From: Scyliorhinus canicula
Taxonomy: Eukaryota
NCBI RefSeq assembly: GCF_902713615.1
Contig: NC_052147.1
Coordinates: forward strand, 16,941,865-17,005,864
Direction of reading: 5' to 3'
Length of the DNA: 64,000 nucleotides
Position 1 is the stretch's first letter. The number at the start of each line of letters is the position of its first letter. Of the stretch, positions 1 to 64,000 are shown one piece after another. Below the pieces are notes generated by a model. The model made no database searches. It had not been told where the DNA came from and saw only the letters and a program-made list of their open reading frames with translations. A program made the position numbers and the translations under genes.

Positions 1-224
1 TATTTGAATTAATGGTTGCTAAGATGTTCACTGTATGTTTTAAAAAGGTTAACTTGAGTGCATATAGAATAAACATTGTTTTGCTTTAAAAATACTTTTC
101 CATTTCTGCTGTACCACTCCTGTAGAGTGGGCCGTGTGCTCCCCATACCACAATCTATTAAAAGTTGTGGGTCAGGTGAACTCCATGATACGCTTTGGGG
201 TTCTCTAAACCCTGGCCCATAACA
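1..224 (+). mobile_element. 3' part of an LTR (Gypsy-type), truncated by the window edge
   Basis: AATAAA at 68-73, ends ...CCCATAACA; reverse complement of the terminus of the solo LTR at 57476-58664. Confidence 0.7.
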
Positions 225-334
225 CTCTGAACTGGTAAAACTCCAGTCAAGGTTGAACCGTGTTCAATACAGGTTTATCATAACATCCTTAATTTTGCCC
301 AGGATCTGGTATACTTCATTAACTGTTCTACCTA

Positions 335-630
335 ATAATAATAATCTTTATTGTCAAAAGTAGGCTTACATTAAAACTGCAATGAAGTTACTGTGAAAAC
401 CCCTAGTCGCCACACTCCGGCACCTGTTTGGGTGCAGAGGGAGAATTCAGAATGTCCAATTCACCTTACAAGCACGTCTTTCGGGACTTGTGGAAGGAAA
501 CCGGAGCACCCGGAGGAAGCCCACGCAGTCACGGGGAGAACGTGCAGACTCCACAGGCAGTGACCCAAGCTGGGAATAGAACTTCGGACTCTGGAGCTGT
601 GAAGCAACAGTGCTACCCACTGTGCTCCCG
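335..630 (-). mobile_element. tRNA-derived V-SINE/HE1-related SINE
   Basis: V-domain-like core (GGAAACCGGAGCACCCGGAGGAA on +) and tRNA-like head. Confidence 0.7.
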
Positions 631-659
631 TGGTCAAGGTTCTTCTGCTCCGGGACTGA

Positions 660-1212
660 ACTCCCTTTAGAATTATAGTGTTCAATTCTGGTCGCCACAC
701 TACCAGGAAGTCATGGACGCTTTGGAGAGGATACAGAAGAGGTTTACCAGGATGTTGCCTGGTATGGAGGGCATTAGCTATGAGGAGAGATTGGATAAAC
801 TCGGTTTGTTCGATACAGGTTTATCATAACATCCAATGGAGGTTGAAGGGCGACCTGATAGAATTCTACAAGATTATGGGGGCATGGACAGTGGATAGTC
901 AGAAGCTTTTTCTCAGTGTGGAAGAGTCAATTACTAGGGGACATAGGTTTAAGGTGCAAGGGGCAAAGTTTAGAGGAGATGGTTTTTTTGTTCACAGAGA
1001 GTAGTGGGTGCCTGGAATCCGCTGCCAGGGGAAGTAGTGGAAGCAGGTTCGATAGTGACTTATAAGGGGCATCTTGACAAATACATGACTAGGATGGGAA
1101 TAGAGGGACACGGACCCTGGAAGTGCAGGTTTTAGGTTAGACGGGCAGCATGGTTGGCGCATGCTTGGAGGGCAGAAGGGCCTGTTCCTGTGCTGTATTT
1201 TTCTTTGTTCTA
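660..1212 (+). mobile_element. CR1-type LINE 3' fragment
   Basis: Degenerate CR1 ORF2 C-terminus (RLKGDLIEFYKIM...TRGHRFKV) and CR1-like 3' tail. Confidence 0.75.
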
Positions 1213-3317
1213 TTAATCCCGGGATACTTCAGGAACCTGGTGAATTTTCTGCACCTACCATTAATTCTGCTCCCTCAGTATTAAATCCTAAACATCACAA
1301 ACCCTTGGATTATGACAGCATTTCAATATTAAAAGAATCAATAGTTATGTTGAATCATTGGATAAGGATAAGTTATTCCAGCTCAGTATTCAACCTTGAT
1401 GCCTTGCTCATCTTATCATGTAAGTCAGGGGTGAATAAAGAAAAATTTGCATTCTGCTCAGCAGGCAAGGTTGGTTCAAAGTTAGAACAGAAAATGACAG
1501 AAATATTAAGCAGGTCAGGCAACATCTGATCAAGAGGGATTAACCTGAAATGTTAACTTTGTTTCTCTCTCCAAAGATGCTGCCAGACCCGCGCTGAGTT
1601 TTTGCAGCAGTTTCTGTTTGTATTATGAAAAGTGCAGTCACTCTGGACGGGACTTTCTGTCCCTCGCAGTGCTTTTGGCAGTGGATGCAGATCGCCATCT
1701 GCCGGTGGGAGTGATCGTCCGACCCCCCACAGTATCTATGGCGTTTTGTGTGGATCATCTATCCCGTCGCTGTGAACCCGCCTCGGGGGTTGCCTTCATT
1801 GTGACTGAAAAATCATGCTGACGGAAAGGGCCGGAAAATCCCACCCTAGGTCTTGTAGGTAGCAGTCACATTCATCCCAGATGGAACAAACAGCAATGAG
1901 ATAATGTCCAATTAATCGATTTTGGTTATGGGGCAAAAGATCAACCTTGGTTCAGACGAGAAGAACTCCCCTGCTCTCAAATATTATTCTACATCCACCT
2001 GAAGCACATTGGATCGTGTCTGAAAGTCAATATTATAGTGAAATACAATCATATGAAGAGATCCTGCAGGCTAAAAGAACCTGCATTATACAGTCCTAAA
2101 TTAGCAAATGTGATCGATTTATGATCACTCTGCCAACACGACTCGTTTCAGGATTAATTTGTGATGTCCCTTGGGGTAATAGAATATTAAAATTAATCTG
2201 ATCAACGGGTATTTACTAGATTCTCATGGAAACCATATGGATATGAAATAAATATCACAAATTCCAGGCTCCAACATATGCCCCTTACAATCTACTGATA
2301 TTAAATACATGTAACCCAAGGAAGGGTGTGTTTGCTCAGCTTGAACCATTAGGATGCAAAAGATAGCAGCAAATAATCAAATTTAAAAATTAACAACTAA
2401 GGATTCTGCAGGACCAAGAATTACTTCTGTTGCCCTTTAACACAATGTGGTCACTCCCGTTGCTTTATGTTTCACTATCAACACTGTTCGGAACATTCTG
2501 TTTTCTAGTAAACGGCAACATTTCAACTCTCAAAAAGGTAGAGTAACTGAAAAATGAAGACAAATCCAGGGACATATGGCCTTACAACTTACGTCACTGA
2601 AACAAATGATCTGTTTGTTATCTTGCTGTGTGCAGACTGGTTGCCGCATTCGCGACATCACAAGAGTGACCATACCTCAAAGAACACGTCATTAGTTATC
2701 AAGGCCTTTGGGACATCCTACGTTTGCGAAAGGCACTATAGCAAGTTTGTTCATTTCAAAAACTTTTAATTTTAATGCCATTTTGTTGGGAATGAAGATT
2801 ATGCAGCACAATAGTTTGCATCTTGAAACAAAATGTTTTGACGATAGAGTTTTGCTGATTTAATAAAGCAGTTAATTGTGTCGTAATAAACGAATAACCC
2901 AATTTAAATCACCCCTGTAATAATGAGGTTTATATGTCATACATCTGTGATGTCCACTTCAAAATACTCGTCAGCAATTGTCTAAGTTATTACAATCACA
3001 AAGGGCATCCATCTTATGGGAGTTCCATTTTTAAAATCATTCCTGAGATGTGAGCCGCTGGTAAAGCTCAGCATTTACTGCCCATCCCTAAGTGACCGCG
3101 AGGAGGTGGCCGCGCCGACCAATACTTTCATGGACATATGCCTCTGTGATGGGCAGATTGTCAATGATGAAGTCAAGTAGGTTTTCTTTCTTGTTGGTTC
3201 CCTTAACACCTGCTGTAATGCTATTCTGATAGCTATGGAAGGGCTCTGTCAGCAGTGATGCTATGGAGCCAGTCTGGTGATGGACACTCAAGTCCAAACC
3301 CAGAATCTAATATGCCC

Positions 3318-3492
3318 TGTAAGAAGTCTTACAACACCAGGTTAAAGTCAACATGTTTGTTTCAAACACTAGCTTTCGGAGCAGTGCTCCGAAAGCTAGT
3401 GTTTGAAACAAACATGTTGGACTTTAACCTGGTGTTGTAAGACTTCTTACTGTGCTCACCCCAGTCCAACGCTGGCATCTCCACATCATGGC
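3318..3492. mobile_element. Penelope-like terminal repeat arranged as a ~130-bp palindrome
   Basis: Inverted arms centred on GGAGCAGTGCTCC; same sequence flanks the GIY-YIG element at 25869-27183. Confidence 0.75.
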
Positions 3493-3809
3493 TAATACGT
3501 CCTGGCTACCTTCAGTGCTTCTTCAAAATGCTGTTCAGTATGGTGATTCATCAGTTGAGGCAAGGTGGTAGGTTTAAATCAACAGGAAAGTTTCCTTGCA
3601 CATTATTTATCTGATGCCATGAGACTTTATGGGTAGTCAATGCTGAGGTTCCCTCCGGAACTATATGGCACTGTGCCACCACCTCTGTTCGATACTGTCC
3701 GAACAATAGGACAGGACACATCCAGGGATGGTGGTAGAGTCGTCTGGGGCATGGACTGTATGATGAGCATGAGTAACCATGTCAGGCTGTTGTCTGTGAC
3801 GCAGCTTTC

Positions 3810-4040
3810 CTTTTTTAAAAATAAATTTAGAGTAACCAATTTTTTTTTTCCCAATTAAGGGGCAATTTAGTGTGGCCAATTCACCTAACCTGCACATCTT
3901 TGGGTTGTGGGGGTGAAATCCACGCAGACATGGGGAGAATGTGAAAACTCCACACGGACAGTGACCCAGGGCCGGGATTTGAACCCGACCGAGGACCCAG
4001 GGTCCTCGGCGCCGCAGTCCCAGTACTAACCACTGCCACA
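3810..4040 (-). mobile_element. HE1/V-SINE-related SINE (short variant)
   Basis: GGGCAATTTAGTGTGGCCAATTCACCTAACCTGCACATC block shared with the other copies. Confidence 0.7.
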
Positions 4041-4328
4041 TCCGACACCTGTCAGACAGCTTTCCTAATGTTGGCACAAATTCACAGATGTTCAGGAGAA
4101 GAATTTTGCTGGGTTGACTTGTTCGTGATGCCTACATCAATGGTAGATGGTCTGTCTGGTGTTATTCTTGCTTAATCTTTCTGTACTGGTTTTGAAACAG
4201 GTAGGTCCCATTTTAGAGGACAGTTAAGAGTCAACCACATAGTTGTGGATCTGGAGTAACATGTAGGCCAGACCTGACAGCAGGTTTCAGACATTTCAAA
4301 GAACTTTACAGGCATTGAAGAGCTGTTT

Positions 4329-4675
4329 CATAGAATTTACAGTTCAGAAGGAGGCCATTCGGCCCATCGAGGCTGCACCGGCTCTTGGAAAGAGCACCCT
4401 ACCCAAGGTCAACACCTCCACCCCATCCCCATAACCCAGCAACCCCACCCAACACGAAGGGCAATTTTGAACACTAAAGGCAATTTATCATGGCCAATCC
4501 ACCTAACCTGCACATCTTTGGACTGTGGGAGGAAACCGGAGCACCCGGAGGAAACTCACGCACACACGGGGAGGATGTGCAGACGCCGCACAGACAGCGA
4601 CCCAAGCCAGAATCGAACCTGGGACCCTGGAGCTGTGAAGCGATTGTGCTATCCACAATGCTACCGTGCTGCCCT
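4329..4675 (-). mobile_element. HE1/V-SINE full-length copy
   Basis: Head GGGCAGCACGGTAGC, V-core and CR1-like tail. Confidence 0.8.
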
Positions 4676-5135
4676 GTTGTAATGAAGGAAACAAAAAAAA
4701 GCCTCTTGATTCCACTAGCCTTTGTCCTCCACTTAAAATCAATATCATCTGGTATTTCTTAGAGCTTTTCTTTCTTCGTCCTCTAAATAAGCTACCCTGT
4801 GCAGTTTTTTTCTGCTATCTAATTTGAGTGTTGAAAGCTAGACTCTCCTTTCAAGGTCTCTTTTTAAAAATTATTCCTTGGGTACGTGCAACATTGGCAA
4901 GTTAGAACTTAGCGTTCACCCCCATGTCATGAGAAACTGCAGTGACATTTAAGCCAGTTTGGCCACGAACAGGACATTAATGATTTCTGGACGATCTGGC
5001 AGCTTTCATGGTCATTTCTGATGCTACACCACAAACAGGGTTTACTCAATTCCATTTCTCAACTTGCTAACATGGTGAGATTTGAAGTCATGCTTTCTGT
5101 ATTATAATTGCTGGGCAACAGTAAGCATTACCCTA

Positions 5136-5312
5136 GGGGCTGGTTTAGCACAGTGGGCTAATTAGCTGGCTTGTAAAGCAGAACAAGGTCAGCAGCACGG
5201 GTTCAATTCCCGTACCAGCCTCCCCGAATAGGCGCCGGAATGTGGCGACTAGTGGCGTTTCACAGTAACTTAATTTGAAGCCTACTTGTGACAATAAGCG
5301 ATTTTCATTTCT
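5136..5312 (+). mobile_element. Short tRNA-derived SINE (second family; also ~23345-23525 + and ~9830-9940 -)
   Basis: A/B-box-like head (GGTTCAATTCC) and shared tail CACAGTAACTT...GACAATAAGCG; no complete cloverleaf. Confidence 0.7.
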
Positions 5313-7055
5313 AACTCAATTTTCAGAGCTCAAAGCAGCAAAACTTTATCTTCCTGTCACCTCACAATGTTAAAAGGATTTTAAAATGCAAGTTTCACAT
5401 TGGTTAGTCATCGTCTCTTAATTTACATGCCCTTGCTTCAATATTTTTTATCTTTGGTTATGTCCTGCCCTTTACCTCAGTTTTGCTGATAGAAAGAGAA
5501 GTGCTGACTAATCAGAAGTGGCAGAAATACTGATGTTTCAAACCCATAACCTTTCACTCAATAAAAATGCACTCAAGTACAAATTCCTGATTAGCAGGTT
5601 CACAGTGCAATGTCCGACAGATTTTTAAACTGAGTGTTAAGTTTTTAAAATTTCTGCACAATTGAGCAGCATAAAAAAGCAATACAGCAACCAGTAAAGA
5701 CAGAATTGAGCGCAAGTGCAAATAAGAATGGGGTTTCCATATTCTCCCAACCCCACAGAGCATAACAACACCCTTAAGCTGCAGTGTGGTTTCACGTCCC
5801 ACTTTACAATGTTAAAGGCTATGGGCTCGTGTACAGACCTCTATTGGAGTATAACTGGTGTGTTATCAAATCTGCTTTAAACAGTGTTCAAATTGCCCTT
5901 TGGCTCTCCTGACAACTTAACTGGAGTTAATTTAAATGTTTACTGCGTGCAAGAATAGAAGTAAGAAAGAATTCAAGTGGAGAGCTTTCTCAGTCAGAAA
6001 TCCCGCTTATATCTTGCAGCTTGGTTGGAACAATAATTATAATATAAATGTACCAAAAAAGAGCCGTTTTAATTTTGAAGTGAATACTTGGAGCTTTCAA
6101 AATATTTCAGTCTTTTTCACTGTCTGGATATGCTGTATAGCGATATGTAAAGAATCAAATACAAACCTTCAGCAAATGCAACATCGAGCAACTGCAGTAA
6201 AAGTTCACATCCATGTTGTGCGTTGAAGGTCGAGTGATAAAACAAGGTCAAATCAAAGGGTATAAAAATGATCAATTCAATTATGTCACTGTCAAGGACA
6301 TTTTTCAATTTCAGTGGCGACAATTTAGAATATCAAAGAACCCAACATATGTCATTTCTTTAGTCCCGATACATTTTGTGGCTTCCTATGCCAGTTGGTA
6401 CAGGTAGACCGTGGCACTTTTCTGCCAATATCAATTTGCTCTCAGATTTATATATTTACATTTAGTGAACTTATAATGCTAAATCATTTTTAAAAAATGA
6501 CAAGAGACCTCAGCTCAAGACCCCCAAACTTATTAAAATGTATTATTCATAATCATGCAATCATATCATGTATGAGAAATTACACTTATGCCATATACAT
6601 AATTCCTAACACTTCCCACAAAGTTTTTTTGAAATAAGACCAAACTATTATCAAAGTTGCAGCAAGTAGGCACAATCAATGGTGACAACTGTGGGCAGAC
6701 TAGACTAATCACACCAAGAGTTTAATGAAGTTTGCATGCCATTGGCTATACTGCAACACTGTGTCTAATCCACAATACAATGCCGATTGACTTCAAATTA
6801 GATAAACAGTTGCTCTCACACAGTGTGCTCAAATAAAACAAAGGTTCCTTGTGTGTTTGATAACAGGTGCATATAAAATGGGATCTGAAATCCTGGCTTG
6901 CTTCTCTTTTGCCAATGATAATAGCCTATTGAAAACTATAATGATGAATGGCATAAAAAATAAATTATATTTTTGTGACAAAAAACATTCACCCAGGACA
7001 TTATGTAAATGGTGAATATCACAATTGTGCTGAGGCACCTCAACAGTGCAACTTA

Positions 7056-7360
7056 TCATAGAATTCACAGTGCAGAAGGAGGCCATTCGGCCTGTCGAGT
7101 CTGCACCGGTCCTTGGAAAGTGCACCCTACTTAACCCCACACTTCCACTATATCCCTATAACCCTATCGAACGTTTTGGACATTAAGGGGCAATTTAATG
7201 GTCAATCCACCTAACCTGCACATCTTTGGACTGTGGGAGGAAACCGGAGCACCTGGAGGAAACCTGCACAGACATGGGGAGAATGTGCAAACTCCACAGT
7301 CACCAGAGGCCAGAATTGAACCCAGGAATTGAGAGAGCAGTGCTAACCACTGTGCCACCT
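7056..7360 (-). mobile_element. HE1/V-SINE copy
   Basis: V-core and CR1-like tail. Confidence 0.75.
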
Positions 7361-7785
7361 TCACCTATGTCGCCAACATAAATTTCACTGCACTTGTCGT
7401 AATAACCGTCCTGAAATGTCTGTAATGTTCCTTTGACTGCATTGAAGCAATTAGAGTGTGATCCATGTAGATGAGTTGAACAACATTGCACTTTCTGTGA
7501 TGGCCATTTGAAATGTTTGTGACGGTATTTTACAAATAATGTATATTTTGCAATCAATAAAGAATACAAAAAAAAGCAGAAAAAGATGTGGAGAAGTTTC
7601 AATTAGGTTAAGTTGCCTTTGGACTTCTATCACCCAGGAAAAATATTCCAAATTCCAGAAAATTATAGTTGTCTCAACTTGAAGCCTGTTTCCAATGACA
7701 GCCTTCATCCAAAAGAATGCCAATGTATTTTTCCAGTTACTATAGGGCCTGATGCATAATATAGGGGGTAGACAGGTGGATAAGA

Positions 7786-8115
7786 GGGGCAGCACGGTAG
7801 CACAGTGGTTAGCATAGTTGCTTCACAGCTCCTCGGTCCCAGGTTCAATTCCCGGATCAGGTCATTGTCTGTGCGGAGTCTGCACATTCTCCCTGTGTGC
7901 GCGTGGGTTTCCTCTGGGTGCTCCAGTTTCCTCCCACAGTCCAAAGATGTGCAGGTTAGGTGGATCAGCCATGGTAAATTGCCTATAGTGGCAAAAAAGG
8001 TTAGGTGGGGTTATAGGGATAGAGTGGAAGTGTGTGGTTAAGTAGGGTGCTCTTTCCAATGGCTGGCACAGACTCGATGGGCCAAATCGTCTCCTTCTGC
8101 ATTGTAAATACTGAG
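7786..8115 (+). mobile_element. HE1/V-SINE copy
   Basis: GGGGCAGCACGGTAGC head, V-core, tail. Confidence 0.8.
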
Positions 8116-8196
8116 TCCTTTGCTAACATGGCCACCCGTTTGCACCTAGGTCGCCATAAAGGACAAATAACTGACTCTTCAGTTACATTTGCTCAC

Positions 8197-8261
8197 CTCC
8201 TCCAGCAAAGCCGAACCGCAGCTGACAAGAGGCCTTTCCTCAGCGGCCCGGTTGCTATCAT
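8197..8261 (-). CDS. First coding exon of a divergently transcribed gene, probably ISCA2 (mitochondrial presequence); later exons not found in window
   Basis: AAGATG start, MIATGPLRKGLLSAAVRLCWR (Arg/Leu/Ala-rich, no acidic residues), GAG|GTGAGC phase-2 donor; ISCA2 is the head-to-head neighbour of NPC2 in human. Identity rests on synteny only. Confidence 0.5.
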
Positions 8262-8279
8262 CTTCCCCTCCCCCACTCC

Positions 8280-9084
8280 TCCAGGTTACCAGGACACCCG
8301 GGCCCCAAAAACAAACGGCGGCGGCGGCGGCGGCGGCGACGACGGCTCAAGCAAGGTTCCGCCCCCCTCCTCCTCCTCCTCCTCTCCCCTCGCCTTCCCA
8401 TTGGTCCGGCTGCAGGCCTGCCTCCTCGGAACAGCGGTTTCTATTGGAGGCTGAACCCGCCCGTCATAACCGCAGCGTCCACCCCGCCTCTTCGACGCGC
8501 GTCTATTGGCGGAGGAAGACACGACGTCACGGGGCGCAGGGCGAGAGCCGATTGGGTTACGGTGGAGTGTGCGGCAATCTGGTTGGGCTGCCCACCTGTC
8601 AATCACAACTGCCGGCGTGTGTGCGCATGCGAGCTGTCCGGGCACGTCTAGACGCCGCGCACCTTCGGAGAGGGGAAAAAATAGCGTTTAAATTTAGGGA
8701 GCGTGTTTTTAACGTTATTGATTACAGTGTATAAACGCTAACTGTGTGAATACTCGTGTCAATCTTCGGTAACCGGGGATTTTGAGGCCGTTGCGAGGCG
8801 CACCTCCGTTGCCGGTTGGTGTGGTACAAAATGGCGACGGTTGCCTCCGCGCTCAGGCCCTTAGCCAGCCTCCCGTCCAAGGGCCCTCCCTCTCGCAGTG
8901 GATGGGTGGGGTTTAATGAGTCCCACCCCCCGGGCGGGAGGGGTTTAATGAGTCCCACCCCCCGGGCGGGAGGGGGCTGGCATGTTGTGAGCTGGGGCAC
9001 CAGCTCCTTTAAAGCGGCCGGTGCCCTGCTGCTCATACCTTGCCCCCTCCCTCCCCTTGTTACTTTGTTCTCGCTCAGGAGAGG
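8280..9084. promoter_or_regulatory. CpG-island bidirectional promoter
   Basis: High CpG; four ATTGG (CCAAT) boxes ~8400-8555, GC boxes, NRF1-like TGCGCATGCG ~8622, YY1-like AAAATGGCG ~8828, CTGTCAATCA ~8596; start codons diverge on both sides. Confidence 0.75.
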
Positions 9085-12000
9085 ATGGAGACCGTGTACC
9101 GGCTATTGGCGGCTCTCCTGGCTCTGGGGGCTCTGTGCGAGGCTGAGCCCGTGAAGTTTCGGGACTGTGGTGAGTGATGCGATCAAAAGTATATATGTAT
9201 TTTTTTAAATTGTCTCATAATATCATTCATATATTCGAACTAACCCTCCTCAAGTCTGCTGGAAACAGTTTGAACTTCATTTGACAGTCGGGACGCCCGG
9301 GAGCGAAAGTACCATGCTGAGTCAAGGCTGCATTAGTTATCATTTTTATCACCGATTTAACCCTAGGCGGACTGCAGAGTAACTGGAGTACGTGCCTACA
9401 TATTCCTGAAGGTAACGGGACTGGTGGTCAAAAGGCAGCTGGAGGCATTTTCCTTTTTTTTGGTTGAGAGTTTCAAGAGCAAAGTGGTTATGCTTAGACC
9501 CTATTGTAGGAACGATGCGTTTGCACTAGAAGAAACTTAGGAAGTTGTTGCCAGGAATTATCATTTTAGCTCTGAGAAAAGATTTAGACAGTCTGGATTT
9601 ATTTTCTTTGGAACAGAGGCAGCTGAGGGGAGTTTTAATTGATAATAGCAAATTACTGCAGATGCTGGTATCTGGAACAAAAACAAAATGCTAGACAATC
9701 TCAGCAGGTCTGACAGCATCTCCAGAGAGAGATTGGAGCTAACTTTGGTGACTGTCAAAACTCTGATGAACTGGAAATAGGGTCACATTTGTACTGTTCT
9801 GAGGAGGGCCAACAATAGGTGAATATTGAAATGAAAACTGAAAAGCGCTTATTGTAACAAGTATGCTTCAATGAAGTTACTGTGAAAAGCCCCGAGTTGC
9901 CATATTCCATCGCCTGTTCGGGGAGGCTGGTATGGGAAGGATTGACAAGGATTTCATGGTCAGAAAGACCAAAAAATGCAAATAGCTGTGATTAAGGCTA
10001 ACAAGGGTGCTGGTAATGGCACATAAAGAGATTAGAATGTGTTCATGACAATAAAGGTAAGCAGTGTGTCAGAGGGCAGCTAGGAGCGGGTGGGACAGAC
10101 AGTGGTGAGAGAAAAATAGATTGATGAAAGAAATGAAAATAAATTAATAGAAATAAAAATGGGGTGAAAGTAGAGGAGCAAGTTCATAGTCTGACGTTAT
10201 AGAACTTCAAGTCCGGAACAGTAAGAAGTCTTACAACACCAGGTTAAAGTCCAACAGGTTTGCTTTGAATCACTAGCTTTCGGAGCACAGCTCCTTCATC
10301 AGGTGATTCCGGAGGATGTAAAGGACCTAATCGGAAGATGAAGCGCTGTTCCTCCAGTTTACACTGTGTCTTTACTGGAACATTGCAGCAGGCCAAGGAC
10401 GGACATGAGAGCAGAGCAGTGAGCTGAAATGGCAAACGACAGGAAGGTCTGCATTTAGTCGATCCAATGTAGAGTAGGCTGCATCAGGAGCAGTAAATAT
10501 AGAAACCATACATAGAGATTGGAAGCAGGAGGAGGCCATTTGGCCCTTCAATGCAATAGACCAGATAGAAGGTGATGCCCTTGAAGCACTGTGTCTCTTG
10601 CAAACTCCACATAGACAGGCACCCAAGGCCGGAATTGAGCCTGGATCCCTGACACTGTGAGACAACACTGCTGCCTCTGCGGTTTAAAAGGGAGGTTTTT
10701 TTTTTGCCATGTAGGATTGCCTGAAAGGGTGGTAAAGGCAGAAGCCCTCGTAGGATTTTTTTATTTTTTGCATGTTATCACCTGCAAAGTTACAGGATAA
10801 GGTGGAATTTGTTCCTGAAATTAAAGTCAGCTTTTGAAAGAGTGCATGTATTTGAAGGTAGAATGTTAACAGATTTTTTTTTTTTGAATGGTGGCTTCCT
10901 GTGCTCAGTGTTAATACAAATAAAAAGTCAACATTGCTCATAGAAATACTTGAGCTCAAAAGTTCTGACTGCCAATCGGGCTTTTTTTATTAAGTACTGT
11001 TGAAGAAATTGCAAACTCTCCTTGTTTCAAACAACTTTGAATACAGCTGTGCTTGTAGTGCTTCTGTTACTACTGTTATATTTTGAACTTTAGTTCCTGC
11101 ATTACAGCCTTCTAACTGTTGCACACTTGGATCCTGGTTACTTTCTTTACACACTGCATGTTGACTTTATGCATAAAAATTTCAAACCCCCAAAAAAAGT
11201 TCCCCCGCCTGGCCTTTCCATAGGACCTGTGGAATCTGTCATTTTGTTTTGAGGCTTATGTTATTGACTCCTGGTACTAGAGAGCTTACAATAATAGATG
11301 CACACGTGTGCAAATGCTGAACTGTCCTGATTCTGAACAGTTTGTGGTTAAAGTCACTGCATTATCAATCTTTAGCTGTACATTTTCCCTTTGAATTAGC
11401 AGAAATCTGATCAAAATATGTGCAATTACTTTCTTCCCATCCTTGCTTATTTCCCTTTTTATAAAGTTAATAAAAAATTTACATCCAGACAAAAAGAATT
11501 GCCAGTTATCAGGTGGCCCTTGAATGCTGGGGCTTTCAAAATTTGTATTTTTTCAATGTATTTTATTCCTAACATATTAATAAAAACACCAGAACGCAGA
11601 TAATCTGAGGAACACTCCCCAACTCAGGTTTCCCCCCCCAAACCTCTGCTGAACCTCAATTCAAACTTCCCCTAGCCAGGCTGCCATCCATGGCGGCGTA
11701 GGCGACAACCATTTCAGCAAAATTCTTCGCCAGGCAATGACGTCGGCCTTCCTCCCCTCCATCAGCTCTGTAAGCAGTCTTACATCATCAGGTTAAAGTC
11801 CAACAGGTTTGTTTCAAACACAAGCTTTCGGAGTGCAGCTCCTTCCTCAGGTGAAGAAGGAAGGAGCTGCGCTCCGAAAGCTCGTGTTTGAAACAAACCT
11901 GTTGGACTTTAACCTGGTGTTGTAAGGCTTCTTACTGTGCTCACCCCAGTCCAACACTGGCATCTCCACATCATGGCTTCCATCAGCTCTGGCATTTACG

Positions 12001-13128
12001 ATATCCCAAAAATCGCCACCATCAGGTCTGGCTCAACCTCCACAATCTTTGCTAGCATCTAGTACACTGCTGCCCAGTATGTCTCTAACTTCTCACAGCC
12101 CAAGAACATAATGCTGTGGTTTGCTGGTCCTCGCCAAGTCATGTGAACCCTGTGTACCACCTTAAGCTGTATCAAACTCGCCTTTGCATACGAGGAGATT
12201 GAATTCACCCTACGCAGTGCCACTCCACACTCCCCAACATAACTCCTCTCTTTCCCCCCCCCCCCTCCCATTTCCCCAAGATCTTCACCATTTACATATT
12301 CCCCTGCTCTTCCAGCCACCCATTTATGTCCCCAAACCTACCCTCCCTTTCCATGTCTAGAAGCAGCATCCTTTCCAAAAGGGCATATTTTGGAGCCTGG
12401 GAAACCTGTTCCACATCTTCTGTGCAAAGTCCCTTACTTGTAAATACTTAAATTCACTTCCCTTTGGGAGCTCTATCCTCTCCCACAGCTCCTCGAGGCT
12501 TGAGAACTTCTCTTCCAAATACAAATCCCTCGCCCTCACCAGCCCCACCTCTCTCCACCTCCTGTAAATACCATCCGTCACCCCTGGCTTAAAGCTGTGT
12601 TAACACCAACAGCTCCCGCCATCCTAAAATGTCGTCTCAGGTGGTTCCACACCTTTACCATCAGGTGGTTCCTGTACAACCAAGCTCTCAGTATACCTCC
12701 TCAGTGGCAGCGGTAGCTCTGCCTTCACCATGGCCCTCAGGCTGGACCCCTTACAAGACTCTACCTCCATTCTAACCCCTCTCCTTCCCACCACCCGCCT
12801 CACTTTCTCCACATTCACTGCCAATAGTAGTGCAGCAGGTTTGGCAACCCCCCCCCCCCCCCCCCATCTGCCTCTGCAGCACGGCCCTCTTCACCCGTGG
12901 CACCTTCCCTGCCCATATGAACTCTGAAATGACTATGTCCAACTTCCAAAAAATCAAAGCCTTTGGAATAAAAATTGGGAGCATCTGGAATATAAATGGA
13001 ACCTTGGCAGGTTATTCATTTTCACCACTTAAACCCTCCCTGTCAGTGTCAGGTGCAGTGTATCCCACCTCCTAAAGTCTTTCTTTATCTCCTCCACCAA
13101 ATCTGTTTAAGTTCCACCTATGCAATGT

Positions 13129-13161
<33 letters not shown>

Positions 13162-16100
13162 AACCTGCCCGTCGCCTGGATCCCCAGGTCCATCAACGGT
13201 CCCTAAATGTCAGCCTCCTGTGAATTAGCTCCCCGACCCGACTCATTCACCGGGAGCACCTCACTTTTACCAATGTTCAACTTGTAGTCCGAGAAACCCT
13301 GAACCTCTCGAATAGGCTCATAATCCTCCCCATACACTCCAGTGGGTCTGACACATATAACAGCATGTCATCTTTGTACAACAACACCCGGTGCTCTCCA
13401 CTTCCCCTCCTAATCCTCTGCCACTCTGCTGACCCCATCAAGTGCCATGGCAATGGCTGTATATCTGGCGCAAACAGCTGCAGGAACAGCGGGTATCCCT
13501 GCCTCATTCCCGGATGCAACCTGAAACTCCTTGAGCTCCTCTCATAGAATGTAGAGTGCAGAAGGAGGCCATTCGGCCCATCAAGTCCGCACGGGCCCTT
13601 GGAAAGAACACCCAACTTGAGTGCCACACCTGCACCCTATCCCCTTTTATCTTCGTAACCCAACCTAACCTTTTTGGACACTAAGGGCAATTTAGAATGA
13701 ACAATCCACCTAACCTCCACATCTTTGGAGGAAACCGGAGCACCCGGGGGGAACGCACGAGAGAACGTGCAGTCTCCACACAGGCGGTGACCCAAGCTGG
13801 GAATCAAACCTGGGACCCTGGGGCTGTGAAGCAGCTGTGCTAACCACTATGCTACCGTGCTGCCTCCTCATTGGTCCATACACTCGCCACCAGGGCCACG
13901 TACAGCAAATGCACCTATGCCACAAACTTTGGCCCAAACCTTGAACAGGTACCGCCACTCCACCCGATCAAATGCCATAGACACCACTACCTCCGGTGCC
14001 CGCCCTCTCGATGGGATCATGATCACGTTCAGTAGTTGCTTTATATTACTAGAGAGTTGCCTGCCCTTCACAAAGCCCGTTTAATCCTCTGCAACCACCC
14101 CCTGGAACGCATCCTTCCATCCTCCTGCCACTAACTTAACCAGCACGTTCACACCCGTATTCAACAGTGATATGGGCCTGGACCCACGTTCTAACAGGTC
14201 ATTCCCTTTCTTTAGTATTCATGTGATCGTCGCCTGTGTCATTGTCTCCAGCAGCTCCCCCTCCTTGTTAAATGCCCCCAGTGTTTGTGGTGCCATTTAT
14301 GCCGCAAATCCCTTATAAAATACCGCCTGATAACCGTCCGTCCCCGGGGCTTCCCCGACTTAATCCCTGTATGCTTTCTGTTACTTCCCTCGGCCCGAGA
14401 GGCTCCTCTAGTACCTGCCTCCTCTCCTCGTCCAACCATGGAAATTCCAACCCATTCAAGAACCAGCCCACATCCCCATCCTCACCCCGCTGGATCCACC
14501 CCGTAAAATTCCTCATAATATTCCCTGAAGGCCTCCACTAACTTCCCCGCTCCAACACTACCTCCCACTGCCTCTAGCTGATGGGTAACGCGCGTCTCTC
14601 CTTCTCTCCATATTCATACTGAATCGCCTTTCATAGATGTGCAACCGCCCTTCCCATCGTCAACCTACTTAACTGCCCCTGTAACTTCTTTCCCTTCACC
14701 AATCCCTCCATGCTGGTGACCCTAGAACGCTCCCGATCCACCTCGACTATCTCGCCCAATAACCGTTCGTACCACTCTCCTTTTCCTGTCTCCGAGTGCT
14801 TTGAACGAGAGAATGAGTGGCCAAGTTTGGAATTGTTCCCAGCAGCCTCCTCACAAACCCCACATCGTCCCAATTTGGTGCGTATACATTCATTAGCACC
14901 ACCGTTGTCCCCTTCAGCAACCTGCTTACCATCCCGTATCTATCACCCGGGTCCTACACTTCCTTAGCACTTACAAACCCTGTCTTTTCACTCAGCAATA
15001 TGCACCCCCCCCCCCCCCCCCCCCCCCCCGGCCACTTTGAGTCAAACCCCGAGTGAAGTACCTGACCTAACCATCCCTTTCTCAGCCTAACCTGATCCCT
15101 CACCCAGAGGTGTGTCTCCTGCAGAATGACCACCCTGCCATAAAATCCTTGGGTGCGCGAAGAGCCGAGATCTCTTCACGGCCCGTTTAGCCCCCACACG
15201 TTCCATGTTATGAGTCTTACTCGGGGGCATTCTCGCCTCCCGATTCCGTCCCATTAAATTTAATCCAAAATGGCCTCCCTTCTCCGCCCATGACCACGCT
15301 TATCCTCCAACACTGCCACGTCGCATCTCCCTCCACCGCAACCTCACTTCCATTCATTATATTACCTGCCATATTACCAGCTCCTGCCTGAAGGCTCCAA
15401 CCCACCCCTTACTCTTTGATCTGTGCAAATGGCTCCCTGTGGAAGCTTGGTTTGAGTCTTGTGTATATGCCCAGCACCAGCCATTGTCCTCGCCAGACCC
15501 CACTGGTTAATGGGAAATGCCAGATACTCCTGTTTATCAATGGTGGTTTAAATCAAGACCCATTGTCCTCTGATATCCCTTTGTCTGATCAGCCATTAGC
15601 TCATTAAGGAGTTGGGCAGCACGGTAGCATGGTGGTTAGCATAAATGCTTCACAGCTCCAGGGTCCCAGGTTCGATTCCCGGCTGGGTCAATGTCTGTGC
15701 GGAGTCTGCACATCCTCCCCGTGTGTGCGTGGGTTTCCTCCGGGTGCTCCGGTTTCCTCCCACAGTCCAAAGATGTGCGGGTTAGGTGGATTGGCCATGC
15801 TAAATTGCCCGTAGTGTCCTTAAAAAAAAAAAAAAGTAAGGTTAAGGGGGGGTTGTTGGGTTACGGGTATAGGGTGGATACGTGGGTTTGAGTAGGGTGA
15901 TCATTGCTCGGCACAACATCGAGGGCCGAAGGGCCTGTTCTGTGCTGTACTGTTCTATGTTCTATGAGTCTGATGGCTTATTTTGTCTGTCCTTCGTTCT
16001 GCTGCAAAGTTGATCACCTGTGTCTGGACGTTTGTTACATATTCATAGAATTGGAGTGGGTAATCAAAGTCCATATCGCAATAACAGGTTCATGCTTTGA

Positions 16101-18825
16101 CTTGAGTACTTTTGCATCCAGTATAGATTCCAGCCAGGTTTTCATGAGGCAGCCTCTGTTCCTGGTCCATGTGCATCCCCTCAGCCTGCCTTCAGTTTCT
16201 GTGCTACATGTGCTTTACTTGCCGCACCGTAATCTGTATACAGTATTGCCACAACACATTTCTTTCTGTGCAACTGTCAAGTTGTGTAACGTTGCCTGGC
16301 CTTTATATTACAGGATCTACAGTTGGAAAAATTCTTCAAGTGGATGTCACCCCCTGCCCCACTCTCCCATGTGTACTTCGCAAAGGAAAATCCTATGCTG
16401 TGAATGTCACCTTTACCAGCAGTAAGTATGTTTTAAATGTAAAATAGGAAAAGAACACACTTCTCTGAAAAGTCTACTGGTTTTTAGTTTGTTGGCAATT
16501 CTTTTTTAAAAAAAAAACACTTTGTCTATATGAAGCTGTGTGTAGAAAGTTTAAATGTTTTATATCTGCTGGCTTGGCAAATATCAAACATTAAATAGCA
16601 AGTTATATTCATTTGATGTTGTAATCTTTTCTGCTTCGAGGGTTACCTTTTATAATGAAACGATGGATGGTGTAGCGGTAATGTCACCAGACTAGTAATC
16701 CAGAGGCCCAGGCTGGTGTCTTGAGTTCCAGTCCCACCATGGAAGCTCATGATAAATCTGGAACTGTGAAACCTGATTGGTTGTTGTAAAAACCCATCTG
16801 ATTCACTATTCTTTTGGGAAGGAAACCTGATGTCCTTATCTGGTGTGGCCCACATGTGACTCCAGACCCACAGCAATGTGGTTGACACTTAACTGCCCTC
16901 TGCAATGGCCTGGCAGACCACTTGTTTCAAGGGCAATTAGAATGTGCATCTGGCCTGGCCAATGGTGCCCACATCCCATGAAAAAATAAAAAATCTGGAA
17001 AATTTTTCAAATAGCTTAATGTATTTGAATTGTTTCCATTACTGAAGAACCTTGTAATGTCTTCCATGTGTTAAATGATCTGTTAAATTTGAAATATGTT
17101 TTGAAAATACATCAGGACTTAGTTTTGAAAGACGGAATTATTTTCCAACTGAGCATGCAAGATAAATATTGAGGGGAGGTTTTTTTTTTCAGATGGGACA
17201 TCATAATCAGCACAAGCTTGGGGGGCCGATGGGTCTTTTCCTGTAGTGTACTTTTCTTTTTTTCTTTGCATTGATGCAAAAAGAAATTACACCCAAATGG
17301 GTGTGCGAAGGAAAATATAACCAACACAAACCTATAAATCCAGTAAAGATGAGGGGGAAACTATTGGAAACTAGAAAAGTGATTAACAGGGGGGGGAAAT
17401 TAAGAGAAAGAAGTCCATATTAGAGGTTCTACAATTAAATTCAAACACACTAATTTTAATGGATGTGCTCATCTGACTCAAAAAGCCCAATCACTAAATC
17501 CCAGTTGCTGGTGTATATTGACTACAGAAAGAGACTATCGATGAACGGGGAGACGCTTCCATCTCCACCTAGTTGTCGTGGTCTTGGTGCTTGAACAAAC
17601 ATATAGGTGTGATCCTGTGTTCTGTTCTTTGCCTGTGATTCTTTTTAATGTGGCAATCTGAGTTAATGAGGCCTAACTGTTGCAACTATTCTTTCTTCAG
17701 AAACATCAAGTCAAACAAGCGTGGCTGCAGTTCATGGGATCCTGAGTGGAATTCCAATTCCTTTTTCTATTCCTAATTCTGATGGCTGTAAATCTGGGAT
17801 TCGGTGCCCCATCCGGAATAATCAGAACTATCACTACATCAATTACTTACCAGTAAAAAACGAATACCCATCAGTAAGTGTTCTCATAATTAGTATGTTG
17901 AAATTAGTATGTTGAACTGAAACATTCACCTGATCTACAGGTTATTTAGTCCTGCTATCTGTTCCATGCAGCCTGCATTTATGTTTAAACACATTTCCTG
18001 CCAGTTAGTTACAAAGAAAATTAGTGCAGGGTGGTGCATCACAGTAGCCTATCCAATGGGAGTGTCACGTGATAGACTTTTTTAACGATATGTGTCCTGT
18101 GTACTACAGGGGCATTCACTATTTTTGACACCTGTAGGGTGTTTAGAACTCTGAAGCCTACTATCTAGTTAAACCAACAAACAGTGCTTTTGTGTATCCC
18201 ATCAACAACAATCCCATCTACTGACTCTCGACAGCACTTACACATTTGATTTGCTATACCTTTCACTTGAAAATTTATTTGAGCTGGATAGAAACTACAA
18301 AAATACACTGCTACAACTGACTCCAATTGGGTTGTCCTTCCCACAGACTAGTGTGAAAGGAAGTGGCACTTTTTTGAGCTCATCAATACCTACACATGCA
18401 ACAGAATATCGGAAGTTTTGGAATTCCACTTTTTTCTTTTTATTCATTCATGGATTGAGGGGGTCTGGCAAGGACAGTATTTATTTCCCATCCCTAACTG
18501 GCCTTAAACTGCTGAAGTCCATCTGGTGTATGTAGACTCCATTCCATTAGTGAGACCGTTGCAGGATTTTGACCCACTGACTGAAAGAACAGAATTCAAT
18601 CCCAATGTCAGTCTAACTTATAAACTATTACCAATTGCCACATCATAACATTCCTAAGTTTAAGAAATGTATATGTGATTAACTTTAATGAACAAATGTG
18701 GTATTAACATTTTGATGTTTTATTTCCCCTTTTCCCAGATTAAGGTGGTGGTTGAATGGGAACTGAAGGATGAAAATAACAAAGACATCTTCTGCTGGAG
18801 GCTCCCTGTGCAGATTGCCAACTAA
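9085..18825 (+). CDS. NPC2: NPC intracellular cholesterol transporter 2, copy A (150 aa); exons 9085-9169, 16314-16421, 17701-17873, 18739-18825
   Basis: Spliced translation [30 protein letters not shown]...PCPTLPCVLRKG...DGCKSGIRCPI...EYPSIKVVVEWEL...IFCW; six ML-domain Cys, GT-AG junctions in phase, AATAAA 19027-19032. Confidence 0.95.
10267..10309 (-). ncRNA. Minimal type I hammerhead ribozyme motif in a Penelope terminal-repeat fragment
   Basis: Minus strand GAATCAC-CTGATGA-A-GGAGC-TGT-GCTCC-GAAA-GC-TA-GTGATTC: intact core, 7-bp stem I, 5-bp stem II. Confidence 0.7.
11560..15215 (-). mobile_element. Degenerate L1/Tx1-like LINE ORF2, interrupted by a Penelope repeat (11770-11975) and a SINE (13543-13865)
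   Basis: Fragments LMNVYAPNWDD (endonuclease), KGRQLSSNIKQLLNVIM, GMRQGYPL, YKDDMLLYV (RT), LPIFIPK..FIWAGKVPRV. Confidence 0.8.
15613..15965 (+). mobile_element. HE1/V-SINE full-length copy
   Basis: Head, V-core, TTCTATG-type tail. Confidence 0.8.
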
Positions 18826-20129
18826 ACTAGGTCACTAATTGCCAACTCCTGTAACAGCATCTATCCATTCTGTAGCCAGTTAGCAGTTTCTCGATTCTGC
18901 ATCTTCAAGAAAAAATTGTCAAACTTGAACAAGGACAGAAGTATTAAATTACAATTTTTGCACTTGTACGTTTTTGAACATGGATTTCTAGACTGTTATC
19001 TGTCCTAGCCTTAACATGATGGGATTAATAAAGCTGTGAATTACACTGTAAACTGTTTTGAAATCCAGAGTTCTTTGGGCATCAATAAGAATTTAAACCA
19101 TGGTGATTGTTTTTAAATTGAGGGTGTACTACTAGTTATGGAACTGACTACTAGAGGAATTACCTGGTTTGGATGCTTGGCAGCCTTTCTTATTTGGGCT
19201 TTCCTTATTTCTCTCTCCCCCCCCCCCCCCCCCCCCCCCCATCTCTCTCCCTCCCTCTTCCCAAACCCCACCCACTCCAAAATAATATTAGAAACATAGA
19301 AAATAGTACTCAGCCCTTCGAGGAATATTTTGCTTGAATTGTTCCTTCTTGGACTTTCATCTTTTTTTTTTTTGCTTGGGTTTTGGCCTTTTGTTTACCA
19401 GGTTCCTCCCTCGTCTCTTCCCCTCATGATTTGGCGACAACAATGTATTGGCAATCTTTTTTCCTGTTTGTCCTGTCTCCTTTGATGCAATGGGTACAGA
19501 TTTGTTTATCTCGCGAGCCAGATGACCAATGAAGGTATGTCGGGTAAACCACTGGCAACATGTCGAGTGCTGTAAGTGGAAGCATCACTGACCCAATCCA
19601 TACTACTGAGTGGGGCAGAAAGGGGTAGCATTGTCAGCGTTTGATCAGAACTCTCACCTTTGCACAATCAAGTGATTGGAGAGAGCGGGGACAGGGTCAA
19701 TGGGTTCTTGCCTCCATGTGGACCATCTTCATCCCTTGACCCCTGTCTCCATTTCGGTGATAGACCAACCATCATTATTACAAACCCCAGACTCTCTCAG
19801 CTCCCTCAATTACAGTTCCTCACCCTGCTTCCTATATGGACTCCATTGCATTCTGTCAGTTTCTCTGCCTCATGTGCATCTGTTCTGATTGCCACAGTTG
19901 AAAATGGTGCTTCTGACATGTCTGCCTTTTTCCTTAACTAAGGTTCTTCCACACTGCTCCCGGTGGTTGATAGGGCTCAACCAGTTTTGATCCATTTCCT
20001 GCACCTCAACCCTTCCTCCCAGAACCATGAAAGGGTCTCCTGCTTGTTCTCATTTTCCACCCCACCAGCCTCTGCATTCAAAGGATTATCCTTTACCATT
20101 TCTGCACATTCCAGTGTGATACTACCATA

Positions 20130-21380
20130 AAACACAGAAAATAGATAAGCCTGCTCAGCTATTCATTATGACCATAGCTGGTCATCAAGTTCAATACCCT
20201 GATCAAGCCTCATTTCCCCCCCCCCCCCCCCCCCAATATCCCTTGATATATTTAGCCAGAAGAACTATCTAATTTCTTGAAATTACACAATGTTTTGGCC
20301 TCAACTACTTTCTGTGGTAGTGGATTCCACATTTCTCCTCACCTCGGCTCTAAAAGGTTTACCCCTTATCCTTAAACTATGACCCCTAGTTCTGGACTCT
20401 CCCATCATCAGGAACATTCTTTCTGAGTCTACTCTGTCTAATCCTGTTAGAATTTTCTAAGTTTCTATGAGATTCCTTCTTGCCCTCTTCTAAACTCCAA
20501 TAAATATAATCCTAATTGAGTTTATCTCTCCTTGTATGACAGGCCTGCCATCCTGGGAATCAGCCTGGTAAACCTTTGCTGCACTCCATAGCAAGAACAT
20601 CCTTCCTCAGATAAGGACAGTACTCCAGGTGTGACCTCTCCAATGCCCTATACAATTGCAGTAAAACATCTTGCGTCCTATACTCCAATCCTGCAATGAA
20701 GGCCAACAGACTTTGTGCCTTCTTTACCTGCTGTACCTGCGTGCTGACATTCAGCGACTAATGCACGAGGACACCAAGGTTTCACCGAGTATCCATTTCT
20801 CTCAATTTACACGCATGCAAATAATAATTTACCTTCCTATTTTTATACCAAAGCTGATAACCTCCCACTTATCCACATTATACTGCAACTGCCATGCATA
20901 TGCCTGCTCATGCTCACTCAGCCACTCCAAATCCTGAAGCATCTCTGCATCCTCCTCGCAGCTCACCTTCCCACTCAACTTTTTATCATCTGCAAATTTT
21001 AAAATAATACATTTTGTTCCCTATTCCTAATAATATATAATTTGAACAGTTGGGGCCCTAGCATAGATCTCTGAGGTACCCCCCTAGTCACTGCTGCCAG
21101 TCAGAAAGAAAAACATTTATTCCATCTTGCTTCCTGTCTGCTAACCAGCTTTCTATCCCACCACAGGACATTATTACCCTTAATCCCATGATCTTTAGCA
21201 TTACATATTAATCTGCTATGTGAGACCTGTCGAAAGCCTTCTGAAAGTCTAAAAACACAGCCACCAGTTCTCCCTGGTCAGTTCTACTAGTTACATCTTC
21301 AAAGGACTCTAGATTTGTCAAGCATGATTTTCCTTTTGTAAATAAATGCTGATTTTGATTACACCACTGCTTTCCAAATG
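20130..21380 (-). mobile_element. CR1-type LINE RT/3' fragment
   Basis: KGKSCLTNL..F...VFLDFQKAFD, FADD motif and CR1 tail. Confidence 0.8.
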
Positions 21381-21694
21381 GTGTGCTGACAATGGTGACC
21401 AAGGACATGAGTCCTGGTCCCACCCAGGTGTAATCCACCCAGTTTGTCTGGGTCCCTTCTGTTTCAGAACCAGTCCCAAAGTTGACAGTTTTGTCTCTGG
21501 CTGCTGCCTGATGTGCTGTGTTTTTCCTGCCCTCTGTTTCAATGCATCACTCCTTCCTCAGGCGAAGCGGTGCTCCAAAAGCTAGTGATTTGAAAAAACC
21601 TGTTGGATTTCAACCTGGTGTGAGACTTCTTAAAGTGCTCACCCCAGTCCAACGCCAGCATCTCCACATCAGTGCACCAGAGGGTGGGTCCTGG

Positions 21695-21900
21695 TGATTG
21701 ACAGGGGGCGGGTGGCGGTGACGCGCCCAGCAGCTGAGTGACAGGGGGCGGGCCCCGGTGACGCGCTGAGTGACAGGGGGCGGGCCCCCGTGACGCGCTG
21801 AGCCGCTGAGTGACAGGGGGCGGTCCCCGGTGACACGCCGAGCCGCTGATTGACACAGGGCGGGCCCCGGTGACGCGCCCAGCCGCTGATTGACAGGGCG
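21695..21900 (+). repeat. ~40-bp GC-rich tandem repeat (5.5 units) in the NPC2 copy B promoter
   Basis: Unit TGA(T/G)TGACAG-GGGGCGGGCCCC-GGTGACGCG-CCCAGCCGC; TATAAA at 22035-22040 downstream. Confidence 0.85.
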
Positions 21901-22086
21901 GAGGAAGGAGCCATTGCTGATGGCGGGCTCCGCGACAGGGGACTGTGTGCATCCCGGTCGGGTGAGGCTGGGCGGGGCGGAGTTTGGTTCCCTGGAGGTT
22001 GGGCGGGGAGTGAATCATGTGAGGGCCCAACCTCTATAAAGGTCGCTTGTGGCTGAGTGGCCTTTAGTTCAGGCGGTGTTAGCGGG

Positions 22087-25000
22087 ATGGTAGTTGTGTG
22101 TTGGGTAATGGCGGCCCTCCTGGCCCTGGGCGCCCTGTGTCAGGCTGAACCCGTCAAGTTTGTGGACTGCGGTGAGTGATTTGAGGCGGGGGAGCCTTCA
22201 CATTGACCTTTTTATATATCTTACTAACATTAAATTTCTTTCCCCACGTTCGCCTGCTCTAGTCTAGCAATTCTCTGAGCTTTGTACAACTTTCTGTCAA
22301 AATCAGGTTGTATTTCTCTGCGTCAACCTTTGCAAGACAATATGATGGCCCTGAGGGGTTTAAGTGCCATTCCACTGGACTGAAATACTCATTGGCTTTT
22401 CTTCGAGCGGACTGAGATATGCTAATTGTATTGGGAGTGTGGTGTGATGGTCTGACTCATGTTCATGTGAGCTCTTATCGCTGCAAGTGGCCGTTTGTTA
22501 TTTTTTTGTGCTCTGAGAATTGAGTGTCTTCCGGCAGAGTAATGTTTTTCCAACAATGTGTGGGTTTCATAGAATCTCTACAGTGCAGAAGGAGGCCATT
22601 CAGCCCATCGAGGCATACAGCCCTCCAAAAGAGCACCCTACCTAGAGTGCACTCCCCTGCCCTATCTCTGTAACCTTGCGTATCAGTCATGGCCAAACTA
22701 TCTCACTTGAGCACCTTTTTGGACTGTTTGAGGCAGCCAGGGGGAAACCCACTCGGACACAGTGAGAACATGCGAACTCCACGCAGTCGCCCGAGGCTGC
22801 AATCGAACCTGGCTGCTGTGAGGCAGCAGTGCTAACCAACCACTGTTGTGAAATGTTTGGTGCCAAAGCTTCGCGGCTGACCGGTGTGAATAAACAGCTG
22901 AAAATGTAAAAATGCCTGGGAATTATTGGGTTGCATTGAAAATCAAAGCTTGTCAGTTTGCTCGAAAGTTTTTTTTTAAAAAGCCTGCACTCATGAGAAT
23001 TTGCAGTAGTGGAAAAGGAAAATTTCAGTCCACCTGTCTGCCTTTCCCTGTCATGCTCCGTTTCTTCTTGTCACCCCTCCACTTGACTTTTAACAGTGGA
23101 CATTCTTGTTCCCTCTTCCTCACATATACATAGCTTCCGTTTTTAATACATCTATACCATTTGTCCTGGCCACTCCCTGTGATAGCAAGTTCCATATTCT
23201 CACCACATTTTGGGTGAAGGAGTTTGTTCTTGTTCTCACTTGCCAAACAAGTAGTGATGATGCTGAAAAGCAATACAATTAAATGGAGCCCCTTTTGGAT
23301 GGCTATCATTTCTTTAAAAAAGTGCCTTCTGTTGGTGTTTGTTGGGGGCTGGTTTAGCACAGGGCTACTAAATAGCTGACTTTTAAAGCAGACCAAGGCA
23401 GGCCAGCAGCACGGTTCAATTCCTGTACCAGCCTCACCGAACAGGCGCAGAATGTGGCAACTATGGGCTTTTCACAGTAACTTCATTTGAAGCCTACTTG
23501 TGACAATAAGCGATTTTCATTTAATTTCAAGTTTGTTTCCTGTGTTGCACAGAGCAAGGTTACAACAGTCTTTGTTTGCTATTATGTATTGCGCAAAGTC
23601 TCCAAGGGCTACAAAGGCTTGCTGAAACACGTGTATGCAAGTAAAATCAAAATCTTGTTATATTCTTATTTTTGTTTCTTTTTCTTGTCTCTCTTTCTTC
23701 CTACTTTTCTTTACAGAAAGCTTCCAGTCCATGACAACTATGGAGTGAAGTGTATTGTACTGTATGCAATTATATTTTGGGCAGTAGAGTCCAGATTGTA
23801 ATTTTTGTTTTGGAAGTCCTCCACCTTGAGCTGAATTTGAGCTCAAGTACAAATTTTGCCTTTCTGTGCTGCCTCCAGAATCTCCTGAGTGAGACAGTAG
23901 GAAATAGATTAAGGGAGATTCCTTGAAGATCTTCAGACAAACTCCAGGAAACTGCAGCTATTATCATTAATTACCGCTAGCCCTCCACCGACCTTCTATC
24001 ACCCAAGGTGACCTTAATTCTCAGAAGCTCAGTCAATTTTCTTAAAGTAGAATGAATCCATACGTGGCCCACCGTTTGAAAGTACTGTTCACACTATTTC
24101 AAACCATCTAGCACTCAACGTTATTGCTGCAAAGTCTGCTGTCTCAGATTGTAGAATCACCTCCTAAAATGATCTTTATCATCTTAACTATTTTCCCCTC
24201 CACCATTTTGCACACTCCCTTTTCACCACTCTACATTTCTGCTTCCTCGTGACTAGAGAGCTTCAGAAATGTATTTCCTGTTCTTCCTGCAGATCCGTAT
24301 TCTCCATAGAAATCTAAGGCTAATTTCACGCAAGGCTATGGTAACATTGTTTTAGTCACATGCATTGCATGTTTTACACCATGCAAGTAAAAAAAAAACT
24401 TGTTAGCAGTCACTTCGCTCATGATGTTTATCCAGTCCATATCTCCTACTGTCAGATTATTAAAACCACATTAAGGATCTATTGGTGGTGGCAGCAGCAG
24501 CCTTCCATTCCGTAAATTGATGGTTTGCACTACGTGTGGCTCATGAACCCCACTAAGGATTAAACCACTAATTATTTTTGCATTCCGGCAAGTATAATGA
24601 CCTAACACAGCTTTAAAACATTTTATGTCAAGTACTGTTTCCTGTCACAGTCTAGTGGTTCCTGAATATCTGTGTAAAAAGTGCAGCTTTTAGCAGGTTA
24701 CTTTGGTCAAGCTTTTGTGCAACTGGATACAGTAAACAGCACATTGCATCTCTGCTAAACTTAGTTACTTACAATTTACCGTGCCGAAGGAGGCTGTTCG
24801 CCCATCGAGTCTTACCAGCCCTTGGAAAGAGGGCCCATGTCTCCAACCTAACCCCGTAACCCAGGGGTGGGCAAACTTTTCCATGCAAGGGCCACATTCA
24901 GAAATTCACAATTTTAAAGGGCTGCATAGTATATTAAGTAAAATAATTACTTCACCCGGTTATGATTCTGGGTGCCTCATATAGAACACAGAACATAGAA

Positions 25001-28000
25001 CAGTACAGCAGAGAACAAGCCCTTCGGCCCTCGATGTTGTGCCGAGCAATGATCACCCTACTCAAGTCAACGTATCCACCCTATGCCAGTAAGTAACCCA
25101 ACAGCCCCCCCCCATTAACCTTAAAAAAAAATAATTTTTAAAAAAATTATTATTTTTTTTAATGACTTGGTGGGCTGCATAAAGACCGGCCCGCGGGCCG
25201 TAGTTTGCCCACCCCTGCCGTAACCTGACATAACCTTTTATAAATAAATAAGGGACAATTTAGCATGGCCAATCCACCTAACCTGCATATTTTTGGACTG
25301 TGGGAGGAAACCGGAGCACCCGGAGGAAACTCGCACAGACGCGGGAAGAAAGTGCAAACTCCACACAGGCCAGAATTGAACCAGGGAGCTGTGAGGCAGC
25401 AATGCTAACCACTGTGCCACCTTGCTTCCAGCTTCACAAAGTTCAGCCATCGTTTCCAAAGCTGCTATTGGTGTTATTGTGAAATTGCTGGCGGTGCAGC
25501 TATTGGAGAGTCTTTTTTTATCTGGAAAATCTCTGATACTTTGGCCAGTGTATAATCAAAATTCTGGCCAGTGTATAATCAAAATTCTACCGAGGTGCCC
25601 TTTGAACAAAAGGCAAAACAGGTTCACGGTTTAATGTAATTTTATTCACAATTCTCTCAACGAAGTATGATTCAAACTCTCAGCTGAGCTTTAGGTTTTA
25701 CCCGCACTTAAGTGAGGAGGATGGCCAGGCTATAATCACTCTGGATATATTCTCTGGGCTTCAAAACCCAGGCTCTCTGCTTCTGGATGAAAGCAAATTA
25801 CTGCGGATGCTGGAATCTGAAACCAAAAGAGAAAATGCTGGATAATCTCAGCAGGTCTGGCAGCATCGGTAAGCACAGTAAGAAGTCTGACAACGCCAGG
25901 TTAAAGTCCAACAGGTTTGTTTCAAACATGAGCTTTCGGAGCACTGCTTCTTCCTCAGGTGAATGGAGAGGTATGTTCCAGAAACATTTATATAGATAAA
26001 GTCAGAGATGCCGGACAATGCTTGGAATGCGAGCATTTGCGGGTAATCAAATCATTCAGATCCAAAGAGAGGGATAATCCCAGGTTAAAGAGGTGTGAAT
26101 TGTCTCAATCCCGGACAGTTGGTAGGATTTTGCAAGTCCAGGCCAGATGGTGGGGGGGTGAATGTAATGCAACATGAATCCAAGATCCCGGTTGAGGCCG
26201 CACTCATGCGTGCGGAACTTAGCTATAAGTTTTTGCTCTGCAATTCTGCGTTGTTGCGTGTCCTGAAGACCACCTTGGAGAACGCTTGCCCGGAGATCAG
26301 AGGCTGAATGCCCTTGACTGCTGAAGTGTTCCCCGACTGGAAGGGAACATTCCTGCCTGGTGATTGTCGCACGATGCCCGTTCATTCATTGTCGCAGTGT
26401 CTGCATGGTCTCGCCAATGTACCACGCTTCGGGACATCCTTTCCTGCAGCGTATGAGGTAGACGACATTGGTTGAGTCGCACGAGTATGAGCCACGTACC
26501 TGGTGGGTGGTGTTTCCACGTGTAATGGTGGTATCTATGTCGATGATCTGGCATGTCTTGCAGAGATTGCCCTGGCAGGGTTGTGTGATGTCGTGGTCGC
26601 TGTTCTGAAGGCTGGGTAATTTGCTGCAAACAATGGTTTGTTTGAGGTTGCGCGGTTGTTTGAAGGCCAGTAGTGGGGGTGTGGGGATGACCGTGGCAAA
26701 ATGTTCACCTTCATTGATGTGTTGAAGGCTGCGAAGAAGATGTCGTAGTTTCTCCGCCCCAGGAAAGTACTGGACAATGAAGGGTACTCTGTCAGTTGTG
26801 TCCCGTGTTTGACTTCTGAGGAGGTCGGTGCGGTTCTTTGCTGTGGCGCGTTGGAACTGTCGATCGATGAGTCGAGCGCCATATCCCGTTTGTACGAGGG
26901 CATCTTTCAGCATCTGTAGGTGTCTGTTACGCTCATCCTCGTCTGAGCAGATCCTGTGTATGTGGAGGGCTTGTCCATAGGGGATGGCTTCTTTAATGTG
27001 TTTCGGGTGAAAGCTGGAGAAGTGGAGCATTGTGAGGTTTCTGGAACATACCTCTCCATTCACTTGAGGAAGGAGCAGTGCTCCGAAAGCTCGTGTTTGA
27101 AACAAACCTGTTGGACTTTAATCTGGTGTTGTAAGACTTCTTACTGTGCTGACCCCAGTCCAACGCCGGCACCTCCACATCATAGCATCTGTAAGGAGAG
27201 AAAAGAGCTATTGATTTGTCCAGATGACCCTTTGTCAAAGCGAAATGACATAGAAAGTAGGAGATATTTATACTGGTAGGTGAGGGAATGAAAGATGAGT
27301 CATAGCCACAGAAACCCAGGGAAAAGAGTGCTAATAGCAGTCCCCAGAGAGAATAGAAGGTGTGAAAGGCCAAACAGCAGAGAAACTAAAATCAGAGGGT
27401 GAACTGTGACAGATGTAGATGTGGGGGAGGGGGGCATGAGTGGGAGAGAGGGTTAAATGAGGAGAAGGGAGAAGCAAAGGGGGATAAGATCGGGGGAGAA
27501 ATATATATATTCGCAGGTGGGAGGATAGTTGTGGCAGGAAACCTCAATCTTTAAAAAGTACTTGGATGTTGTCATAACATTCAAGGCCATGGGCCTAGTG
27601 CTGGGAAGTGGGATTAGTGTAGATTCAGAGTAGCGTTTGTTTGGTGCAGGCTTGATGGGCCGAAGGGCCTCTTCTGTTCTGTACAATCCTATGGTCTAGG
27701 ATTCTCGATGCAGTTATTCCTTTTACTGCATCAAGGTCTGGCTGATTTATTTGTGTAGTTAACTGAGAAGTGATAATAACTCACCATTACTATTTCAGGT
27801 TCTAAAGCAGAAAACATTATAGTGGATATAACGCCATGCCCCTCTCTGCCATGTGTTCTTCATAAAGGACAAACCTACAGTGTGAACATCACCTTTACCA
27901 GCAGTAAGTGGCTATAATGCAAATCTGAAAAGAACAAAAAAAAAACTGTGCAAATTGTTCAGACGGGGCCTTTACATTTTCACATTGTTTCAACATTTTC

Positions 28001-31000
28001 CAAATGTTACAGGGCCAATTCTATAAAGTTTACACAATTTGCTGGATTTCTGTGTCGCATTTCTCATATGGTAACTTCTATTCAAATAGAGAGCTGAACA
28101 CCAAACAGGCCAACAGGCACCAGGATTAGATAAATACCAGAATGCACAGACAGAAAATGTGATTGAGAAACAAAATTTAGTATTTGACAAAAATTACGAG
28201 TATGAAAGAAAAGTGGGCATTTAATATTCGGAGGTAAGGTCGCTGGAAGTGGATTGGTAAAGTAATATGAATGGGCATGAGTAACAGAAGAAGATGCAGA
28301 AATCCTGTGGGAAATAGGAGAGGAAATAATATAGCAACCTCCGACTGGAACTTCCAGAATGCAAGAACCTCCAATGTTAAAATATCAACCGCGTAGGGAG
28401 AGCTAGACCGAGAAAACCCTCTTGCTGCTAGGGCTGGGAATGGAGGCTATTCTAGGATTGCTTGGAGGCAAGAGGTTATAAAGGGCTAGTGTGTTATACC
28501 AACTGGAACAGTAATTGGCCCCACCGTTGGTTTTGATGAACATAATGACCTGGATCAGAAATCCAATATAGAACATACAGTGCAGAAGGAGGTCATTCGG
28601 CCCATCGAGTCTGCACCGGCTCTTTGAAAGAGCACGCCCCGAAAGCCCACGCCCCCACCCTATCCCTGTAACCCAGGAACTCCACCCCACCGTTTTGGAC
28701 ACTAAGGGCAATGTAGCACGGCCAATCCACATCTTTGAACTGTGGGAGGAAACCGGAGCACCCGGAGGAAACCCACGCAGACACGGGGCGAACGGTGCAG
28801 ACTCCGCACAGACAGTGACACAAGCCGGGATTCGAACCCGGGACCTTGGAGGTGTGAAGCAACTGTGCGAACCACTGTGCTACCATGCTGCCCCAAAATA
28901 ATGCCATATTTCCAACTGGAACCAAACTGTGGATATAGCGGAGTATGGTAAAGCAGCTGAGTAGTTGAGGAAAGACCTTGTCAGTGTTTCAAATGGCCAC
29001 ATGACACTGGGTGGAATTTAATATGAGACGTTCAAGGACTTTTTCACAACACTGGGAGTGGTGGTGATGTCGGACGTAATGAATGGCAATACAGAAATGG
29101 GGACTTGGGTAGGAACTGATTTTTAAAATAAAAGTTCAAGACTGTCCTCATGAAACATTTAATTGATTCCAGATACTGAATTGTTATGCAGCAATGGGGG
29201 AAATTTGGAGTATGGACAAGGTTAACAGTTCCTGTTTATTTTGTGGCATCAGCTGTTCTGATTCTGTCTTTCCATCATTTGTTTATAAGATTTTGTGATC
29301 TTGAGAATTAGCCAAACCTGGGGTGAACCAACTGCAGACACCCACTGTTGGTACTGAAATTTTGGATTACCACTTTGAATACAGTGTAATATAGATCACT
29401 GTCATTAGAGGGGTCAGATGGAGAATTGCAGTAATGCCCTTTCGTCATCTTCTTTTTCATCTCTCAAATGGTGTTTCAATCCAACTCTGACTGATGGGAG
29501 GCTCCCCTTGCTGTGCTAGTGCCAACTGAAGTGAGTTTGAGGTGATCATAACTCCTGTTGAAAGTTGCAACACAGCATCCAGCAGAAAGCTATCCATAAA
29601 ATATGGAGAAGAGATTCTCCAAAAACATAAATTTGAATACATTTATTTGATTTTAGAATAGAGCATGCAAGGAAGATCTGACCAAAGTTTCTAAAAGCCT
29701 TTTTGTAGATTGTTTCATAGTGCTAGCAACGGCAGATCAGACTTGAGTACTCCCATTTCTTCCTTTTCCCCTCATCCCAAGTGGTGAAGGATGGAATTGC
29801 ATGTATGATCCATACTCTAGTGCATAGAATCCCTACAGTGCAGAAGGAAGCCGTTCGGCCCATAGCGTCGAACCTTTAAATGACCACACTACCTGAGCCC
29901 AATCCCCCGTCCTATTCCGGCAACCCCACCCTAAGGGGCAATTTATCGTGGCCAATCCACCTAACGTGCACATCTTTGGACTGTGGGAAGAAACCAGAGC
30001 ATCCGGAGGAAACCCACGCATACACGGGGAGAACGTGCAAACTCCACAGTCACCCGAGGTCGGCATCAAACCCAGGACCCTCGCAAGGCAGCAGTGCTAA
30101 CCACTGTGCCACCCAACAGTTGGTAGTCAGCACAGCCTTAATGTTGATTTTAACGGGATACTCACAATTTCCTATTCGCTTGCTGCTGATGCTGTGAAGC
30201 TCTGAAACATCAGACTTTCTGCAACCCTTGTCGGCTGTAACATTTTTAAAAAGTGGGCTAACTGTTTAATGTCTTCTTTCAGCAACTTCGAGTCAGACAA
30301 GTCAGGCTGAGGTTTATGGTATCCTAGCTGGAATTCCAATTCCCTTTCATATTCCTAACACTGATGGTTGCAAATCTGGGATTCAGTGCCCCATCCAGAA
30401 GATGAAGAAGTATAGCTACATCAATTCATTACCAATAAAGAGTGAATACCCATCAGTAAGTATCTTTATGAAACAATAACATCTCTTGTACTTGTTCATT
30501 CTGTGGCCTATTTGTTGAAAAGAGGGTGAAATGATTTGCAGATCAAACAAGTTCATTTGTTGTGGGAATAAATGTAGCCATTTGGAACAGAGATTTGTTT
30601 GTAGAGATCCTGAGTATGTAACGAGGAAATCTGTGACACATTGTTCAATTGGAATGTGTTATGAGGTTGTTCTAGAAAGTGACGACAATGATGTTTGCCA
30701 TTTTTCAGGGAAGGGAATTGGAGAACCTAACAAAAGCTGTGTTTTGAGTATCGCCATTACCCTTGCAGCTCTTAATGAATTCAGTATGGGCGATATGTCA
30801 CCGAGTTGTGGTGCTTTCTGGTGTTTTTAATTAATCTATTACTGTAGACATTTGATAAAAGATTTTTGAACAGGACAGGGTTAGTAGAAACAAGCCACAT
30901 GATTCCACCGTGAAAGCAGCAGCTATACTGAAGCGTAAGGAAGAGGTTTTCCAAAACACTAAACCATGAGTGGGCACTACTGACCGAAGAAGACTCCAGT

Positions 31001-34000
31001 TGAAGAGGATACGATATCCAACCTTTAATTGGTTGGTATGGAGGTGGAAAATGCCTTTGAAACACCTCTGCACAAATCCTTCAATCTGGAGTCATGCTGG
31101 GAGTGGCTGTTCGAGCTCTTTTGTAACTATTCCACACTAGTCGTCTTTACTTTTTTTTTAACTGTCTGTTATTTTTGTCCTCCAAGTTTTACGTTATTCC
31201 TGCCTGTTGACTTAATCTTATCAACTGCTTGGGCCGGGTAGATCTTGAAAAGGGCAGGAAGTAAAACACACCTGATCAAAATGCAAGGGAAATAAAATTT
31301 GTTGAAAGCCAAGGAAATTCTGGTTCCATAACCAGGACGTAGCAGGTCAGGCAACTGGAGCTTGTGATTTGTGGACACCAGATCTGGATTGCAGATTAAT
31401 GGGGACTTCTATAGCAGCTTTATGCTTTACAGGGGAATTATCAAATAAAATTTAACGCCGAGCCACATGAAATATTGAGGTATCTGGAATTCATACAGTG
31501 CAGAAGGCCATTCAGTCCACCGGGTCTGCATCGGGCCTCCGAGAGCAGCGTACATAGACCCACTCCCCGGGGCCCCACCTAACCTGCACATCATCTCACA
31601 CTTGCGGGTTAATTTGTCCTGGCCAATCCACCTAACCTGTACATCTTTGGACTGTGGGAGGAAACCAGTGCACTCGGAGGAAACCCACGCAGACACTGGG
31701 AGAAAGTGCAAACTACACAGCTACCCAAGGTAGAATTGAACCCTGATCCCTGGTGCTGTGTTTCCTCTTTTCAGATCTAATTCTTTGACCATGCTTTTTG
31801 TTGTGTGATCGAATATCTCGTCATGTGGCTCGGTGTCATACTTTGTTTTATAATGCTCCTGAAAAACACCTTGGATGAGGTTACTGGAACATACATAGAA
31901 ATATAACTTGATCTGAATTAGGATGCAGGCTGCAACACCTTCAAGATGTCAAGTTTATAGAGAATAGAATATGGGAGGCCAGTCAGGAGTCAGTTGGAAT
32001 AATTGTGTCTAAAAGTAGCAAATGATTGCTTGAGGGTTTCTGCATCAGTTGTGGTAAGGTTGAAGTTGGTGACGTTCGAGATGGAAATAATGATGATGAT
32101 GAAGCTGAGGTTGGACACTTATCTCGGGCTGACATATGACATCAAGCTTATGAATCGACTTGATTCAGCTATTCAGATAGTTGCCAGGAAGAGGAATGGA
32201 GAGTTGGTGGCTAGGGAATGGAATTTGCTTTTAACCTCCACTGACCCCCTCAAGGCGATCTTGATTTTTTTCCAGCCTATGAATTCCGCACGGTCGCTCG
32301 CCCATATCCCTTTCTTTGTTAACCCCCGGGTCCCTCCACTCCAACGTAATCCGCCTCCGGGTTACCAGGGAGGCTAAGGCCAAAATGTTGTCCTCATTCA
32401 CCCCCTAGACTCCCAGTCTTCCGACACTCCGAATATCACTACCTCTGGACTCGGGTAACCTTCACTTTCAGTACCTTCACCATTTACATCTGCAAACCCC
32501 TGCCAAAACCCCATCAGCTACGGGCATGCCCAAAACATGTGACATGGTTCACGGGTGCTCTCCAGCCCCTCAAAGAACCTGCTCGTTTTGGCCACCATCA
32601 TATGCGTACTATGGACTACTTCCACACGAAGAGGATGCATTTGCTCTCCTCAAAGTCTCCTCCCACAGCCCAGCCTCCATTTCCCTCCCCGCTCTTCCTC
32701 CCACTCCCGCGTGACTTCTCCTATCGGGGCTCCCTCCCAGTCCATTGTCACCCTACCCTCGCCAACTCTCTGCTTTCAACACCACCTTGCCCTGCAGCCC
32801 CAGGAGTGGTAGGTCAGGAAAGGACAGCACTTGCTTCCTAGTGTATTCCCTCACCTGTAAGTACTGGAACCCATTCCTGCTGGCCAGCTCGTACTCCTCT
32901 TCCAATTCCTCTAGACTGGAAAACCATTCGATCACTGCCTGCTGCTGCCCCCAAAACCCTGTGCCAACCCTGCTGGTGCAAATCAGATGCCAAGGCACCC
33001 TCCAACCACGGGTGTTGCTGCCACTATCCCCACATCCTTGGGGCCACCACCACCGGGCTCGTGGATTTCTGGCCGGCAGGAACGGCAGAGGTGCCATCAA
33101 CAGTGCCCCTAAGCTTGTGTCCTTACAAGAGGCTGCCTCCACCTGCTCCCACACCAACCCCTCCTCCACTACCCACTTCCTATCCATGGCTATATTCTCT
33201 GCCCAGTAATAGTTTATATTTAGCAAGGCCAGCCCCCTGCGTCCGCATTCCAACAGCAGCTGCTTTACCCGTGGAGATTTCCCCACCCCCACAAGCCCCA
33301 AAATCAAAACATTAATTTTCCTGAAAAAGGCCTCTGGAATAAAGATAAGACGGTTCTGGAAAATATGTAAGAACCTTGGGAGTACCGTCATTTTCATGGT
33401 CTGCACCCACCCCGCCAGCGACCACAGGAGCACGTCCCATCTCTTAAAATCCCCCTTCAGCTGCTCCACCAACCACGCCAAATTTAATTTGTGTAGTTGT
33501 ATCTCCTCCTCGTGCCACCTGGATGCCCAAATACCTAAAGCTCACCCCCACCATCTTAAACAGCAGTTCATCCAACTTCCTCTCCTGCCCACTTGCCTGG
33601 ATTGGAAAGACCTCATTCTTTCCCATCTTTAATTTATACCTAGGAAAACTGGCTGAATTCCTTCATGATTCTCTTTCTCTTTCTCTCCCCCCCCCCCCCC
33701 CCCCCCCCCAATACTCCCAGTGGATCCTATATGTAAAGCAGTAAATAGTCTGCATAAAGCACGATCCTGCGCTCTCCCCCGACACTCTCTATCACCAAGG
33801 TCAAAAGCAATGGGGAGAGTGGGCACCTCTGCCTTGTCCCATGGTGTAGTTCGAAATACCTCAGACTCGCCCAATTTGTCCTTACACTCGCTACCGGCGC
33901 CCTATCCAGCAACTGGACCCAATCCACAAACCCCTGCCCGAAAGACAGAGAATCAACATCTCGAATTTCCTCCAAATTTCAATGCCCTCCCTCCTGCCAG

Positions 34001-36267
34001 TTCATTGTCTCTGAAGAACTCCATTACCTCCTCCGGTATTCCAAAATAATACTTGTGCCGTTGTGAGTCACGCAGAGGTGGGACGTGCACAGCATCCTGA
34101 ACTTTACCCCCTTCTTAGAGGCTAGCCTTGTCTCTGTTGAATCCAGCTCTCCTCTTGGCCAGTTCAGCGCCCAGGTCCTGGTATACCCGGAGCTCGCTAC
34201 CCTCCCAGGTACATCTCCTCGTCTGCCTGGCCCACCGCAAGACCTTCTTTGCCCAAGAACTGATGTAGCCTCCCTGCCATTGCCCTTGGCGGCTCCCTCA
34301 TCAGTGTCCATGCGCCTGATCAACCTCCAGGAGCTGGTTGAAGGCTCCTTGCCCTATTAGCTGTGCCAGCATTTTGGTTACATAAGAGCCAGTGTCCACT
34401 CCCACAATGCCCTCTGGCAGCACCACAATTCTCAGATTCTGCATCTGGGAGCGCTTCTCCAGATCCTCCACTTTCTCCTTGAGCCGCTTCTGGGTCTCCC
34501 TCAACATCCCAATTTCGGCCACCAATGAGGTGAGCTGCTCTTTGTGCTCCCCCCATCGCTGCCTCCACCTTCTGGATCGCCTTGTTCTGGTCTCCAGCCT
34601 CAACCCCACATGGTCGATCCCTGCTTTGAGCAGGTCCACCACCTTCGCCATGTCCTCCTGAGCCCCCCTCCTCTGACTGAACTTTTTGTTCAGAAAGTCC
34701 ACTAACTGCTCCATCAACCACTGAGCTGATGGGGCTGGTTCCTTGCTCTCCGCCATCTTCCCCTGTGTCGCACAGCGACTTTCTTGCTCTTGCAGCTCTT
34801 TTCTTCTAAACCCACTTCTGGTCCACAAATCCATCCACTGACCTCACCAGTGGAGTATAATTTTCCTCCACTACCTCTACACCTTTTTCCTATAAATTAT
34901 TCACCCAGTAACTGGGGAAAAGGACTGAAAAAAACGCCTCGAGCGGGAACTGCCAAATGTGTGATCGCTCAGTTCATGGCCATCACCGGAAGTCCTAGGG
35001 CATGGAATTTGTGACAGGAAACCAAAGTAGTAACTTTAAACCTCCCAGTGTTCAGCTGGGAGGTATTTATGCTCATTTAGCAAGGAAACAGTTCAGAGCC
35101 AGTGGACAGGGGTGTTAATATCAAAGATGGGCATGGATTGGGAGCCACCAACGTAACTGGATTTTGGAGAAGAAAGGAGGTTGAAGATGAAGCTGTTGTT
35201 TGTAGGATGGAGGAATCGAGCTAGAATTGGGATGCAGCAAGTTTGAGAAGCAGGGTACTGAGCGTTTTGAAGAGGGGAGAGAATCTTTCACGATATCGGC
35301 TATCGTGGGAGCAAGGAAGAAGTTGAAATTGGGTTAAGGAAGCTGCCTGGGTCTTATGGGGAAGATGAACTAGGATGTATAAGAGGAGGGAGGAGAGAAA
35401 CTTGAGCAGTGTCAGTTCAGATCCAGGGCCTGTAGGAAGAAGGATGTGGCAGAGGCATCTGATCAAATAATCTTACTCTTGATCACACAATCTTTGTGTG
35501 TCATTGGGCACCATGGAGGAGACTGGGAGAGTGGCCAGATGATTTGCAACACAAGTTATTGAAGGTTACTTTTACATCACAAGATGATTCTGGAGTAGTA
35601 AGCTGTTTTTGATGGTGCTTTCTGTGATCCAGCCAGATCTGGCAGTCAATGGCCAAGTCACTTCTCTGGCATATTCATGCCTTGGACTTGGGATGGGTGA
35701 GGGGAATGGCCAGGGTCAGAGAGTGTATATAGGCTTTAATGGGGGACTAAGGCAGCAAGATTGCAGGTGAAGGCGCAGAGGGGCAGGTTGATGGCTGCAG
35801 AAATGGCAAGAGTGAAGAGATAGCCAAAGACAGGACAGTTTGGATTTTAAAAATGCAGTTGTAAATGGTGAGTTTTCTTGGGCGGACAAAGAAGGAAATT
35901 TGTAGCGGGAAGTCGAATGTGGGTGAAGAACAATGCAGGCGATGGTTTGTGTTTGACGTGAATCGTGAGGCCACACGACGGGGAGGAACAGTTTTAAATG
36001 CACCTGGCCAATTTGTACATGGGTGGGGCATAATTTCTGATTGCATCTGAATTGAGGCTATTGGCACATTCAGCCTGGTACTTGAGAATAAATGAATGAA
36101 TTGGTTTTTAGTGGATGCGGCAAGATTTTGCACTTGTTCTCTTAATCCTCTCCACACCTTCTTTCCCCACCTTTTACCAGGTTGAATTGGTGGTTAAATG
36201 GGAGCTGATGGATGACACTAAAAACATCATCTTCTGCTGGAAGATCCCAGTCAAGATCTCCAGCTAA
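22087..36267 (+). CDS. NPC2: NPC2 paralog, copy B (149 aa); exons 22087-22171, 27799-27903, 30283-30455, 36181-36267
   Basis: [30 protein letters not shown]...[12 protein letters not shown]...[11 protein letters not shown]...[13 protein letters not shown]...IFCW; same intron phases as copy A, open frame, AATAAA 36486-36491. Confidence 0.93.
24862..25217. mobile_element. hAT-type MITE nested in a SINE
   Basis: 16-bp TIRs CAGGGGTGGGCAAACT / AGTTTGCCCACCCCTG, 8-bp TSD CCGTAACC (24854-24861, 25218-25225). Confidence 0.9.
25869..27183 (-). mobile_element. 5'-truncated Penelope-like element (RT C-terminus plus GIY-YIG endonuclease) with inverted terminal repeats
   Basis: [27 protein letters not shown]....YIGET, GLNRD motifs with one internal stop; ~110-bp inverted repeats carrying hammerhead-like cores. 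Confidence 0.9.
28568..28893 (-). mobile_element. HE1/V-SINE copy (others at ~22568-22840, 29823-30115, 31487-31760, 36992-37290, 51380-51606, 60207-60435)
   Basis: Shared head, V-core and tail. Confidence 0.8.
32235..34995 (-). mobile_element. Internally deleted L1/Tx1-like LINE (5' UTR, ORF1, ORF2 3' part)
   Basis: ORF1 motif [19 protein letters not shown]; ORF2 [33 protein letters not shown]. Confidence 0.8.
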
Positions 36268-38639
36268 ACCAGACTGTGGAATATTAACTGCAATAGTAGC
36301 TTGGATAATGCATTCAGCTGCATGATGGGAAATTAAAAGCGACTTTTTTGGAGTGGAGATTTTTTTCATATTTTTTTACAAAATCTTGTACTTGTAACTT
36401 TGGAGCACAATTTTGAGATGAACATTGTGACCTGGCTTTGGCTTTAATACTAAGATTGTTCTTTGTACATTAACCTGACTGGCTCAATAAAGAAATTAAC
36501 TCCAAGTTGAATGTTGTTTGGTTTTAAATCCAGGGAATATTTCCACAGTAGTTAAACTCTGATGGCATTTTGAGATTGGGACAGAGGGAATGGACTATTT
36601 AAATGTCTCCCCATTCTGAACCTCTTTCCAGTTACTGAGTTGCGATTTAAATTCTACCGTGTGCATCACACCCTCCTCCATGTGCCCCCTGAAATGTACA
36701 TCACTTTTTAGTCCCTGGTGCCACTTTTCCCAAGTGAAAATAACCCTCCCACTTGCTTTTCTTCCTTTTCAACCTTTTTATTGAACTGTATTCAATCACA
36801 ATCTGCAACCTCGTAGCCAAGCATATTCCTCGCTCCATTGTTAGCAAGCCAGGGGACCAACCCCACCAGCCAATCTCTTTTTAAAACAAAAAATAAGACT
36901 TACCAAGCTGACAACACATGACTACTTGCATAGCAAACAACAACATGATCAAGTTAAATCTCTATGCTCGCGGCGATGGAGCACAGGGAGTCATAGAATC
37001 CCTATAGTACAGAAAGAGGCCATTTGACCCATCAAGCCTGCACCAACCCTTTGAACAACCAGCCTACCTAGGCCCAATCCACAGCCCTGTAACCTTAGCT
37101 TGAGGGGCAATTTAGCATGTCCAATTCGTCTTACCGACACATCTTTTGGACTAAGAGGAAACTGGAGCCTCCGGAGGAAACCCCCACAGACACGAGGTGA
37201 AAGTGCAAACTCCACACAGGCACTCAAGGTGGGGATTGAACCCTGGACCCTGCTGCTGTGAGGCAGTAGTGCTAACCATTGTGCTGCTGTGGACCATCTC
37301 CCTCTGGGGCCATGCCACCACCTTCAGGTCTGTGCCACATAAGCCAGTGACTGCCACATTGGCTAGCGATGGGGCAGTGCTGCAGATGCTCTCAAACATG
37401 ACTGACTGGATCACACTCTGGAGTGCCGCTGTAATGTCAGGATGGCCCTGACTCGTGGCCGCCTGTGATAAGGCAGCCTGGGCCTTGGCCACTGCCTGCA
37501 CAGAGTACCCTAAGCATTGGACATCCTGACCCATGTCCGACACCTTCGTCCCTGAAGCCTCCATCGTGGGTGCCACCTGTGGTGCTGGCCTGTGTGGCAT
37601 GCATGGTTGCCACCACCAACACCTGCAGATGCTTTCATGACTCCAACTGCCCCTACAGGTGCTGACACCCACTCATGTAGTCTCGGCTCTCGGACTGTGT
37701 CTCCACTATGAATGGGATTCCCCCCCCTTTCTAGACGCCAAATACCCATCTGGACAGCAACTGGTACCTGGGCTTTGGTTGCCCTCCCAACAGTTCACCA
37801 CCTCGGGGGTTTGAACCTCCACCTGCTATAACACAGCACCTGTGGTGTGCACCCTATAGTGCCCCAGGAGCCTCTTCACTAATGTGCCCAACTGAGGTGA
37901 GTGTCTCTGGGATGATGAATGGTGTCGGAAACAGCTGTAATGGGAAATCCGTGTCGTCCCTGGACTGGTGCTCTTTGCTGCCACCTTGTTGGCTGGGATG
38001 TGTATGGGGAGTGGAGAGCTTGTATGTGGCTGCAGCTTGTCAGCCTCTCGAGTGTCAATTCCTACCCCAGTGAATCGGACACCATTTTGCATTGGAATCG
38101 GTCATGTTCCATGTGGTGCCGGTGCTAGCCCATTGACGTTCGGTGGATTGGTCTGGGAATGGTGCCAATTTTGCTGTCGTAGAACACCACGATTCAGTCC
38201 CAGCGTCAACACTGGCGTGTAGAATTCTGCCGGGGATGTTTGTTATGAAGAGATTGAGTACTGTCGAGTTTAGAAGACTGAAGAGATTTAATAAGTTGAT
38301 AAAAAGGTATTGACAAGTAAACATGGAGGGGATGCTTCTTCTTGCGGGCCAGTCTAGAATGAGAGATAAAGGGGTAGCAGATTTAAAACCTAGATGAGAA
38401 GAAATTGCTTCAGAGTCATGAATCGGGGAAATTCACTATCCCAGAATACGGTGGAAGCTGGGCCATTGAGTAAATTTGAGGAGATGGACAGAATTTTAAT
38501 TAGTAATGGGTTGAAGGGTTATGGAGACCGGGCAGCAAAGTGGAGTTGAGGTGGAGAGGAGATCAGCCATGATCGTATTGAATGGTGGAGCGGGCTCGAA
38601 GACTGAATTACCCACTCCTGCTCCTAGTTCTGATGTTCC

Positions 38640-38978
38640 CATACACAGCTCCCTCCACTGAAGATGACTGTTGATTTGCCTGAATCATGACTTTTCTTTT
38701 GACTGGCCTCTGTCCTGACAAATTTGGAAACAGCAGGCTTAGTCTGGCCCTAAGATGCCAGCCCATCAACAAGTCTGCTGGCAGTGCTCCCGGTATCGGA
38801 TACAGAGTGGTTCTATAGGCCGGAAGGAATCGTGAGATTCTGGTCTCCAGGGCCGTCCCTGACTGCTCCTGTAGGCCCACCTGGACTATCAATGGTTTGA
38901 TACCATTCAAGGAGGGGAAATTTTGAAATTCGGCACTTCTGAATGGAAGGCTGTTCCATTATCCAAAGCTTTGACTTG
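38640..38978 (-). mobile_element. Old Gypsy integrase remnant (C-terminal half); N-terminal half at ~48930-49225
   Basis: DNGTAF, RFLPAYRTT, PADLLMGWHLRARLSLLFP; other half HPFISKTKMLTRSYVWWPGIDANI..CCEQC. Confidence 0.7.
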
Positions 38979-38984
38979 GGCTGG

Positions 38985-39938
38985 TGTTGCACGTTTTACT
39001 ATGGGCGTAAAACGCGTTTATTGGAGTGTATTAACACGCCTCCGAGTTCGACGTGTGCTTAACACTGCTAGGCTCTGTTCTATGTAATTATTTAAGCTCT
39101 GGAGTCGCCAGCTGCCGTATAGGCAACGTCACAAGTATTCCAAGGTCAAATTCAAAGTAATAAAGACGATACACCGATTAGTCAAGTTCAAACGATCAAT
39201 ATTTATTATACAGTTAATAATAAATACTCATGCACACACACACTAAGAGACTAAGCTACAACTAAACATAAGCAAACAGAATACTTATCTAACAGGAACA
39301 GGCAAGGTCAGAGAACGAGGCCTTCGTCCTGGTTTTGTCTGCAGCCTTCAGCAAGCGTTCTGGCACTTGGGAGTCTAGCGGGCTTGGATCGCGTAGCGAG
39401 CGTTGAACTTACGGTTTCGGCGGCTGGTGCTCAACGGCTGGAGTCAGGATACCAGGTGTCAGTCGGGGCCGGAGCACAGGTTTAACAGACCGGACAACAC
39501 GAGGTCCCTATCTTTTATAGGGGTTCCGTTGTCCTTCCCTCTTCTCGGGCGGGCTCTACCTATTGGATCAATTTCTTATCGATACTGGATTAATTCCCCA
39601 ATGCGAGGGGGTCTCCGTGATGGAGGGGGCGTTTCTTATGTCCTTTTGTTCGGAGGTTTCTGGTGCCTCGATGTCTGGGTCTTGATTGGAATGTGTCCAT
39701 TCAGAACCAAATGTATCTATTGTGTGGGTGTTCAAGTCTGATGGCCTCATTAGCATGCAAAGCGTTTTGCCATTTGCACCTAGCTAAGGTCTCTTCACCT
39801 GAGCCCAAACTGGTTTCTGCTGCTGCAGAATGCAAACTGCTCTTTGCAGACTGCTGTTCTGGCTGAACTGTCTGTTTCTCAGCAGCCTTCCATTTTAGTT
39901 TGGCTCAGTGTCCATTTTGCGTGGCCAGCATGGCTACA
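38985..39938 (-). repeat. 3' LTR (954 bp)
   Basis: Direct repeat of 47851-48804 at offset 8866; minus-strand AATAAA at 39202-39207. Confidence 0.95.
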
Positions 39939-39948
39939 TTCCCTCCTT
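39939..39948 (-). other. Polypurine tract
   Basis: AAGGAGGGAA directly before the TG of the 3' LTR. Confidence 0.8.
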
Positions 39949-40266
39949 GTGATCCTCACAATCATACTATTGTGAAGGATCACCTATGTACTTTGCCTCC
40001 TTGTGTTCTGACCTCTTGCCAGTTCCTGTTCTACTCTGTTCTAAACTATGGGAAGAAGAGAAAAAATTTTTTAACTAACATTTCTACTTGGCCCTATGTC
40101 AAAGGGACATGCATTACTACAATTGGGAACCTCTACCTATCACTATTAACCTTAACCTTAACTTAAACATGTAATCACTCTAAACCTTAACCATTCACAC
40201 CACAACATCACACTTCCCAACTCGGCAGTCGAGTATGGAACAATATAATACATGGCTGAATTTTAT

Positions 40267-40620
40267 TTACAGAGTGTTGTAATCAGTGAGGGGTTGAGGG
40301 GTTTGGTGGAATCCGAAGATGGGGGATTGCACTCTATAGATGGGTGAGGTGCTGGAACGAGAGGCTCTCCTCTTCCATTTCCTCAACCTGAGGGTCTGCA
40401 CTAGGATGATGAGGATCGCAATCACCAACAGTGATTCGATTATGTAGGACATGGAGTACCACGTCATGAATTTAGTACACCAGGTCTGAACCTCGCTGAT
40501 CAGAGCTGAGCACTGGGGGTTTGTTGTACTAACATTTACGGTGGGGGTTGTGGGGGAAACGTGTCTTGTTTCCACACATATACATATGACATTAAATAGT
40601 AATAAGTGGGCTTCCATCAT
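40267..40620 (-). CDS. 117-aa small single-pass membrane protein in the env position
   Basis: AAAATGATGG strong start context; hydrophobic N-terminus, S/T/P-rich stalk with NVS sequon, C-X10-C, TM YIIESLLVIAILIILVQTL, polybasic RLRKWKRR, C-terminal YNTL. Confidence 0.7.
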   Translation of the reverse strand: MMEAHLLLFNVICICVETRHVSPTTPTVNVSTTNPQCSALISEVQTWCTKFMTWYSMSYIIESLLVIAILIILVQTLRLRKWKRRASRSSTSPIYRVQSPIFGFHQTPQPLTDYNTL

Positions 40621-41555
40621 TTTGCTGTTCTTCTTCTTTCTCTTCCTTCTTCCTCCGGTATTGACAATCCTGGCTTCGACCTCTGTCTCGTCCTTTGAAA
40701 CCTTTGGGATCAAGCACAGTATCTGTCAATACACAGTTTAAGACCTTTACTTGTTAGTGCATCTGTCTTTCAAAACCCAATTGACCCTTTAAAATGACTG
40801 GCTAAGTCACACCCTGTGACTCCCCTCATTTTTTTTTCAAAAAGCGAATTTAAAGACCAGCATACACCTAACAATCCTTCCTTCTGCGAGCCGTCTCGCA
40901 GGCTTTGCTGATTTACCATCCGAATGTTTCCGGATGTAAATAGCATGTGGGATGGTGGCCGAAGGGCTACCTAACGTAAAATGAAAACAAAATTTGGAAA
41001 GAAACATCCGAATGAGTTGCGTATGGGCCGCTACGGGTATGAGTTGGATGGGATCCCCGGGTAGGGCGTGCTGTGCCATACCCGAGCTTGGCTGACCAAG
41101 GGTTGGTTCTCAGACAGGGCGGGTCCTCAGTGCCGTTTGTCCACTGCCTGAGTAACCTGGAAAAACGGGTACGAATGTGTTTACCATGACTTGCAGCCTC
41201 TATTTCGCCGAATAGAGGGGCACCTAAAAAAACCAAGGGAGCCAAGATGCTCCAACTGAGGACATCACTGAAGTTCTCAGAGATATCTGCAGATAAACTA
41301 TTTGGCGTGTGGCCTTACAACTTTGGAAAAGATCTCCAATCAAACCGAAGTTCTCAAAAGTTTCGGCAGACAAGCTAACGTGTATGTGAGGTGGTCACAA
41401 TCTTTTCAGCTGAAAAGAAGATGTCCATCCTCCAGCTGAAACATTTACATTCCTGAAACAAACAAACATAAAACGAAGACAAACATACGTGCAGGTTCCA
41501 TCAGAAAGGACATCGTTTCCCTCAAACGATTCCTATCTTACATCATCTGGACACC

Positions 41556-44500
41556 TCACTTTGATTCTGCCTCTGTGAACAGGGTCACAAAGGGGTTGCC
41601 GTGTCGGGAGTCAGACATTGCGTCGTCCTGCTCTCCCGGATCCCACACCCTTGTGTGGATCAGGCATGCTATTTTGGAGTTGTGTGACCGGGGGTCACTC
41701 TCGTCATTGCGGACAAGTCTGTAGGAATTGTCCCTGTGCCATTGTGTGGCGTCGAGTGTGTTGTCGGGGTAGTCGGGGTCGGGTGGTGGTTCGGGGTTTT
41801 TGAGGTAAGTGACTTCCATGGGGTCACTGGAGTCGGGGTCGTAGTTGGTGCAGTGTGGGCTGTATGGCTGTGTGGTGTCGCTGTCTTCAGAGTCAGTGTC
41901 TGTCCTACTGTCTCTGCTGTGGCAGCTTGTGGGCGTGTCGGGGCGTGGTCTGTAGTGGTCTGTGGGCGGAGTCATGGGCGAGTCCGTGGATGAACTGGTC
42001 TGTGAGGGGGATGGTGGAAAAGTGTCTCTGGTGGGCGGGGTGAAGTGTTCTGCCGCGTCTAGCAGGACATGGTGAGCATGGTTGGCCTGTGTTCCATAAG
42101 CCTTTAACTGGTTTATATGGAACCACGCGGTCTTCCCATTAGGATATTTGATCCTGTAAACGGAGGGGCTAATTTTGTCCGAAATTGAGTAGGGACCGGA
42201 ATATTTTGGAGCCAAAAAACTGCTGGGGTTATAAACAGATAACATTACCTGTTGCCCAACCTGGAATTCTGTGGTGTGTACGGTCTTATTGAAACAGGCA
42301 GTCCGTTGCTGTCGGCGTTTCCCTAGCTGGACTGCGGCTGCGAGCTGTGCAGACCTCACAGTCTCAACTAGATCTCTAACTGCCTTTTCATGTGTGAGGG
42401 CCGTCACTTCGGGGCTTGTCATGTCCAGTCCTAAAAGGAATTCTGTACCTTTCATAGGGCGTCCGGTCATGAGTGTGTGTGGTGTGTATCCTGTCGATGT
42501 GGAGACAGTGTTCCTTATGAACATAAGTGCAAAGGGGAGCACTGAATCCCATGTGGAATTGTTCTCTTGAACCATTTTCCTAAGGGTAGTTTTTAGGGTC
42601 CGATTCATGCGCTCCACAATCCCGCTGGACTGTGGATGATACGCAATGTGGAAGTTCTGTTTGATTCCGAATATTGTCAGGACGTTCCTCATGACCCGTC
42701 CTGTAAAGTGAGATCCCTGGTCCGAATCGATACTTCGGGGTAAACCCCATCTCGTGAAGATGTGGTGGGTCAGGATCTTTGCAGCTGTCTTAGCTGTGTT
42801 TGTTCGCGAGGGAAATGCCTCTACCCACTTGGTAAAGGTATCTATCACCACCAGAACGTATTTATAGCCATTCCGACAAGGGGGCAATGGACCTATAAAG
42901 TCGATCTGGAGGTTTGTCCAAGGGCCGTTAACTGGGCGAGTATGCCGAAGTTGTGCTTTCTTAGAATACCGCTCCGGGTTATTCTGAGCACAAATCAGGC
43001 AATTCTCTATGTAGTGCGTAACATCATTCCTGAGATCAGGCCACCAACAGAGTTGCCTGAGGTGCCTCGTTGTTGCATCAATTCCCTGATGGCCGTGTCC
43101 GTCATGGAACAAGGCAATCATCTGATTCCTGTCCTGCTGTGGGACCACATAAAGTCGGTCCTTAATGATCACACCCTCATGTGTGGTCAGTGCGTGTTTG
43201 AAGTGCTCGTAAGCAGGCACAAAGTTTCCCTTGAAAACCTCCCTGAGGTCTCCGTCCTGTTTTTGTGCTGCCACGAGGTCTTTAATATCAGTCTGTGAGA
43301 CTTGGACTGCGCTCACAGGGGCGCTAGCTGGTGCGGTAGCTGGGGGGGTCCATAAGTGTCCTCTCCTGGAACCTGCCTTAGCCAACGCGTCGGCTTTTAC
43401 ATTCCCAGGGGGTGATGACCTATGGTGACTTCTTACTTTTATTATGCCGAAGGTCCTGTCCTTCGCTTTCGCTAAAATATGCTGGAGTAGAGGGGCTGAT
43501 GGAAGGGGTTTCCCGTCTGCGGAGACAAAACCTCGTGTCCTCCACAGGGGCAGAAAATCGGTTAAACTGTTACAGACATATAAGCTGTCTGAATATATGT
43601 CTGCTGGGCTGGGGAAAGAATCGGGGTGGTCCACTATGTACGCTATGGCTGCTAGCTCTGCTGCCTGCGCGCCTAAGTGACCTGGTAACTTAAGAGCTAT
43701 CTCTTCGAGAGCGCGCCCCTGCGCGTCCTCTACATAGATGCCGCATCCTGTGATACGCTCACCATTTAAAACTGTGGAGGAACCGTCTACATAAATCCTC
43801 AAGGGTCCACACGTGTCTGTGGGCTGGGGGCTTTGTTTCGGGTTCCCTATCTTCCTGGGGGGTGTTTTGGCTAAAAAGGGTCCTGTGTTATGCAGGGGAG
43901 CTACAATTTCACAGTCATGGGGCTGTCCGGGGTATTGGAGGTTGTCTGCTAAGTATGTGTGGGTGCGTGTCCGTTTTACTGTAATGTCCCGTCCTTGTAA
44001 AAGTAGGGTCCACCTAGCTGCCCTAATCTGGCTAACTGAACCGTCCTTCAGTCGACCGTCTAGGAGTAGCTGTGTGGGTGTATGTTCGGTTAGAATGGTG
44101 ATGGGGTTTAGTCCGGTTATGTATGAAAAGTACTGTACTGCCCAGAAGACAGCAAGGAGGTGCCTCTCACAGGCTGAAAATCCTTGTTCTACCGGGTCTA
44201 ACAGTCGGGAGGCATAAGCCACTGGTCTTAGCTGCTCGTGCCGTTCCTGAAGCAACACGGCCGAGAGGGTTAGATCTGTGCTAGCTACCTCGATTGCGTA
44301 CGGTGAAAGTTGGTCGGGGACTAGCAGCGCGGGTGCTGCACTAAGGGCTCGTTTCAACTCTTCCACAGCGCCTGTATGCTGCGGAAGCCATTCCCAGGGG
44401 GCTCCTTTCTTAAGGAGGTCTGAAAGTGGGGCGGCTTTTGTCGCGAATCCGTCGATGTGGTTCCGACAATAGCCAACCAGTCCTAAAAACGACCGGAGGG

Positions 44501-45782
44501 CTGATACATTCTGGGGAAGGGGCAATTTGACAATCGAATCAATTCTTTTGAATTCGATCTCGCGTTTGCCGTGCGTGATGACTGATCCCAAATACATCAC
44601 TTTACTTTCCAATATTTGGGCCTTTTTCGGGTTAACTTTACAGCCAATTTCAGTTAAGAGTTCCAGGAGTTCGGCCAGAAGCGAAATGTGCTCTGCCTTT
44701 GTGTCTGTCTGCAGTAGTAGGTCGTCTACATACTGTACCAGACATTCGGGTCGGGAAAATTTTTCTAATCCACTTGCCAGCTGTCGGTGGAAAATGGAGG
44801 GGGAATTGTGGAATCCTTGTGGGAGGCATGTCCACGTGTACTGCTGTGTTTTAAAAGTGAATGCGAATTTGTATTGGCACGCTTTTGCCAATGGTATTGA
44901 CCAGAATCCATTACTGATGTCCAATACCGTGAAGTACTTGGCGTTGAGACCCTGCTTGAGCATGGTCTCGGGACTAGTAGCTACCGTTGGGGCTACTGCG
45001 GGGGTTACTTTGTTGAGTTCCCGATAATCGATGGTCAGACGCCATGATCCATCGGGCTTCCTCACTGGCCAAATAGGGGCATTGTTGGTGGAGGCTACCG
45101 TTCTCAGTACACCTTGGTCCAACAAGCTGCCTATAACTTTTTCTATTTCCACCTCTGCCTCGAGGGGAAATCTATACTGCTTTTGCGGTCGGGGGTCCTG
45201 TCCGGTAACATGAACTTGTCCAGTCATTCTGCCACAGTCATGACGGTGACTTGCAAATGCTGTCCTGTGTTTGTTTAGTAGGGCCTTAATTTGTCGGTCG
45301 GTGTGGAGTGTAGTCAGGTCGAATGAGTACTCTCCCACTGCGCTAATCCGATTAGCGTAGTCTCCTACTGTGAGGGTGGCTGGGGCTCTGTCTGATCTCG
45401 CCATTCGCCAGACACACTGGTTCACTGGGTCGAACGACAAGCTGTGAGCGTTCATGAAATCTATCCCCAGGATGTGCTCTGCTGTCCGGGGAAGATTTAC
45501 TAAAACTACGGGGTGCCTTGTGCTAATGTTCCCTAGCTGGATCGCTACGGGTGCTGTGATATGTCCCTGCTGCGAGTGTCCGGTGAACCCGCTAAGTGTG
45601 ATGGTGGAGGTGGTCGGCCACGTGTCTGCGTGTGCCGTGGTTGTGGAGTTAATGGTGGTGCGGGATCCTCCTGTGTCCCACAGTAACTCTATGGGCTTCC
45701 CTTTGACTTTTGCCGTGACTACGGGCCTCCCTGATGAGTCCCATAGTGTGTCACAGACCCAAGTGGGGGAGCCCGAACACCG
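41556..45782 (-). CDS. pol: Pro-Pol (protease, RT, tether RNase H, RNase H, integrase), in frame with gag
   Basis: LLWDTGGS at ~45669-45677; LDISNGFWS, LPQGFHNSP, YVDD; RPVAYASR tether; YVDGS..AQAAEL..YSDS..GNVKADALA; HHCC and DDE integrase with GPY module. Frame open from 45782, 109 codons upstream of the listed ATG. Confidence 0.93.
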   Translation of the reverse strand, partial: RCSGSPTWVCDTLWDSSGRPVVTAKVKGKPIELLWDTGGSRTTINSTTTAHADTWPTTSTITLSGFTGHSQQGHITAPVAIQLGNISTRHPVVLVNLPRTAEHILGIDFMNAHSLSFDPVNQCVWRMARSDRAPATLTVGDYANRISAVGEYSFDLTTLHTDRQIKALLNKHRTAFASHRHDCGRMTGQVHVTGQDPRPQKQYRFPLEAEVEIEKVIGSLLDQGVLRTVASTNNAPIWPVRKPDGSWRLTIDYRELNKVTPAVAPTVATSPETMLKQGLNAKYFTVLDISNGFWSIPLAKACQYKFAFTFKTQQYTWTCLPQGFHNSPSIFHRQLASGLEKFSRPECLVQYVDDLLLQTDTKAEHISLLAELLELLTEIGCKVNPKKAQILESKVMYLGSVITHGKREIEFKRIDSIVKLPLPQNVSALRSFLGLVGYCRNHIDGFATKAAPLSDLLKKGAPWEWLPQHTGAVEELKRALSAAPALLVPDQLSPYAIEVASTDLTLSAVLLQERHEQLRPVAYASRLLDPVEQGFSACERHLLAVFWAVQYFSYITGLNPITILTEHTPTQLLLDGRLKDGSVSQIRAARWTLLLQGRDITVKRTRTHTYLADNLQYPGQPHDCEIVAPLHNTGPFLAKTPPRKIGNPKQSPQPTDTCGPLRIYVDGSSTVLNGERITGCGIYVEDAQGRALEEIALKLPGHLGAQAAELAAIAYIVDHPDSFPSPADIYSDSLYVCNSLTDFLPLWRTRGFVSADGKPLPSAPLLQHILAKAKDRTFGIIKVRSHHRSSPPGNVKADALAKAGSRRGHLWTPPATAPASAPVSAVQVSQTDIKDLVAAQKQDGDLREVFKGNFVPAYEHFKHALTTHEGVIIKDRLYVVPQQDRNQMIALFHDGHGHQGIDATTRHLRQLCWWPDLRNDVTHYIENCLICAQNNPERYSKKAQLRHTRPVNGPWTNLQIDFIGPLPPCRNGYKYVLVVIDTFTKWVEAFPSRTNTAKTAAKILTHHIFTRWGLPRSIDSDQGSHFTGRVMRNVLTIFGIKQNFHIAYHPQSSGIVERMNRTLKTTLRKMVQENNSTWDSVLPFALMFIRNTVSTSTGYTPHTLMTGRPMKGTEFLLGLDMTSPEVTALTHEKAVRDLVETVRSAQLAAAVQLGKRRQQRTACFNKTVHTTEFQVGQQVMLSVYNPSSFLAPKYSGPYSISDKISPSVYRIKYPNGKTAWFHINQLKAYGTQANHAHHVLLDAAEHFTPPTRDTFPPSPSQTSSSTDSPMTPPTDHYRPRPDTPTSCHSRDSRTDTDSEDSDTTQPYSPHCTNYDPDSSDPMEVTYLKNPEPPPDPDYPDNTLDATQWHRDNSYRLVRNDESDPRSHNSKIACLIHTRVWDPGEQDDAMSDSRHGNPFVTLFTEAESK

Positions 45783-47531
45783 TCAGTTCGTCTCGTCCAC
45801 ATTGGTGGGTCCTGACTGTACTGCTACATTGTGGATTGGTTTTGCTTTGTTGCGGTTCAGAGTGCCTGTCTGCTGGCCTCTCTGAGATCGCTGGGGTGCA
45901 TTACACTCTTTTGCCCAATGCCCTAACTGTCCACAGTTATAGCATTCCTGTCCTTTCTGTTGAGGGCTGCTCTTGCCTTCATTTACCCATGCGGGCTTCT
46001 GGTGCTCTCTGACTGCTTGGATATCTGCAGCAGCCTGAGCCTCTTCTGGGGATCTAACCTTTCCTTTTGCCTGAAGCGATTGCTCCCAAGCGCGGGACAA
46101 TCTTTTCAGGACCCATTTTTCGTTATGGGCCTCTTCTGAGGGGTCGTAACTATTGCAAGCGCTCTGTCCTGCTTCTGTTGCGTGTGAGATAATTGTGCGC
46201 GTCCATTTAACCATGTTTTCGCGGGTTAAATGCGCTCTATCTAGCTGTCCGAAAACTGCGCTGAAATGAATCCACAGCCTTCCTGCGAATGCTGTGGGGT
46301 GTTCAGATCTCTTCTGCCTGCACTTATTCAAGCCTTCTACGGGGTCACCTCTATTGTACCCGATGGCATCTAAAATAGCAGTGTGCATCTCCTCTAGGCT
46401 GCCTCCTGCCACGTTTTGTGGGTCGGGGAGGGCTGCCACTACACTCTGGTCTAAGCTCAACACGGTGAGCTTAACCTGCTCTCTCTCATCCAGGCCGTAC
46501 ATGGTAGCCTGCTGTTTTACTTTCGCGAAGAACTGGTGGGGGTCTGCGGTGGGGAGGAACGGAGTGATCTTTTCACAAGCGTCCCTTAGCTGGGTTACTG
46601 TTAAAGGGGTGGTGTAAGTTATGTCTGGGGCGCCTTCTGATTCGGCTTTCCTCTGTGTGGTTACGGGATTCATGGGTGCGGTTATGATCTGAGCTGTGGG
46701 GGGTTGGGGTGCCTGTCGTTTCTGCTGAGCTGCGGGCGCACATGTTCCCTGAACATAACGCTGCGCTGTCTCGCTTAATTCCTGCCAATCTGGGGCGTTT
46801 TCCCCATCTAACTGAGCTCCAAAGGTGCTTTGGAAGCCATTCTGCACCGAAAGCAGAGATTGCAGTTCCGCAATCTGTTTTCTGCATTTCGCGTGGTCAA
46901 CTGTGCTTTGTCTTTGTTCGGTTGTTGCAGCATGGAGTGCTCTCAAAGCTGCTTTGAGATCGGAACATTGCCTCTGCAATGCCTCCACCTGCTTCTCCGA
47001 TTCCTGTCTTATCAGAACGGCACGTTGCACGTCCTGATAGGCTTTCTCATACTGGGTCTGGGAACTGTTCAGATGAGCTAGACAAGACTGGTGAGCCCTC
47101 TTGGCATCATCCACCTCTCTACCCTTCTCTGCCAACTTCCCTTTAAGATCCAGGTTTTCTTTCTCGATGTCCCTGACATCGACCTTACTCATTCGGTTCT
47201 TTTCCTCTAAATCTGTCCGGAGCGTCCTGATGACCTCCTCTGCGCCTCGCAACTGTGCCAAGCAGGACACAATCGCCATCGGCTTGCGTGCTTTACCTAA
47301 ACTCTTTTTGTGTATCTGAGAGAGGTTCTCCCACCAAGTATGACCTATACTTCCGGGACCTGTCTCCTCATTTGCACAAAACTCTTTCCAAAGGGGCCAT
47401 CCCTTTCCCTGCAGATATTTGCGGAGTTCCAGCTCCCACGTGGGACACTGGCCTACCCTGCTACTGCTGCTGGTCGCTGCGACCACAAACTTTGCTGGAT
47501 CCATCAGACGTTCCATTGCCTGCATGGCCAT
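45783..47531 (-). CDS. gag: Gag (582 aa) with long coiled-coil segment and one CCHC zinc knuckle
   Basis: First ORF after PBS; CYNCGQLGHWAKEC; heptad-rich region ~aa 90-230. Confidence 0.9.
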   Translation of the reverse strand: MAMQAMERLMDPAKFVVAATSSSSRVGQCPTWELELRKYLQGKGWPLWKEFCANEETGPGSIGHTWWENLSQIHKKSLGKARKPMAIVSCLAQLRGAEEVIRTLRTDLEEKNRMSKVDVRDIEKENLDLKGKLAEKGREVDDAKRAHQSCLAHLNSSQTQYEKAYQDVQRAVLIRQESEKQVEALQRQCSDLKAALRALHAATTEQRQSTVDHAKCRKQIAELQSLLSVQNGFQSTFGAQLDGENAPDWQELSETAQRYVQGTCAPAAQQKRQAPQPPTAQIITAPMNPVTTQRKAESEGAPDITYTTPLTVTQLRDACEKITPFLPTADPHQFFAKVKQQATMYGLDEREQVKLTVLSLDQSVVAALPDPQNVAGGSLEEMHTAILDAIGYNRGDPVEGLNKCRQKRSEHPTAFAGRLWIHFSAVFGQLDRAHLTRENMVKWTRTIISHATEAGQSACNSYDPSEEAHNEKWVLKRLSRAWEQSLQAKGKVRSPEEAQAAADIQAVREHQKPAWVNEGKSSPQQKGQECYNCGQLGHWAKECNAPQRSQRGQQTGTLNRNKAKPIHNVAVQSGPTNVDETN

Positions 47532-47827
47532 TTCCTCTGACTCTCTTTTTATAATTTGGAACAGGGGGTTGCTGGGGTGGTGTTTCGTAAAAAGGGTACG
47601 GCTTACGCTATTTTCCGATTACAAAACTACCGAAAGTTTGTCGCAACAAAAAGCTTTCAGTTTTACCTTACAGCCCTGTTAGTACGCATGCACTAAAACA
47701 CACTTCCGAATTTCGCTTATTATTTTGAACACCTTGAATACTTGTGATCTCTTTCTTTCTCTGCAATTTGGAGTTCTAATTCAAATTTCAGGGTCCTGGA
47801 CACTGTGGTGTTTCCACTTGCAACAGG

Positions 47828-47845
47828 ATCCCACCAGAGTCGCCA
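47828..47845 (-). other. Primer-binding site, tRNA-Arg(UCU)
   Basis: TGGCGACTCTGGTGGGAT, complementary to ...AUCCCACCAGAGUCGCCA, the 3' end of vertebrate tRNA-Arg(UCU) as recalled. Confidence 0.8.
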
Positions 47846-47850
47846 CTAAA

Positions 47851-48804
47851 TGTTGCACGTTTTACTATGGGCGTAAAACGCGTTTATTGGAGTGTATTAA
47901 CACGCCTCCGAGTTCGACGTGTGCTTAACACTGCTAGGCTCTGTTCTATGTAATTATTTAAGCTCTGGAGTCGCCAGCTGCCGTATAGGCAACGTCACAA
48001 GTATTCCAAGGTCAAATTCAAAGTAATAAAGACGATACACCGATTAGTCAAGTTCAAACGATCAATATTTATTATACAGTTAATAATAAATACTCATGCA
48101 CACACACACTAAGAGACTAAGCTACAACTAAACATAAGCAAACAGAATACTTATCTAACAGGAACAGGCAAGGTCAGAGAACGAGGCCTTCGTCCTGGTT
48201 TTGTCTGCAGCCTTCAGCAAGCGTTCTGGCACTTGGGAGTCTAGCGGGCTTGGATCGCGTAGCGAGCGTTGAACTTACGGTTTCGGCGGCTGGTGCTCAA
48301 CGGCTGGAGTCAGGATACCAGGTGTCAGTCGGGGCCGGAGCACAGGTTTAACAGACCGGACAACACGAGGTCCCTATCTTTTATAGGGGTTCCGTTGTCC
48401 TTCCCTCTTCTCGGGCGGGCTCTACCTATTGGATCAATTTCTTATCGATACTGGATTAATTCCCCAATGCGAGGGGGTCTCCGTGATGGAGGGGGCGTTT
48501 CTTATGTCCTTTTGTTCGGAGGTTTCTGGTGCCTCGATGTCTGGGTCTTGATTGGAATGTGTCCATTCAGAACCAAATGTATCTATTGTGTGGGTGTTCA
48601 AGTCTGATGGCCTCATTAGCATGCAAAGCGTTTTGCCATTTGCACCTAGCTAAGGTCTCTTCACCTGAGCCCAAACTGGTTTCTGCTGCTGCAGAATGCA
48701 AACTGCTCTTTGCAGACTGCTGTTCTGGCTGAACTGTCTGTTTCTCAGCAGCCTTCCATTTTAGTTTGGCTCAGTGTCCATTTTGCGTGGCCAGCATGGC
48801 TACA
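47851..48804 (-). repeat. 5' LTR (954 bp) with promoter
   Basis: Minus-strand CCAAT ~48427-48431, GC box, TATAAAA 48385-48379, donor GTAAGT 48278-48273, AATAAA 48073-48068. Confidence 0.95.
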
Positions 48805-49956
48805 CTGGGATTCTCTGCTTTCCGGCGGGCGGGCCGTACCGGTGCCAGGGAGTCCGGCTGCCGGCGGGGCGAGGTTCACCCTGCCCCCTCCGGCCCTGTG
48901 GGGGGGTCGGAGAATTCCGTTCAGTGGGTTGAAAAACACTGACGCAATTTCTCAATTGTGGCGTGTGACGCTGTCAACTTCGCTTTGGGCATCAACAAAG
49001 AGAAAAAACATCGCACAAGGATAGCCCCACATAATCCAACACAAACCCATACTCATGGCTGGCCCAGCCATGCCCAAGGGTGCAATGGGGCTGCAGCATT
49101 TGGCACTGTTCGCAACATGTCGCCAGACTCTTAATGTTGGCATCAATGCCAGGCCACCATACATAACTTCTGGTGAGCATCTTCGTCTTGGATATAAACG
49201 GATGGGCACTGTGCACTAACTCCATTCCTGTACTCCGTTTGGCCGGCAGCCCGGGGGGGGGGGTTTCCCGTTGCCCCACAATGGGAAACCCCACTGAACA
49301 GCCAGCGTAATGGAGCATCCAGCCAGCGGGGTGAAATGGAAATGGGACGGGGGGGGGGCAGAGAATTCAGCCCCCAGTATCTTTGCTCTGGCACATCAGG
49401 GACTGGATTCTCCAATAATGGGGCTATGTCCCTATGCTGGTGTTTCACTCTGGACTTTCCTTAAGAAAGTCCTGAGTGATTCTCCCATCTGCAGGGGGCT
49501 GGCAGGGCCCCGGAGTGCTTCTAGCAGCTCTGGCTGCGGATACGGGGCCCCTCACCTCCAATCGGGAGTCCGCACATGCACATGGCAGCGGGTTGCAGCG
49601 GCCGCCCCGTGGGACATGGCGGACATTAGAGCGGCATCTAAAATGTACCCCCCCCCCACCGAGGTTGTGTGTGCCCACGTGTTCGTGACGCACAATCGTT
49701 CCCCTGGCCGTCCATGAGGCCGCCCCCCCTCCCCCCACCCGGTGATCGATCCCCTCGCCCCCCCCCCCACAGTTTTGCACAGAGAATCGCGGCGGGGGGG
49801 GGGGGGGGGAGGCTCTGACAATGGCTCCCTATCCGCGCCGCATAGTTCGCACGCGAGAAACCCCTGGGCATGCGGCCACTGCGTCGAACGTGATTTAGAC
49901 ACAGAGGCTCATAGAATCCAGCCCCATGCCTCCAGCTAACAGCCCTGGTAAGATTG

Positions 49957-50625
49957 CTCAAATTCCACAGGGACAATATTCCGGAGCGGGGAAGGAGGAG
50001 AGGTTTAGAATTCCACAGGAACAATATTCCGGGGTGGCGATGGAGGAGAGGTTTAGAATTCCACAGGAACAATATTCCGGGACGGGGATGGAGGAGAGGG
50101 AGGATATTCTGGGACGGGGAAGGAGGAGAGGTTTAGAATTCCACAGGGACAATATTCCGGGACGGGGAAGGAGGAGAGGGAGTATGTTCTGGGACGGGGA
50201 AGGAGGAGAGGTTTAGAATTCCACAGGGGCAATATTCCGGGACGGGGAAGGAGGAGAGGTTTAGAATTCCACGGGGACAATATTCCGGGATGGGGATGGA
50301 GGAGAGGTTTAGAATTCCACAGGGATTATATTCCGGGACGGGAAAGGAGGAGAGGTTTAGAATTCCACAGGGAGGATATTCCAGGACGGGGATGGAGGAG
50401 AGGTTTAGAATTCCACAGGGATTATATTCTGGGGCGGGGATGGAGGAGAGGTTTAGAATTCCACAGGGAGGATATTCCGGGGCGGGGAAGGAGGAGAGGT
50501 TTAGAATTCCACAGGGAGGATATTCCGGGGCGGGGAAGGAGGAGAGGTTTAGAATTCCACAGGGAGGATATTGCGGGACGGGGATGGAGGAGAGGTTTAG
50601 AATTCCACAGGGACGATATTCCTGG
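49957..50625. repeat. 48-bp minisatellite, about 14 units
   Basis: Unit GGAGGAGAGGTTTAGAATTCCACAGGGACAATATTCCGGGACGGGGAA; 16-aa periodicity in the ORF track. Confidence 0.9.
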
Positions 50626-53600
50626 ACTGCGGCAGATTAATTTTAAATTGATTTTACGGGATGTCGGGGTCGCTGGTTAGGCCAGCATTTATTGCCCATC
50701 CCTACTTGTCCTTCACAAGGTGGTGGTGAGCTACCTTCTTGAAGCACATCTCCTCGAGGGGAGGGGCACGATTGAAAAACTCGGGCCTAAGACAATGAGA
50801 CCATTCAGCAACAGCGCCCACTAGCTGCTCAAAGGGGGCTGTAAAAAAGTCTTTTCTGACTGATAAATTTTCCCTTTAGAATCTGCAGTCCATTGTTGCG
50901 CCAAACAAATTGCAGCTTCGTGGTCAGAGCTTCCCACACATCAGGTGAGGCAGCAGCAACTCAGCAGTGCCACCATTGCAGTCAAACACAATTTCCCATT
51001 GCAACCACTCCACGCTGCCGGCAAACCCTCGCCCCTCCGTCCACACTTTCTTCCCCCACCACTTTCCCATCTCAGCTCCTTTTCCCATCTGTTACACGCT
51101 GGAAGAGTGGAGTTTGGGGTGTTGTGATAATGTCACTGGTCTAGCAATCCGGAAACCCTCGTTCTTTCTCTGGGGCCAACAGAGTCAAGCCTCAGCACGG
51201 CAACTGGTAACATTTAAATTCAATTAATCAATCTGGAATTGAAAGCCAACTTTGGTTTTAGTGACCATGAAACGATGGTCGGAAAAACCCATCTTGTTCA
51301 CTAATGTCCTTTAGGGGTGAAAATCTGCCATCGCCTGATCGACATATAGTTCCGGATCCACAACAATGTGGTTGACTCTTTTTTTTAAATAAATTTAGAT
51401 TACCCAATTATTTTTTTCCAATTAAGGGGCAATTTAGCGTGGCCAATCCACCTACTCTGCACATTTTTGGGTTGTGGGGGCGAAACCCACGCAGACACGG
51501 GGAGAATGTGCAAACACCACACGGACAGTGACCCAGAGCCGGGATCGAACCTGGGACCTCAGTGCCGTGAGGCGGTTGTGCTAACCACTAGGCCACCGTG
51601 CTGCCCTGTGGTTGACTCTTAATAGGAGGTCCAACAACACCATCCGAACAGGGCAGCCTGCTTGACCGGCACCCCATCCTCTACCTTAAACATTCACTCT
51701 CTCCACTGGTGCACAGTGCAGCAGCAAGCTACTCTATTGTATCAAACCACTGCAGCATCTAAAAGGAATGAAGTCAGACGCACCATCCAGCATCAGACGA
51801 GGAACTGAACACAACAGCTAACCCTGCCCCGTTGACACTCCTTACAAACATCTGAGGGTTTGCGTCAAAATTGGGAGGGCTGTCTCACAGTCTAGACTGC
51901 CAGTCCCACATACGGAATCAGCTTACAATGTCCTAAACACCACCATTGGCATCCCTGGGTATGTCATGACCAACCAGCAGGACGGCACTATAAAGTGGCA
52001 AGGGTGTTGCCCTGGGAGTCCTCAACATTGACCCATGACCCCCATGAAGTCTCATGGCATCAGGTTAAACATGGGCAAGGAAAGCTGCTGATTGCCAACT
52101 GCCACCACCATCACCTCCCCTTGCTCCCGAGGGCGGCAAGTCCCGATTAGGGACTTTAATTCAAGAGTGGCTTGTTAGTACCACTAGTGACCAAGCTAGC
52201 CGAGTCCCAAATGACACACTGGCCAGACAACGGCCAGATCTAATAAAGTCCGGCCATCTCCCCTTGATTTCAGGACCATAGCCATTGCTGAATTCCCCAT
52301 TATCAACATCTTGGGGTTACCATTGACCAGGAACAGCTATAATATTGTGGTATGAGAGCAGGTCCACACTCAAGAAGTTTGACACCATCCATACAAGGCA
52401 GTCTGCTTGATTGGCACCCCATCCACCACCTTAAACATTCACACCCGCCACCACCGACGCACAGTGGCTGCCATGTGTTCCATCCACAAGATGCACTGTA
52501 GCAACTCACCAAAGTTCCTTTAACAGCACCTTCCAACCCCACAACATTTACCACCGGGAAGGGCAAGGACAGCAGATCCATGGGAATGCCACTGTCTGCA
52601 AGTTGCCCTCCAAGACGCACATTAACCTGACTTGGAAATATATCGCCGCTGTTCCTTCACTGTCACTGGGTCAAAATCCTGAAACTCTCTCCCCAACAGC
52701 ATTGTGGGGGTACCACGTAGGCTGCAGCGGGTCAAGAAGGCCTTGCCAACGACACCCACATCCCGTGAACAGATTAGTTTAAAAAAAAGACTCAAGGGAA
52801 ACATTCACTTGGAGTTGAAGAACTGATATCCATGGAGAAAAGTTGGAAGCTGAATGCATCAGAAATTGCCTCATCTCGCCAGATGCTCTGGATGTTACAC
52901 ACAAGTCAGGCATTGAAGGGAAAGAGTCACCAGTCGATGAGACCAGTACTCTAGCTGCTCCACCATCTGTTGATCAACAGCAAATGCAGATCTTACTGGA
53001 AATCCAACAGGTGAGAGCTGCTCAGGTATTGTGACTCCTTCAAGGCCCCAAGTATATGATCTGGTTGGGCCTCAAAGGTAGCTCTGTGCTCCAATTCTGG
53101 GCACAACACTTTAATAAGGATGTCAAGCCCTCATTGAGTCTCTGCTGGTAGCAGTGACTCAACCCATTCTGAAAGGCGCTTTGGAAAATGCAAGTCATAA
53201 ATCAGGAGAAATGTTATAATATTCAGGTGCCACCTGTACCTACATTGAGATCACGGAGAGGTTACATGGAAACACGTCAAACCCCCTCCGCCCCGTGAAC
53301 CCCCCACTTACATTTGTCAAACACACAGAAATTCTGCTGAGAGATGACTTTATTAATCTGCTGTTTACAGTATTCCGTAAAGCAAGGATCATATTGTCAA
53401 TAATCTGTTGCCTGCATTCCTTCATCTGTGGAACTCTCTTCTCCAGAAGATGGTGAGTGCAGGTCAATGAATATTTTGAAGGTAGAGGCAGATGAATTCT
53501 TGACTCCAAAGGGATGGGCGGTTTGTGGGGTCGAAGCCACACCCAGATCAGGCATGGTCTTATTGAATGACTGAGCTCAAATTCTGAGAGGCTGAATTTC

Positions 53601-53899
53601 CCACTGCTGCTTCTAATCCATATGATCATATGTTCCATTGCCTCCGTTTAATGGTCTACTTTATAAATAAAGCTGACAAATTAGTTCTGACATTTCAGGG
53701 CTTATGATTTCTACAAGTTGAAGGGCAGGAACTCTCCCCCCACTGTGTGGGGGGGTTGAAGAGACCCATAACTTGGGGCATGTCAGGTGATCAGAATTTG
53801 GGGAAAGGTGGAACCCCGCAGATTTTAGGGGGGGGGGGTGATGAGATGTCTACACAATTTGGGGGTGGCAGGAATGGGATTGAGCCTCAGGGGACTGTG

Positions 53900-54600
53900 A
53901 AAATTTATTGCGATGGAAGAAGGTCTGTGGTGTTACACACAGGTCTGTGGTGTGAGGGGCTACGAAGGGTGATCGCCTCAATCTTGTGCGCGAGGCTGGG
54001 GCTAATACAGCTGAAGGTTGTGTACAGGGTGCACCTCACAAAATCAAAGATGAGCCGGCTGTTTGAGGGGGAGGAGGATGTCTGTGAGTAATGTGGGAGG
54101 GGTCCCGCAAACCATGTTCATATGTTTTGGTCCTGCCTGAAGCTTGAAAGGTATTGGCGGGAGGTATTTAGCACAATCTCGGGGTTTTACAGACGGATAC
54201 GAAGCCCGGTCCCCTGGAAGCTATTTTCAGGTGACGGACCGGCCCAGGCAGCAGGCGGGTGCGGGGGCAGATGTTTAGCCTTTCCTCACTGATCACTCAA
54301 TGGTGGGTCCTGTCGGAGTGGAGATCGGCTTCTCCACCTTGCGCCTGAGTGAGACGGGGGGGATCTGCTGGAGGTTTTGACCCTGAAGAGGGTGAGGTTT
54401 GAGTTGAGGGGGGCAAGGAGGAGTTCTCCAATTGTTGGGGTTGTGGGAGTTGATTGCTGTTGAGGGGAAGAGGGGGGGGGGGGGAACTGCTTTCTTTTCT
54501 GTTCTACCTTTTACATTCTCCGTTATATGTTGTTCGGGCTGTTCTGTTTCTCTTTCTTTTTTGTTAAAATGATTAAAATATGGCGAATAAAAATATTTAA
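53900..54600 (+). mobile_element. L1/Tx1-like 3' end fragment
   Basis: CARLGLIQLKVVYRVHLT, HMFWSC motif, AATAAA and A-rich end. Confidence 0.75.
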
Positions 54601-54685
54601 AATAATTTTTTTTTCAGATTAGATGCAGCCTGATGCCGACCAATAGGATTTTGCACAGGCGTGTTGGTTTGAGGGAAACCTTAGT

Positions 54686-57600
54686 CTAAGGATGTGCAGC
54701 AATGACGGTGTTGATCCAGTGGAGATAGCTAGACACCCGGGTGTACACCCCGTACCGTCCAGGCCGCCCACACCCAGTGCCCCAGGACACGATGCCCATT
54801 AGGTACCAGGCTCCTGAATGCTGGTCAGATACTAGGAACCCGCCACCCGTATCCCCAGCGCAGGCATCCTTCCCCCCTTCAGGAAGTCCAGCACAAAACA
54901 TGTTGAAGGTAACCAGAGGACGGTAGCCCCCGATTCGGGCCCCCTGGAAAGCCTGCAAGCAGCGGTTCTGATGGATTAAAGGCAACGGTACATAACGCAG
55001 CCGGTCACGGAGGAAGTAGCCATCCTCGATGCCCCAGCCAGCCACATAACCTACTCTCCCAGGCTGGTAGAGGTCATTTCCCTTATGCCTCCGAGCCTGG
55101 GGTAAGCAGGCAGGCATTGCCCCCTCCTCCTCCCGGGTTGCCCTCAACTTAATCAGGGCAATGTCGTTATCAAAATTGTGCAGTTCCTCCCCAAACCCTG
55201 GGTGCACCACAATATCCTCAATCTCCTGAGTGGCCCCTGCCATGTGTGCTGCCAAGCTGGTGCCCAAGTTCATCCGGATCTGGGTGGTGTTGCGTTGGCG
55301 GACCAGGTTTATTCGGCGGCTGCCCTTGGGGTAGAAGATGTGAGCAGCTGTCAGAACCCAGCCCCCGCCGATCAGGGTGCCACCAGCCCGCCCCCGTCCC
55401 CTTGCCACCACCAATACGTGCCAAGGGAAGCTCCCCTCTTCTGCCAGCTTGCCGCCCAATATCCTCTGCACAGTTGTCACGGGGTTTGAAGGCCTTCCAC
55501 AAACTGCAACAGTGGGAAGAAGGAAAACAGGAGTCAGCGTATGTAGTGTGAAGTGGGCAAGATAGAGAGAGAGAGAAACAGAGGCCAGATTTTCCTCGGG
55601 GTTCCTCGATTTGAAAGATTGGCTCTGAGCCCAGGTCGATAAAAGCAGAGGGGGGAGGGGGGAAGTAGTGGGATGGAGAGAAAGAGACACAGAGAGAGGA
55701 AGAAAGAGTGAGATAGTGAGAAAGAAAAAGATACAAAGAGAGGCAACGAGAAAGAGGGGTGAAATCTGCACTGCCCACTCCATCAGAGTTACCGATGCGG
55801 CAGAGAATTGCACGTTGGGCAATAAAACAGGACCGGCGCAATGCATCGGCGGCAGCAGTGAGCAACACACCTTGTGCCAACGGCAGGAGGCAGGCTCATT
55901 TGCATCCCATTAACGGCTGGAAGCCCAATTCTCTACACCTGCATGATGCTCCCGTCCTCTTGGCCAGGTTTCACGCGGGTATGGATTGCTGCAAGTATTT
56001 TTAAGCATGGCCCTGATGCAGTGGACCTCGCAGTGGGTCAAGGGGGTAAGTATGTAACATTGGTGCCTCCAAAGTCCATCGGAATGCCCCCCACAGCGCA
56101 AATCCTGCCCACTTTGTCCCTAGCCTCCCCATCAGGCAGTTATTATATCGAATGTGTCTGTGATAAAGGGGGCCTGTGATATGGAGGGGTCTCTGAAATG
56201 GGTGTGTCTCTGATATGGGGGGGTCACTGATATGGGGGGGTCATTGATATAGGGGTCATTGACATGGGGGAGGGTTCACTGATATGGGGGTCATTGACAT
56301 GGGGGAGGGTTCACTGATATGGGGGTCATTGACATGGGGGAGGGTTCACTGATATGGGGGGGTCTCTGTTGGGGATCTGGTGGGGGATCGTTTAGCCTCA
56401 CCCATGCGTGCTGTGGTGCAGGTGGTGACCCAGCAGTTTCCATGGTGGGGGTGGGGTGTGGGCCGGGGGGGGGGGGGGGGGTAAAGGATGCTCCTACTTT
56501 AGTTGTCAGTTGGTGGGGGGGGGGGGGGGGGGGGGGAAGCTGCCACCGGATCTCGGAATCAAGCTGTTGAAAATGGCAGCCTGATAGCGTGATTCGGAAC
56601 GGAATCCCAGGAGCTCCCGGCCATGCATAAATATGCATGGAAAAGAAGAGGGAATGGCTCCTGGGCACTACTCCGAGCACCAGGAGCGATTCTACTCCGG
56701 CAGGAGATTATAATCTCCCAAACAGAAAACCCCGGCCAGAGAGCAGAAGAAAGAGACAGGCAGAGAGAGAGAGAGAGACAGATGAGCAGACAGAGAAAAG
56801 TGAAAGGTAGAGGCAGAGAGAAACAAAAATACCAGGGAAGAGAGAGAGGCCGAGAGAGTGAGAGAGAGAGAGACAGACACAGAGAAAAATGAAAGGCAGA
56901 GACAAAGGGAGACAGTGAGAGAGAGAGAGAGAAATAGGGAGACACCAGAGACAGTCAATAAGAGACAAAGAGATTAGGAGGGAGATAGAGATTACCTTGA
57001 AATCGAGAGCTTCCATTCCTTGTGCCTTCGCCCACACTCTTGCTTATTCCTGTGGCGTTCTGCTCCATGACCCAGGGTTTGATGGTAGTTTGGGGGTCAC
57101 TGGCTGGTGGGATGTCTAAGCTTCCTCTGGGTTGCTGTGACACGGTGCAGTCACAGAGCAACACAAGTACCAGAGCCTGGAGCCTGGGAGGGAGAGTAGA
57201 GAACGGCGGCTGAGAGTTCTGATGAAAATCAGGAGTGGAGACAGGCGGGGCAAGCTTTTGGACTTCTGGCCCCCAGCCTCGCCTCAGGGTCACAACCCCA
57301 GATGCTGCCCTTGGTGAAATGTCACTCAAATTCTTGGGCCTCATGAGCGAGATAATGACCTCCTCATTGCCCAGAACATCTTTGTTGCCTGAAAAGCAAC
57401 AGGCATCCTACCCTCAGCACCACAGCAGTGCCAAAGGAGAAAATGCAAAACTGCCACAAAATGGAAGGTCTCTCACGTTGTGGGCCAGGGTTTAGAGAAC
57501 CCCAAAGTGTATCATGGAGTTCACCTGACCCACAACTTTTAATAGATTGTGGTATGGGGAGCACACAACCCACTCCACAGGTGCTGTGCAGCAGAAATGG

Positions 57601-59126
57601 AAAAGTATTTTTTAAAGCAAAACAATGTTTATTCTATGAACTCAAGTTAACCTTTTAAAAAATACAGTGAACATCTTAGCAACCATCAATTCAAATACAT
57701 CCCCCAAAGACTACAACACTAAATAATCCTTTAAGCTTTCCTTTTAACATCCATACGACTTAAAAACAAAACCTTTAACAGAAGCAGGTTTAAGTCACTA
57801 CTGGGAACATTTATAATTCTGAATTCACCAAATTATCAAAAGATAGTGGGCGCTATTCTCCGCCCCCCACGCCTGGTGGGAGAATAGCGGGAGGTCCTCC
57901 TGACATTTTTCACGCCCTCCCGCTATTCTCCCCCCCCCCCACGCCTTCACGCCCGTTTCAACATGGCAGCAAACACACCTGCTCGCTGCCATTGTGAAAC
58001 GGGTGCCAGATGCCCGTTTGGGGCATCTGGGGGCCCGATTGGCACGGCAGTACCACGGCCATGCCAAGGGGGCATAGGCCCGCGATCGGTGCCCACGATC
58101 CATAACGGACACACTCTTTTCCCTCCACCGCCCCGCAAGATCAAGCCGCCACGTCTTGCAGGGCGGCTGAGGGAAAAGACGCCAACTGCGCATGCGCGGG
58201 TTGGCGTTGTCCAACCTGTGCATGCGCAGCTGACGTCATCGGCCGCGTCAGCCACGTGATGCTTGGCGTGCGGCCTTGACGACCGTCATCAAGGCCGCGC
58301 CGGCGTGACGTCCGGGGCCCCGCTCCTAGTCCCACCCGGGGGGGAGAATCGGCCCCGGAAGTGGGCGTGAAGGCTGCCGTGGGTCACGGCCTGTCCCACG
58401 GCAGCCTTTACGATTCTCCGCATTTGCGGAGAATCTCACCCAGTCTTTTGATGGCAGAGAGAACAGCAGTACACCTGCTCTGTCTGGCTTCAGCTCCAAT
58501 ACTGAAAACAAAACTAAAACACACCCTGCAGCAAACAGCCTAAAATGAAAGTAAAAAGCTGAGACAGCTCAGTTCCACCCACACTCTGACATCATTGATA
58601 AACACCCATTTCTTAAAGGTGCATTTCTGAAACACCCATTTCTTAAAGGTACTCTCACATGACACTTAAATTAACTGCCAGGTTCTTAAAATGGTGTTTG
58701 GTTTCTGAAGCTTGGCATTTAACCCCTCTTCCGTACAGATGGCGTCCGGCCTTGCCTATTGAAACCATCCTCTCCTCAGAGATCCAACACGATCACGCTT
58801 GAGTGGGGATTAGGCTTGACCTCTGGGCCTTGCTTAAGAAAGCAGCTATCAACAATCGAGTTCCAAAGAGGTATTTGTACCTAGGTTTCGTCTTTGGAAT
58901 AAATTGAGGCTAGAGTCAGGAGGAGATGTAGCCTGTTGGAGGCTCCACAGTCAAGCCGGAAGTGTCTGCAGGTCTAAGTTCATGGGAGGGCCCAGTAAGC
59001 CGTTAAACATCAGATTGTAGCTCAGGGCCACAGAAAACGCCCCAGGAGACTGGAGCCAACAACAAATTTGGATCCCACTCAATGCACCACCGTGTCTCTT
59101 AACTAAGAGCGTCCAACGTACCTCAT
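54686..59126 (-). CDS. C1r/MASP/haptoglobin-family serine protease homolog, 336 aa; exons 59126-59122, 57183-56996, 55503-54686
   Basis: ATGAG|GTACGT micro-exon, CAG|GCTC...CAAG|GTAATC, CAG|TTTGT; phases 2 and 1 join in frame: MRLQALVLVLLCDCTVS...FQVCGRPSNPVTTVQR-ILGG..TAAH..DIAL..GDTGG; single-exon protease domain without histidine-loop Cys. Confidence 0.8.
56180..56365. repeat. G-rich short tandem repeat; GA-rich simple repeats at ~55560-55760 and ~56735-56990
   Basis: Repeated GATATGGGGGTCATTGACATGGGGGAGGGTTCACT units. Confidence 0.8.
57476..58664 (-). mobile_element. Solo LTR interrupted by a GC-rich MITE-like insert (~57848-58440)
   Basis: Matches reverse complement of 1-224; ends ...CATGACA; flanks CTCA/CTTA (imperfect TSD). 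Confidence 0.7.
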
Positions 59127-59344
59127 CACCCTTCAGCGAGAACAGATCCTGATTTAAATCGCAGTGTTGGAGCACACACACAGCAATACAGCACAAGCAG
59201 GAATAGGAGACATTGACCTCTTGGACTGTTACGGTCTATATTCTGCTGCCCACGTCACATACTCAGGAATGTTCATGGCTCAATCGTGTTGCAGTGGCAG
59301 GAACAGATTTCAGTTCAGGGCCCCAGAATTACAGCCCGGAAGTT

Positions 59345-59955
59345 ACATAAAGAGTAGATCCCCCTCTACACTGTCCCATCAAACCCAGTGCAGGATGGCA
59401 CAGAGTTAAACACAAAGTAAATTTCCTTCTACATTAATAAACACTCCCATGGCAGATACAACACGGGGTTAGACACAGGGTGGAGCTCCCTCTACACTGT
59501 CCCATTAAACACTTCCAGGACAGGTACAGCACAGGGTTAGATACAGAGTACAATTCATGTACACTGTTCCATCAAACACTTCCAGGACAGGTACAGTACA
59601 GGGTTAGATATAGAGTACAATTCCTGTACACTGTTCCATCAAACACTTCCAGGACAGGTACAGCACAGGGTTAGATGCAGAGTAAAACTCCTGTACACTG
59701 TCCTATCAAACATTCCCAGGGCAGGTACAGCACAGGGTTAGATACAGATTAGTACTGTTGTACACTGTCCTATCAGACACTCCCAGGACAGGTAGAGCAC
59801 AGGGTTAGATACAGAGTAAAACTCGTATACACTGTCCTATCAAACCTTCCAGGGCAGGTACAGCACAGGGTTAGATACAGAGTAAAACTCCTGAACACTG
59901 TCCTATCAAACATTCCCAGGGCAGGTACAGCACAGGGTTTGATGCAGAGTAAAGG
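59345..59955. repeat. ~67-bp tandem repeat, about 9 units
   Basis: Unit GGGTTAGATACAGAGTAAAACTCCTGTACACTGTCCTATCAAACATTCCCAGGGCAGGTACAGCACA. Confidence 0.9.
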
Positions 59956-61319
59956 TTTCTTTACACCTGTGTTTCTGTAAGTTTTCCAATGTGACCCCAT
60001 TCTAACATTTGAAAATAAATGAGATCCCAAATATAGGATGTATACAATCAGTATATAATGATTAAAGTACATGTAAAGTACACGATGGACATATAATACA
60101 CCACACACACACGTATATTTATGAAAATTTGTGTTATTATTTTATGTACTCATCAAACCATAATTCAGCTGAGCCATTCCAGCTCATCAACTTTGGCAGG
60201 AAGTAGAGGACGGCACGGTGGCTCAGAAGTTAGCACTGGGACTGCGGCACTGAGGACCCGGGTTCGAATCCCGGCCCTGGGCTACTACCTGTGTGGAGTT
60301 TGCACATTTTCCCTATGTTTGCGTGGGTTTCACCCCCACAGCCCAAAGATGTGCTGGTGAGGTGGGTTGGCCACGCTAAATTGCCTCTTAATTGGAAAAA
60401 GAAAAATAATTGGCTACTCTAAAATTAAAAAAAAAACTTTGGCAGGAAGTGGAGGACATGATTGATGTTCACATTTGCATTCAACATCACAGATCCATCA
60501 CACAAAGGTTCACAAAAGGCCAGCTTGTCATAATTGTTTTAAATGTGAGACAAGCTAAGTTTAAAAAAAGATTTCAAATGAAGATTTCAAATTATATAAA
60601 ATAATATTCATAGTTCCAGAAGCTTCAGTTTCACTGTGGACTCTGCTACCAACAATGCAGCTTTAACATAAAATTGATTCAATTCACAAGGTAAGTTATC
60701 TTACCTGAATATGGAGCTGCGCCTCTCTCTACCTGAGGTCGGTTTTTATGAGGAACATGCAGAATAGATGCTCATGAATAGGCATAGAACATAATGTGCA
60801 ATTATTAGCCACTGAGATTTCAACCAAGCTCTCCATATTCCCCAGTGACAGAAGATTCAATGAAGTTCCTCTCCCTCCAACTTCAGCAATCCACCCGCAT
60901 TGCCTCCCACAATTACACACACTGCATTTGTGTGTCCATTTTTAAATGGTCTTGAGAGGGAAGAAAACATTTCCCAAACTGAGATAGGAGCGGGGTTGGA
61001 TGCCACCTGGATTCAGCATCAGTTTGGGGTGCATTTTTGGAGAGGGGGAGCTTGCTGACCATTACAAATGGGAAATATTAGTTGATAATATGTAAATAAT
61101 TCTAAATGGGAACTAAATTGCAACATAAATAGTAGAATTGTCAGAGAAAAATCATTCACAGTTTGAAAATGATAGAATATTCATAGAGAAATCATTCCCA
61201 ACTAGTATTGGGTGTTTCCCATTACGACTAAAGTCTAATCCTTGTAGGAAGTAAGCTGTTTTGTGTCTTTGGTCACCTGCTTTGCAGGAGTCAGCTTTTC
61301 TTGAAACCAGACTGAGTGC

Positions 61320-62724
61320 TGTGGTGATATGCCTGTCGATAATAGGTGGCTATGTACACAGCAGTGTGACCTCCCACCAGCAGGTGGCGTCAGATATAAG
61401 TCAGGGCCATCCGGCTATCGAGGGAAGGTTTTAAGGCGTACATGAGGACAGTCATGCATAAGGGTAGTTCCAGGAGAGTCTAATGTAACTCTATGATAAC
61501 TTGCTCTGTATCTGATCGTTCACCTTACCACGTGTACATTAATAAATCCTAGTTCTGGCTAAGTCACCAGCAGGCCCAGCCTAATGAAAGGCGAATGCTG
61601 CTCACGGTGGCAGGTCCTCAAGCAATTGAACTGTATAATACTTTTGCTTTTGACAATGAGGAGAGGAGTAAGCGATACGATAACGTAATTGGATACCTTG
61701 ATCGACATTGCGCCCCCAAAAAGAATGAGACATTCGAGAGATACATGCTCCGCATGCGTACCCAGAAACCTGGCAAATCTGTCGACAGTTTTGTCAATGA
61801 CGTGAGGCTGAAGGCCCAGTCCTGAAATTTCAGTAGCCTGAAATCTTCTATGATCCACGACTAATTGTGTTTGGTATATCAAACGATAAGCTACGTGAGA
61901 AGTTTCTGCGGGAAGAAGATGTGCTACTGGAACAAGGAATAAAGATTTGCCATGCAAGTGAGTTAGCTGCACAGCATCTCAGTACACTCTGCTCGATGCA
62001 TTTTGGTGCCAACATAGAGGGAGACGCCAGAGCCATTAGCGCTGTGATGCACATCATAAAGAAATGTAGTCTCAGTGTGGGCGGCCATTTTAAGCAGCTG
62101 ACAGGAGCCGCCCTCATGTGCCAGAAATGTGGCAATCGACATGGCCCACGGCAATGTCTGGCCTTTGGAAAAGTCTGTTCCAGGTACGGCCGTCTTGGTC
62201 ATTTTGTGAAACTGTGTTTTTCGCCTCCTACAGTGGACCAAATCAGATCAGTTGAGGCAGTGGATCAGATGTCTCCGCACGACCAGTTCTTCATCGATCT
62301 CATCGCAACCAAGGACCAGAAGAGTCCGACTCTTAAAGATGAAGATATATTCTCAAAAAATAACGACGTTAGTACAAACAAACTTGAAGCCATCAAAACC
62401 AGGTGGAAAAGGTTAGTGTTCTATAATGACTCCTTGGTACGATGCAATCTCAACATCCGAATGAGAGCCAACCTCCTCAGTCAGTCCGCTTTGCACAGGC
62501 TGAACGCGCAGCCAAACCAGGAGTGCTGGTACACTACGGTACGAAAAAGATGGAGACATTTGGTGAATGTGAACTTTAGCTTAGTGCGCACGATACAATG
62601 TACATGTTACCATTTTATATTGTGGACATGAAAATCGAGTCCATCATCATAGGAGCAGATGCATGTGAATCCTTGAACCTAGTTGAGCGACTGTACATTC
62701 CAGAAGATGGGTGGCCAGGCAAAT
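61320..62724 (+). mobile_element. Degenerate Gypsy-type element: partial LTR, gag and protease
   Basis: TGTGGTG start, GATATAAG, AATAAA 61541; LLTVAGPQAIELYNTF, PKKNETFERY, CQKCGNRH..C..FGKVC...GH...C, IGADACESLNLVER; several stops and a frameshift. Confidence 0.8.
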
Positions 62725-62730
62725 AGATTA

Positions 62731-63076
62731 TCATAGAATTTACAGTGCAGAAGGAGGCCAATTGGCCCATCGAGTCTGCACCTGCTCTTGGAAAGAGCAC
62801 TCTACCCAAGTTAACACCTCCACCCTATCCCCATAACTCAGTAACCCCACCCAGCACTAAGGGCAATTTTGGACACTAAGGGCAATTTATCATGCCCATT
62901 TCACCTAACCTGCACATCTTTGGACTGTGGGAGGAAACCGGAGCACACGGAGGAAACCCACACAGACACGGGGAGGAAGTGCAGACTCTGCACAGACAGT
63001 GACCCAAGCCGGAATCGAACCTGGGACCCTGGAGCTGTGAAGCCATTGTGCTATCCGCAATGCTACCGTGCTGCCC
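62731..63076 (-). mobile_element. HE1/V-SINE copy
   Basis: Full head/core/tail; flanked by the duplication AGATTATCATAG (62725-62736, 63094-63105). Confidence 0.85.
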
Positions 63077-63104
63077 TACTACAAATCCCTAAAAGATTAT
63101 CATA

Positions 63105-63682
63105 GTGCAGTCATTCAATGAGGATCTAGCGGATGTACAGGTGGAGGATGATAAATCGGATGAAGAGACAGAAGAGCCAAAGAGCATTCCGCAATTCTGG
63201 TTAACAGTCTTCAAGAAGGTGTATGTACTCAGTGGCATGATAAAAGAGCATGATGAGCCTGAATTAAAGCATCTACACAATGTGAATGTTAAATGTTCAG
63301 GGCATGAAAAGCCGAGTAGCTTCACTCTGGAGTTTACGTTTGAGCCGAATGAGTACTTTACAAATGAGGTGATAATGAAAGTATACCAGATGGATTCGCG
63401 GCCTGACAAGCTTAAATCTTTATTCCTTGATGAACTAGAAATGATAGACTGAAAGAAATGATAAAATGTCACGTTGAAAACAATTAAAACTAAACCGAAG
63501 CCCAAGGTTCGAAGTATTTAATTTCTTCAGTCCTCCTGAAGTTCCACAGCATGAAATGTTAAATAGGAGTTTGGCAGCAAAACTCGATGCTGACTTTAAA
63601 ATTGGCTGCCTCCTGAGCGAATACATAATTCCGTGTGCAATGTTGTATTTTACAAGAGAAATCATTGTAGACGATGCAGACG
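63105..63682 (+). pseudogene. Intronless NAP1L1/NAP1L4-like (nucleosome assembly protein) retrocopy fragment
   Basis: EEPKSIPQFWLTVFK, EHDEPELKHL, FTLEFTFEPNEYFTNEV, NVTLKTIK, FNFFSPPEVP, ADFKIG..L...IIP..LYFT; stops, deletions and a frameshift. Confidence 0.85.
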
Positions 63683-64000
63683 CCGAGAGCATCCTATATG
63701 GCTGCATCACAGCTTGGAATAGCAACTGCTCGGTCCAAGATCGCAAGAAGCTGCAGAGTGGTGAACTCAGCCCAACCCATCACTCAAGCTTGCCACCCCA
63801 CATTGATTCTGTCTACACCTCCCACTGCCTCAGGAAGGCAGACAGCATTATCAGAGACCCCTCCCACCCAGGCATTGCCTTCTTCCAGACCCTTCCATCA
63901 GGCAGAAGGTACAGAAGTCTGAAAACCCGCACATCCAGATATAGGAACAACTTCATCCCCACAGCTACTGGACTCCTCAATGACTATCCCTCGGACTGAT
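63683..64000 (+). mobile_element. Rex1/Babar-like LINE 3' fragment
   Basis: ESILYGCITAW..NC..QDRKKLQ and DPSHPG..FFQTLPSGRRYRS..TRTSR. Confidence 0.75.

Follow-up and report, generated by a model that had tools for sequence, protein, structure and literature searches.

The retroviral clade of snakehead retrovirus (SnRV) includes one exogenous member. SnRV encodes a coiled-coil Gag that lacks a myristate and carries one zinc finger, and its Pol is produced after stop suppression (PMC2717909). The clade has already been reported from the elephant shark, whose CmiERV lineage I clusters with SnRV (Han 2015, PMC4422223), and this published shark member dates back tens of millions of years (PMC4422223). 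A further relative, the avian gene Ovex1, is nearest to SnRV and class III (PMC2717909). Here, we describe a 9,820-bp provirus on the minus strand of a 64,000-nucleotide stretch of Scyliorhinus canicula DNA (hereafter the window), which probably represents an endogenous retrovirus of the SnRV-like clade (Huo) that copies itself intracellularly after the envelope gene was lost in its lineage.

The element resembles SnRV in its RT motifs, its coiled-coil, non-myristylated Gag with one zinc knuckle, its in-frame gag-pol stop suppression, its combination of tether and RNase H, and its small 3' ORFs. Unlike SnRV, it is endogenous, 9.8 kb long and devoid of env; its gag stop reads UGA-CGG rather than UAG-GGC, and its 3' ORF encodes a small membrane protein rather than the cysteine/basic, 205-aa 3'ORF product of SnRV. 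CmiERV lineage I is likewise a chondrichthyan SnRV-like ERV with the same RT and tether motifs and one knuckle when compared by eye (its tether reads EVAG, also by eye), but that copy is old, with LTRs 3.3% apart, a gamma-type env and a different PBS. Because CmiERV-I has another PBS, PBS type does not define the clade. Ovex1 and the 'NYNRIN-like' Pols of frog, coelacanth and turtle are nearest in our trees, and RT identity to the frog, coelacanth, turtle and ostrich proteins, the best named relatives, is 46-58%. Ovex1 shares the Gag coiled coil and the readthrough but, unlike the provirus, has neither LTRs nor a knuckle; it is a fixed and catalytically dead gene whose ORF3 is 873 aa long.

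Provirus architecture and coding capacity

The features of the provirus are as follows, in window coordinates.

48805..48808, no strand: target-site duplication, right copy, 4 bp
47851..48804, minus: 5' LTR, 954 bp, TG...CA (LTR alignment)
Within the 5' LTR, by LTR position: CCAAT at 250 and 373; TATAA at 420; donor-like site at 527; AATAAA at 732 and 917
47828..47845, minus: PBS, 18 nt, beginning TGG, 5 nt past the 5' LTR
45783..47531, minus: gag, 582 aa, ATG at 47531, TGA at 45785-45783
45690..45785, minus: gag-pol readthrough signal, UGA-CGG-UGU, with an extended stem-loop predicted downstream from about +12
41556..45782, minus: pro-pol, 1408 aa, in frame with gag
45447..45731, minus: aspartic protease, DTG (Pfam, motif)
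44388..45191, minus: reverse transcriptase, YVDD, with SnRV-like motifs (Pfam, motif)
43983..44387, minus: tether, a degenerate Ty3-type RNase H, aa 465-596 (Pfam and Ty3 comparison)
43368..43799, minus: second RNase H, catalytically complete, aa 662-805, E 1e-15 (Pfam, motif)
42096..43145, minus: integrase with HHCC, D-X59-D-X35-E, GPY and SH3 (Pfam, motif)
41559..42080, minus: Pol tail, about 175 aa, Ser/Thr/Pro/Asp-rich, unaligned in the 7 relatives compared
40726..41555, minus: post-pol region, 830 nt, without trace of env
40267..40620, minus: 117-aa type I membrane protein ORF in the env position (sequence features)
39939..39948, minus: polypurine tract, 10 purines, adjoining the 3' LTR
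38985..39938, minus: 3' LTR, same sequence as the 5' LTR (0 mismatches in 954)
38981..38984, no strand: target-site duplication, left copy, 4 bp

The original prediction had judged the LTRs identical by eye and called for an exact alignment; this alignment, of 47851-48804 with 38985-39938, gave 954 of 954 positions alike, and the match stops exactly at both borders. The LTRs end in TG...CA, and the predicted 4-bp target duplication is present as CTGG (plus strand) on either side. The PBS is one that we take to match tRNA-Arg; the SnRV primer is also tRNA-Arg. An Rfam search over 38500-49300 returned a single match at chance level (E 0.55). All cis signals and all catalytic motifs of Gag and Pol are intact.

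As had been claimed, gag and pol carry no disabling lesion: they share one frame that is open over 5,976 nt, the single internal stop being that of gag. The Gag N-terminus lacks a myristoylation Gly. In the AlphaFold model of Gag, one 126-residue helix (aa 82-207, block pLDDT 65-94, mostly about 90) precedes a capsid-like helical domain (approximately aa 312-490), and one CCHC knuckle lies at aa 530-543, so that the predicted combination of long coiled coil and knuckle is borne out; a crude heptad filter returned 0 windows and missed the coiled coil seen in the model. Retroviral capsids took the top ranks of the fold search, none at E<=0.001, with the MLV capsid first (E 0.004), and the closest Gag relative is 76% identical. 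The stem-loop at the gag-pol junction folds with a z of -2.0, and 5 of 200 shuffles fold equally well. When readthrough contexts are compared with Table 1 of PMC13517186, UGA-CGG is of the alphavirus/coltivirus type, and it is not among the retroviral contexts quoted in the review passages compared.

Pfam recognised in Pol, in the retroviral order PR-RT-RH-IN, the protease, the RT, an RT-type RNase H-like domain, a second RNase H, and the integrase zinc finger, core and SH3, and the RT motifs quoted in the original prediction are present. The proposed succession of a degenerate and a complete RNase H also stands, since the acidic sites of the tether read A500, H541 and E566 against Ty3 (alignment read by eye) and the second domain retains D666, E709, D732 and D798. 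No family matched the Pol tail, and a chromodomain assignment (best Atlas score 0.81, chance level) was set aside.

On this basis, the LTR would drive a full-length RNA from which Gag would be translated from the ATG at 47531 and Gag-Pol by occasional readthrough of UGA-CGG, aided by the downstream stem-loop. Particles would form intracellularly, carry out reverse transcription primed by a host tRNA and integrate with a 4-bp duplication, and the element would thus multiply in the germ line much as LTR retrotransposons do. The provirus is the sole copy seen in the 64-kb window, where 0 solo LTRs were found, so amplification without env is unsupported there, an observation that we count against our preferred explanation.

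The interval after pol and the absence of env

The description of the element as env-less holds: Pfam searches on the three sense frames of 39953-41555 (X at stops) recovered 0 families, a PDB search of the region after pol gave no match below E 0.2, and none of the env motifs CX6CC, CWxC and ISD was found. The env gene of canonical Retroviridae was thus not detected in this provirus. Env loss is common among ERVs and leaves descent unchanged. We regard the loss as secondary, because other members of the clade, SnRV and CmiERV lineage I, carry env.

A possible, if rather unlikely, history is that the provirus is a deletion derivative of a still env-bearing, SnRV-like complex retrovirus, env having been excised from the interval that separates pol from a 3' accessory gene and the copy having integrated with the help of an enveloped relative or soon after the deletion. 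SnRV has env, several small accessory ORFs and complex splicing, CmiERV-I carries env, and the provirus measures 9.8 kb against 11.2 kb for SnRV. Moreover, the 830 nt past pol contain several acceptor-like sites (41453, 41410, 41224, 41157 and 40971) and short ATG ORFs (80 aa at 41079-40837; 58 aa at 40946-40770). Against such a deletion, neither fragments nor motifs of env persist beside its putative borders, and the env site is occupied by a small ORF with its own signal-like start.

This 117-aa ORF, by which the 3' region is not empty, was overlooked in the original prediction. Its product has a hydrophobic N-terminus (residues 6-16), an N-glycan sequon at residue 29, an aromatic juxtamembrane patch, a TM segment at about 56-77 followed by 7 K/R in 15 residues, and a C-terminal YxxL. 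A single homolog, a Scyliorhinus canicula protein, shares 69 of 112 positions (62%): the N-terminal segment is identical at only 3 of 18, with equal hydrophobicity and the sequon kept, while the juxtamembrane segment (12/14), the TM (14/19) and the tail (29/36) are far more alike, a pattern that looks constraint-like. None of 2000 resampled regions gave a comparable ORF, by criteria chosen after the ORF was seen. The AlphaFold model, with 2 sequences as input, contains only two helices (pTM 0.32). Matches to TMEM156 (Pfam E 0.04) and K1 (E 0.09) fall below the cut-off, and the Atlas matches to TMIE and Flu M2 are weak rows at chance level (best 0.88). A spliced RNA, with its donor lying in the LTR or leader and its acceptor past pol, would yield the membrane glycoprotein; the nearest acceptor-like site, 40723, failed the pyrimidine filter. 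In our judgement, the likeliest identity of the protein is an accessory protein that was retained, or else a minimal Env stub, and not a fusogen; such a stub would comprise signal peptide, short ectodomain, anchor and tail, and in either role the protein would act at the cell surface or in trafficking.

In env-less MDG1 elements of Drosophila, cell-to-cell transfer by sORF2 has been proposed (bioRxiv 2025.03.14.642691), and one could envisage the 117-aa protein standing in for Env, as a FAST/sORF2-like factor that moves capsids directly between cells, for example from soma to oocyte. We consider this unlikely. By the criteria of that study, the protein has a suitable size (117 aa, within 60-210), N-out topology, an ectodomain of about 40 residues after the signal peptide, a polybasic patch (7 K/R, where at least 3 in the 15 residues after the TM are expected) and a location in the env slot; among 22 lepidopteran cases, 7 map downstream of pol, and fish nackednaviruses have similar proteins (bioRxiv 2025.03.14.642691). 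The juxtamembrane ectodomain, TM and tail are, in addition, its conserved parts. Like MDG1 sORF2 and reovirus FAST proteins, then, it is a small N-out membrane protein with a polybasic patch, and it sits on an env-less element, but those proteins are found on Metaviridae or in naked viruses, most of them are myristoylated, and their hydrophobic span is a single one. The shark protein lacks MGxxxS/T and a Tyr after the TM, has no cystine loop that is conserved (a single Cys is shared), and combines an N-glycan sequon with a second hydrophobic segment resembling a cleavable signal peptide. A high amphipathic moment occurs only in the basic tail, no ectodomain window exceeding 0.55 (on a scale other than that of Heliquest); Atlas recognition 2142 yielded no FAST match (best score 0.88); no sequence similarity to sORF2/FAST was detected; and the features listed are found in many small membrane proteins. 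The broader scenario of a shark SnRV-clade family still inserting in the germ line, with Env replaced by a conserved 117-aa membrane protein that carries capsids between cells, is similarly improbable; if true, it would be the first envelope-independent FAST/sORF2-like route in vertebrate Retroviridae.

Whether accessory gene, Env stub or transfer factor, the conserved small membrane protein encoded where env would lie is the unexpected part of this provirus, and it may indicate by what means envelope-less elements of this kind persist or spread. In the openly available papers searched, we found neither a description of the element nor any vertebrate ERV in which a small membrane ORF takes the place of env. 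The supplements of PMC10699275 and PMC4422223 gave 0 matches to its PBS, RT and small-ORF motifs, but line breaks or absent sequences could hide some.

Age of the insertion

The insertion had been called very recent. It is young, as the identical LTRs and open gag-pol indicate, but its age is bounded only to less than 3-7 Myr at published shark rates; LTR identity over such a span is thus not proof of present activity. Assembly can homogenise identical repeats lying 8.9 kb from each other, and shark rates are slow, so that LTR identity might reflect assembly or gene conversion in an element older than it looks. Such an origin is very unlikely given that the 5,976 nt of gag-pol contain no stop or frameshift besides the gag stop and that CpG observed/expected reaches 0.66 within the provirus, compared with 0.43 for the flanks, none of whose 10 bins (0.31-0.56) comes as high.

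Invading ERVs (ERVi) are defined by identical LTRs, intact gag-pro-pol-env and insertional polymorphism (Wang and Han 2023); here, identical LTRs and intact gag-pol are present and env is absent. The ERVi screen of 2004 vertebrates, including 13 cartilaginous fishes, listed no shark order among the hosts (Wang and Han 2023), and it would skip this element because env was required. As an intact, LTR-identical copy, the provirus provides a clean reference for the shark members of the SnRV clade, and the transition from virus to intracellular retrotransposon can be put to the test in it.

Position among retroviruses

A first tree of 39 rows, built by a quick method, showed long branches meeting, and 13 rows (two long branches, one compositionally odd, and partial or near-duplicate rows) were removed before the later trees. 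In these, 17 retroviral rows split from 8-9 Gypsy rows with support of 99-100 (RT, RT+tether, IN and combined trees), which upholds a retroviral identity and excludes a Gypsy assignment; RT identity is 33-39% to 11 class-I-like rows and 26-34% to 15 Gypsy rows. The provirus groups with these frog, coelacanth, turtle and ostrich relatives (8 rows) at SH-aLRT 96 (RT+tether) and 98 (RT+tether+IN), with 91.5/86 for RT alone and 72 for IN alone. A grouping with class I is rejected by the combined data only (p 0.020; single parts 0.058-0.20).

The final trees leave out SnRV, foamy, loki, Odin and ERV-L sequences, and the link to SnRV comes from hand counts and an Ovex1-like row rather than from a computed tree with SnRV. 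Over the first 138 columns of a published alignment, the RT matches SnRV at 80, SFV at about 59, lamprey loki at about 58 and MuERV-L at about 55, and about 126 of 264 columns are identical to SnRV overall; the lead towards SnRV in the original prediction was therefore the right one. The ostrich row carries the motifs given for Ovex1 in PMC2717909. RT motifs, the coiled-coil Gag with one knuckle and gag-pol readthrough all fit the SnRV clade, and the element appears to fall with this known clade (clade Huo, Xu et al. 2018), as neither a basal nor a new lineage.

Other assignments were set aside. Foamy viruses are defined by the lack of a Cys-His box, a Pol from its own start in another frame and an A9 protease; here, CCHC is present, pol is in frame with gag, and no A9 Pfam match was obtained. 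ERV-L and XtERV-S (PMC8278194) share the class III side of the tree and TGT...ACA LTR ends, XtERV-S also the in-frame TGA between gag and pol and ERV-L the absence of env, but the provirus has YVDD rather than YIDD, no dUTPase, a knuckle, and a 4-bp rather than a 5-bp duplication. Loki and Odin elements have a dual RNase H, with a coiled-coil Gag in the loki-related Bik-1 and no env in Odin, but differ in RT motifs and tree position. A loki assignment fails on LPQGF in place of PFG(Y), on RT identity lower than to SnRV and on the lack of a paramyxovirus-F-like match. An Odin assignment, which would imply an RT sister to loki and a cnidarian host, is made less likely by the rejection by RT+tether of a position sister to the other retroviral rows and by the vertebrate flanks.

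The reading of the provirus as an Odin- or loki-like, basal lineage of retroviruses that never possessed env is extremely improbable. In its favour, dual RNase H without env is the Odin layout, and a position sister to the other retroviral rows is not rejected when RT (p 0.073) or IN (p 0.275) is taken singly. Against it, both RT+tether and RT+tether+IN reject that position (p 0.005 each), loki RTs read PFG(Y) in place of LPQGF, matches to loki RTs are far fewer than to SnRV, loki Env is paramyxovirus-like, three chondrichthyan genomes looked up in the loki survey are unmarked (in our own reading of its asterisks), and Odin is known only from sea anemones. The provirus has no bearing on retrovirus origin. 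The dual RNase H, pointed out in the original prediction, is the normal state of all retroviruses and is thus unsurprising once the RT is placed.

Structure and age of the provirus

The env-less endogenous retrovirus and its long terminal repeats (LTRs) are arranged as follows:

48804 to 38985, minus strand: provirus, 9,820 bp
47851-48804, minus strand: 5' LTR, TG...CA ends
38985-39938, minus strand: 3' LTR, TG...CA ends

The provirus is bordered on both sides by a 4-bp duplication, and its two LTRs are the same at 954/954 positions. An 18-nt primer-binding site, which we take to be of Arg identity, begins 5 nt past the 5' LTR; snakehead retrovirus (SnRV) also uses an Arg primer. At the other end, a polypurine tract (PPT) of 10 purines directly adjoins the 3' LTR. 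The gag (582 aa) and pol (1408 aa) genes share a common frame whose sole internal stop in 5,976 nt is the gag TGA, and the CpG observed/expected ratio is 0.66 for the provirus vs 0.43 for its flanks (10 flank bins, 0.31-0.56). The intact reading frames and CpG ratio, together with the LTR identity, agree with the original prediction of an intact, young provirus. The absence of env, likewise predicted, was upheld: searches of the 1.6 kb that separates pol from the PPT revealed no trace of env.

Pfam identified protease, reverse transcriptase (RT), an RT-type RNase H-like domain, a second RNase H and integrase (IN) on Pol. By eye, the first RNase H, the degenerate Ty3-type "tether", no longer has the acidic residues found in Ty3, while protease, RT and integrase, like the second RNase H, retain their catalytic residues. 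The Gag model proceeds from a 126-residue helix through a helical domain to one CCHC knuckle, and the structures that best match the helical domain are capsids of retroviruses (MLV first, at E 0.004, with no match reaching E<=0.001). At the gag-pol junction the sequence is UGA-CGG-UGU, and a stem-loop is predicted from ~+12 (z -2.0; 5/200 shuffles). VEEV and Colorado tick fever virus are listed with this context, which differs from the UAG-GGC of SnRV and the UGA-CGA of ZFERV (PMC13517186).

Several further features accompany this organization. The integrase tail (41559-42080, minus strand; ~175 aa) is of low complexity and unaligned in relatives, and is crossed in an alternative frame by a 100-aa Thr/Pro/His-rich open stretch lacking an ATG (41971-41669). 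Both LTRs may contain a short intron inside R, bounded by a donor-like site (LTR 527) and by a branch point with acceptor (LTR 650); in the 5' copy these span 48155-48278, minus strand. AATAAA occurs twice per LTR (732, 917), and either could set the R/U5 border. The U3 regions each carry a 62-aa ATG ORF (39568-39756 and 48434-48622, minus strand) for which Pfam gave no match. Immediately upstream of the PPT, a near-perfect inverted repeat of ~14 bp with one bulge, noted by eye (39950-39985, minus strand), is a possible 3' cis element.

Probable placement among SnRV-like retroviruses

Among named relatives of Pol, proteins from frog, coelacanth, turtle and ostrich come closest, with RT identities of 46-58%. 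The corresponding figures are 33-39% for 11 class-I-like rows, 38% for one foamy-type row and 26-34% for 15 Gypsy rows. Trees were built from 26 named rows after removal of 13 of 39; Gypsy and retroviral rows split at support 99-100, and the element's Pol grouped with eight relatives at 91.5/86 (RT), 96 (RT+tether), 72 (IN) and 98 (combined). The ostrich row bears motifs listed for Ovex1, which is placed nearest SnRV and class III (PMC2717909). SnRV, loki and ERV-L were compared by eye only, using the RT alignment supplied with PMC7947760: in its first 138 columns the element shares 80 identities with SnRV, ~59 with SFV, ~58 with lamprey loki and ~55 with MuERV-L, and overall ~126/264 with SnRV. 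SnRV Gag is described as having a coiled coil and one zinc finger without myristate, with pol expressed by stop suppression (PMC2717909).

The SnRV-like clade is documented across vertebrates (PMC6001957, PMC4977317), including an elephant-shark member (PMC4422223) that by eye shows the RT and tether motifs of the element and has a gamma-type env. Only two matches carried chondrichthyan names, a Mustelus asterias gene model (Pol fragments 59-66%) and a Scyliorhinus canicula protein, both closer than every other named vertebrate match; with a complement-type protease exon in the flanks, they suggest a shark host. Gene models from these genera (P0017 and P0271) appear chimeric, with ERV-family fragments fused to a transporter in Mustelus and to an unrelated N-terminus in Scyliorhinus. 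The element thus most likely belongs to this known clade, which has enveloped members, and its lack of env is probably a secondary loss.

A predicted small membrane protein in place of env

What is new in the element is the loss of env combined with a small, conserved ORF, predicted to encode a membrane protein, at the env position:

40620-40267, minus strand: small ORF, 117 aa

In the predicted product the N-terminus is hydrophobic, and there are an N-glycan sequon, a juxtamembrane patch of aromatic residues and a transmembrane (TM) helix, followed by 7 K/R in the next 15 residues and a YxxL at the C-terminal end. First-order resampling of the region (n=2000), with criteria picked after the ORF had been seen, returned ATG ORFs at least as long 57 times, twice with a TM segment and never with both hydrophobic segments. 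Among 19 candidates one proved homologous, S. canicula LOC119963282 (69/112 identical, E 1e-37). The two proteins agree at 3/18 positions of the signal-like segment, where hydrophobicity is the same, at 11/25 of the distal ectodomain, where the sequon is retained, and at 12/14, 14/19 and 29/36 of the juxtamembrane, TM and tail segments; the terminal YxxL is missing from the homolog. A basic stretch 5' of the ATG also aligns. This profile has the pattern of what would be a constrained membrane protein, and a conserved RNA element could contribute to conservation of the 3' part. Donor-like sites occur at 48278 within the LTR and at 47666 within the leader, and acceptor-like sites 3' of pol; at 40723, a branch-point-like heptamer and AG precede the small ORF with no intervening ATG, although the site failed the pyrimidine filter.

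We favor, as the likeliest account, an intracellular cycle in which the LTR would drive genomic RNA, Gag and readthrough Gag-Pol would be made, particles would form intracellularly and reintegrate in the germ line, and the small protein, from spliced RNA, would act as an accessory factor or Env stub. That the provirus is instead a deleted copy of a complex, env-bearing virus is a less probable alternative. It is unlikely that the small protein is a transfer factor like FAST/sORF2, small membrane proteins proposed for env-independent cell-to-cell transfer: its size and polybasic stretch fit the description in bioRxiv 2025.03.14.642691 (see also PMC12945298), but the myristoylation and single span given there are lacking. 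Homogenisation as an artefactual source of LTR identity, compatible with the other readings, is improbable. The basal env-less lineage originally proposed is the least credible, since forcing the element as sister to all other retroviral rows was rejected with RT+tether and with combined data (p 0.005 each), though not with RT (p 0.073) or IN (p 0.275) alone, and the SnRV-like clade takes its place.

Genomic surroundings

The provirus is inserted where a GC-rich and possibly palindromic repeat begins, of which the window has no other copy; no second copy or solo LTR of the provirus was found in these 64 kb. An old Gypsy-type integrase zinc-finger fragment (48992-49366, minus strand; Pfam E 7e-11) lies 190 bp from the provirus. 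Some 5.9 kb upstream of the provirus, and sharing its strand, is a single-exon serine-protease domain (54686-55600, minus strand) most similar to complement C1r, MASP-2 and haptoglobin, in which the catalytic Ser motif is GDTGG (Ser to Thr) and the His and Asp motifs are retained. Other features include:

49873-50723: tandem array, 48-bp unit
59422-59978: tandem array, 67-bp unit
21695-21918: tandem array, 40-bp unit
56234-56360: tandem array, 35-bp unit
5137-5224, plus strand: predicted tRNA-Tyr(GTA) gene (ARAGORN)

LINE-like fragments occur near 26386-27117 and 32753-34843, and a short interspersed repeat, presumably a shark SINE, is present in at least 10 copies across the window (e.g. 4403-4675, 62805-63077).

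Follow-up and report, generated by a model that had tools for sequence, protein, structure and literature searches.

A stretch of 64,000 nucleotides of Scyliorhinus canicula DNA (the window) holds an endogenous retrovirus (ERV) of class III, in the snakehead retrovirus (SnRV) clade, that has no env and is still amplifying. In the env position it carries a small open reading frame (ORF), which is a genuine gene under purifying selection and which encodes a predicted type I membrane glycoprotein of 117 amino acids (40267 to 40620, minus strand). The preliminary description of this DNA had placed a 117-aa ORF in the env slot, and we recovered it at 40620 to 40267 with the residues as quoted; the accompanying view that this is a small membrane-protein gene of a vertebrate retrovirus was borne out, in that the gene is genuine, selected, and transcribed. 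The layout is new within a known retrovirus clade, and the protein family that it includes lacks known relatives. In the openly searchable literature, we found no case of a small membrane protein standing in for env in a vertebrate retrovirus.

Structure and placement of the provirus

The provirus spans 9,820 bp of the minus strand (38985 to 48804), has TG...CA ends, and is flanked by a 4-bp target-site duplication, CCAG (38981 to 38984 and 48805 to 48808). Its 5' long terminal repeat (LTR; 47851 to 48804, minus strand) and 3' LTR (38985 to 39938, minus strand) are each 954 bp long and 100% identical. The 5' LTR contains a TATA box (48385 to 48379) and an AATAAA signal (48073 to 48068), and poly(A)-like loose ends fall within it at 48050 in read run X22. 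A polypurine tract lies at 39939 to 39948 (minus strand). The primer binding site (47828 to 47845, minus strand) is probably of the tRNA-Arg(UCU) type. Loci L091 and L093 hold a 44-nt copy of the tRNA 3' half with TTCTAA at the anticodon loop, an unbroken complement, and ARAGORN called no Arg tRNA gene in four loci. In the leader of the window element (47769 to 47845), a second stretch beyond the 18-nt primer site is complementary to the tRNA anticodon arm.

The gag gene (45783 to 47531, minus strand) encodes 582 aa from its first Met, with an N-terminal coiled coil and one CCHC knuckle, and ends in TGA in frame with pol. No Gly2 and no PT/SAP, PPxY, or YPxL motif was found in Gag. The pol gene (41556 to 45782, minus strand; 1,408 aa) encodes protease, a snakehead-retrovirus-like reverse transcriptase (RT), tether, RNase H, and integrase. 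Past the integrase, 41556 to 42090 encodes an extension of about 175 aa rich in Pro, Ser, Thr, and Asp; its C-terminal part is conserved, and the extension is absent from the amphibian and coelacanth relatives that we aligned.

Between pol and the small ORF lies a 935-nt spacer that holds 16 upstream AUGs and a conserved noncoding block with several hairpins (40780 to 41180, minus strand). DNA identity in this block is 70 to 76% across older families, at least as high as the DNA conservation of the ORF itself, and the block is the site of highest RNA depth. It had no Rfam match. Its hairpins are without covariation support, and their z-scores, for which the alignment columns of related sequences were shuffled, do not establish a structured RNA. 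The block is possibly an export, packaging, or translation element; SnRV likewise requires a cis-acting sequence in its 3' region, according to the accessible text of PMC12193657.

Some other structures accompany this family. Two pol-deleted copies (L102 and L104) retain gag and the small ORF and have 99% LTR identity, which implies that nonautonomous derivatives are also young. Two copy pairs (G000:C3:20729625/20738491 and C1:102284925/102293791) lie 8,866 bp apart, a spacing equal to the element length minus one LTR and therefore that of tandem proviruses with a shared LTR. Elsewhere in the window, two exon-like copies (16339 to 16427 and 27821 to 27909), 82% identical and with a splice donor, encode a translation that resembles NPC2; they suggest tandem host paralogues.

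We assigned the element to the SnRV clade on the basis of its RT motifs and the layout of its Gag, with the probable type of its primer site as a possible further parallel. Compared by eye with the RT alignment in the available part of the PMC7947760 supplement, its RT shares the SnRV motifs. The nearest Pol proteins were amphibian and coelacanth records named "NYNRIN-like" (40 to 51% identity), and an RT tree in which SnRV was not included set the element among amphibian and coelacanth class III-like Pol proteins, with support left open. The primer site of SnRV is that of an Arg tRNA. SnRV Gag is described as lacking a myristoylation signal and as having a coiled coil and a single zinc knuckle, with gag, a stop, and pol in frame (PMC2717909, in the text available); the catshark element is alike in its Gag coiled coil, single zinc knuckle, and lack of Gly2, in having gag and pol in frame across a stop, and in the tether plus RNase H of its Pol. 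The class III SnRV group corresponds to clade Huo of the Retroviridae in the accessible part of PMC6001957. The difference lies in env: SnRV has a full env plus ORFs of 52, 94, 76, and 205 aa (PMC12193657), whereas in the catshark family env is missing and a single conserved membrane ORF takes its place.

The "NYNRIN-like" names had prompted us to consider a lokiretrovirus, an identity that we rejected on the RT motifs, since the loki RTs printed in the available text of PMC7947760 deviate at motifs where the catshark RT agrees with SnRV. A dual RNase H is present, as in lokiretroviruses, and is a feature common to all retroviruses. No ORF for a lokiretrovirus-type Env (paramyxovirus F-like, PF00523) was found within the element; a PF00523 search of the whole genome came back blank, and its control was equally blank, so that search is uninformative. 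ERV-L is also a class III element without env (PMC8278194). However, ERV-L has a dUTPase and no zinc knuckle-type Gag, and the accessible part of that paper describes no replacement membrane gene, whereas a Pfam search found no dUTPase domain in the catshark element.

A conserved gene in the env position

The small ORF starts 935 nt past the pol stop and ends 328 nt short of the 3' LTR. It is preceded by an enhancer-like, noncoding tract (40621 to 40657, minus strand) that is purine rich in differing frames in 26 distinct coding sequence (CDS) contexts. We considered a longer protein or a furin site, given the 35 open upstream codons that include RRKR, and rejected both: across 30 position-ordered copies, the frame upstream shifts while the ATG stays, so the RRKR is accidental. 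The start is intact in 27 of these first 30 copies by position, in agreement with the earlier claim that the ORF has a start of its own.

By hydropathy and rule, aa 1 to 18 (40567 to 40620) form a signal-peptide-like segment with a short h-region and a 19-residue hydropathy peak of 1.2, ending in most relatives in small, cleavage-type residues. The S/T/P-rich stalk (aa 19 to 45; 40486 to 40566; 44% S/T/P) carries an N-glycan sequon, N29-V30-S31 in the window ORF, and varies in length; the mature ectodomain would measure about 40 aa after the predicted cleavage, and the stalk reaches about 50 aa in older families. The conserved core (aa 46 to 88; 40357 to 40485) consists of an aromatic membrane-proximal helix with one Cys, a transmembrane segment (TM; approximately aa 59 to 77) that is the sole TM-length peak (hydropathy, 2.5), and a conserved polybasic patch at aa 78 to 88. 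Apart from a nearly invariant buried Glu62, the TM is strongly apolar (moments of 0.08 to 0.35). In the cytoplasmic tail, a Tyr...Pro-hydrophobic motif (aa 95 to 106; 40303 to 40338) is present in 59 copies, with its Tyr in 57 of the 59. All of these segments are on the minus strand. An AlphaFold model (mean pLDDT, 66.8; pTM, 0.33) has helices at 3 to 18 and, continuously, at 35 to 89; aa 89 to 103 have a hydrophobic moment of 0.3 to 0.5 yet are Pro rich and modeled as coil. The basic patch and the sequon point to an N-out/C-in orientation, and the sequence as a whole suggests a type I surface glycoprotein of approximately 100 residues.

Next, we asked which of these features belong to the family. 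Down to the oldest families, copies keep the Met after the purine tract, the signal-peptide-like segment, the sequon-bearing stalk, the aromatic helix, the TM Glu, the basic patch, and the tail motif. The sequon is present in 26/26 distinct young CDS and in 15/15 listed N-termini, the latter preselected by a signal-peptide-like pattern, and Gly2 (an MG start) is absent from both sets. Thus, the signal-like start, the sequon, and the juxtamembrane polybasic motif of the preliminary description all hold for the family. Two other motifs that it had singled out hold only in part. The cystine loop (C37-x10-C48) exists in the window ORF, and its first Cys is found in 29/29 young copies, but that Cys was matched in 0/20 older copies; the membrane-proximal Cys persists in 16/20 older copies, and a TM-end Cys occurs in many relatives. 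The YxxL tail, YNTL at the C terminus, is present in the window ORF and in 13/30 young copies but in 0/29 older ones (13/59 in total; tail counts were made after 22 spurious regex rows had been removed by eye).

A degenerate motif for the ORF gave 1,945 exact matches in the genome and 0 in the control, and 135 of the 150 scored matches encode the identical protein. Between subfamilies, dN/dS was 0.18 to 0.22 in 10/10 pairs. Over all pairs of the 26 distinct CDS, pN/pS was lowest in the core (0.08) and highest in the stalk (0.53), which is the least constrained part of the ORF; the signal region and the tail each had a value of 0.34. In five of six pairs, the dN/dS of the core was 0.046 to 0.124, the remaining pair being saturated; this is similar to the values for pol of 0.073 and 0.090 in the two valid pairs. 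The pol rows of L101 and L107 were excluded as out-of-register artifacts (pN of 0.24 to 0.47 against 93% protein identity).

The env slot was then followed across the lineage. Among 30 copies chosen by their pol end, 29 have the ORF within 1.5 kb of it, and none of the 30 has a stop-free frame longer than 189 aa after pol. An RT motif search that left out the young family's codon returned 571 further SnRV-like RT matches. An ORF homologue lies about 0.8 to 2 kb past pol in 18/20 older loci fetched by this RT selection and is present in 9/16 additional RT-selected older loci, in which no env-like ORF of at least 200 aa was recognized. Ten short RT-selected segments at the expected ORF position gave the ORF in five cases, spacer only in one, LTR in one, and nothing recognizable in three. 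Conservation in related elements, which had been proposed as a check, was therefore found, with the same slot in 18/20 older loci and a dN/dS of about 0.2. The statement that the ORF does not look like an env stump was also supported: no longer env form was found in the 30, 20, and 16 loci, and there is no detectable homology to the C-termini of gamma-type Envs from the same genome. Gamma-type env gave 78 matches in this genome, alongside a different pol (mostly 24 to 46% over integrase), and has no similarity to the small ORF; two of these copies, on unrelated ERVs (L119 and L127), have stop-free env frames of 563 aa. In a frog relative's Pol model (P0004), the C-terminal 130 aa comprise a signal-peptide-like segment and a segment that is Ig-like by eye, with which a gene in the env slot of the frog element may begin.

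Searches for relatives of the small protein returned nothing significant in Pfam, PDB, IMG/VR, the Atlas (no score of ≥0.9), or a single-sequence search. A 21-sequence profile matched a single protein in a set of 7,638 candidates; run against 1.84 billion representatives, it matched 5. The one protein and four of the five are gene models of S. canicula and S. torazame, so the gene is in at least two catshark species; the fifth match is a 2,944-aa repeat protein (E, 4e-4). Database homologues of 156 to 454 aa were considered as longer viral forms and rejected as gene models that fuse other sequence to the ORF exon. One of them, a HEPACAM2-like gene model of S. torazame (P0128), ends in the TM and tail of the ORF; the viral anchor may have been exonized there, or the model may be an annotation artifact. 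A Mustelus record contains fragments of a related Pol. The small protein represents a new family of predicted type I glycoproteins without known relatives, found only in Scyliorhinus records.

Earlier surveys offer two points of contact. A catshark study reported 293 retroviral elements with no Gag or Env domain detected, in the accessible text of PMC10699275, and those elements may include the present family. A survey of active ERVs demanded an intact env, according to the available text of PMC10435555, and would for that reason miss it.

Transcription of the small gene

We used four read runs from three studies, of which X23 and X24 are bulk oligo-dT runs from one study. In both, the polarity of the reads was that expected for sense RNA. 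Sense depth in X24 was 89 to 211 over 39939 to 41418 versus 13 to 38 over 41715 to 47634, and depth in X23 was 32 to 56 versus 0.5 to 10 over the same intervals; X22, a single-cell run, had no clean step. Oligo-dT 3' bias contributes to the 3' excess, clearly so in X23. Motif counts in the genome are similar for RT (2,200), the pol end (2,639 with three mismatches), and the ORF (1,945), and 25/30 ORF-bearing copies include the pol end; copy structure is therefore not the cause of the depth step. Given this 3' RNA excess, a subgenomic RNA for the small ORF is likely.

A candidate major splice donor, GTAAGT, lies in the R region upstream of the primer site (48273 to 48278, minus strand) and occurs in the window and in 4/11 other copies whose LTRs passed a TATA-anchored scan, at 75 to 85% LTR identity. 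On the other side, a candidate branch site (A 40726) and acceptor (AG at 40703 to 40702) lie within 40702 to 40728 (minus strand), 81 nt short of the ATG; the interval from the acceptor to the ATG is free of upstream AUGs. The branch-like stretch aligned in 18/20 other copies, and the match to NCBI gene models P0124, P0125, and P0128 begins at the candidate acceptor. No splice-junction reads were listed in the four runs, and RNA depth peaks upstream of the acceptor; a donor near the cap would probably be poorly sampled by these reads. Taken together, these features suggest that the mRNA of the small ORF is probably spliced to the acceptor 81 nt before its ATG.

Possible roles of the small protein

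The preliminary description had likened the protein to the reovirus FAST proteins, which have 100 to 200 aa, one TM, an N-out/C-in orientation, and a juxtamembrane polybasic motif, with an ectodomain of 20 to 40 aa that contains a myristoylated or cystine-loop fusion peptide and with an amphipathic helix in the endodomain (PMC7830690, in the text available). The catshark protein resembles p10, p14, and p15 in its 117 aa, its single TM-length peak, its polybasic patch, and its aromatic membrane-proximal region. However, neither type of fusion peptide is a family feature of the catshark ORF. As the description itself had cautioned, FAST proteins have no cleavable signal peptide, their TMs being reverse signal anchors in the accessible part of the same review, whereas the catshark ORF has a conserved signal-peptide-like N terminus. 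With no Gly2, a Cys loop and YxxL that are subfamily specific, and a conserved signal-peptide-like start with a glycosylated stalk, the protein is by its sequence not a FAST member, and the label should be dropped. The insect precedent that had been invoked is real, yet its authors were unable to reproduce fusion in culture, as far as the available text of PMC11952523 goes. Cell-cell fusion and soma-to-germline spread by the catshark element, as first proposed, would be one way of reading these features.

The reading that we prefer, tentatively, is that the small protein acts as an Env-independent factor for handing capsids over at cell contacts, by analogy with insect sORF2. The copy number by itself does not call for transfer, since retroviral elements that lose env and multiply within the germ line are known to become abundant. 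With neither a myristoylation signal nor late motifs, Gag would plausibly form capsids in the cytoplasm and need a membrane partner to exit the cell. The small protein would reach the plasma membrane, where the aromatic helix, the Cys, and the TM would let it cluster. Through the basic patch and the Tyr/Pro motif of the tail, it might bind the capsid and also cortical actin or trafficking adaptors. The protein could then build a contact site or protrusion through which capsids pass to a neighbor, for example, a germ cell, by a local pore or vesicle. Such a protein would be sORF2-like in purpose and neither a FAST protein nor a maker of syncytia on its own.

Several results are consistent with capsid hand-over. 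The core of the ORF is as constrained as pol (0.046 to 0.124 versus 0.073 to 0.090), the signal peptide and glycosylated ectodomain are kept and would have no obvious use in a purely intracellular retrotransposon, the ORF holds the env slot in 29/30, 18/20, and 9/16 loci with no env seen, and X24 has its 3' RNA excess at similar motif counts. In insects, elements that lack env but encode a small TM protein pass from soma to oocyte, and sORF2 of the MDG1 group lies downstream of pol in 7/22 lepidopteran cases (PMC11952523, in the part available). These insect proteins likewise combine an env-less LTR element with a small single-TM protein, an amphipathic ectodomain segment, and a basic patch. 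They differ in belonging to the Metaviridae and in having 63 to 107 aa, an ectodomain of about 30 aa, and mostly myristoylation, whereas the catshark ORF belongs to the Retroviridae and has a signal-peptide-like start, a glycosylated stalk, and no Gly2. Proteins of the sORF2 type are reported only from insect elements, nackednaviruses, and picornaviruses in the accessible text of that study. Against hand-over, a mucin-like stalk that bears glycans would tend to keep membranes apart, and PPxY or LPxY precedes the tail motif in only 5/29 older and 0/30 young copies. The RNA evidence also carries caveats: no reads across a splice joint were listed, the depth maximum lies upstream of the candidate acceptor, oligo-dT brings 3' bias, X23 and X24 come from one study, and X22 is without a clean step. 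The broader proposal, that a retrovirus lineage long ago swapped Env for a new glycoprotein of about 100 residues that ferries capsids from soma to germ cells by fusion or contact, is more doubtful.

Two other roles would use the same surface protein differently. It could be an accessory antagonist of a host restriction factor or immune receptor, rerouting its target via the TM and tail while the element copies itself inside germ cells. Vpu and glyco-Gag are models for counteracting host membrane factors, and the type I topology, variable mucin-like stalk, and conserved TM with its buried Glu and tail would suit such a function. Viruses of the SnRV clade are complex, with small accessory ORFs (PMC12193657), and the weakest Pfam matches were K1 and adenovirus E3A, both of them small immune glycoproteins of viruses; at E values of 0.09 to 0.3, these fall below the cutoff and are not significant. 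We consider this role unlikely, given that interfaces of host conflict usually evolve fast whereas the ORF core is nearly invariant and that the position exactly in the env slot would be left unexplained. Less probable again is a self-sufficient fusogen of the FAST type, with the aromatic membrane-proximal helix as fusion peptide and syncytia arising from expression alone. The size, single TM, ectodomain of about 40 aa, aromatic helix, polybasic patch, and TM-end Cys of many relatives follow the FAST layout, but there is no Gly2, the first Cys is missing in 20/20 older copies, C37 and C48 sit on one helix in the AlphaFold model, and the conserved signal peptide, N-glycan site, and stalk of up to about 50 aa do not fit. 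No sequence or Atlas link to FAST proteins was found, although these share no sequence among themselves anyway.

It is also conceivable, but very unlikely, that the ORF is a vestige of Env, in which loss of SU and most of the TM subunit brought the signal peptide next to the membrane-proximal region, membrane anchor, and tail, and that it now anchors capsid assembly inside the cell for retrotransposition in the same cell. Both ends of an Env have likenesses in the ORF, namely, the position in the env slot, the signal peptide, and the acceptor upstream on one side and an aromatic stretch leading into a Cys-ended TM on the other, and Gag is without a membrane-targeting signal of its own. However, none of the 30, 20, and 16 loci has a longer form, the ORF contains no furin, ISD, or CX6CC remnant, and a profile of the ORF, when compared with the C-termini of 24 gamma-type Envs from this genome, scored a probability of 1.2% (controls, 0.4% and 0.5%). 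The least likely reading of all is a viroporin-like oligomer that permeabilizes secretory or plasma membranes and aids particle release. Class IA viroporin-like proteins encoded after the rhabdovirus G gene have an aromatic N side, a central TM, and a highly basic C side (PMC4334499, in the accessible text). The catshark ORF shares these hallmarks with the BEFV alpha1 type, as well as a place next to the glycoprotein position, and its TM has the polar, nearly invariant Glu62; unlike that type, it adds a signal peptide and a mucin-like stalk. Influenza M2 was among the weak Atlas look-alikes, but its score of 0.84 is below the lead level of 0.9 and within the chance range. Apart from Glu62 the TM is strongly apolar, and leaky membranes would be costly for an endogenous element with thousands of transcribed copies.

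Env-less vertebrate ERVs have been assumed to be confined to the cell that produces them. Over a long radiation, the catshark family, which lacks env and numbers thousands of copies, has conserved a surface-type glycoprotein as strictly as its polymerase, and the role of this small protein would be a requirement of retroviral replication that lies outside the gag-pol-env scheme. The envelope-free cell-to-cell route reported in flies is now testable for vertebrate retroviruses. If capsid hand-over is true, it would be the first Env-independent infectious route in the Retroviridae, one that had arisen in parallel to insect sORF2 and the FAST proteins of reoviruses and that still operates in a living shark.

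Follow-up and report, generated by a model that had tools for sequence, protein, structure and literature searches.

A transcribed, probably C1r-derived "haptoglobin-like" gene of sharks without targeting domains and with threonine in place of the catalytic serine

The catshark Scyliorhinus canicula carries a gene, already in RefSeq as haptoglobin-like, that is expressed, is probably derived from C1r, has lost the targeting domains and has its catalytic serine replaced by threonine. The explanation that we favour, with rather more confidence than doubt, is that the gene is one of a conserved chondrichthyan family descended from a tandem duplicate of a C1r-type gene, and that it encodes a cleavage-activated, catalytically crippled binding protein. 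A preliminary description made from the letters of the window (the whole 64-kb stretch of DNA that was analysed) had drawn attention to this gene, and as a whole that observation is confirmed in full; the interpretation put on it is partly supported. Its term "undescribed" has to be given up, since the translated catshark model is identical at 336 of 336 residues to RefSeq XP_038630194.1, "haptoglobin-like isoform X1" (P0276), and annotations of orthologues exist for 13 further shark species.

The locus lies on the minus strand, where three exons yield a spliced CDS of 1011 nt that encodes 336 amino acids. Its parts, in window positions, are as follows.

59122 to 59151, minus strand: exon 1, with at least 25 nt of 5′ UTR and the 5-nt coding start ATGAG (59126 to 59122), then the donor GTACGT; placed by 30 nt beyond the junction in a transcript contig, with raw reads extending further upstream
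57184 to 59121, minus strand: intron 1, GT..AG, occupied by repeats whose copies elsewhere in the genome are heavily transcribed
56996 to 57183, minus strand: exon 2, the remainder of the signal peptide (MRLQALVLVLLCDCTVS) and a 47-residue cysteine-free linker with NAT and NGS sequons; AG acceptor and GTAAT donor
55504 to 56995, minus strand: intron 2, GTAAT..TTGCAG, with CT microsatellites and poly-C tracts
54686 to 55503, minus strand: exon 3, the linker cysteine, the activation site and a complete trypsin-fold domain; stop codon TAG at 54688 to 54686
54500 to 54685, minus strand: 3′ UTR, which extends past 54500, the X1 contig reaching 361 nt further

The three-exon layout, signal peptide, linker sequons and GDTGG motif (with ACG at 54850 to 54848) that were first described are all present in the sequence, and the protein has a third sequon, NTT. 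An exon ending in ATGAG and followed by GTATGT or GTAAGT is also found in Chiloscyllium, Rhincodon and Heptranchias, so that this short coding start is conserved in four sharks. Exon 2 gives a 100% tblastn match to residues 2-64 of P0276 and has RNA-supported junctions on both sides. The whole protease domain is contained in one exon in the catshark and in three further loci (L001, L002 and L003).

The catshark gene is transcribed and spliced as predicted. Both junctions proposed for an RNA-seq check, 59122/57183 and 56996/55503, are found in transcriptome data: 55503|56996 in contigs of three runs, each of a different study, and in 13 raw oligo-dT RNA reads, and 57182|59121 (each cut plus one, that is 57183|59122) in one contig and one raw read. 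A single 330-nt contig spans exons 1, 2 and 3 with direct joins, and the transcript is spliced and polyadenylated in four runs. Read depth over the intron 1 repeats reaches about 8000 in 57398-57880 and 58364-58685. Contigs of three runs cover exon 3 with the catalytic codons unaltered. No other letter occurs at 54848-54850 in any run, and because ACG is unvaried across contigs of three independent studies, the threonine is not an assembly error. The P3 residue of the activation site is polymorphic; in one run all 15 reads carry a V-to-L change at 55471.

The preliminary description of a secreted protein free of CUB, EGF and CCP domains, consisting of signal peptide, linker, QR/ILGG site and protease domain, agrees with both the tblastn results and the transcript. 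No CUB, EGF or CCP exon was found in the 64-kb window with five full-length or fused C1r/C1s-like proteins as tblastn queries (the fused one being a Mustelus C1s-like model), and in the transcript the exons for signal peptide and linker are spliced straight onto the protease exon. Residues 1-62 are disordered, with low pLDDT, in an AlphaFold2 model, which leaves no room for a hidden module, and the linker is free of cysteine.

The protease domain matches Pfam Trypsin PF00089 (E=1.1e-47) over profile positions 1-220 of 220. Its AlphaFold2 model has a mean pLDDT of 82-97 in all but three 10-residue blocks, and the modelled domain is matched by Foldseek to MASP2 and C1r with a probability of 1.00. 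The residues on which its function would depend are located as follows.

55460 to 55465, minus strand: activation cleavage site Arg78/Ile79 (VQR/ILGG); Arg15 and Ile16 are invariant in the 9 members of the GDTGG clade that cover the site
55385 to 55387, minus strand: Ala42, Ala in 10/10 clade members
55340 to 55342, minus strand: His57 codon, clade-invariant
55337 to 55339, minus strand: Ile58, a position occupied by I, V, T or A across the clade
55163 to 55165, minus strand: Asp102 codon, clade-invariant
54866 to 54868, minus strand: Asp189 codon (S1 pocket, implying Arg/Lys specificity), clade-invariant
54848 to 54850, minus strand: Thr195 codon ACG, replacing the nucleophile Ser; read from the sequence, without variant in any run

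With these codons located, the earlier statement that the His, the Asp and the S1 Asp are kept while Ser has become Thr is upheld. So is that of a single-exon protease domain lacking the histidine-loop disulfide, as exon 3 holds the whole domain and Ala42 and Ile58 mean that the Cys42-Cys58 bond is absent; coagulation-factor outgroups, unlike the catshark protein, have Cys at both positions. The mature chain contains exactly six cysteines. Cys66 of the linker (VCGRP) and Cys197 (MPACLP) are present and probably pair with each other, matching the pairing of a linker Cys with Cys122 in the C1r/C1s/MASP-2/MASP-3/haptoglobin lineage.

The preliminary description had proposed looking for the threonine in other sharks, and GDTGG is found in all orthologues examined: the motif occurs in 11 other chondrichthyan sequences, and every shark examined has Thr. 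Three species use three codons for it, ACG in the catshark, ACC in Chiloscyllium and ACA in Rhincodon, of which ACC is one step from AGC (an AGY serine codon) and equally one step from TCC. The gene is under purifying selection, with dN/dS of 0.18-0.21 on the protease exon, and its zymogen-activation and substrate-binding machinery is otherwise invariant. In the 10 tabulated clade members this holds for H57, D102, D189, G193, D194, S214-W215-G216, G226 and all cysteines, and Cys never occupies position 42 or 58. The activation segment, GDTGGG and the 220-loop are the best-conserved blocks. Orthologues of 336-346 aa are found in Mustelus, Cetorhinus, Carcharodon, Rhincodon, Stegostoma, two Chiloscyllium species and Heterodontus; that of Pristiophorus is a 308-aa form, that of Heptranchias is a fused model, and the deepest-branching GDTGG sequence of the clade is P0008. 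Every species examined has an uninterrupted reading frame, and the three-exon structure is kept across at least four shark orders. As a word-based query the N-terminal 80 residues match six shark orthologues only, and a look-alike search of the ESM Atlas returned nothing beyond generic arthropod trypsin clusters.

In a maximum-likelihood tree the GDTGG clade falls within the C1r group (95/86). It appears there as sister to the chondrichthyan C1r-like genes, a relation of moderate support (53/62, up to 93/72 in a larger tree). A constrained grouping with MASP2 is rejected (AU p=0.016), and the stem branch of the clade is long (0.47-0.51). The top PDB match of the catshark protein is C1r, at 172 bits, aligned from the CG.P linker through the C-terminus, and C1r and MASP2 both score higher than haptoglobin. 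The closest affinity proposed at the outset, to C1r, is thus borne out by the top PDB match and by the tree. A salamander GDTGG protein (P0013) was considered as an orthologue and rejected; within tetrapod C1r it falls with the C1r-like genes of Pleurodeles, and its threonine is therefore convergent.

The gene had also been placed outside the usual C1r/C1s neighbourhood, a claim that does not hold for two sharks in which the orthologue lies directly downstream of a C1r-type gene: in Heptranchias 6.2 kb from a C1r-like protease exon and in Heterodontus 2.7 kb from a CUB-EGF-CUB-Sushi-Trypsin gene. The genes known to adjoin the shark gene encode a C1r-like protein, a C-type lectin and an ML-domain protein. 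In the catshark window, which ends 4.9 kb upstream of the gene, Pfam and tblastn checks found only retroelement ORFs as other genes, and no further called gene lies in the 10-kb flanks of the Mustelus, Cetorhinus and Rhincodon orthologues.

On the explanation that we favour, a tandem copy of a C1r-type gene would have been pared down to the signal peptide, a short glycosylated linker and the single-exon protease domain, and its product would be secreted as a zymogen-like pro-form. The cut predicted from the sequence, after Arg78, would fall at a Gln-Arg/Ile site such as C1r-type proteases cleave in C1r, C1s and pro-haptoglobin. A glycopeptide of about 60 residues would stay attached through the Cys66-Cys197 disulfide, and the freed N-terminus at Ile79 would pair with Asp194 and so shape an Arg/Lys-specific S1 pocket. 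Once activated, the protein would bind an Arg-containing partner, whether a substrate, a serpin or some other ligand in plasma, and cleave it slowly or not at all. In that role it would be a soluble regulator or decoy and not a functioning protease of complement; CUB or EGF modules for joining C1q or MBL complexes are absent. Slow or absent cleavage seems most likely because Thr195 is a very poor nucleophile in the chymotrypsin fold, and S195T greatly compromises the activity of thrombin and trypsin (PMC8695361). Paralogues with Gly, Ala or Val at 195 are common in the C1r lineage and still keep H57 and D102, so a conserved active-site shell alone does not imply catalysis. In support of a presence in plasma, several nurse-shark plasma proteins have haptoglobin as their best Swiss-Prot match, yet are classed as C1R (PMC9207270 supplement).

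It counts against a crippled binder that Thr, and not Gly or Ala, has been retained through the shark crown group with synonymous codon turnover, and that the shark protein lacks the disulfide with which Thr195 collides in trypsin and thrombin. The retention of Thr195, alongside that of His57, Asp102 and the oxyanion Gly193, is explained by a working nucleophile no less well than by a dead one. A genuine threonine protease, which we think unlikely, would use the Oγ of Thr195, activated by His57 and Asp102, to attack substrates with Arg or Lys at P1, slowly and with tight specificity. In the C1r lineage this nucleophile would be tolerable because the hindering Cys42-Cys58 disulfide is missing, and the invariance in all clade members of the triad residues, Gly193, the Asp194/Ile16 pair and Asp189 speaks for it. 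So do the synonymous variation of the Thr codon at a dN/dS of about 0.2 and the residues at positions 42 (Ala) and 58 (I/V/T/A). Removal of C42/C58 corrects part of the deficit of S195T thrombin, a partial rescue that favours catalysis by the shark protein, and brings a marginal gain for S195T trypsin on amide substrates; S195T nevertheless remains greatly compromised even without the disulfide, and in the structure of S195T thrombin the threonine methyl group clashes with the incoming substrate (PMC8695361). A precedent is the published claim that TSP50/PRSS50 is a natural Thr protease of the chymotrypsin fold (PMC3344824). Among the sampled domains, Thr195 accompanied by an intact His57 is confined to those that lack the disulfide (15/16, versus 0/7 with C42-C58), although this 15-versus-7 contrast amounts to about three independent events per side, and clearly dead Gly195 and Ala195 paralogues of the same lineage retain His57 and Asp102 as well. 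If the shark protein were nonetheless catalytic, comparison of the sequences would suggest that a Thr-nucleophile protease of the chymotrypsin fold evolved naturally in sharks, enabled by prior loss of C42-C58, and has persisted at least from the time when the two living shark superorders diverged, perhaps even from early chondrichthyans, with an independent switch in salamander and characiform C1r-like genes; we hold this history to be improbable.

A shark haptoglobin orthologue, which as a plasma protein of protease fold would be inactive and would bind haemoglobin or serve other immunomodulatory roles, is a further alternative and in our judgement a doubtful one. It is the reading implied by the RefSeq names, which are haptoglobin-like in Scyliorhinus, Carcharodon and Cetorhinus and haptoglobin-related-protein-like in Stegostoma. 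The VQR/ILGG site fits the pro-haptoglobin cleavage motif, and the architecture resembles that of teleost haptoglobin, which reportedly lacks the CCP module (Wicher and Fries are said to have found this in 2006). The protein scores 153 bits to haptoglobin in the PDB, versus 137-138 bits for shark C1r-like domains. Ratios of such bit scores were rejected as a proxy for haptoglobin affinity, a slowly evolving C1r-type domain of sturgeon scoring 176 bits to haptoglobin. A clade constrained with mammalian haptoglobins, the only haptoglobins in the tree test, is not rejected (AU p=0.33, delta lnL 6.1), but the best tree has the shark gene with the shark C1r-like genes (93/72) and mammalian haptoglobin elsewhere, beside bichir and sturgeon C1r (90/69). 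The higher scores to C1r and MASP2 and the C1r-like, C-type lectin and ML-domain neighbours also weigh against haptoglobin, as does the retained His57, since mammalian haptoglobin has lost both His57 and Ser195 (TTAKNLF, GDAGS). The nurse-shark UniProt entry "Haptoglobin" (H9LEQ0) is listed at 48 kDa, about 38 kDa being expected for an orthologue of the catshark gene, and no nurse-shark sequence is among the close matches to the catshark protein, so that the shark haptoglobin in the literature may correspond to a different gene. Redmond et al. reportedly found in 2018 that haemoglobin binding is not evident in some cartilaginous fishes. An elasmobranch pseudo-protease with GDGGG and H57S (the second domain of Mustelus P0145) was rejected as a relative of mammalian haptoglobin (AU p=0.005).

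The lost domains and altered catalytic residue might suggest a decaying, functionless leftover of a C1r duplication or an artefact of annotation or assembly, a very improbable reading that is refuted by a transcript spliced and polyadenylated in four runs, frames intact in all species examined, a dN/dS of about 0.2 and a three-exon structure kept in at least four shark orders.

Why trypsin-fold enzymes use Ser and never Thr as the nucleophile is a question of enzymology that the shark Thr195 makes directly testable, being under purifying selection, with an intact catalytic and activation apparatus, in a disulfide-free background. For complement evolution, the gene would be a third independent reduction of a C1r-type protein to a bare protease domain, besides haptoglobin and C1RL; it still adjoins its parent gene and bears on how haptoglobin may have begun. 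Should the product be a binder without activity, it would simply join the known pseudo-proteases of the C1r family.

With the S195T mutants of trypsin and thrombin and with TSP50/PRSS50 the shark protein shares a Thr at the nucleophile position of a chymotrypsin fold. Its natural Ala42/Ile58 corresponds to the partly rescuing, disulfide-free background of the S195T C42A/C58A mutants, and like TSP50 it combines Thr195 with intact His57 and Asp102. Unlike the shark protein, the mutants were made in the laboratory and TSP50 comes from mammalian testis, and all of them lie outside the complement family. With C1r it shares the one-exon protease domain, the missing Cys42-Cys58 loop, the Gln-Arg/Ile activation site and the tree branch, and in two sharks the gene adjoins a C1r-like gene. 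Unlike C1r, it lacks CUB1-EGF-CUB2-CCP1-CCP2, and so has no means of joining C1q or C1s, and has Thr195 (10/10 tabulated members) in place of Ser195, on a long stem branch. Haptoglobin, too, is a secreted offshoot of the MASP/C1r/C1s family that has shed domains and whose nucleophile is changed, and both have the motif CG.P..P..VQR/ILGG..GSFPW. The shark protein differs in its His57 and Thr195, where mammalian haptoglobin has Lys and Ala, and in lacking the CCP (sushi) module of the mammalian alpha chain, a difference of little weight because teleost haptoglobin is reported to lack it too. C1RL (C1r-LP) is, in the same way, a truncated tandem derivative of C1r beside C1r, with a changed nucleophile in some reptile members (for example GDAGS in Carettochelys), but it keeps a CUB domain and usually Ser195, neither of which the shark protein has. 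Within tetrapod C1r the C1RL-type sequences of tetrapods make up a clade of their own, and the shark gene is therefore a separate, parallel truncation.

The minus-strand gene at 54686-59126 is annotated yet, as far as we have found, uncharacterised, and it belongs to a known class as a domain-reduced, nucleophile-altered derivative of the C1r/MASP proteases. Its coding features, read from the sequence, are listed here.

Coding features of the catshark gene
59126-59122, minus strand: exon 1, coding ATGAG, followed by the donor GTACGT
57183-56996, minus strand: exon 2
55503-54686, minus strand: exon 3, with terminal TAG
54850-54848, minus strand: Thr195 codon, ACG

The spliced coding sequence of 1011 nt yields a protein of 336 amino acids, in which a signal peptide is followed by a Cys-free linker of 47 residues (sequons NAT and NGS), by VCGRPSNPVTTVQR joined to ILGG at the activation site, and by a trypsin-fold domain that matches Pfam trypsin with E=1.1e-47. 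His119, Asp178, Asp277 and Thr283 correspond to His57, Asp102, Asp189 and residue 195 in chymotrypsin numbering. The mature chain contains exactly six Cys, a pattern that would fit an interchain Cys66-Cys197 bond together with 168-182 and 191-220 bonds. Residues 1-62 are without structure in the AlphaFold2 model, and tblastn with full-length C1r/C1s-like protein queries detected no CUB, EGF or CCP exons in the whole window. As an observation, the preliminary description held in every detail.

Transcripts were examined in four public runs over 54500-59300. Splicing of intron 2 is seen in contigs from three runs (three studies) and in 13 raw reads of oligo-dT RNA; for intron 1 the junction occurs in one contig and a single read, and all three exons are joined within one 330-nt contig; raw reads over the exons have a single orientation throughout. 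No other base was seen at the Thr codon in any of the four runs, so that Thr is not an assembly error. Only one coding difference was found: in one run, 15 of 15 raw RNA reads have C>A on the plus strand at 55471, which replaces Val76 by Leu at the P3 residue of the activation site; the variant is probably allelic. A contig from run X3 (56996-57219) crosses the exon 2 acceptor unspliced, reaching 57219, and may be pre-mRNA or come from an alternative first exon. Starting at an in-frame ATG (57344), translation would yield an N-terminally extended product lacking the usual signal-peptide start.

Contig depth rises to several thousand over the repeat segments of intron 1 (57398-57880 and 58364-58685). 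In three runs a joint between 57844 and 58442 skips 597 bases (57845-58441), and therefore most genomic or transcribed copies of the repeat are without this GC-rich stretch of 597 bp; the insert has the look of a nested insertion whose ends are inverted (GGAGAATAGCG...). Elsewhere in the window, an intact-looking Ty3/Gypsy-type element occupies 41556-47531 on the minus strand, where a gag-like ORF of 582 aa, containing a CCHC zinc knuckle, precedes a 1299-aa ORF with reverse transcriptase, RNase H, integrase zinc-binding and core, and SH3 domains.

The gene had been thought undescribed, yet 336/336 residues are shared with XP_038630194.1, "haptoglobin-like isoform X1 [Scyliorhinus canicula]". 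Orthologues of 336-346 aa occur in Mustelus, Cetorhinus, Carcharodon, Rhincodon, Stegostoma, two Chiloscyllium species and Heterodontus, under automatic names that vary among haptoglobin-like, haptoglobin-related protein-like, C1r-like, C1r-A-like and MASP2-like; other models are partial (S. torazame), 308 aa long (Pristiophorus) or fused (Heptranchias), and the deepest branch is P0008, an unlabelled sequence from UniParc. The three-exon structure and the 5-nt ATGAG coding start are common to Chiloscyllium, Rhincodon and Heptranchias. GDTGG is present in every clade member examined, with the Thr195 codon being ACG, ACC or ACA across three species. Among 10 tabulated members His57, Asp102, Asp189, Gly193, Asp194, Ser214-Trp215-Gly216, Gly226 and all Cys are invariant, as are Arg15/Ile16 in the nine that cover the site; Ala occupies position 42 throughout, and I, V, T or A is found at position 58. 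Conservation is strongest in the activation segment, GDTGGG and the 220-loop, and pairwise dN/dS of the protease exon is 0.18-0.21.

Against solved structures, the catshark protein scores 172 bits with C1r and 171 with MASP2, followed by MASP1 (157), haptoglobin (153) and MASP3 (149). In a first tree of 66 protease domains (IQ-TREE, LG+C20), the GDTGG clade (100/99) lies inside the C1r group (95/86), separate from the MASP2, C1s-like and MASP3 clades; a grouping with MASP2 was rejected (AU p=0.016). In an 87-row tree, to which mammalian haptoglobins found with a sturgeon query were added, full-length chondrichthyan C1r-like genes are sister to the GDTGG clade (93/72), and mammalian haptoglobin (stem 0.94) stands beside bichir and sturgeon C1r (90/69). 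Constraining a clade of GDTGG proteins and haptoglobin cost 6.1 log-likelihood units and was not rejected (AU p=0.33); orthology with haptoglobin is therefore unsupported by the trees yet compatible with the data.

The gene had also seemed to lie outside the C1r/C1s neighbourhood, an impression due only to the window limit, which falls 4.9 kb upstream of the gene. A C1r-type gene stands directly upstream in both Heptranchias and Heterodontus.

Features of the Heptranchias locus L003, all on the same strand
9846-10648: C1r-like protease exon (by alignment), upstream of the GDTGG gene
16826: ATGAG followed by GTAAGT, GDTGG gene
19457-19642: exon 2, GDTGG gene
22910-23707: GDTGG exon

The upstream Heptranchias domain groups within the chondrichthyan C1r-like clade in both trees. 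Its exon aligns in two reading frames, and the switch near 9986 is a frameshift or assembly error. In Heterodontus the orthologue lies 2.7 kb downstream of the end of a 704-aa CUB-EGF-CUB-Sushi-Trypsin gene, and is followed on the opposite strand by a C-type lectin gene; the Chiloscyllium orthologue has an ML-domain gene 9.4 kb downstream. What survives of the earlier interpretation is a domain-reduced, C1r-related member with Thr195, neither undescribed nor remote from C1r.

That the catshark gene is the published shark haptoglobin is possible, if rather doubtful. Three observations bear on this identity. A proteomics supplement gives 48 kDa for H9LEQ0, a nurse-shark protein that UniProt names Haptoglobin, as against about 38 kDa for orectolobiform orthologues of the catshark gene (345-346 aa); no nurse-shark sequence is among the close matches; and at least 7 nurse-shark plasma proteins whose best Swiss-Prot match is haptoglobin are C1R by eggNOG. 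A second pseudo-protease, of the C1s-like clade, is common to sharks and rays (Mustelus P0145, ~277-783, and the second domains of Narcine P0148 and Mobula P0149). The Mustelus segment comprises signal peptide, CUB, EGF, CCP and protease domain; all three second domains have His57Ser, Gly195 and a Cys42-Cys58 pair, and a C1s-like gene lies in tandem. This protein might be the published cartilaginous-fish haptoglobin; grouping of its protease domain with mammalian haptoglobin was rejected (AU p=0.005). The sturgeon model (Acipenser sinensis, adjacent gene models P0162 and P0037) contains two copies of a half-CCP with a C1r-type protease domain (His57Asn) directly after. With mammalian haptoglobin the score of this domain is 176 bits, top among the non-haptoglobins tested, and its clade is the sister of mammalian haptoglobin in the tree (90/69). 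Four Logan transcript proteins of 260-300 aa (P0382, P0384, P0391 and P0395) consist of a signal peptide and CGKPEV..QRILGG followed by a protease domain that lacks any GDxGG motif. They stand next to gar and Diretmus sequences within the C1s-like clade, and are candidates for the haptoglobin without CCP that the literature describes in fish.

The catshark gene is expressed, spliced as predicted and under purifying selection, with activation and S1 machinery intact, Thr195 and no 42-58 disulfide. The protein would be secreted and cleaved after Arg78, between Arg and Ile of a Gln-Arg-Ile site of the C1r/C1s/pro-haptoglobin kind, giving two disulfide-linked chains and a pocket specific for Arg/Lys. 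We lean modestly towards a crippled, binding-type protein, a reading preferred because paralogues of the same lineage with Gly195, Ala195 or Val195 also keep His57 and Asp102. The same retention speaks against a true Thr protease, which appears unlikely; in its favour are the naturally disulfide-free background and the confinement of Thr195 with intact His57 to such domains in the sample examined (15/16 disulfide-free domains vs 0/7 with the disulfide, amounting to only some three independent events per side). A haptoglobin-type haemoglobin binder is, judged from sequence, comparably improbable. Thr195 arose independently in a C1r-like salamander gene with GDTGG and His57 kept (P0013, 293 aa, from Pleurodeles waltl) and in C1r-like genes of CUB+SP type that carry GDTGS in characiforms (P0028 and P0029, Astyanax and Salminus); these and P0256 are Thr195 cases in disulfide-free domains.

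The feature that merits experiment is the conservation of Thr195 on a background without the disulfide. The S195T substitution greatly compromises thrombin and trypsin, a defect for which a clash with the C42/C58 disulfide was proposed as the cause, and removal of this disulfide makes good part of the deficit (PMC8695361). Whereas those enzymes were engineered, the shark protein has the disulfide-free background by nature.
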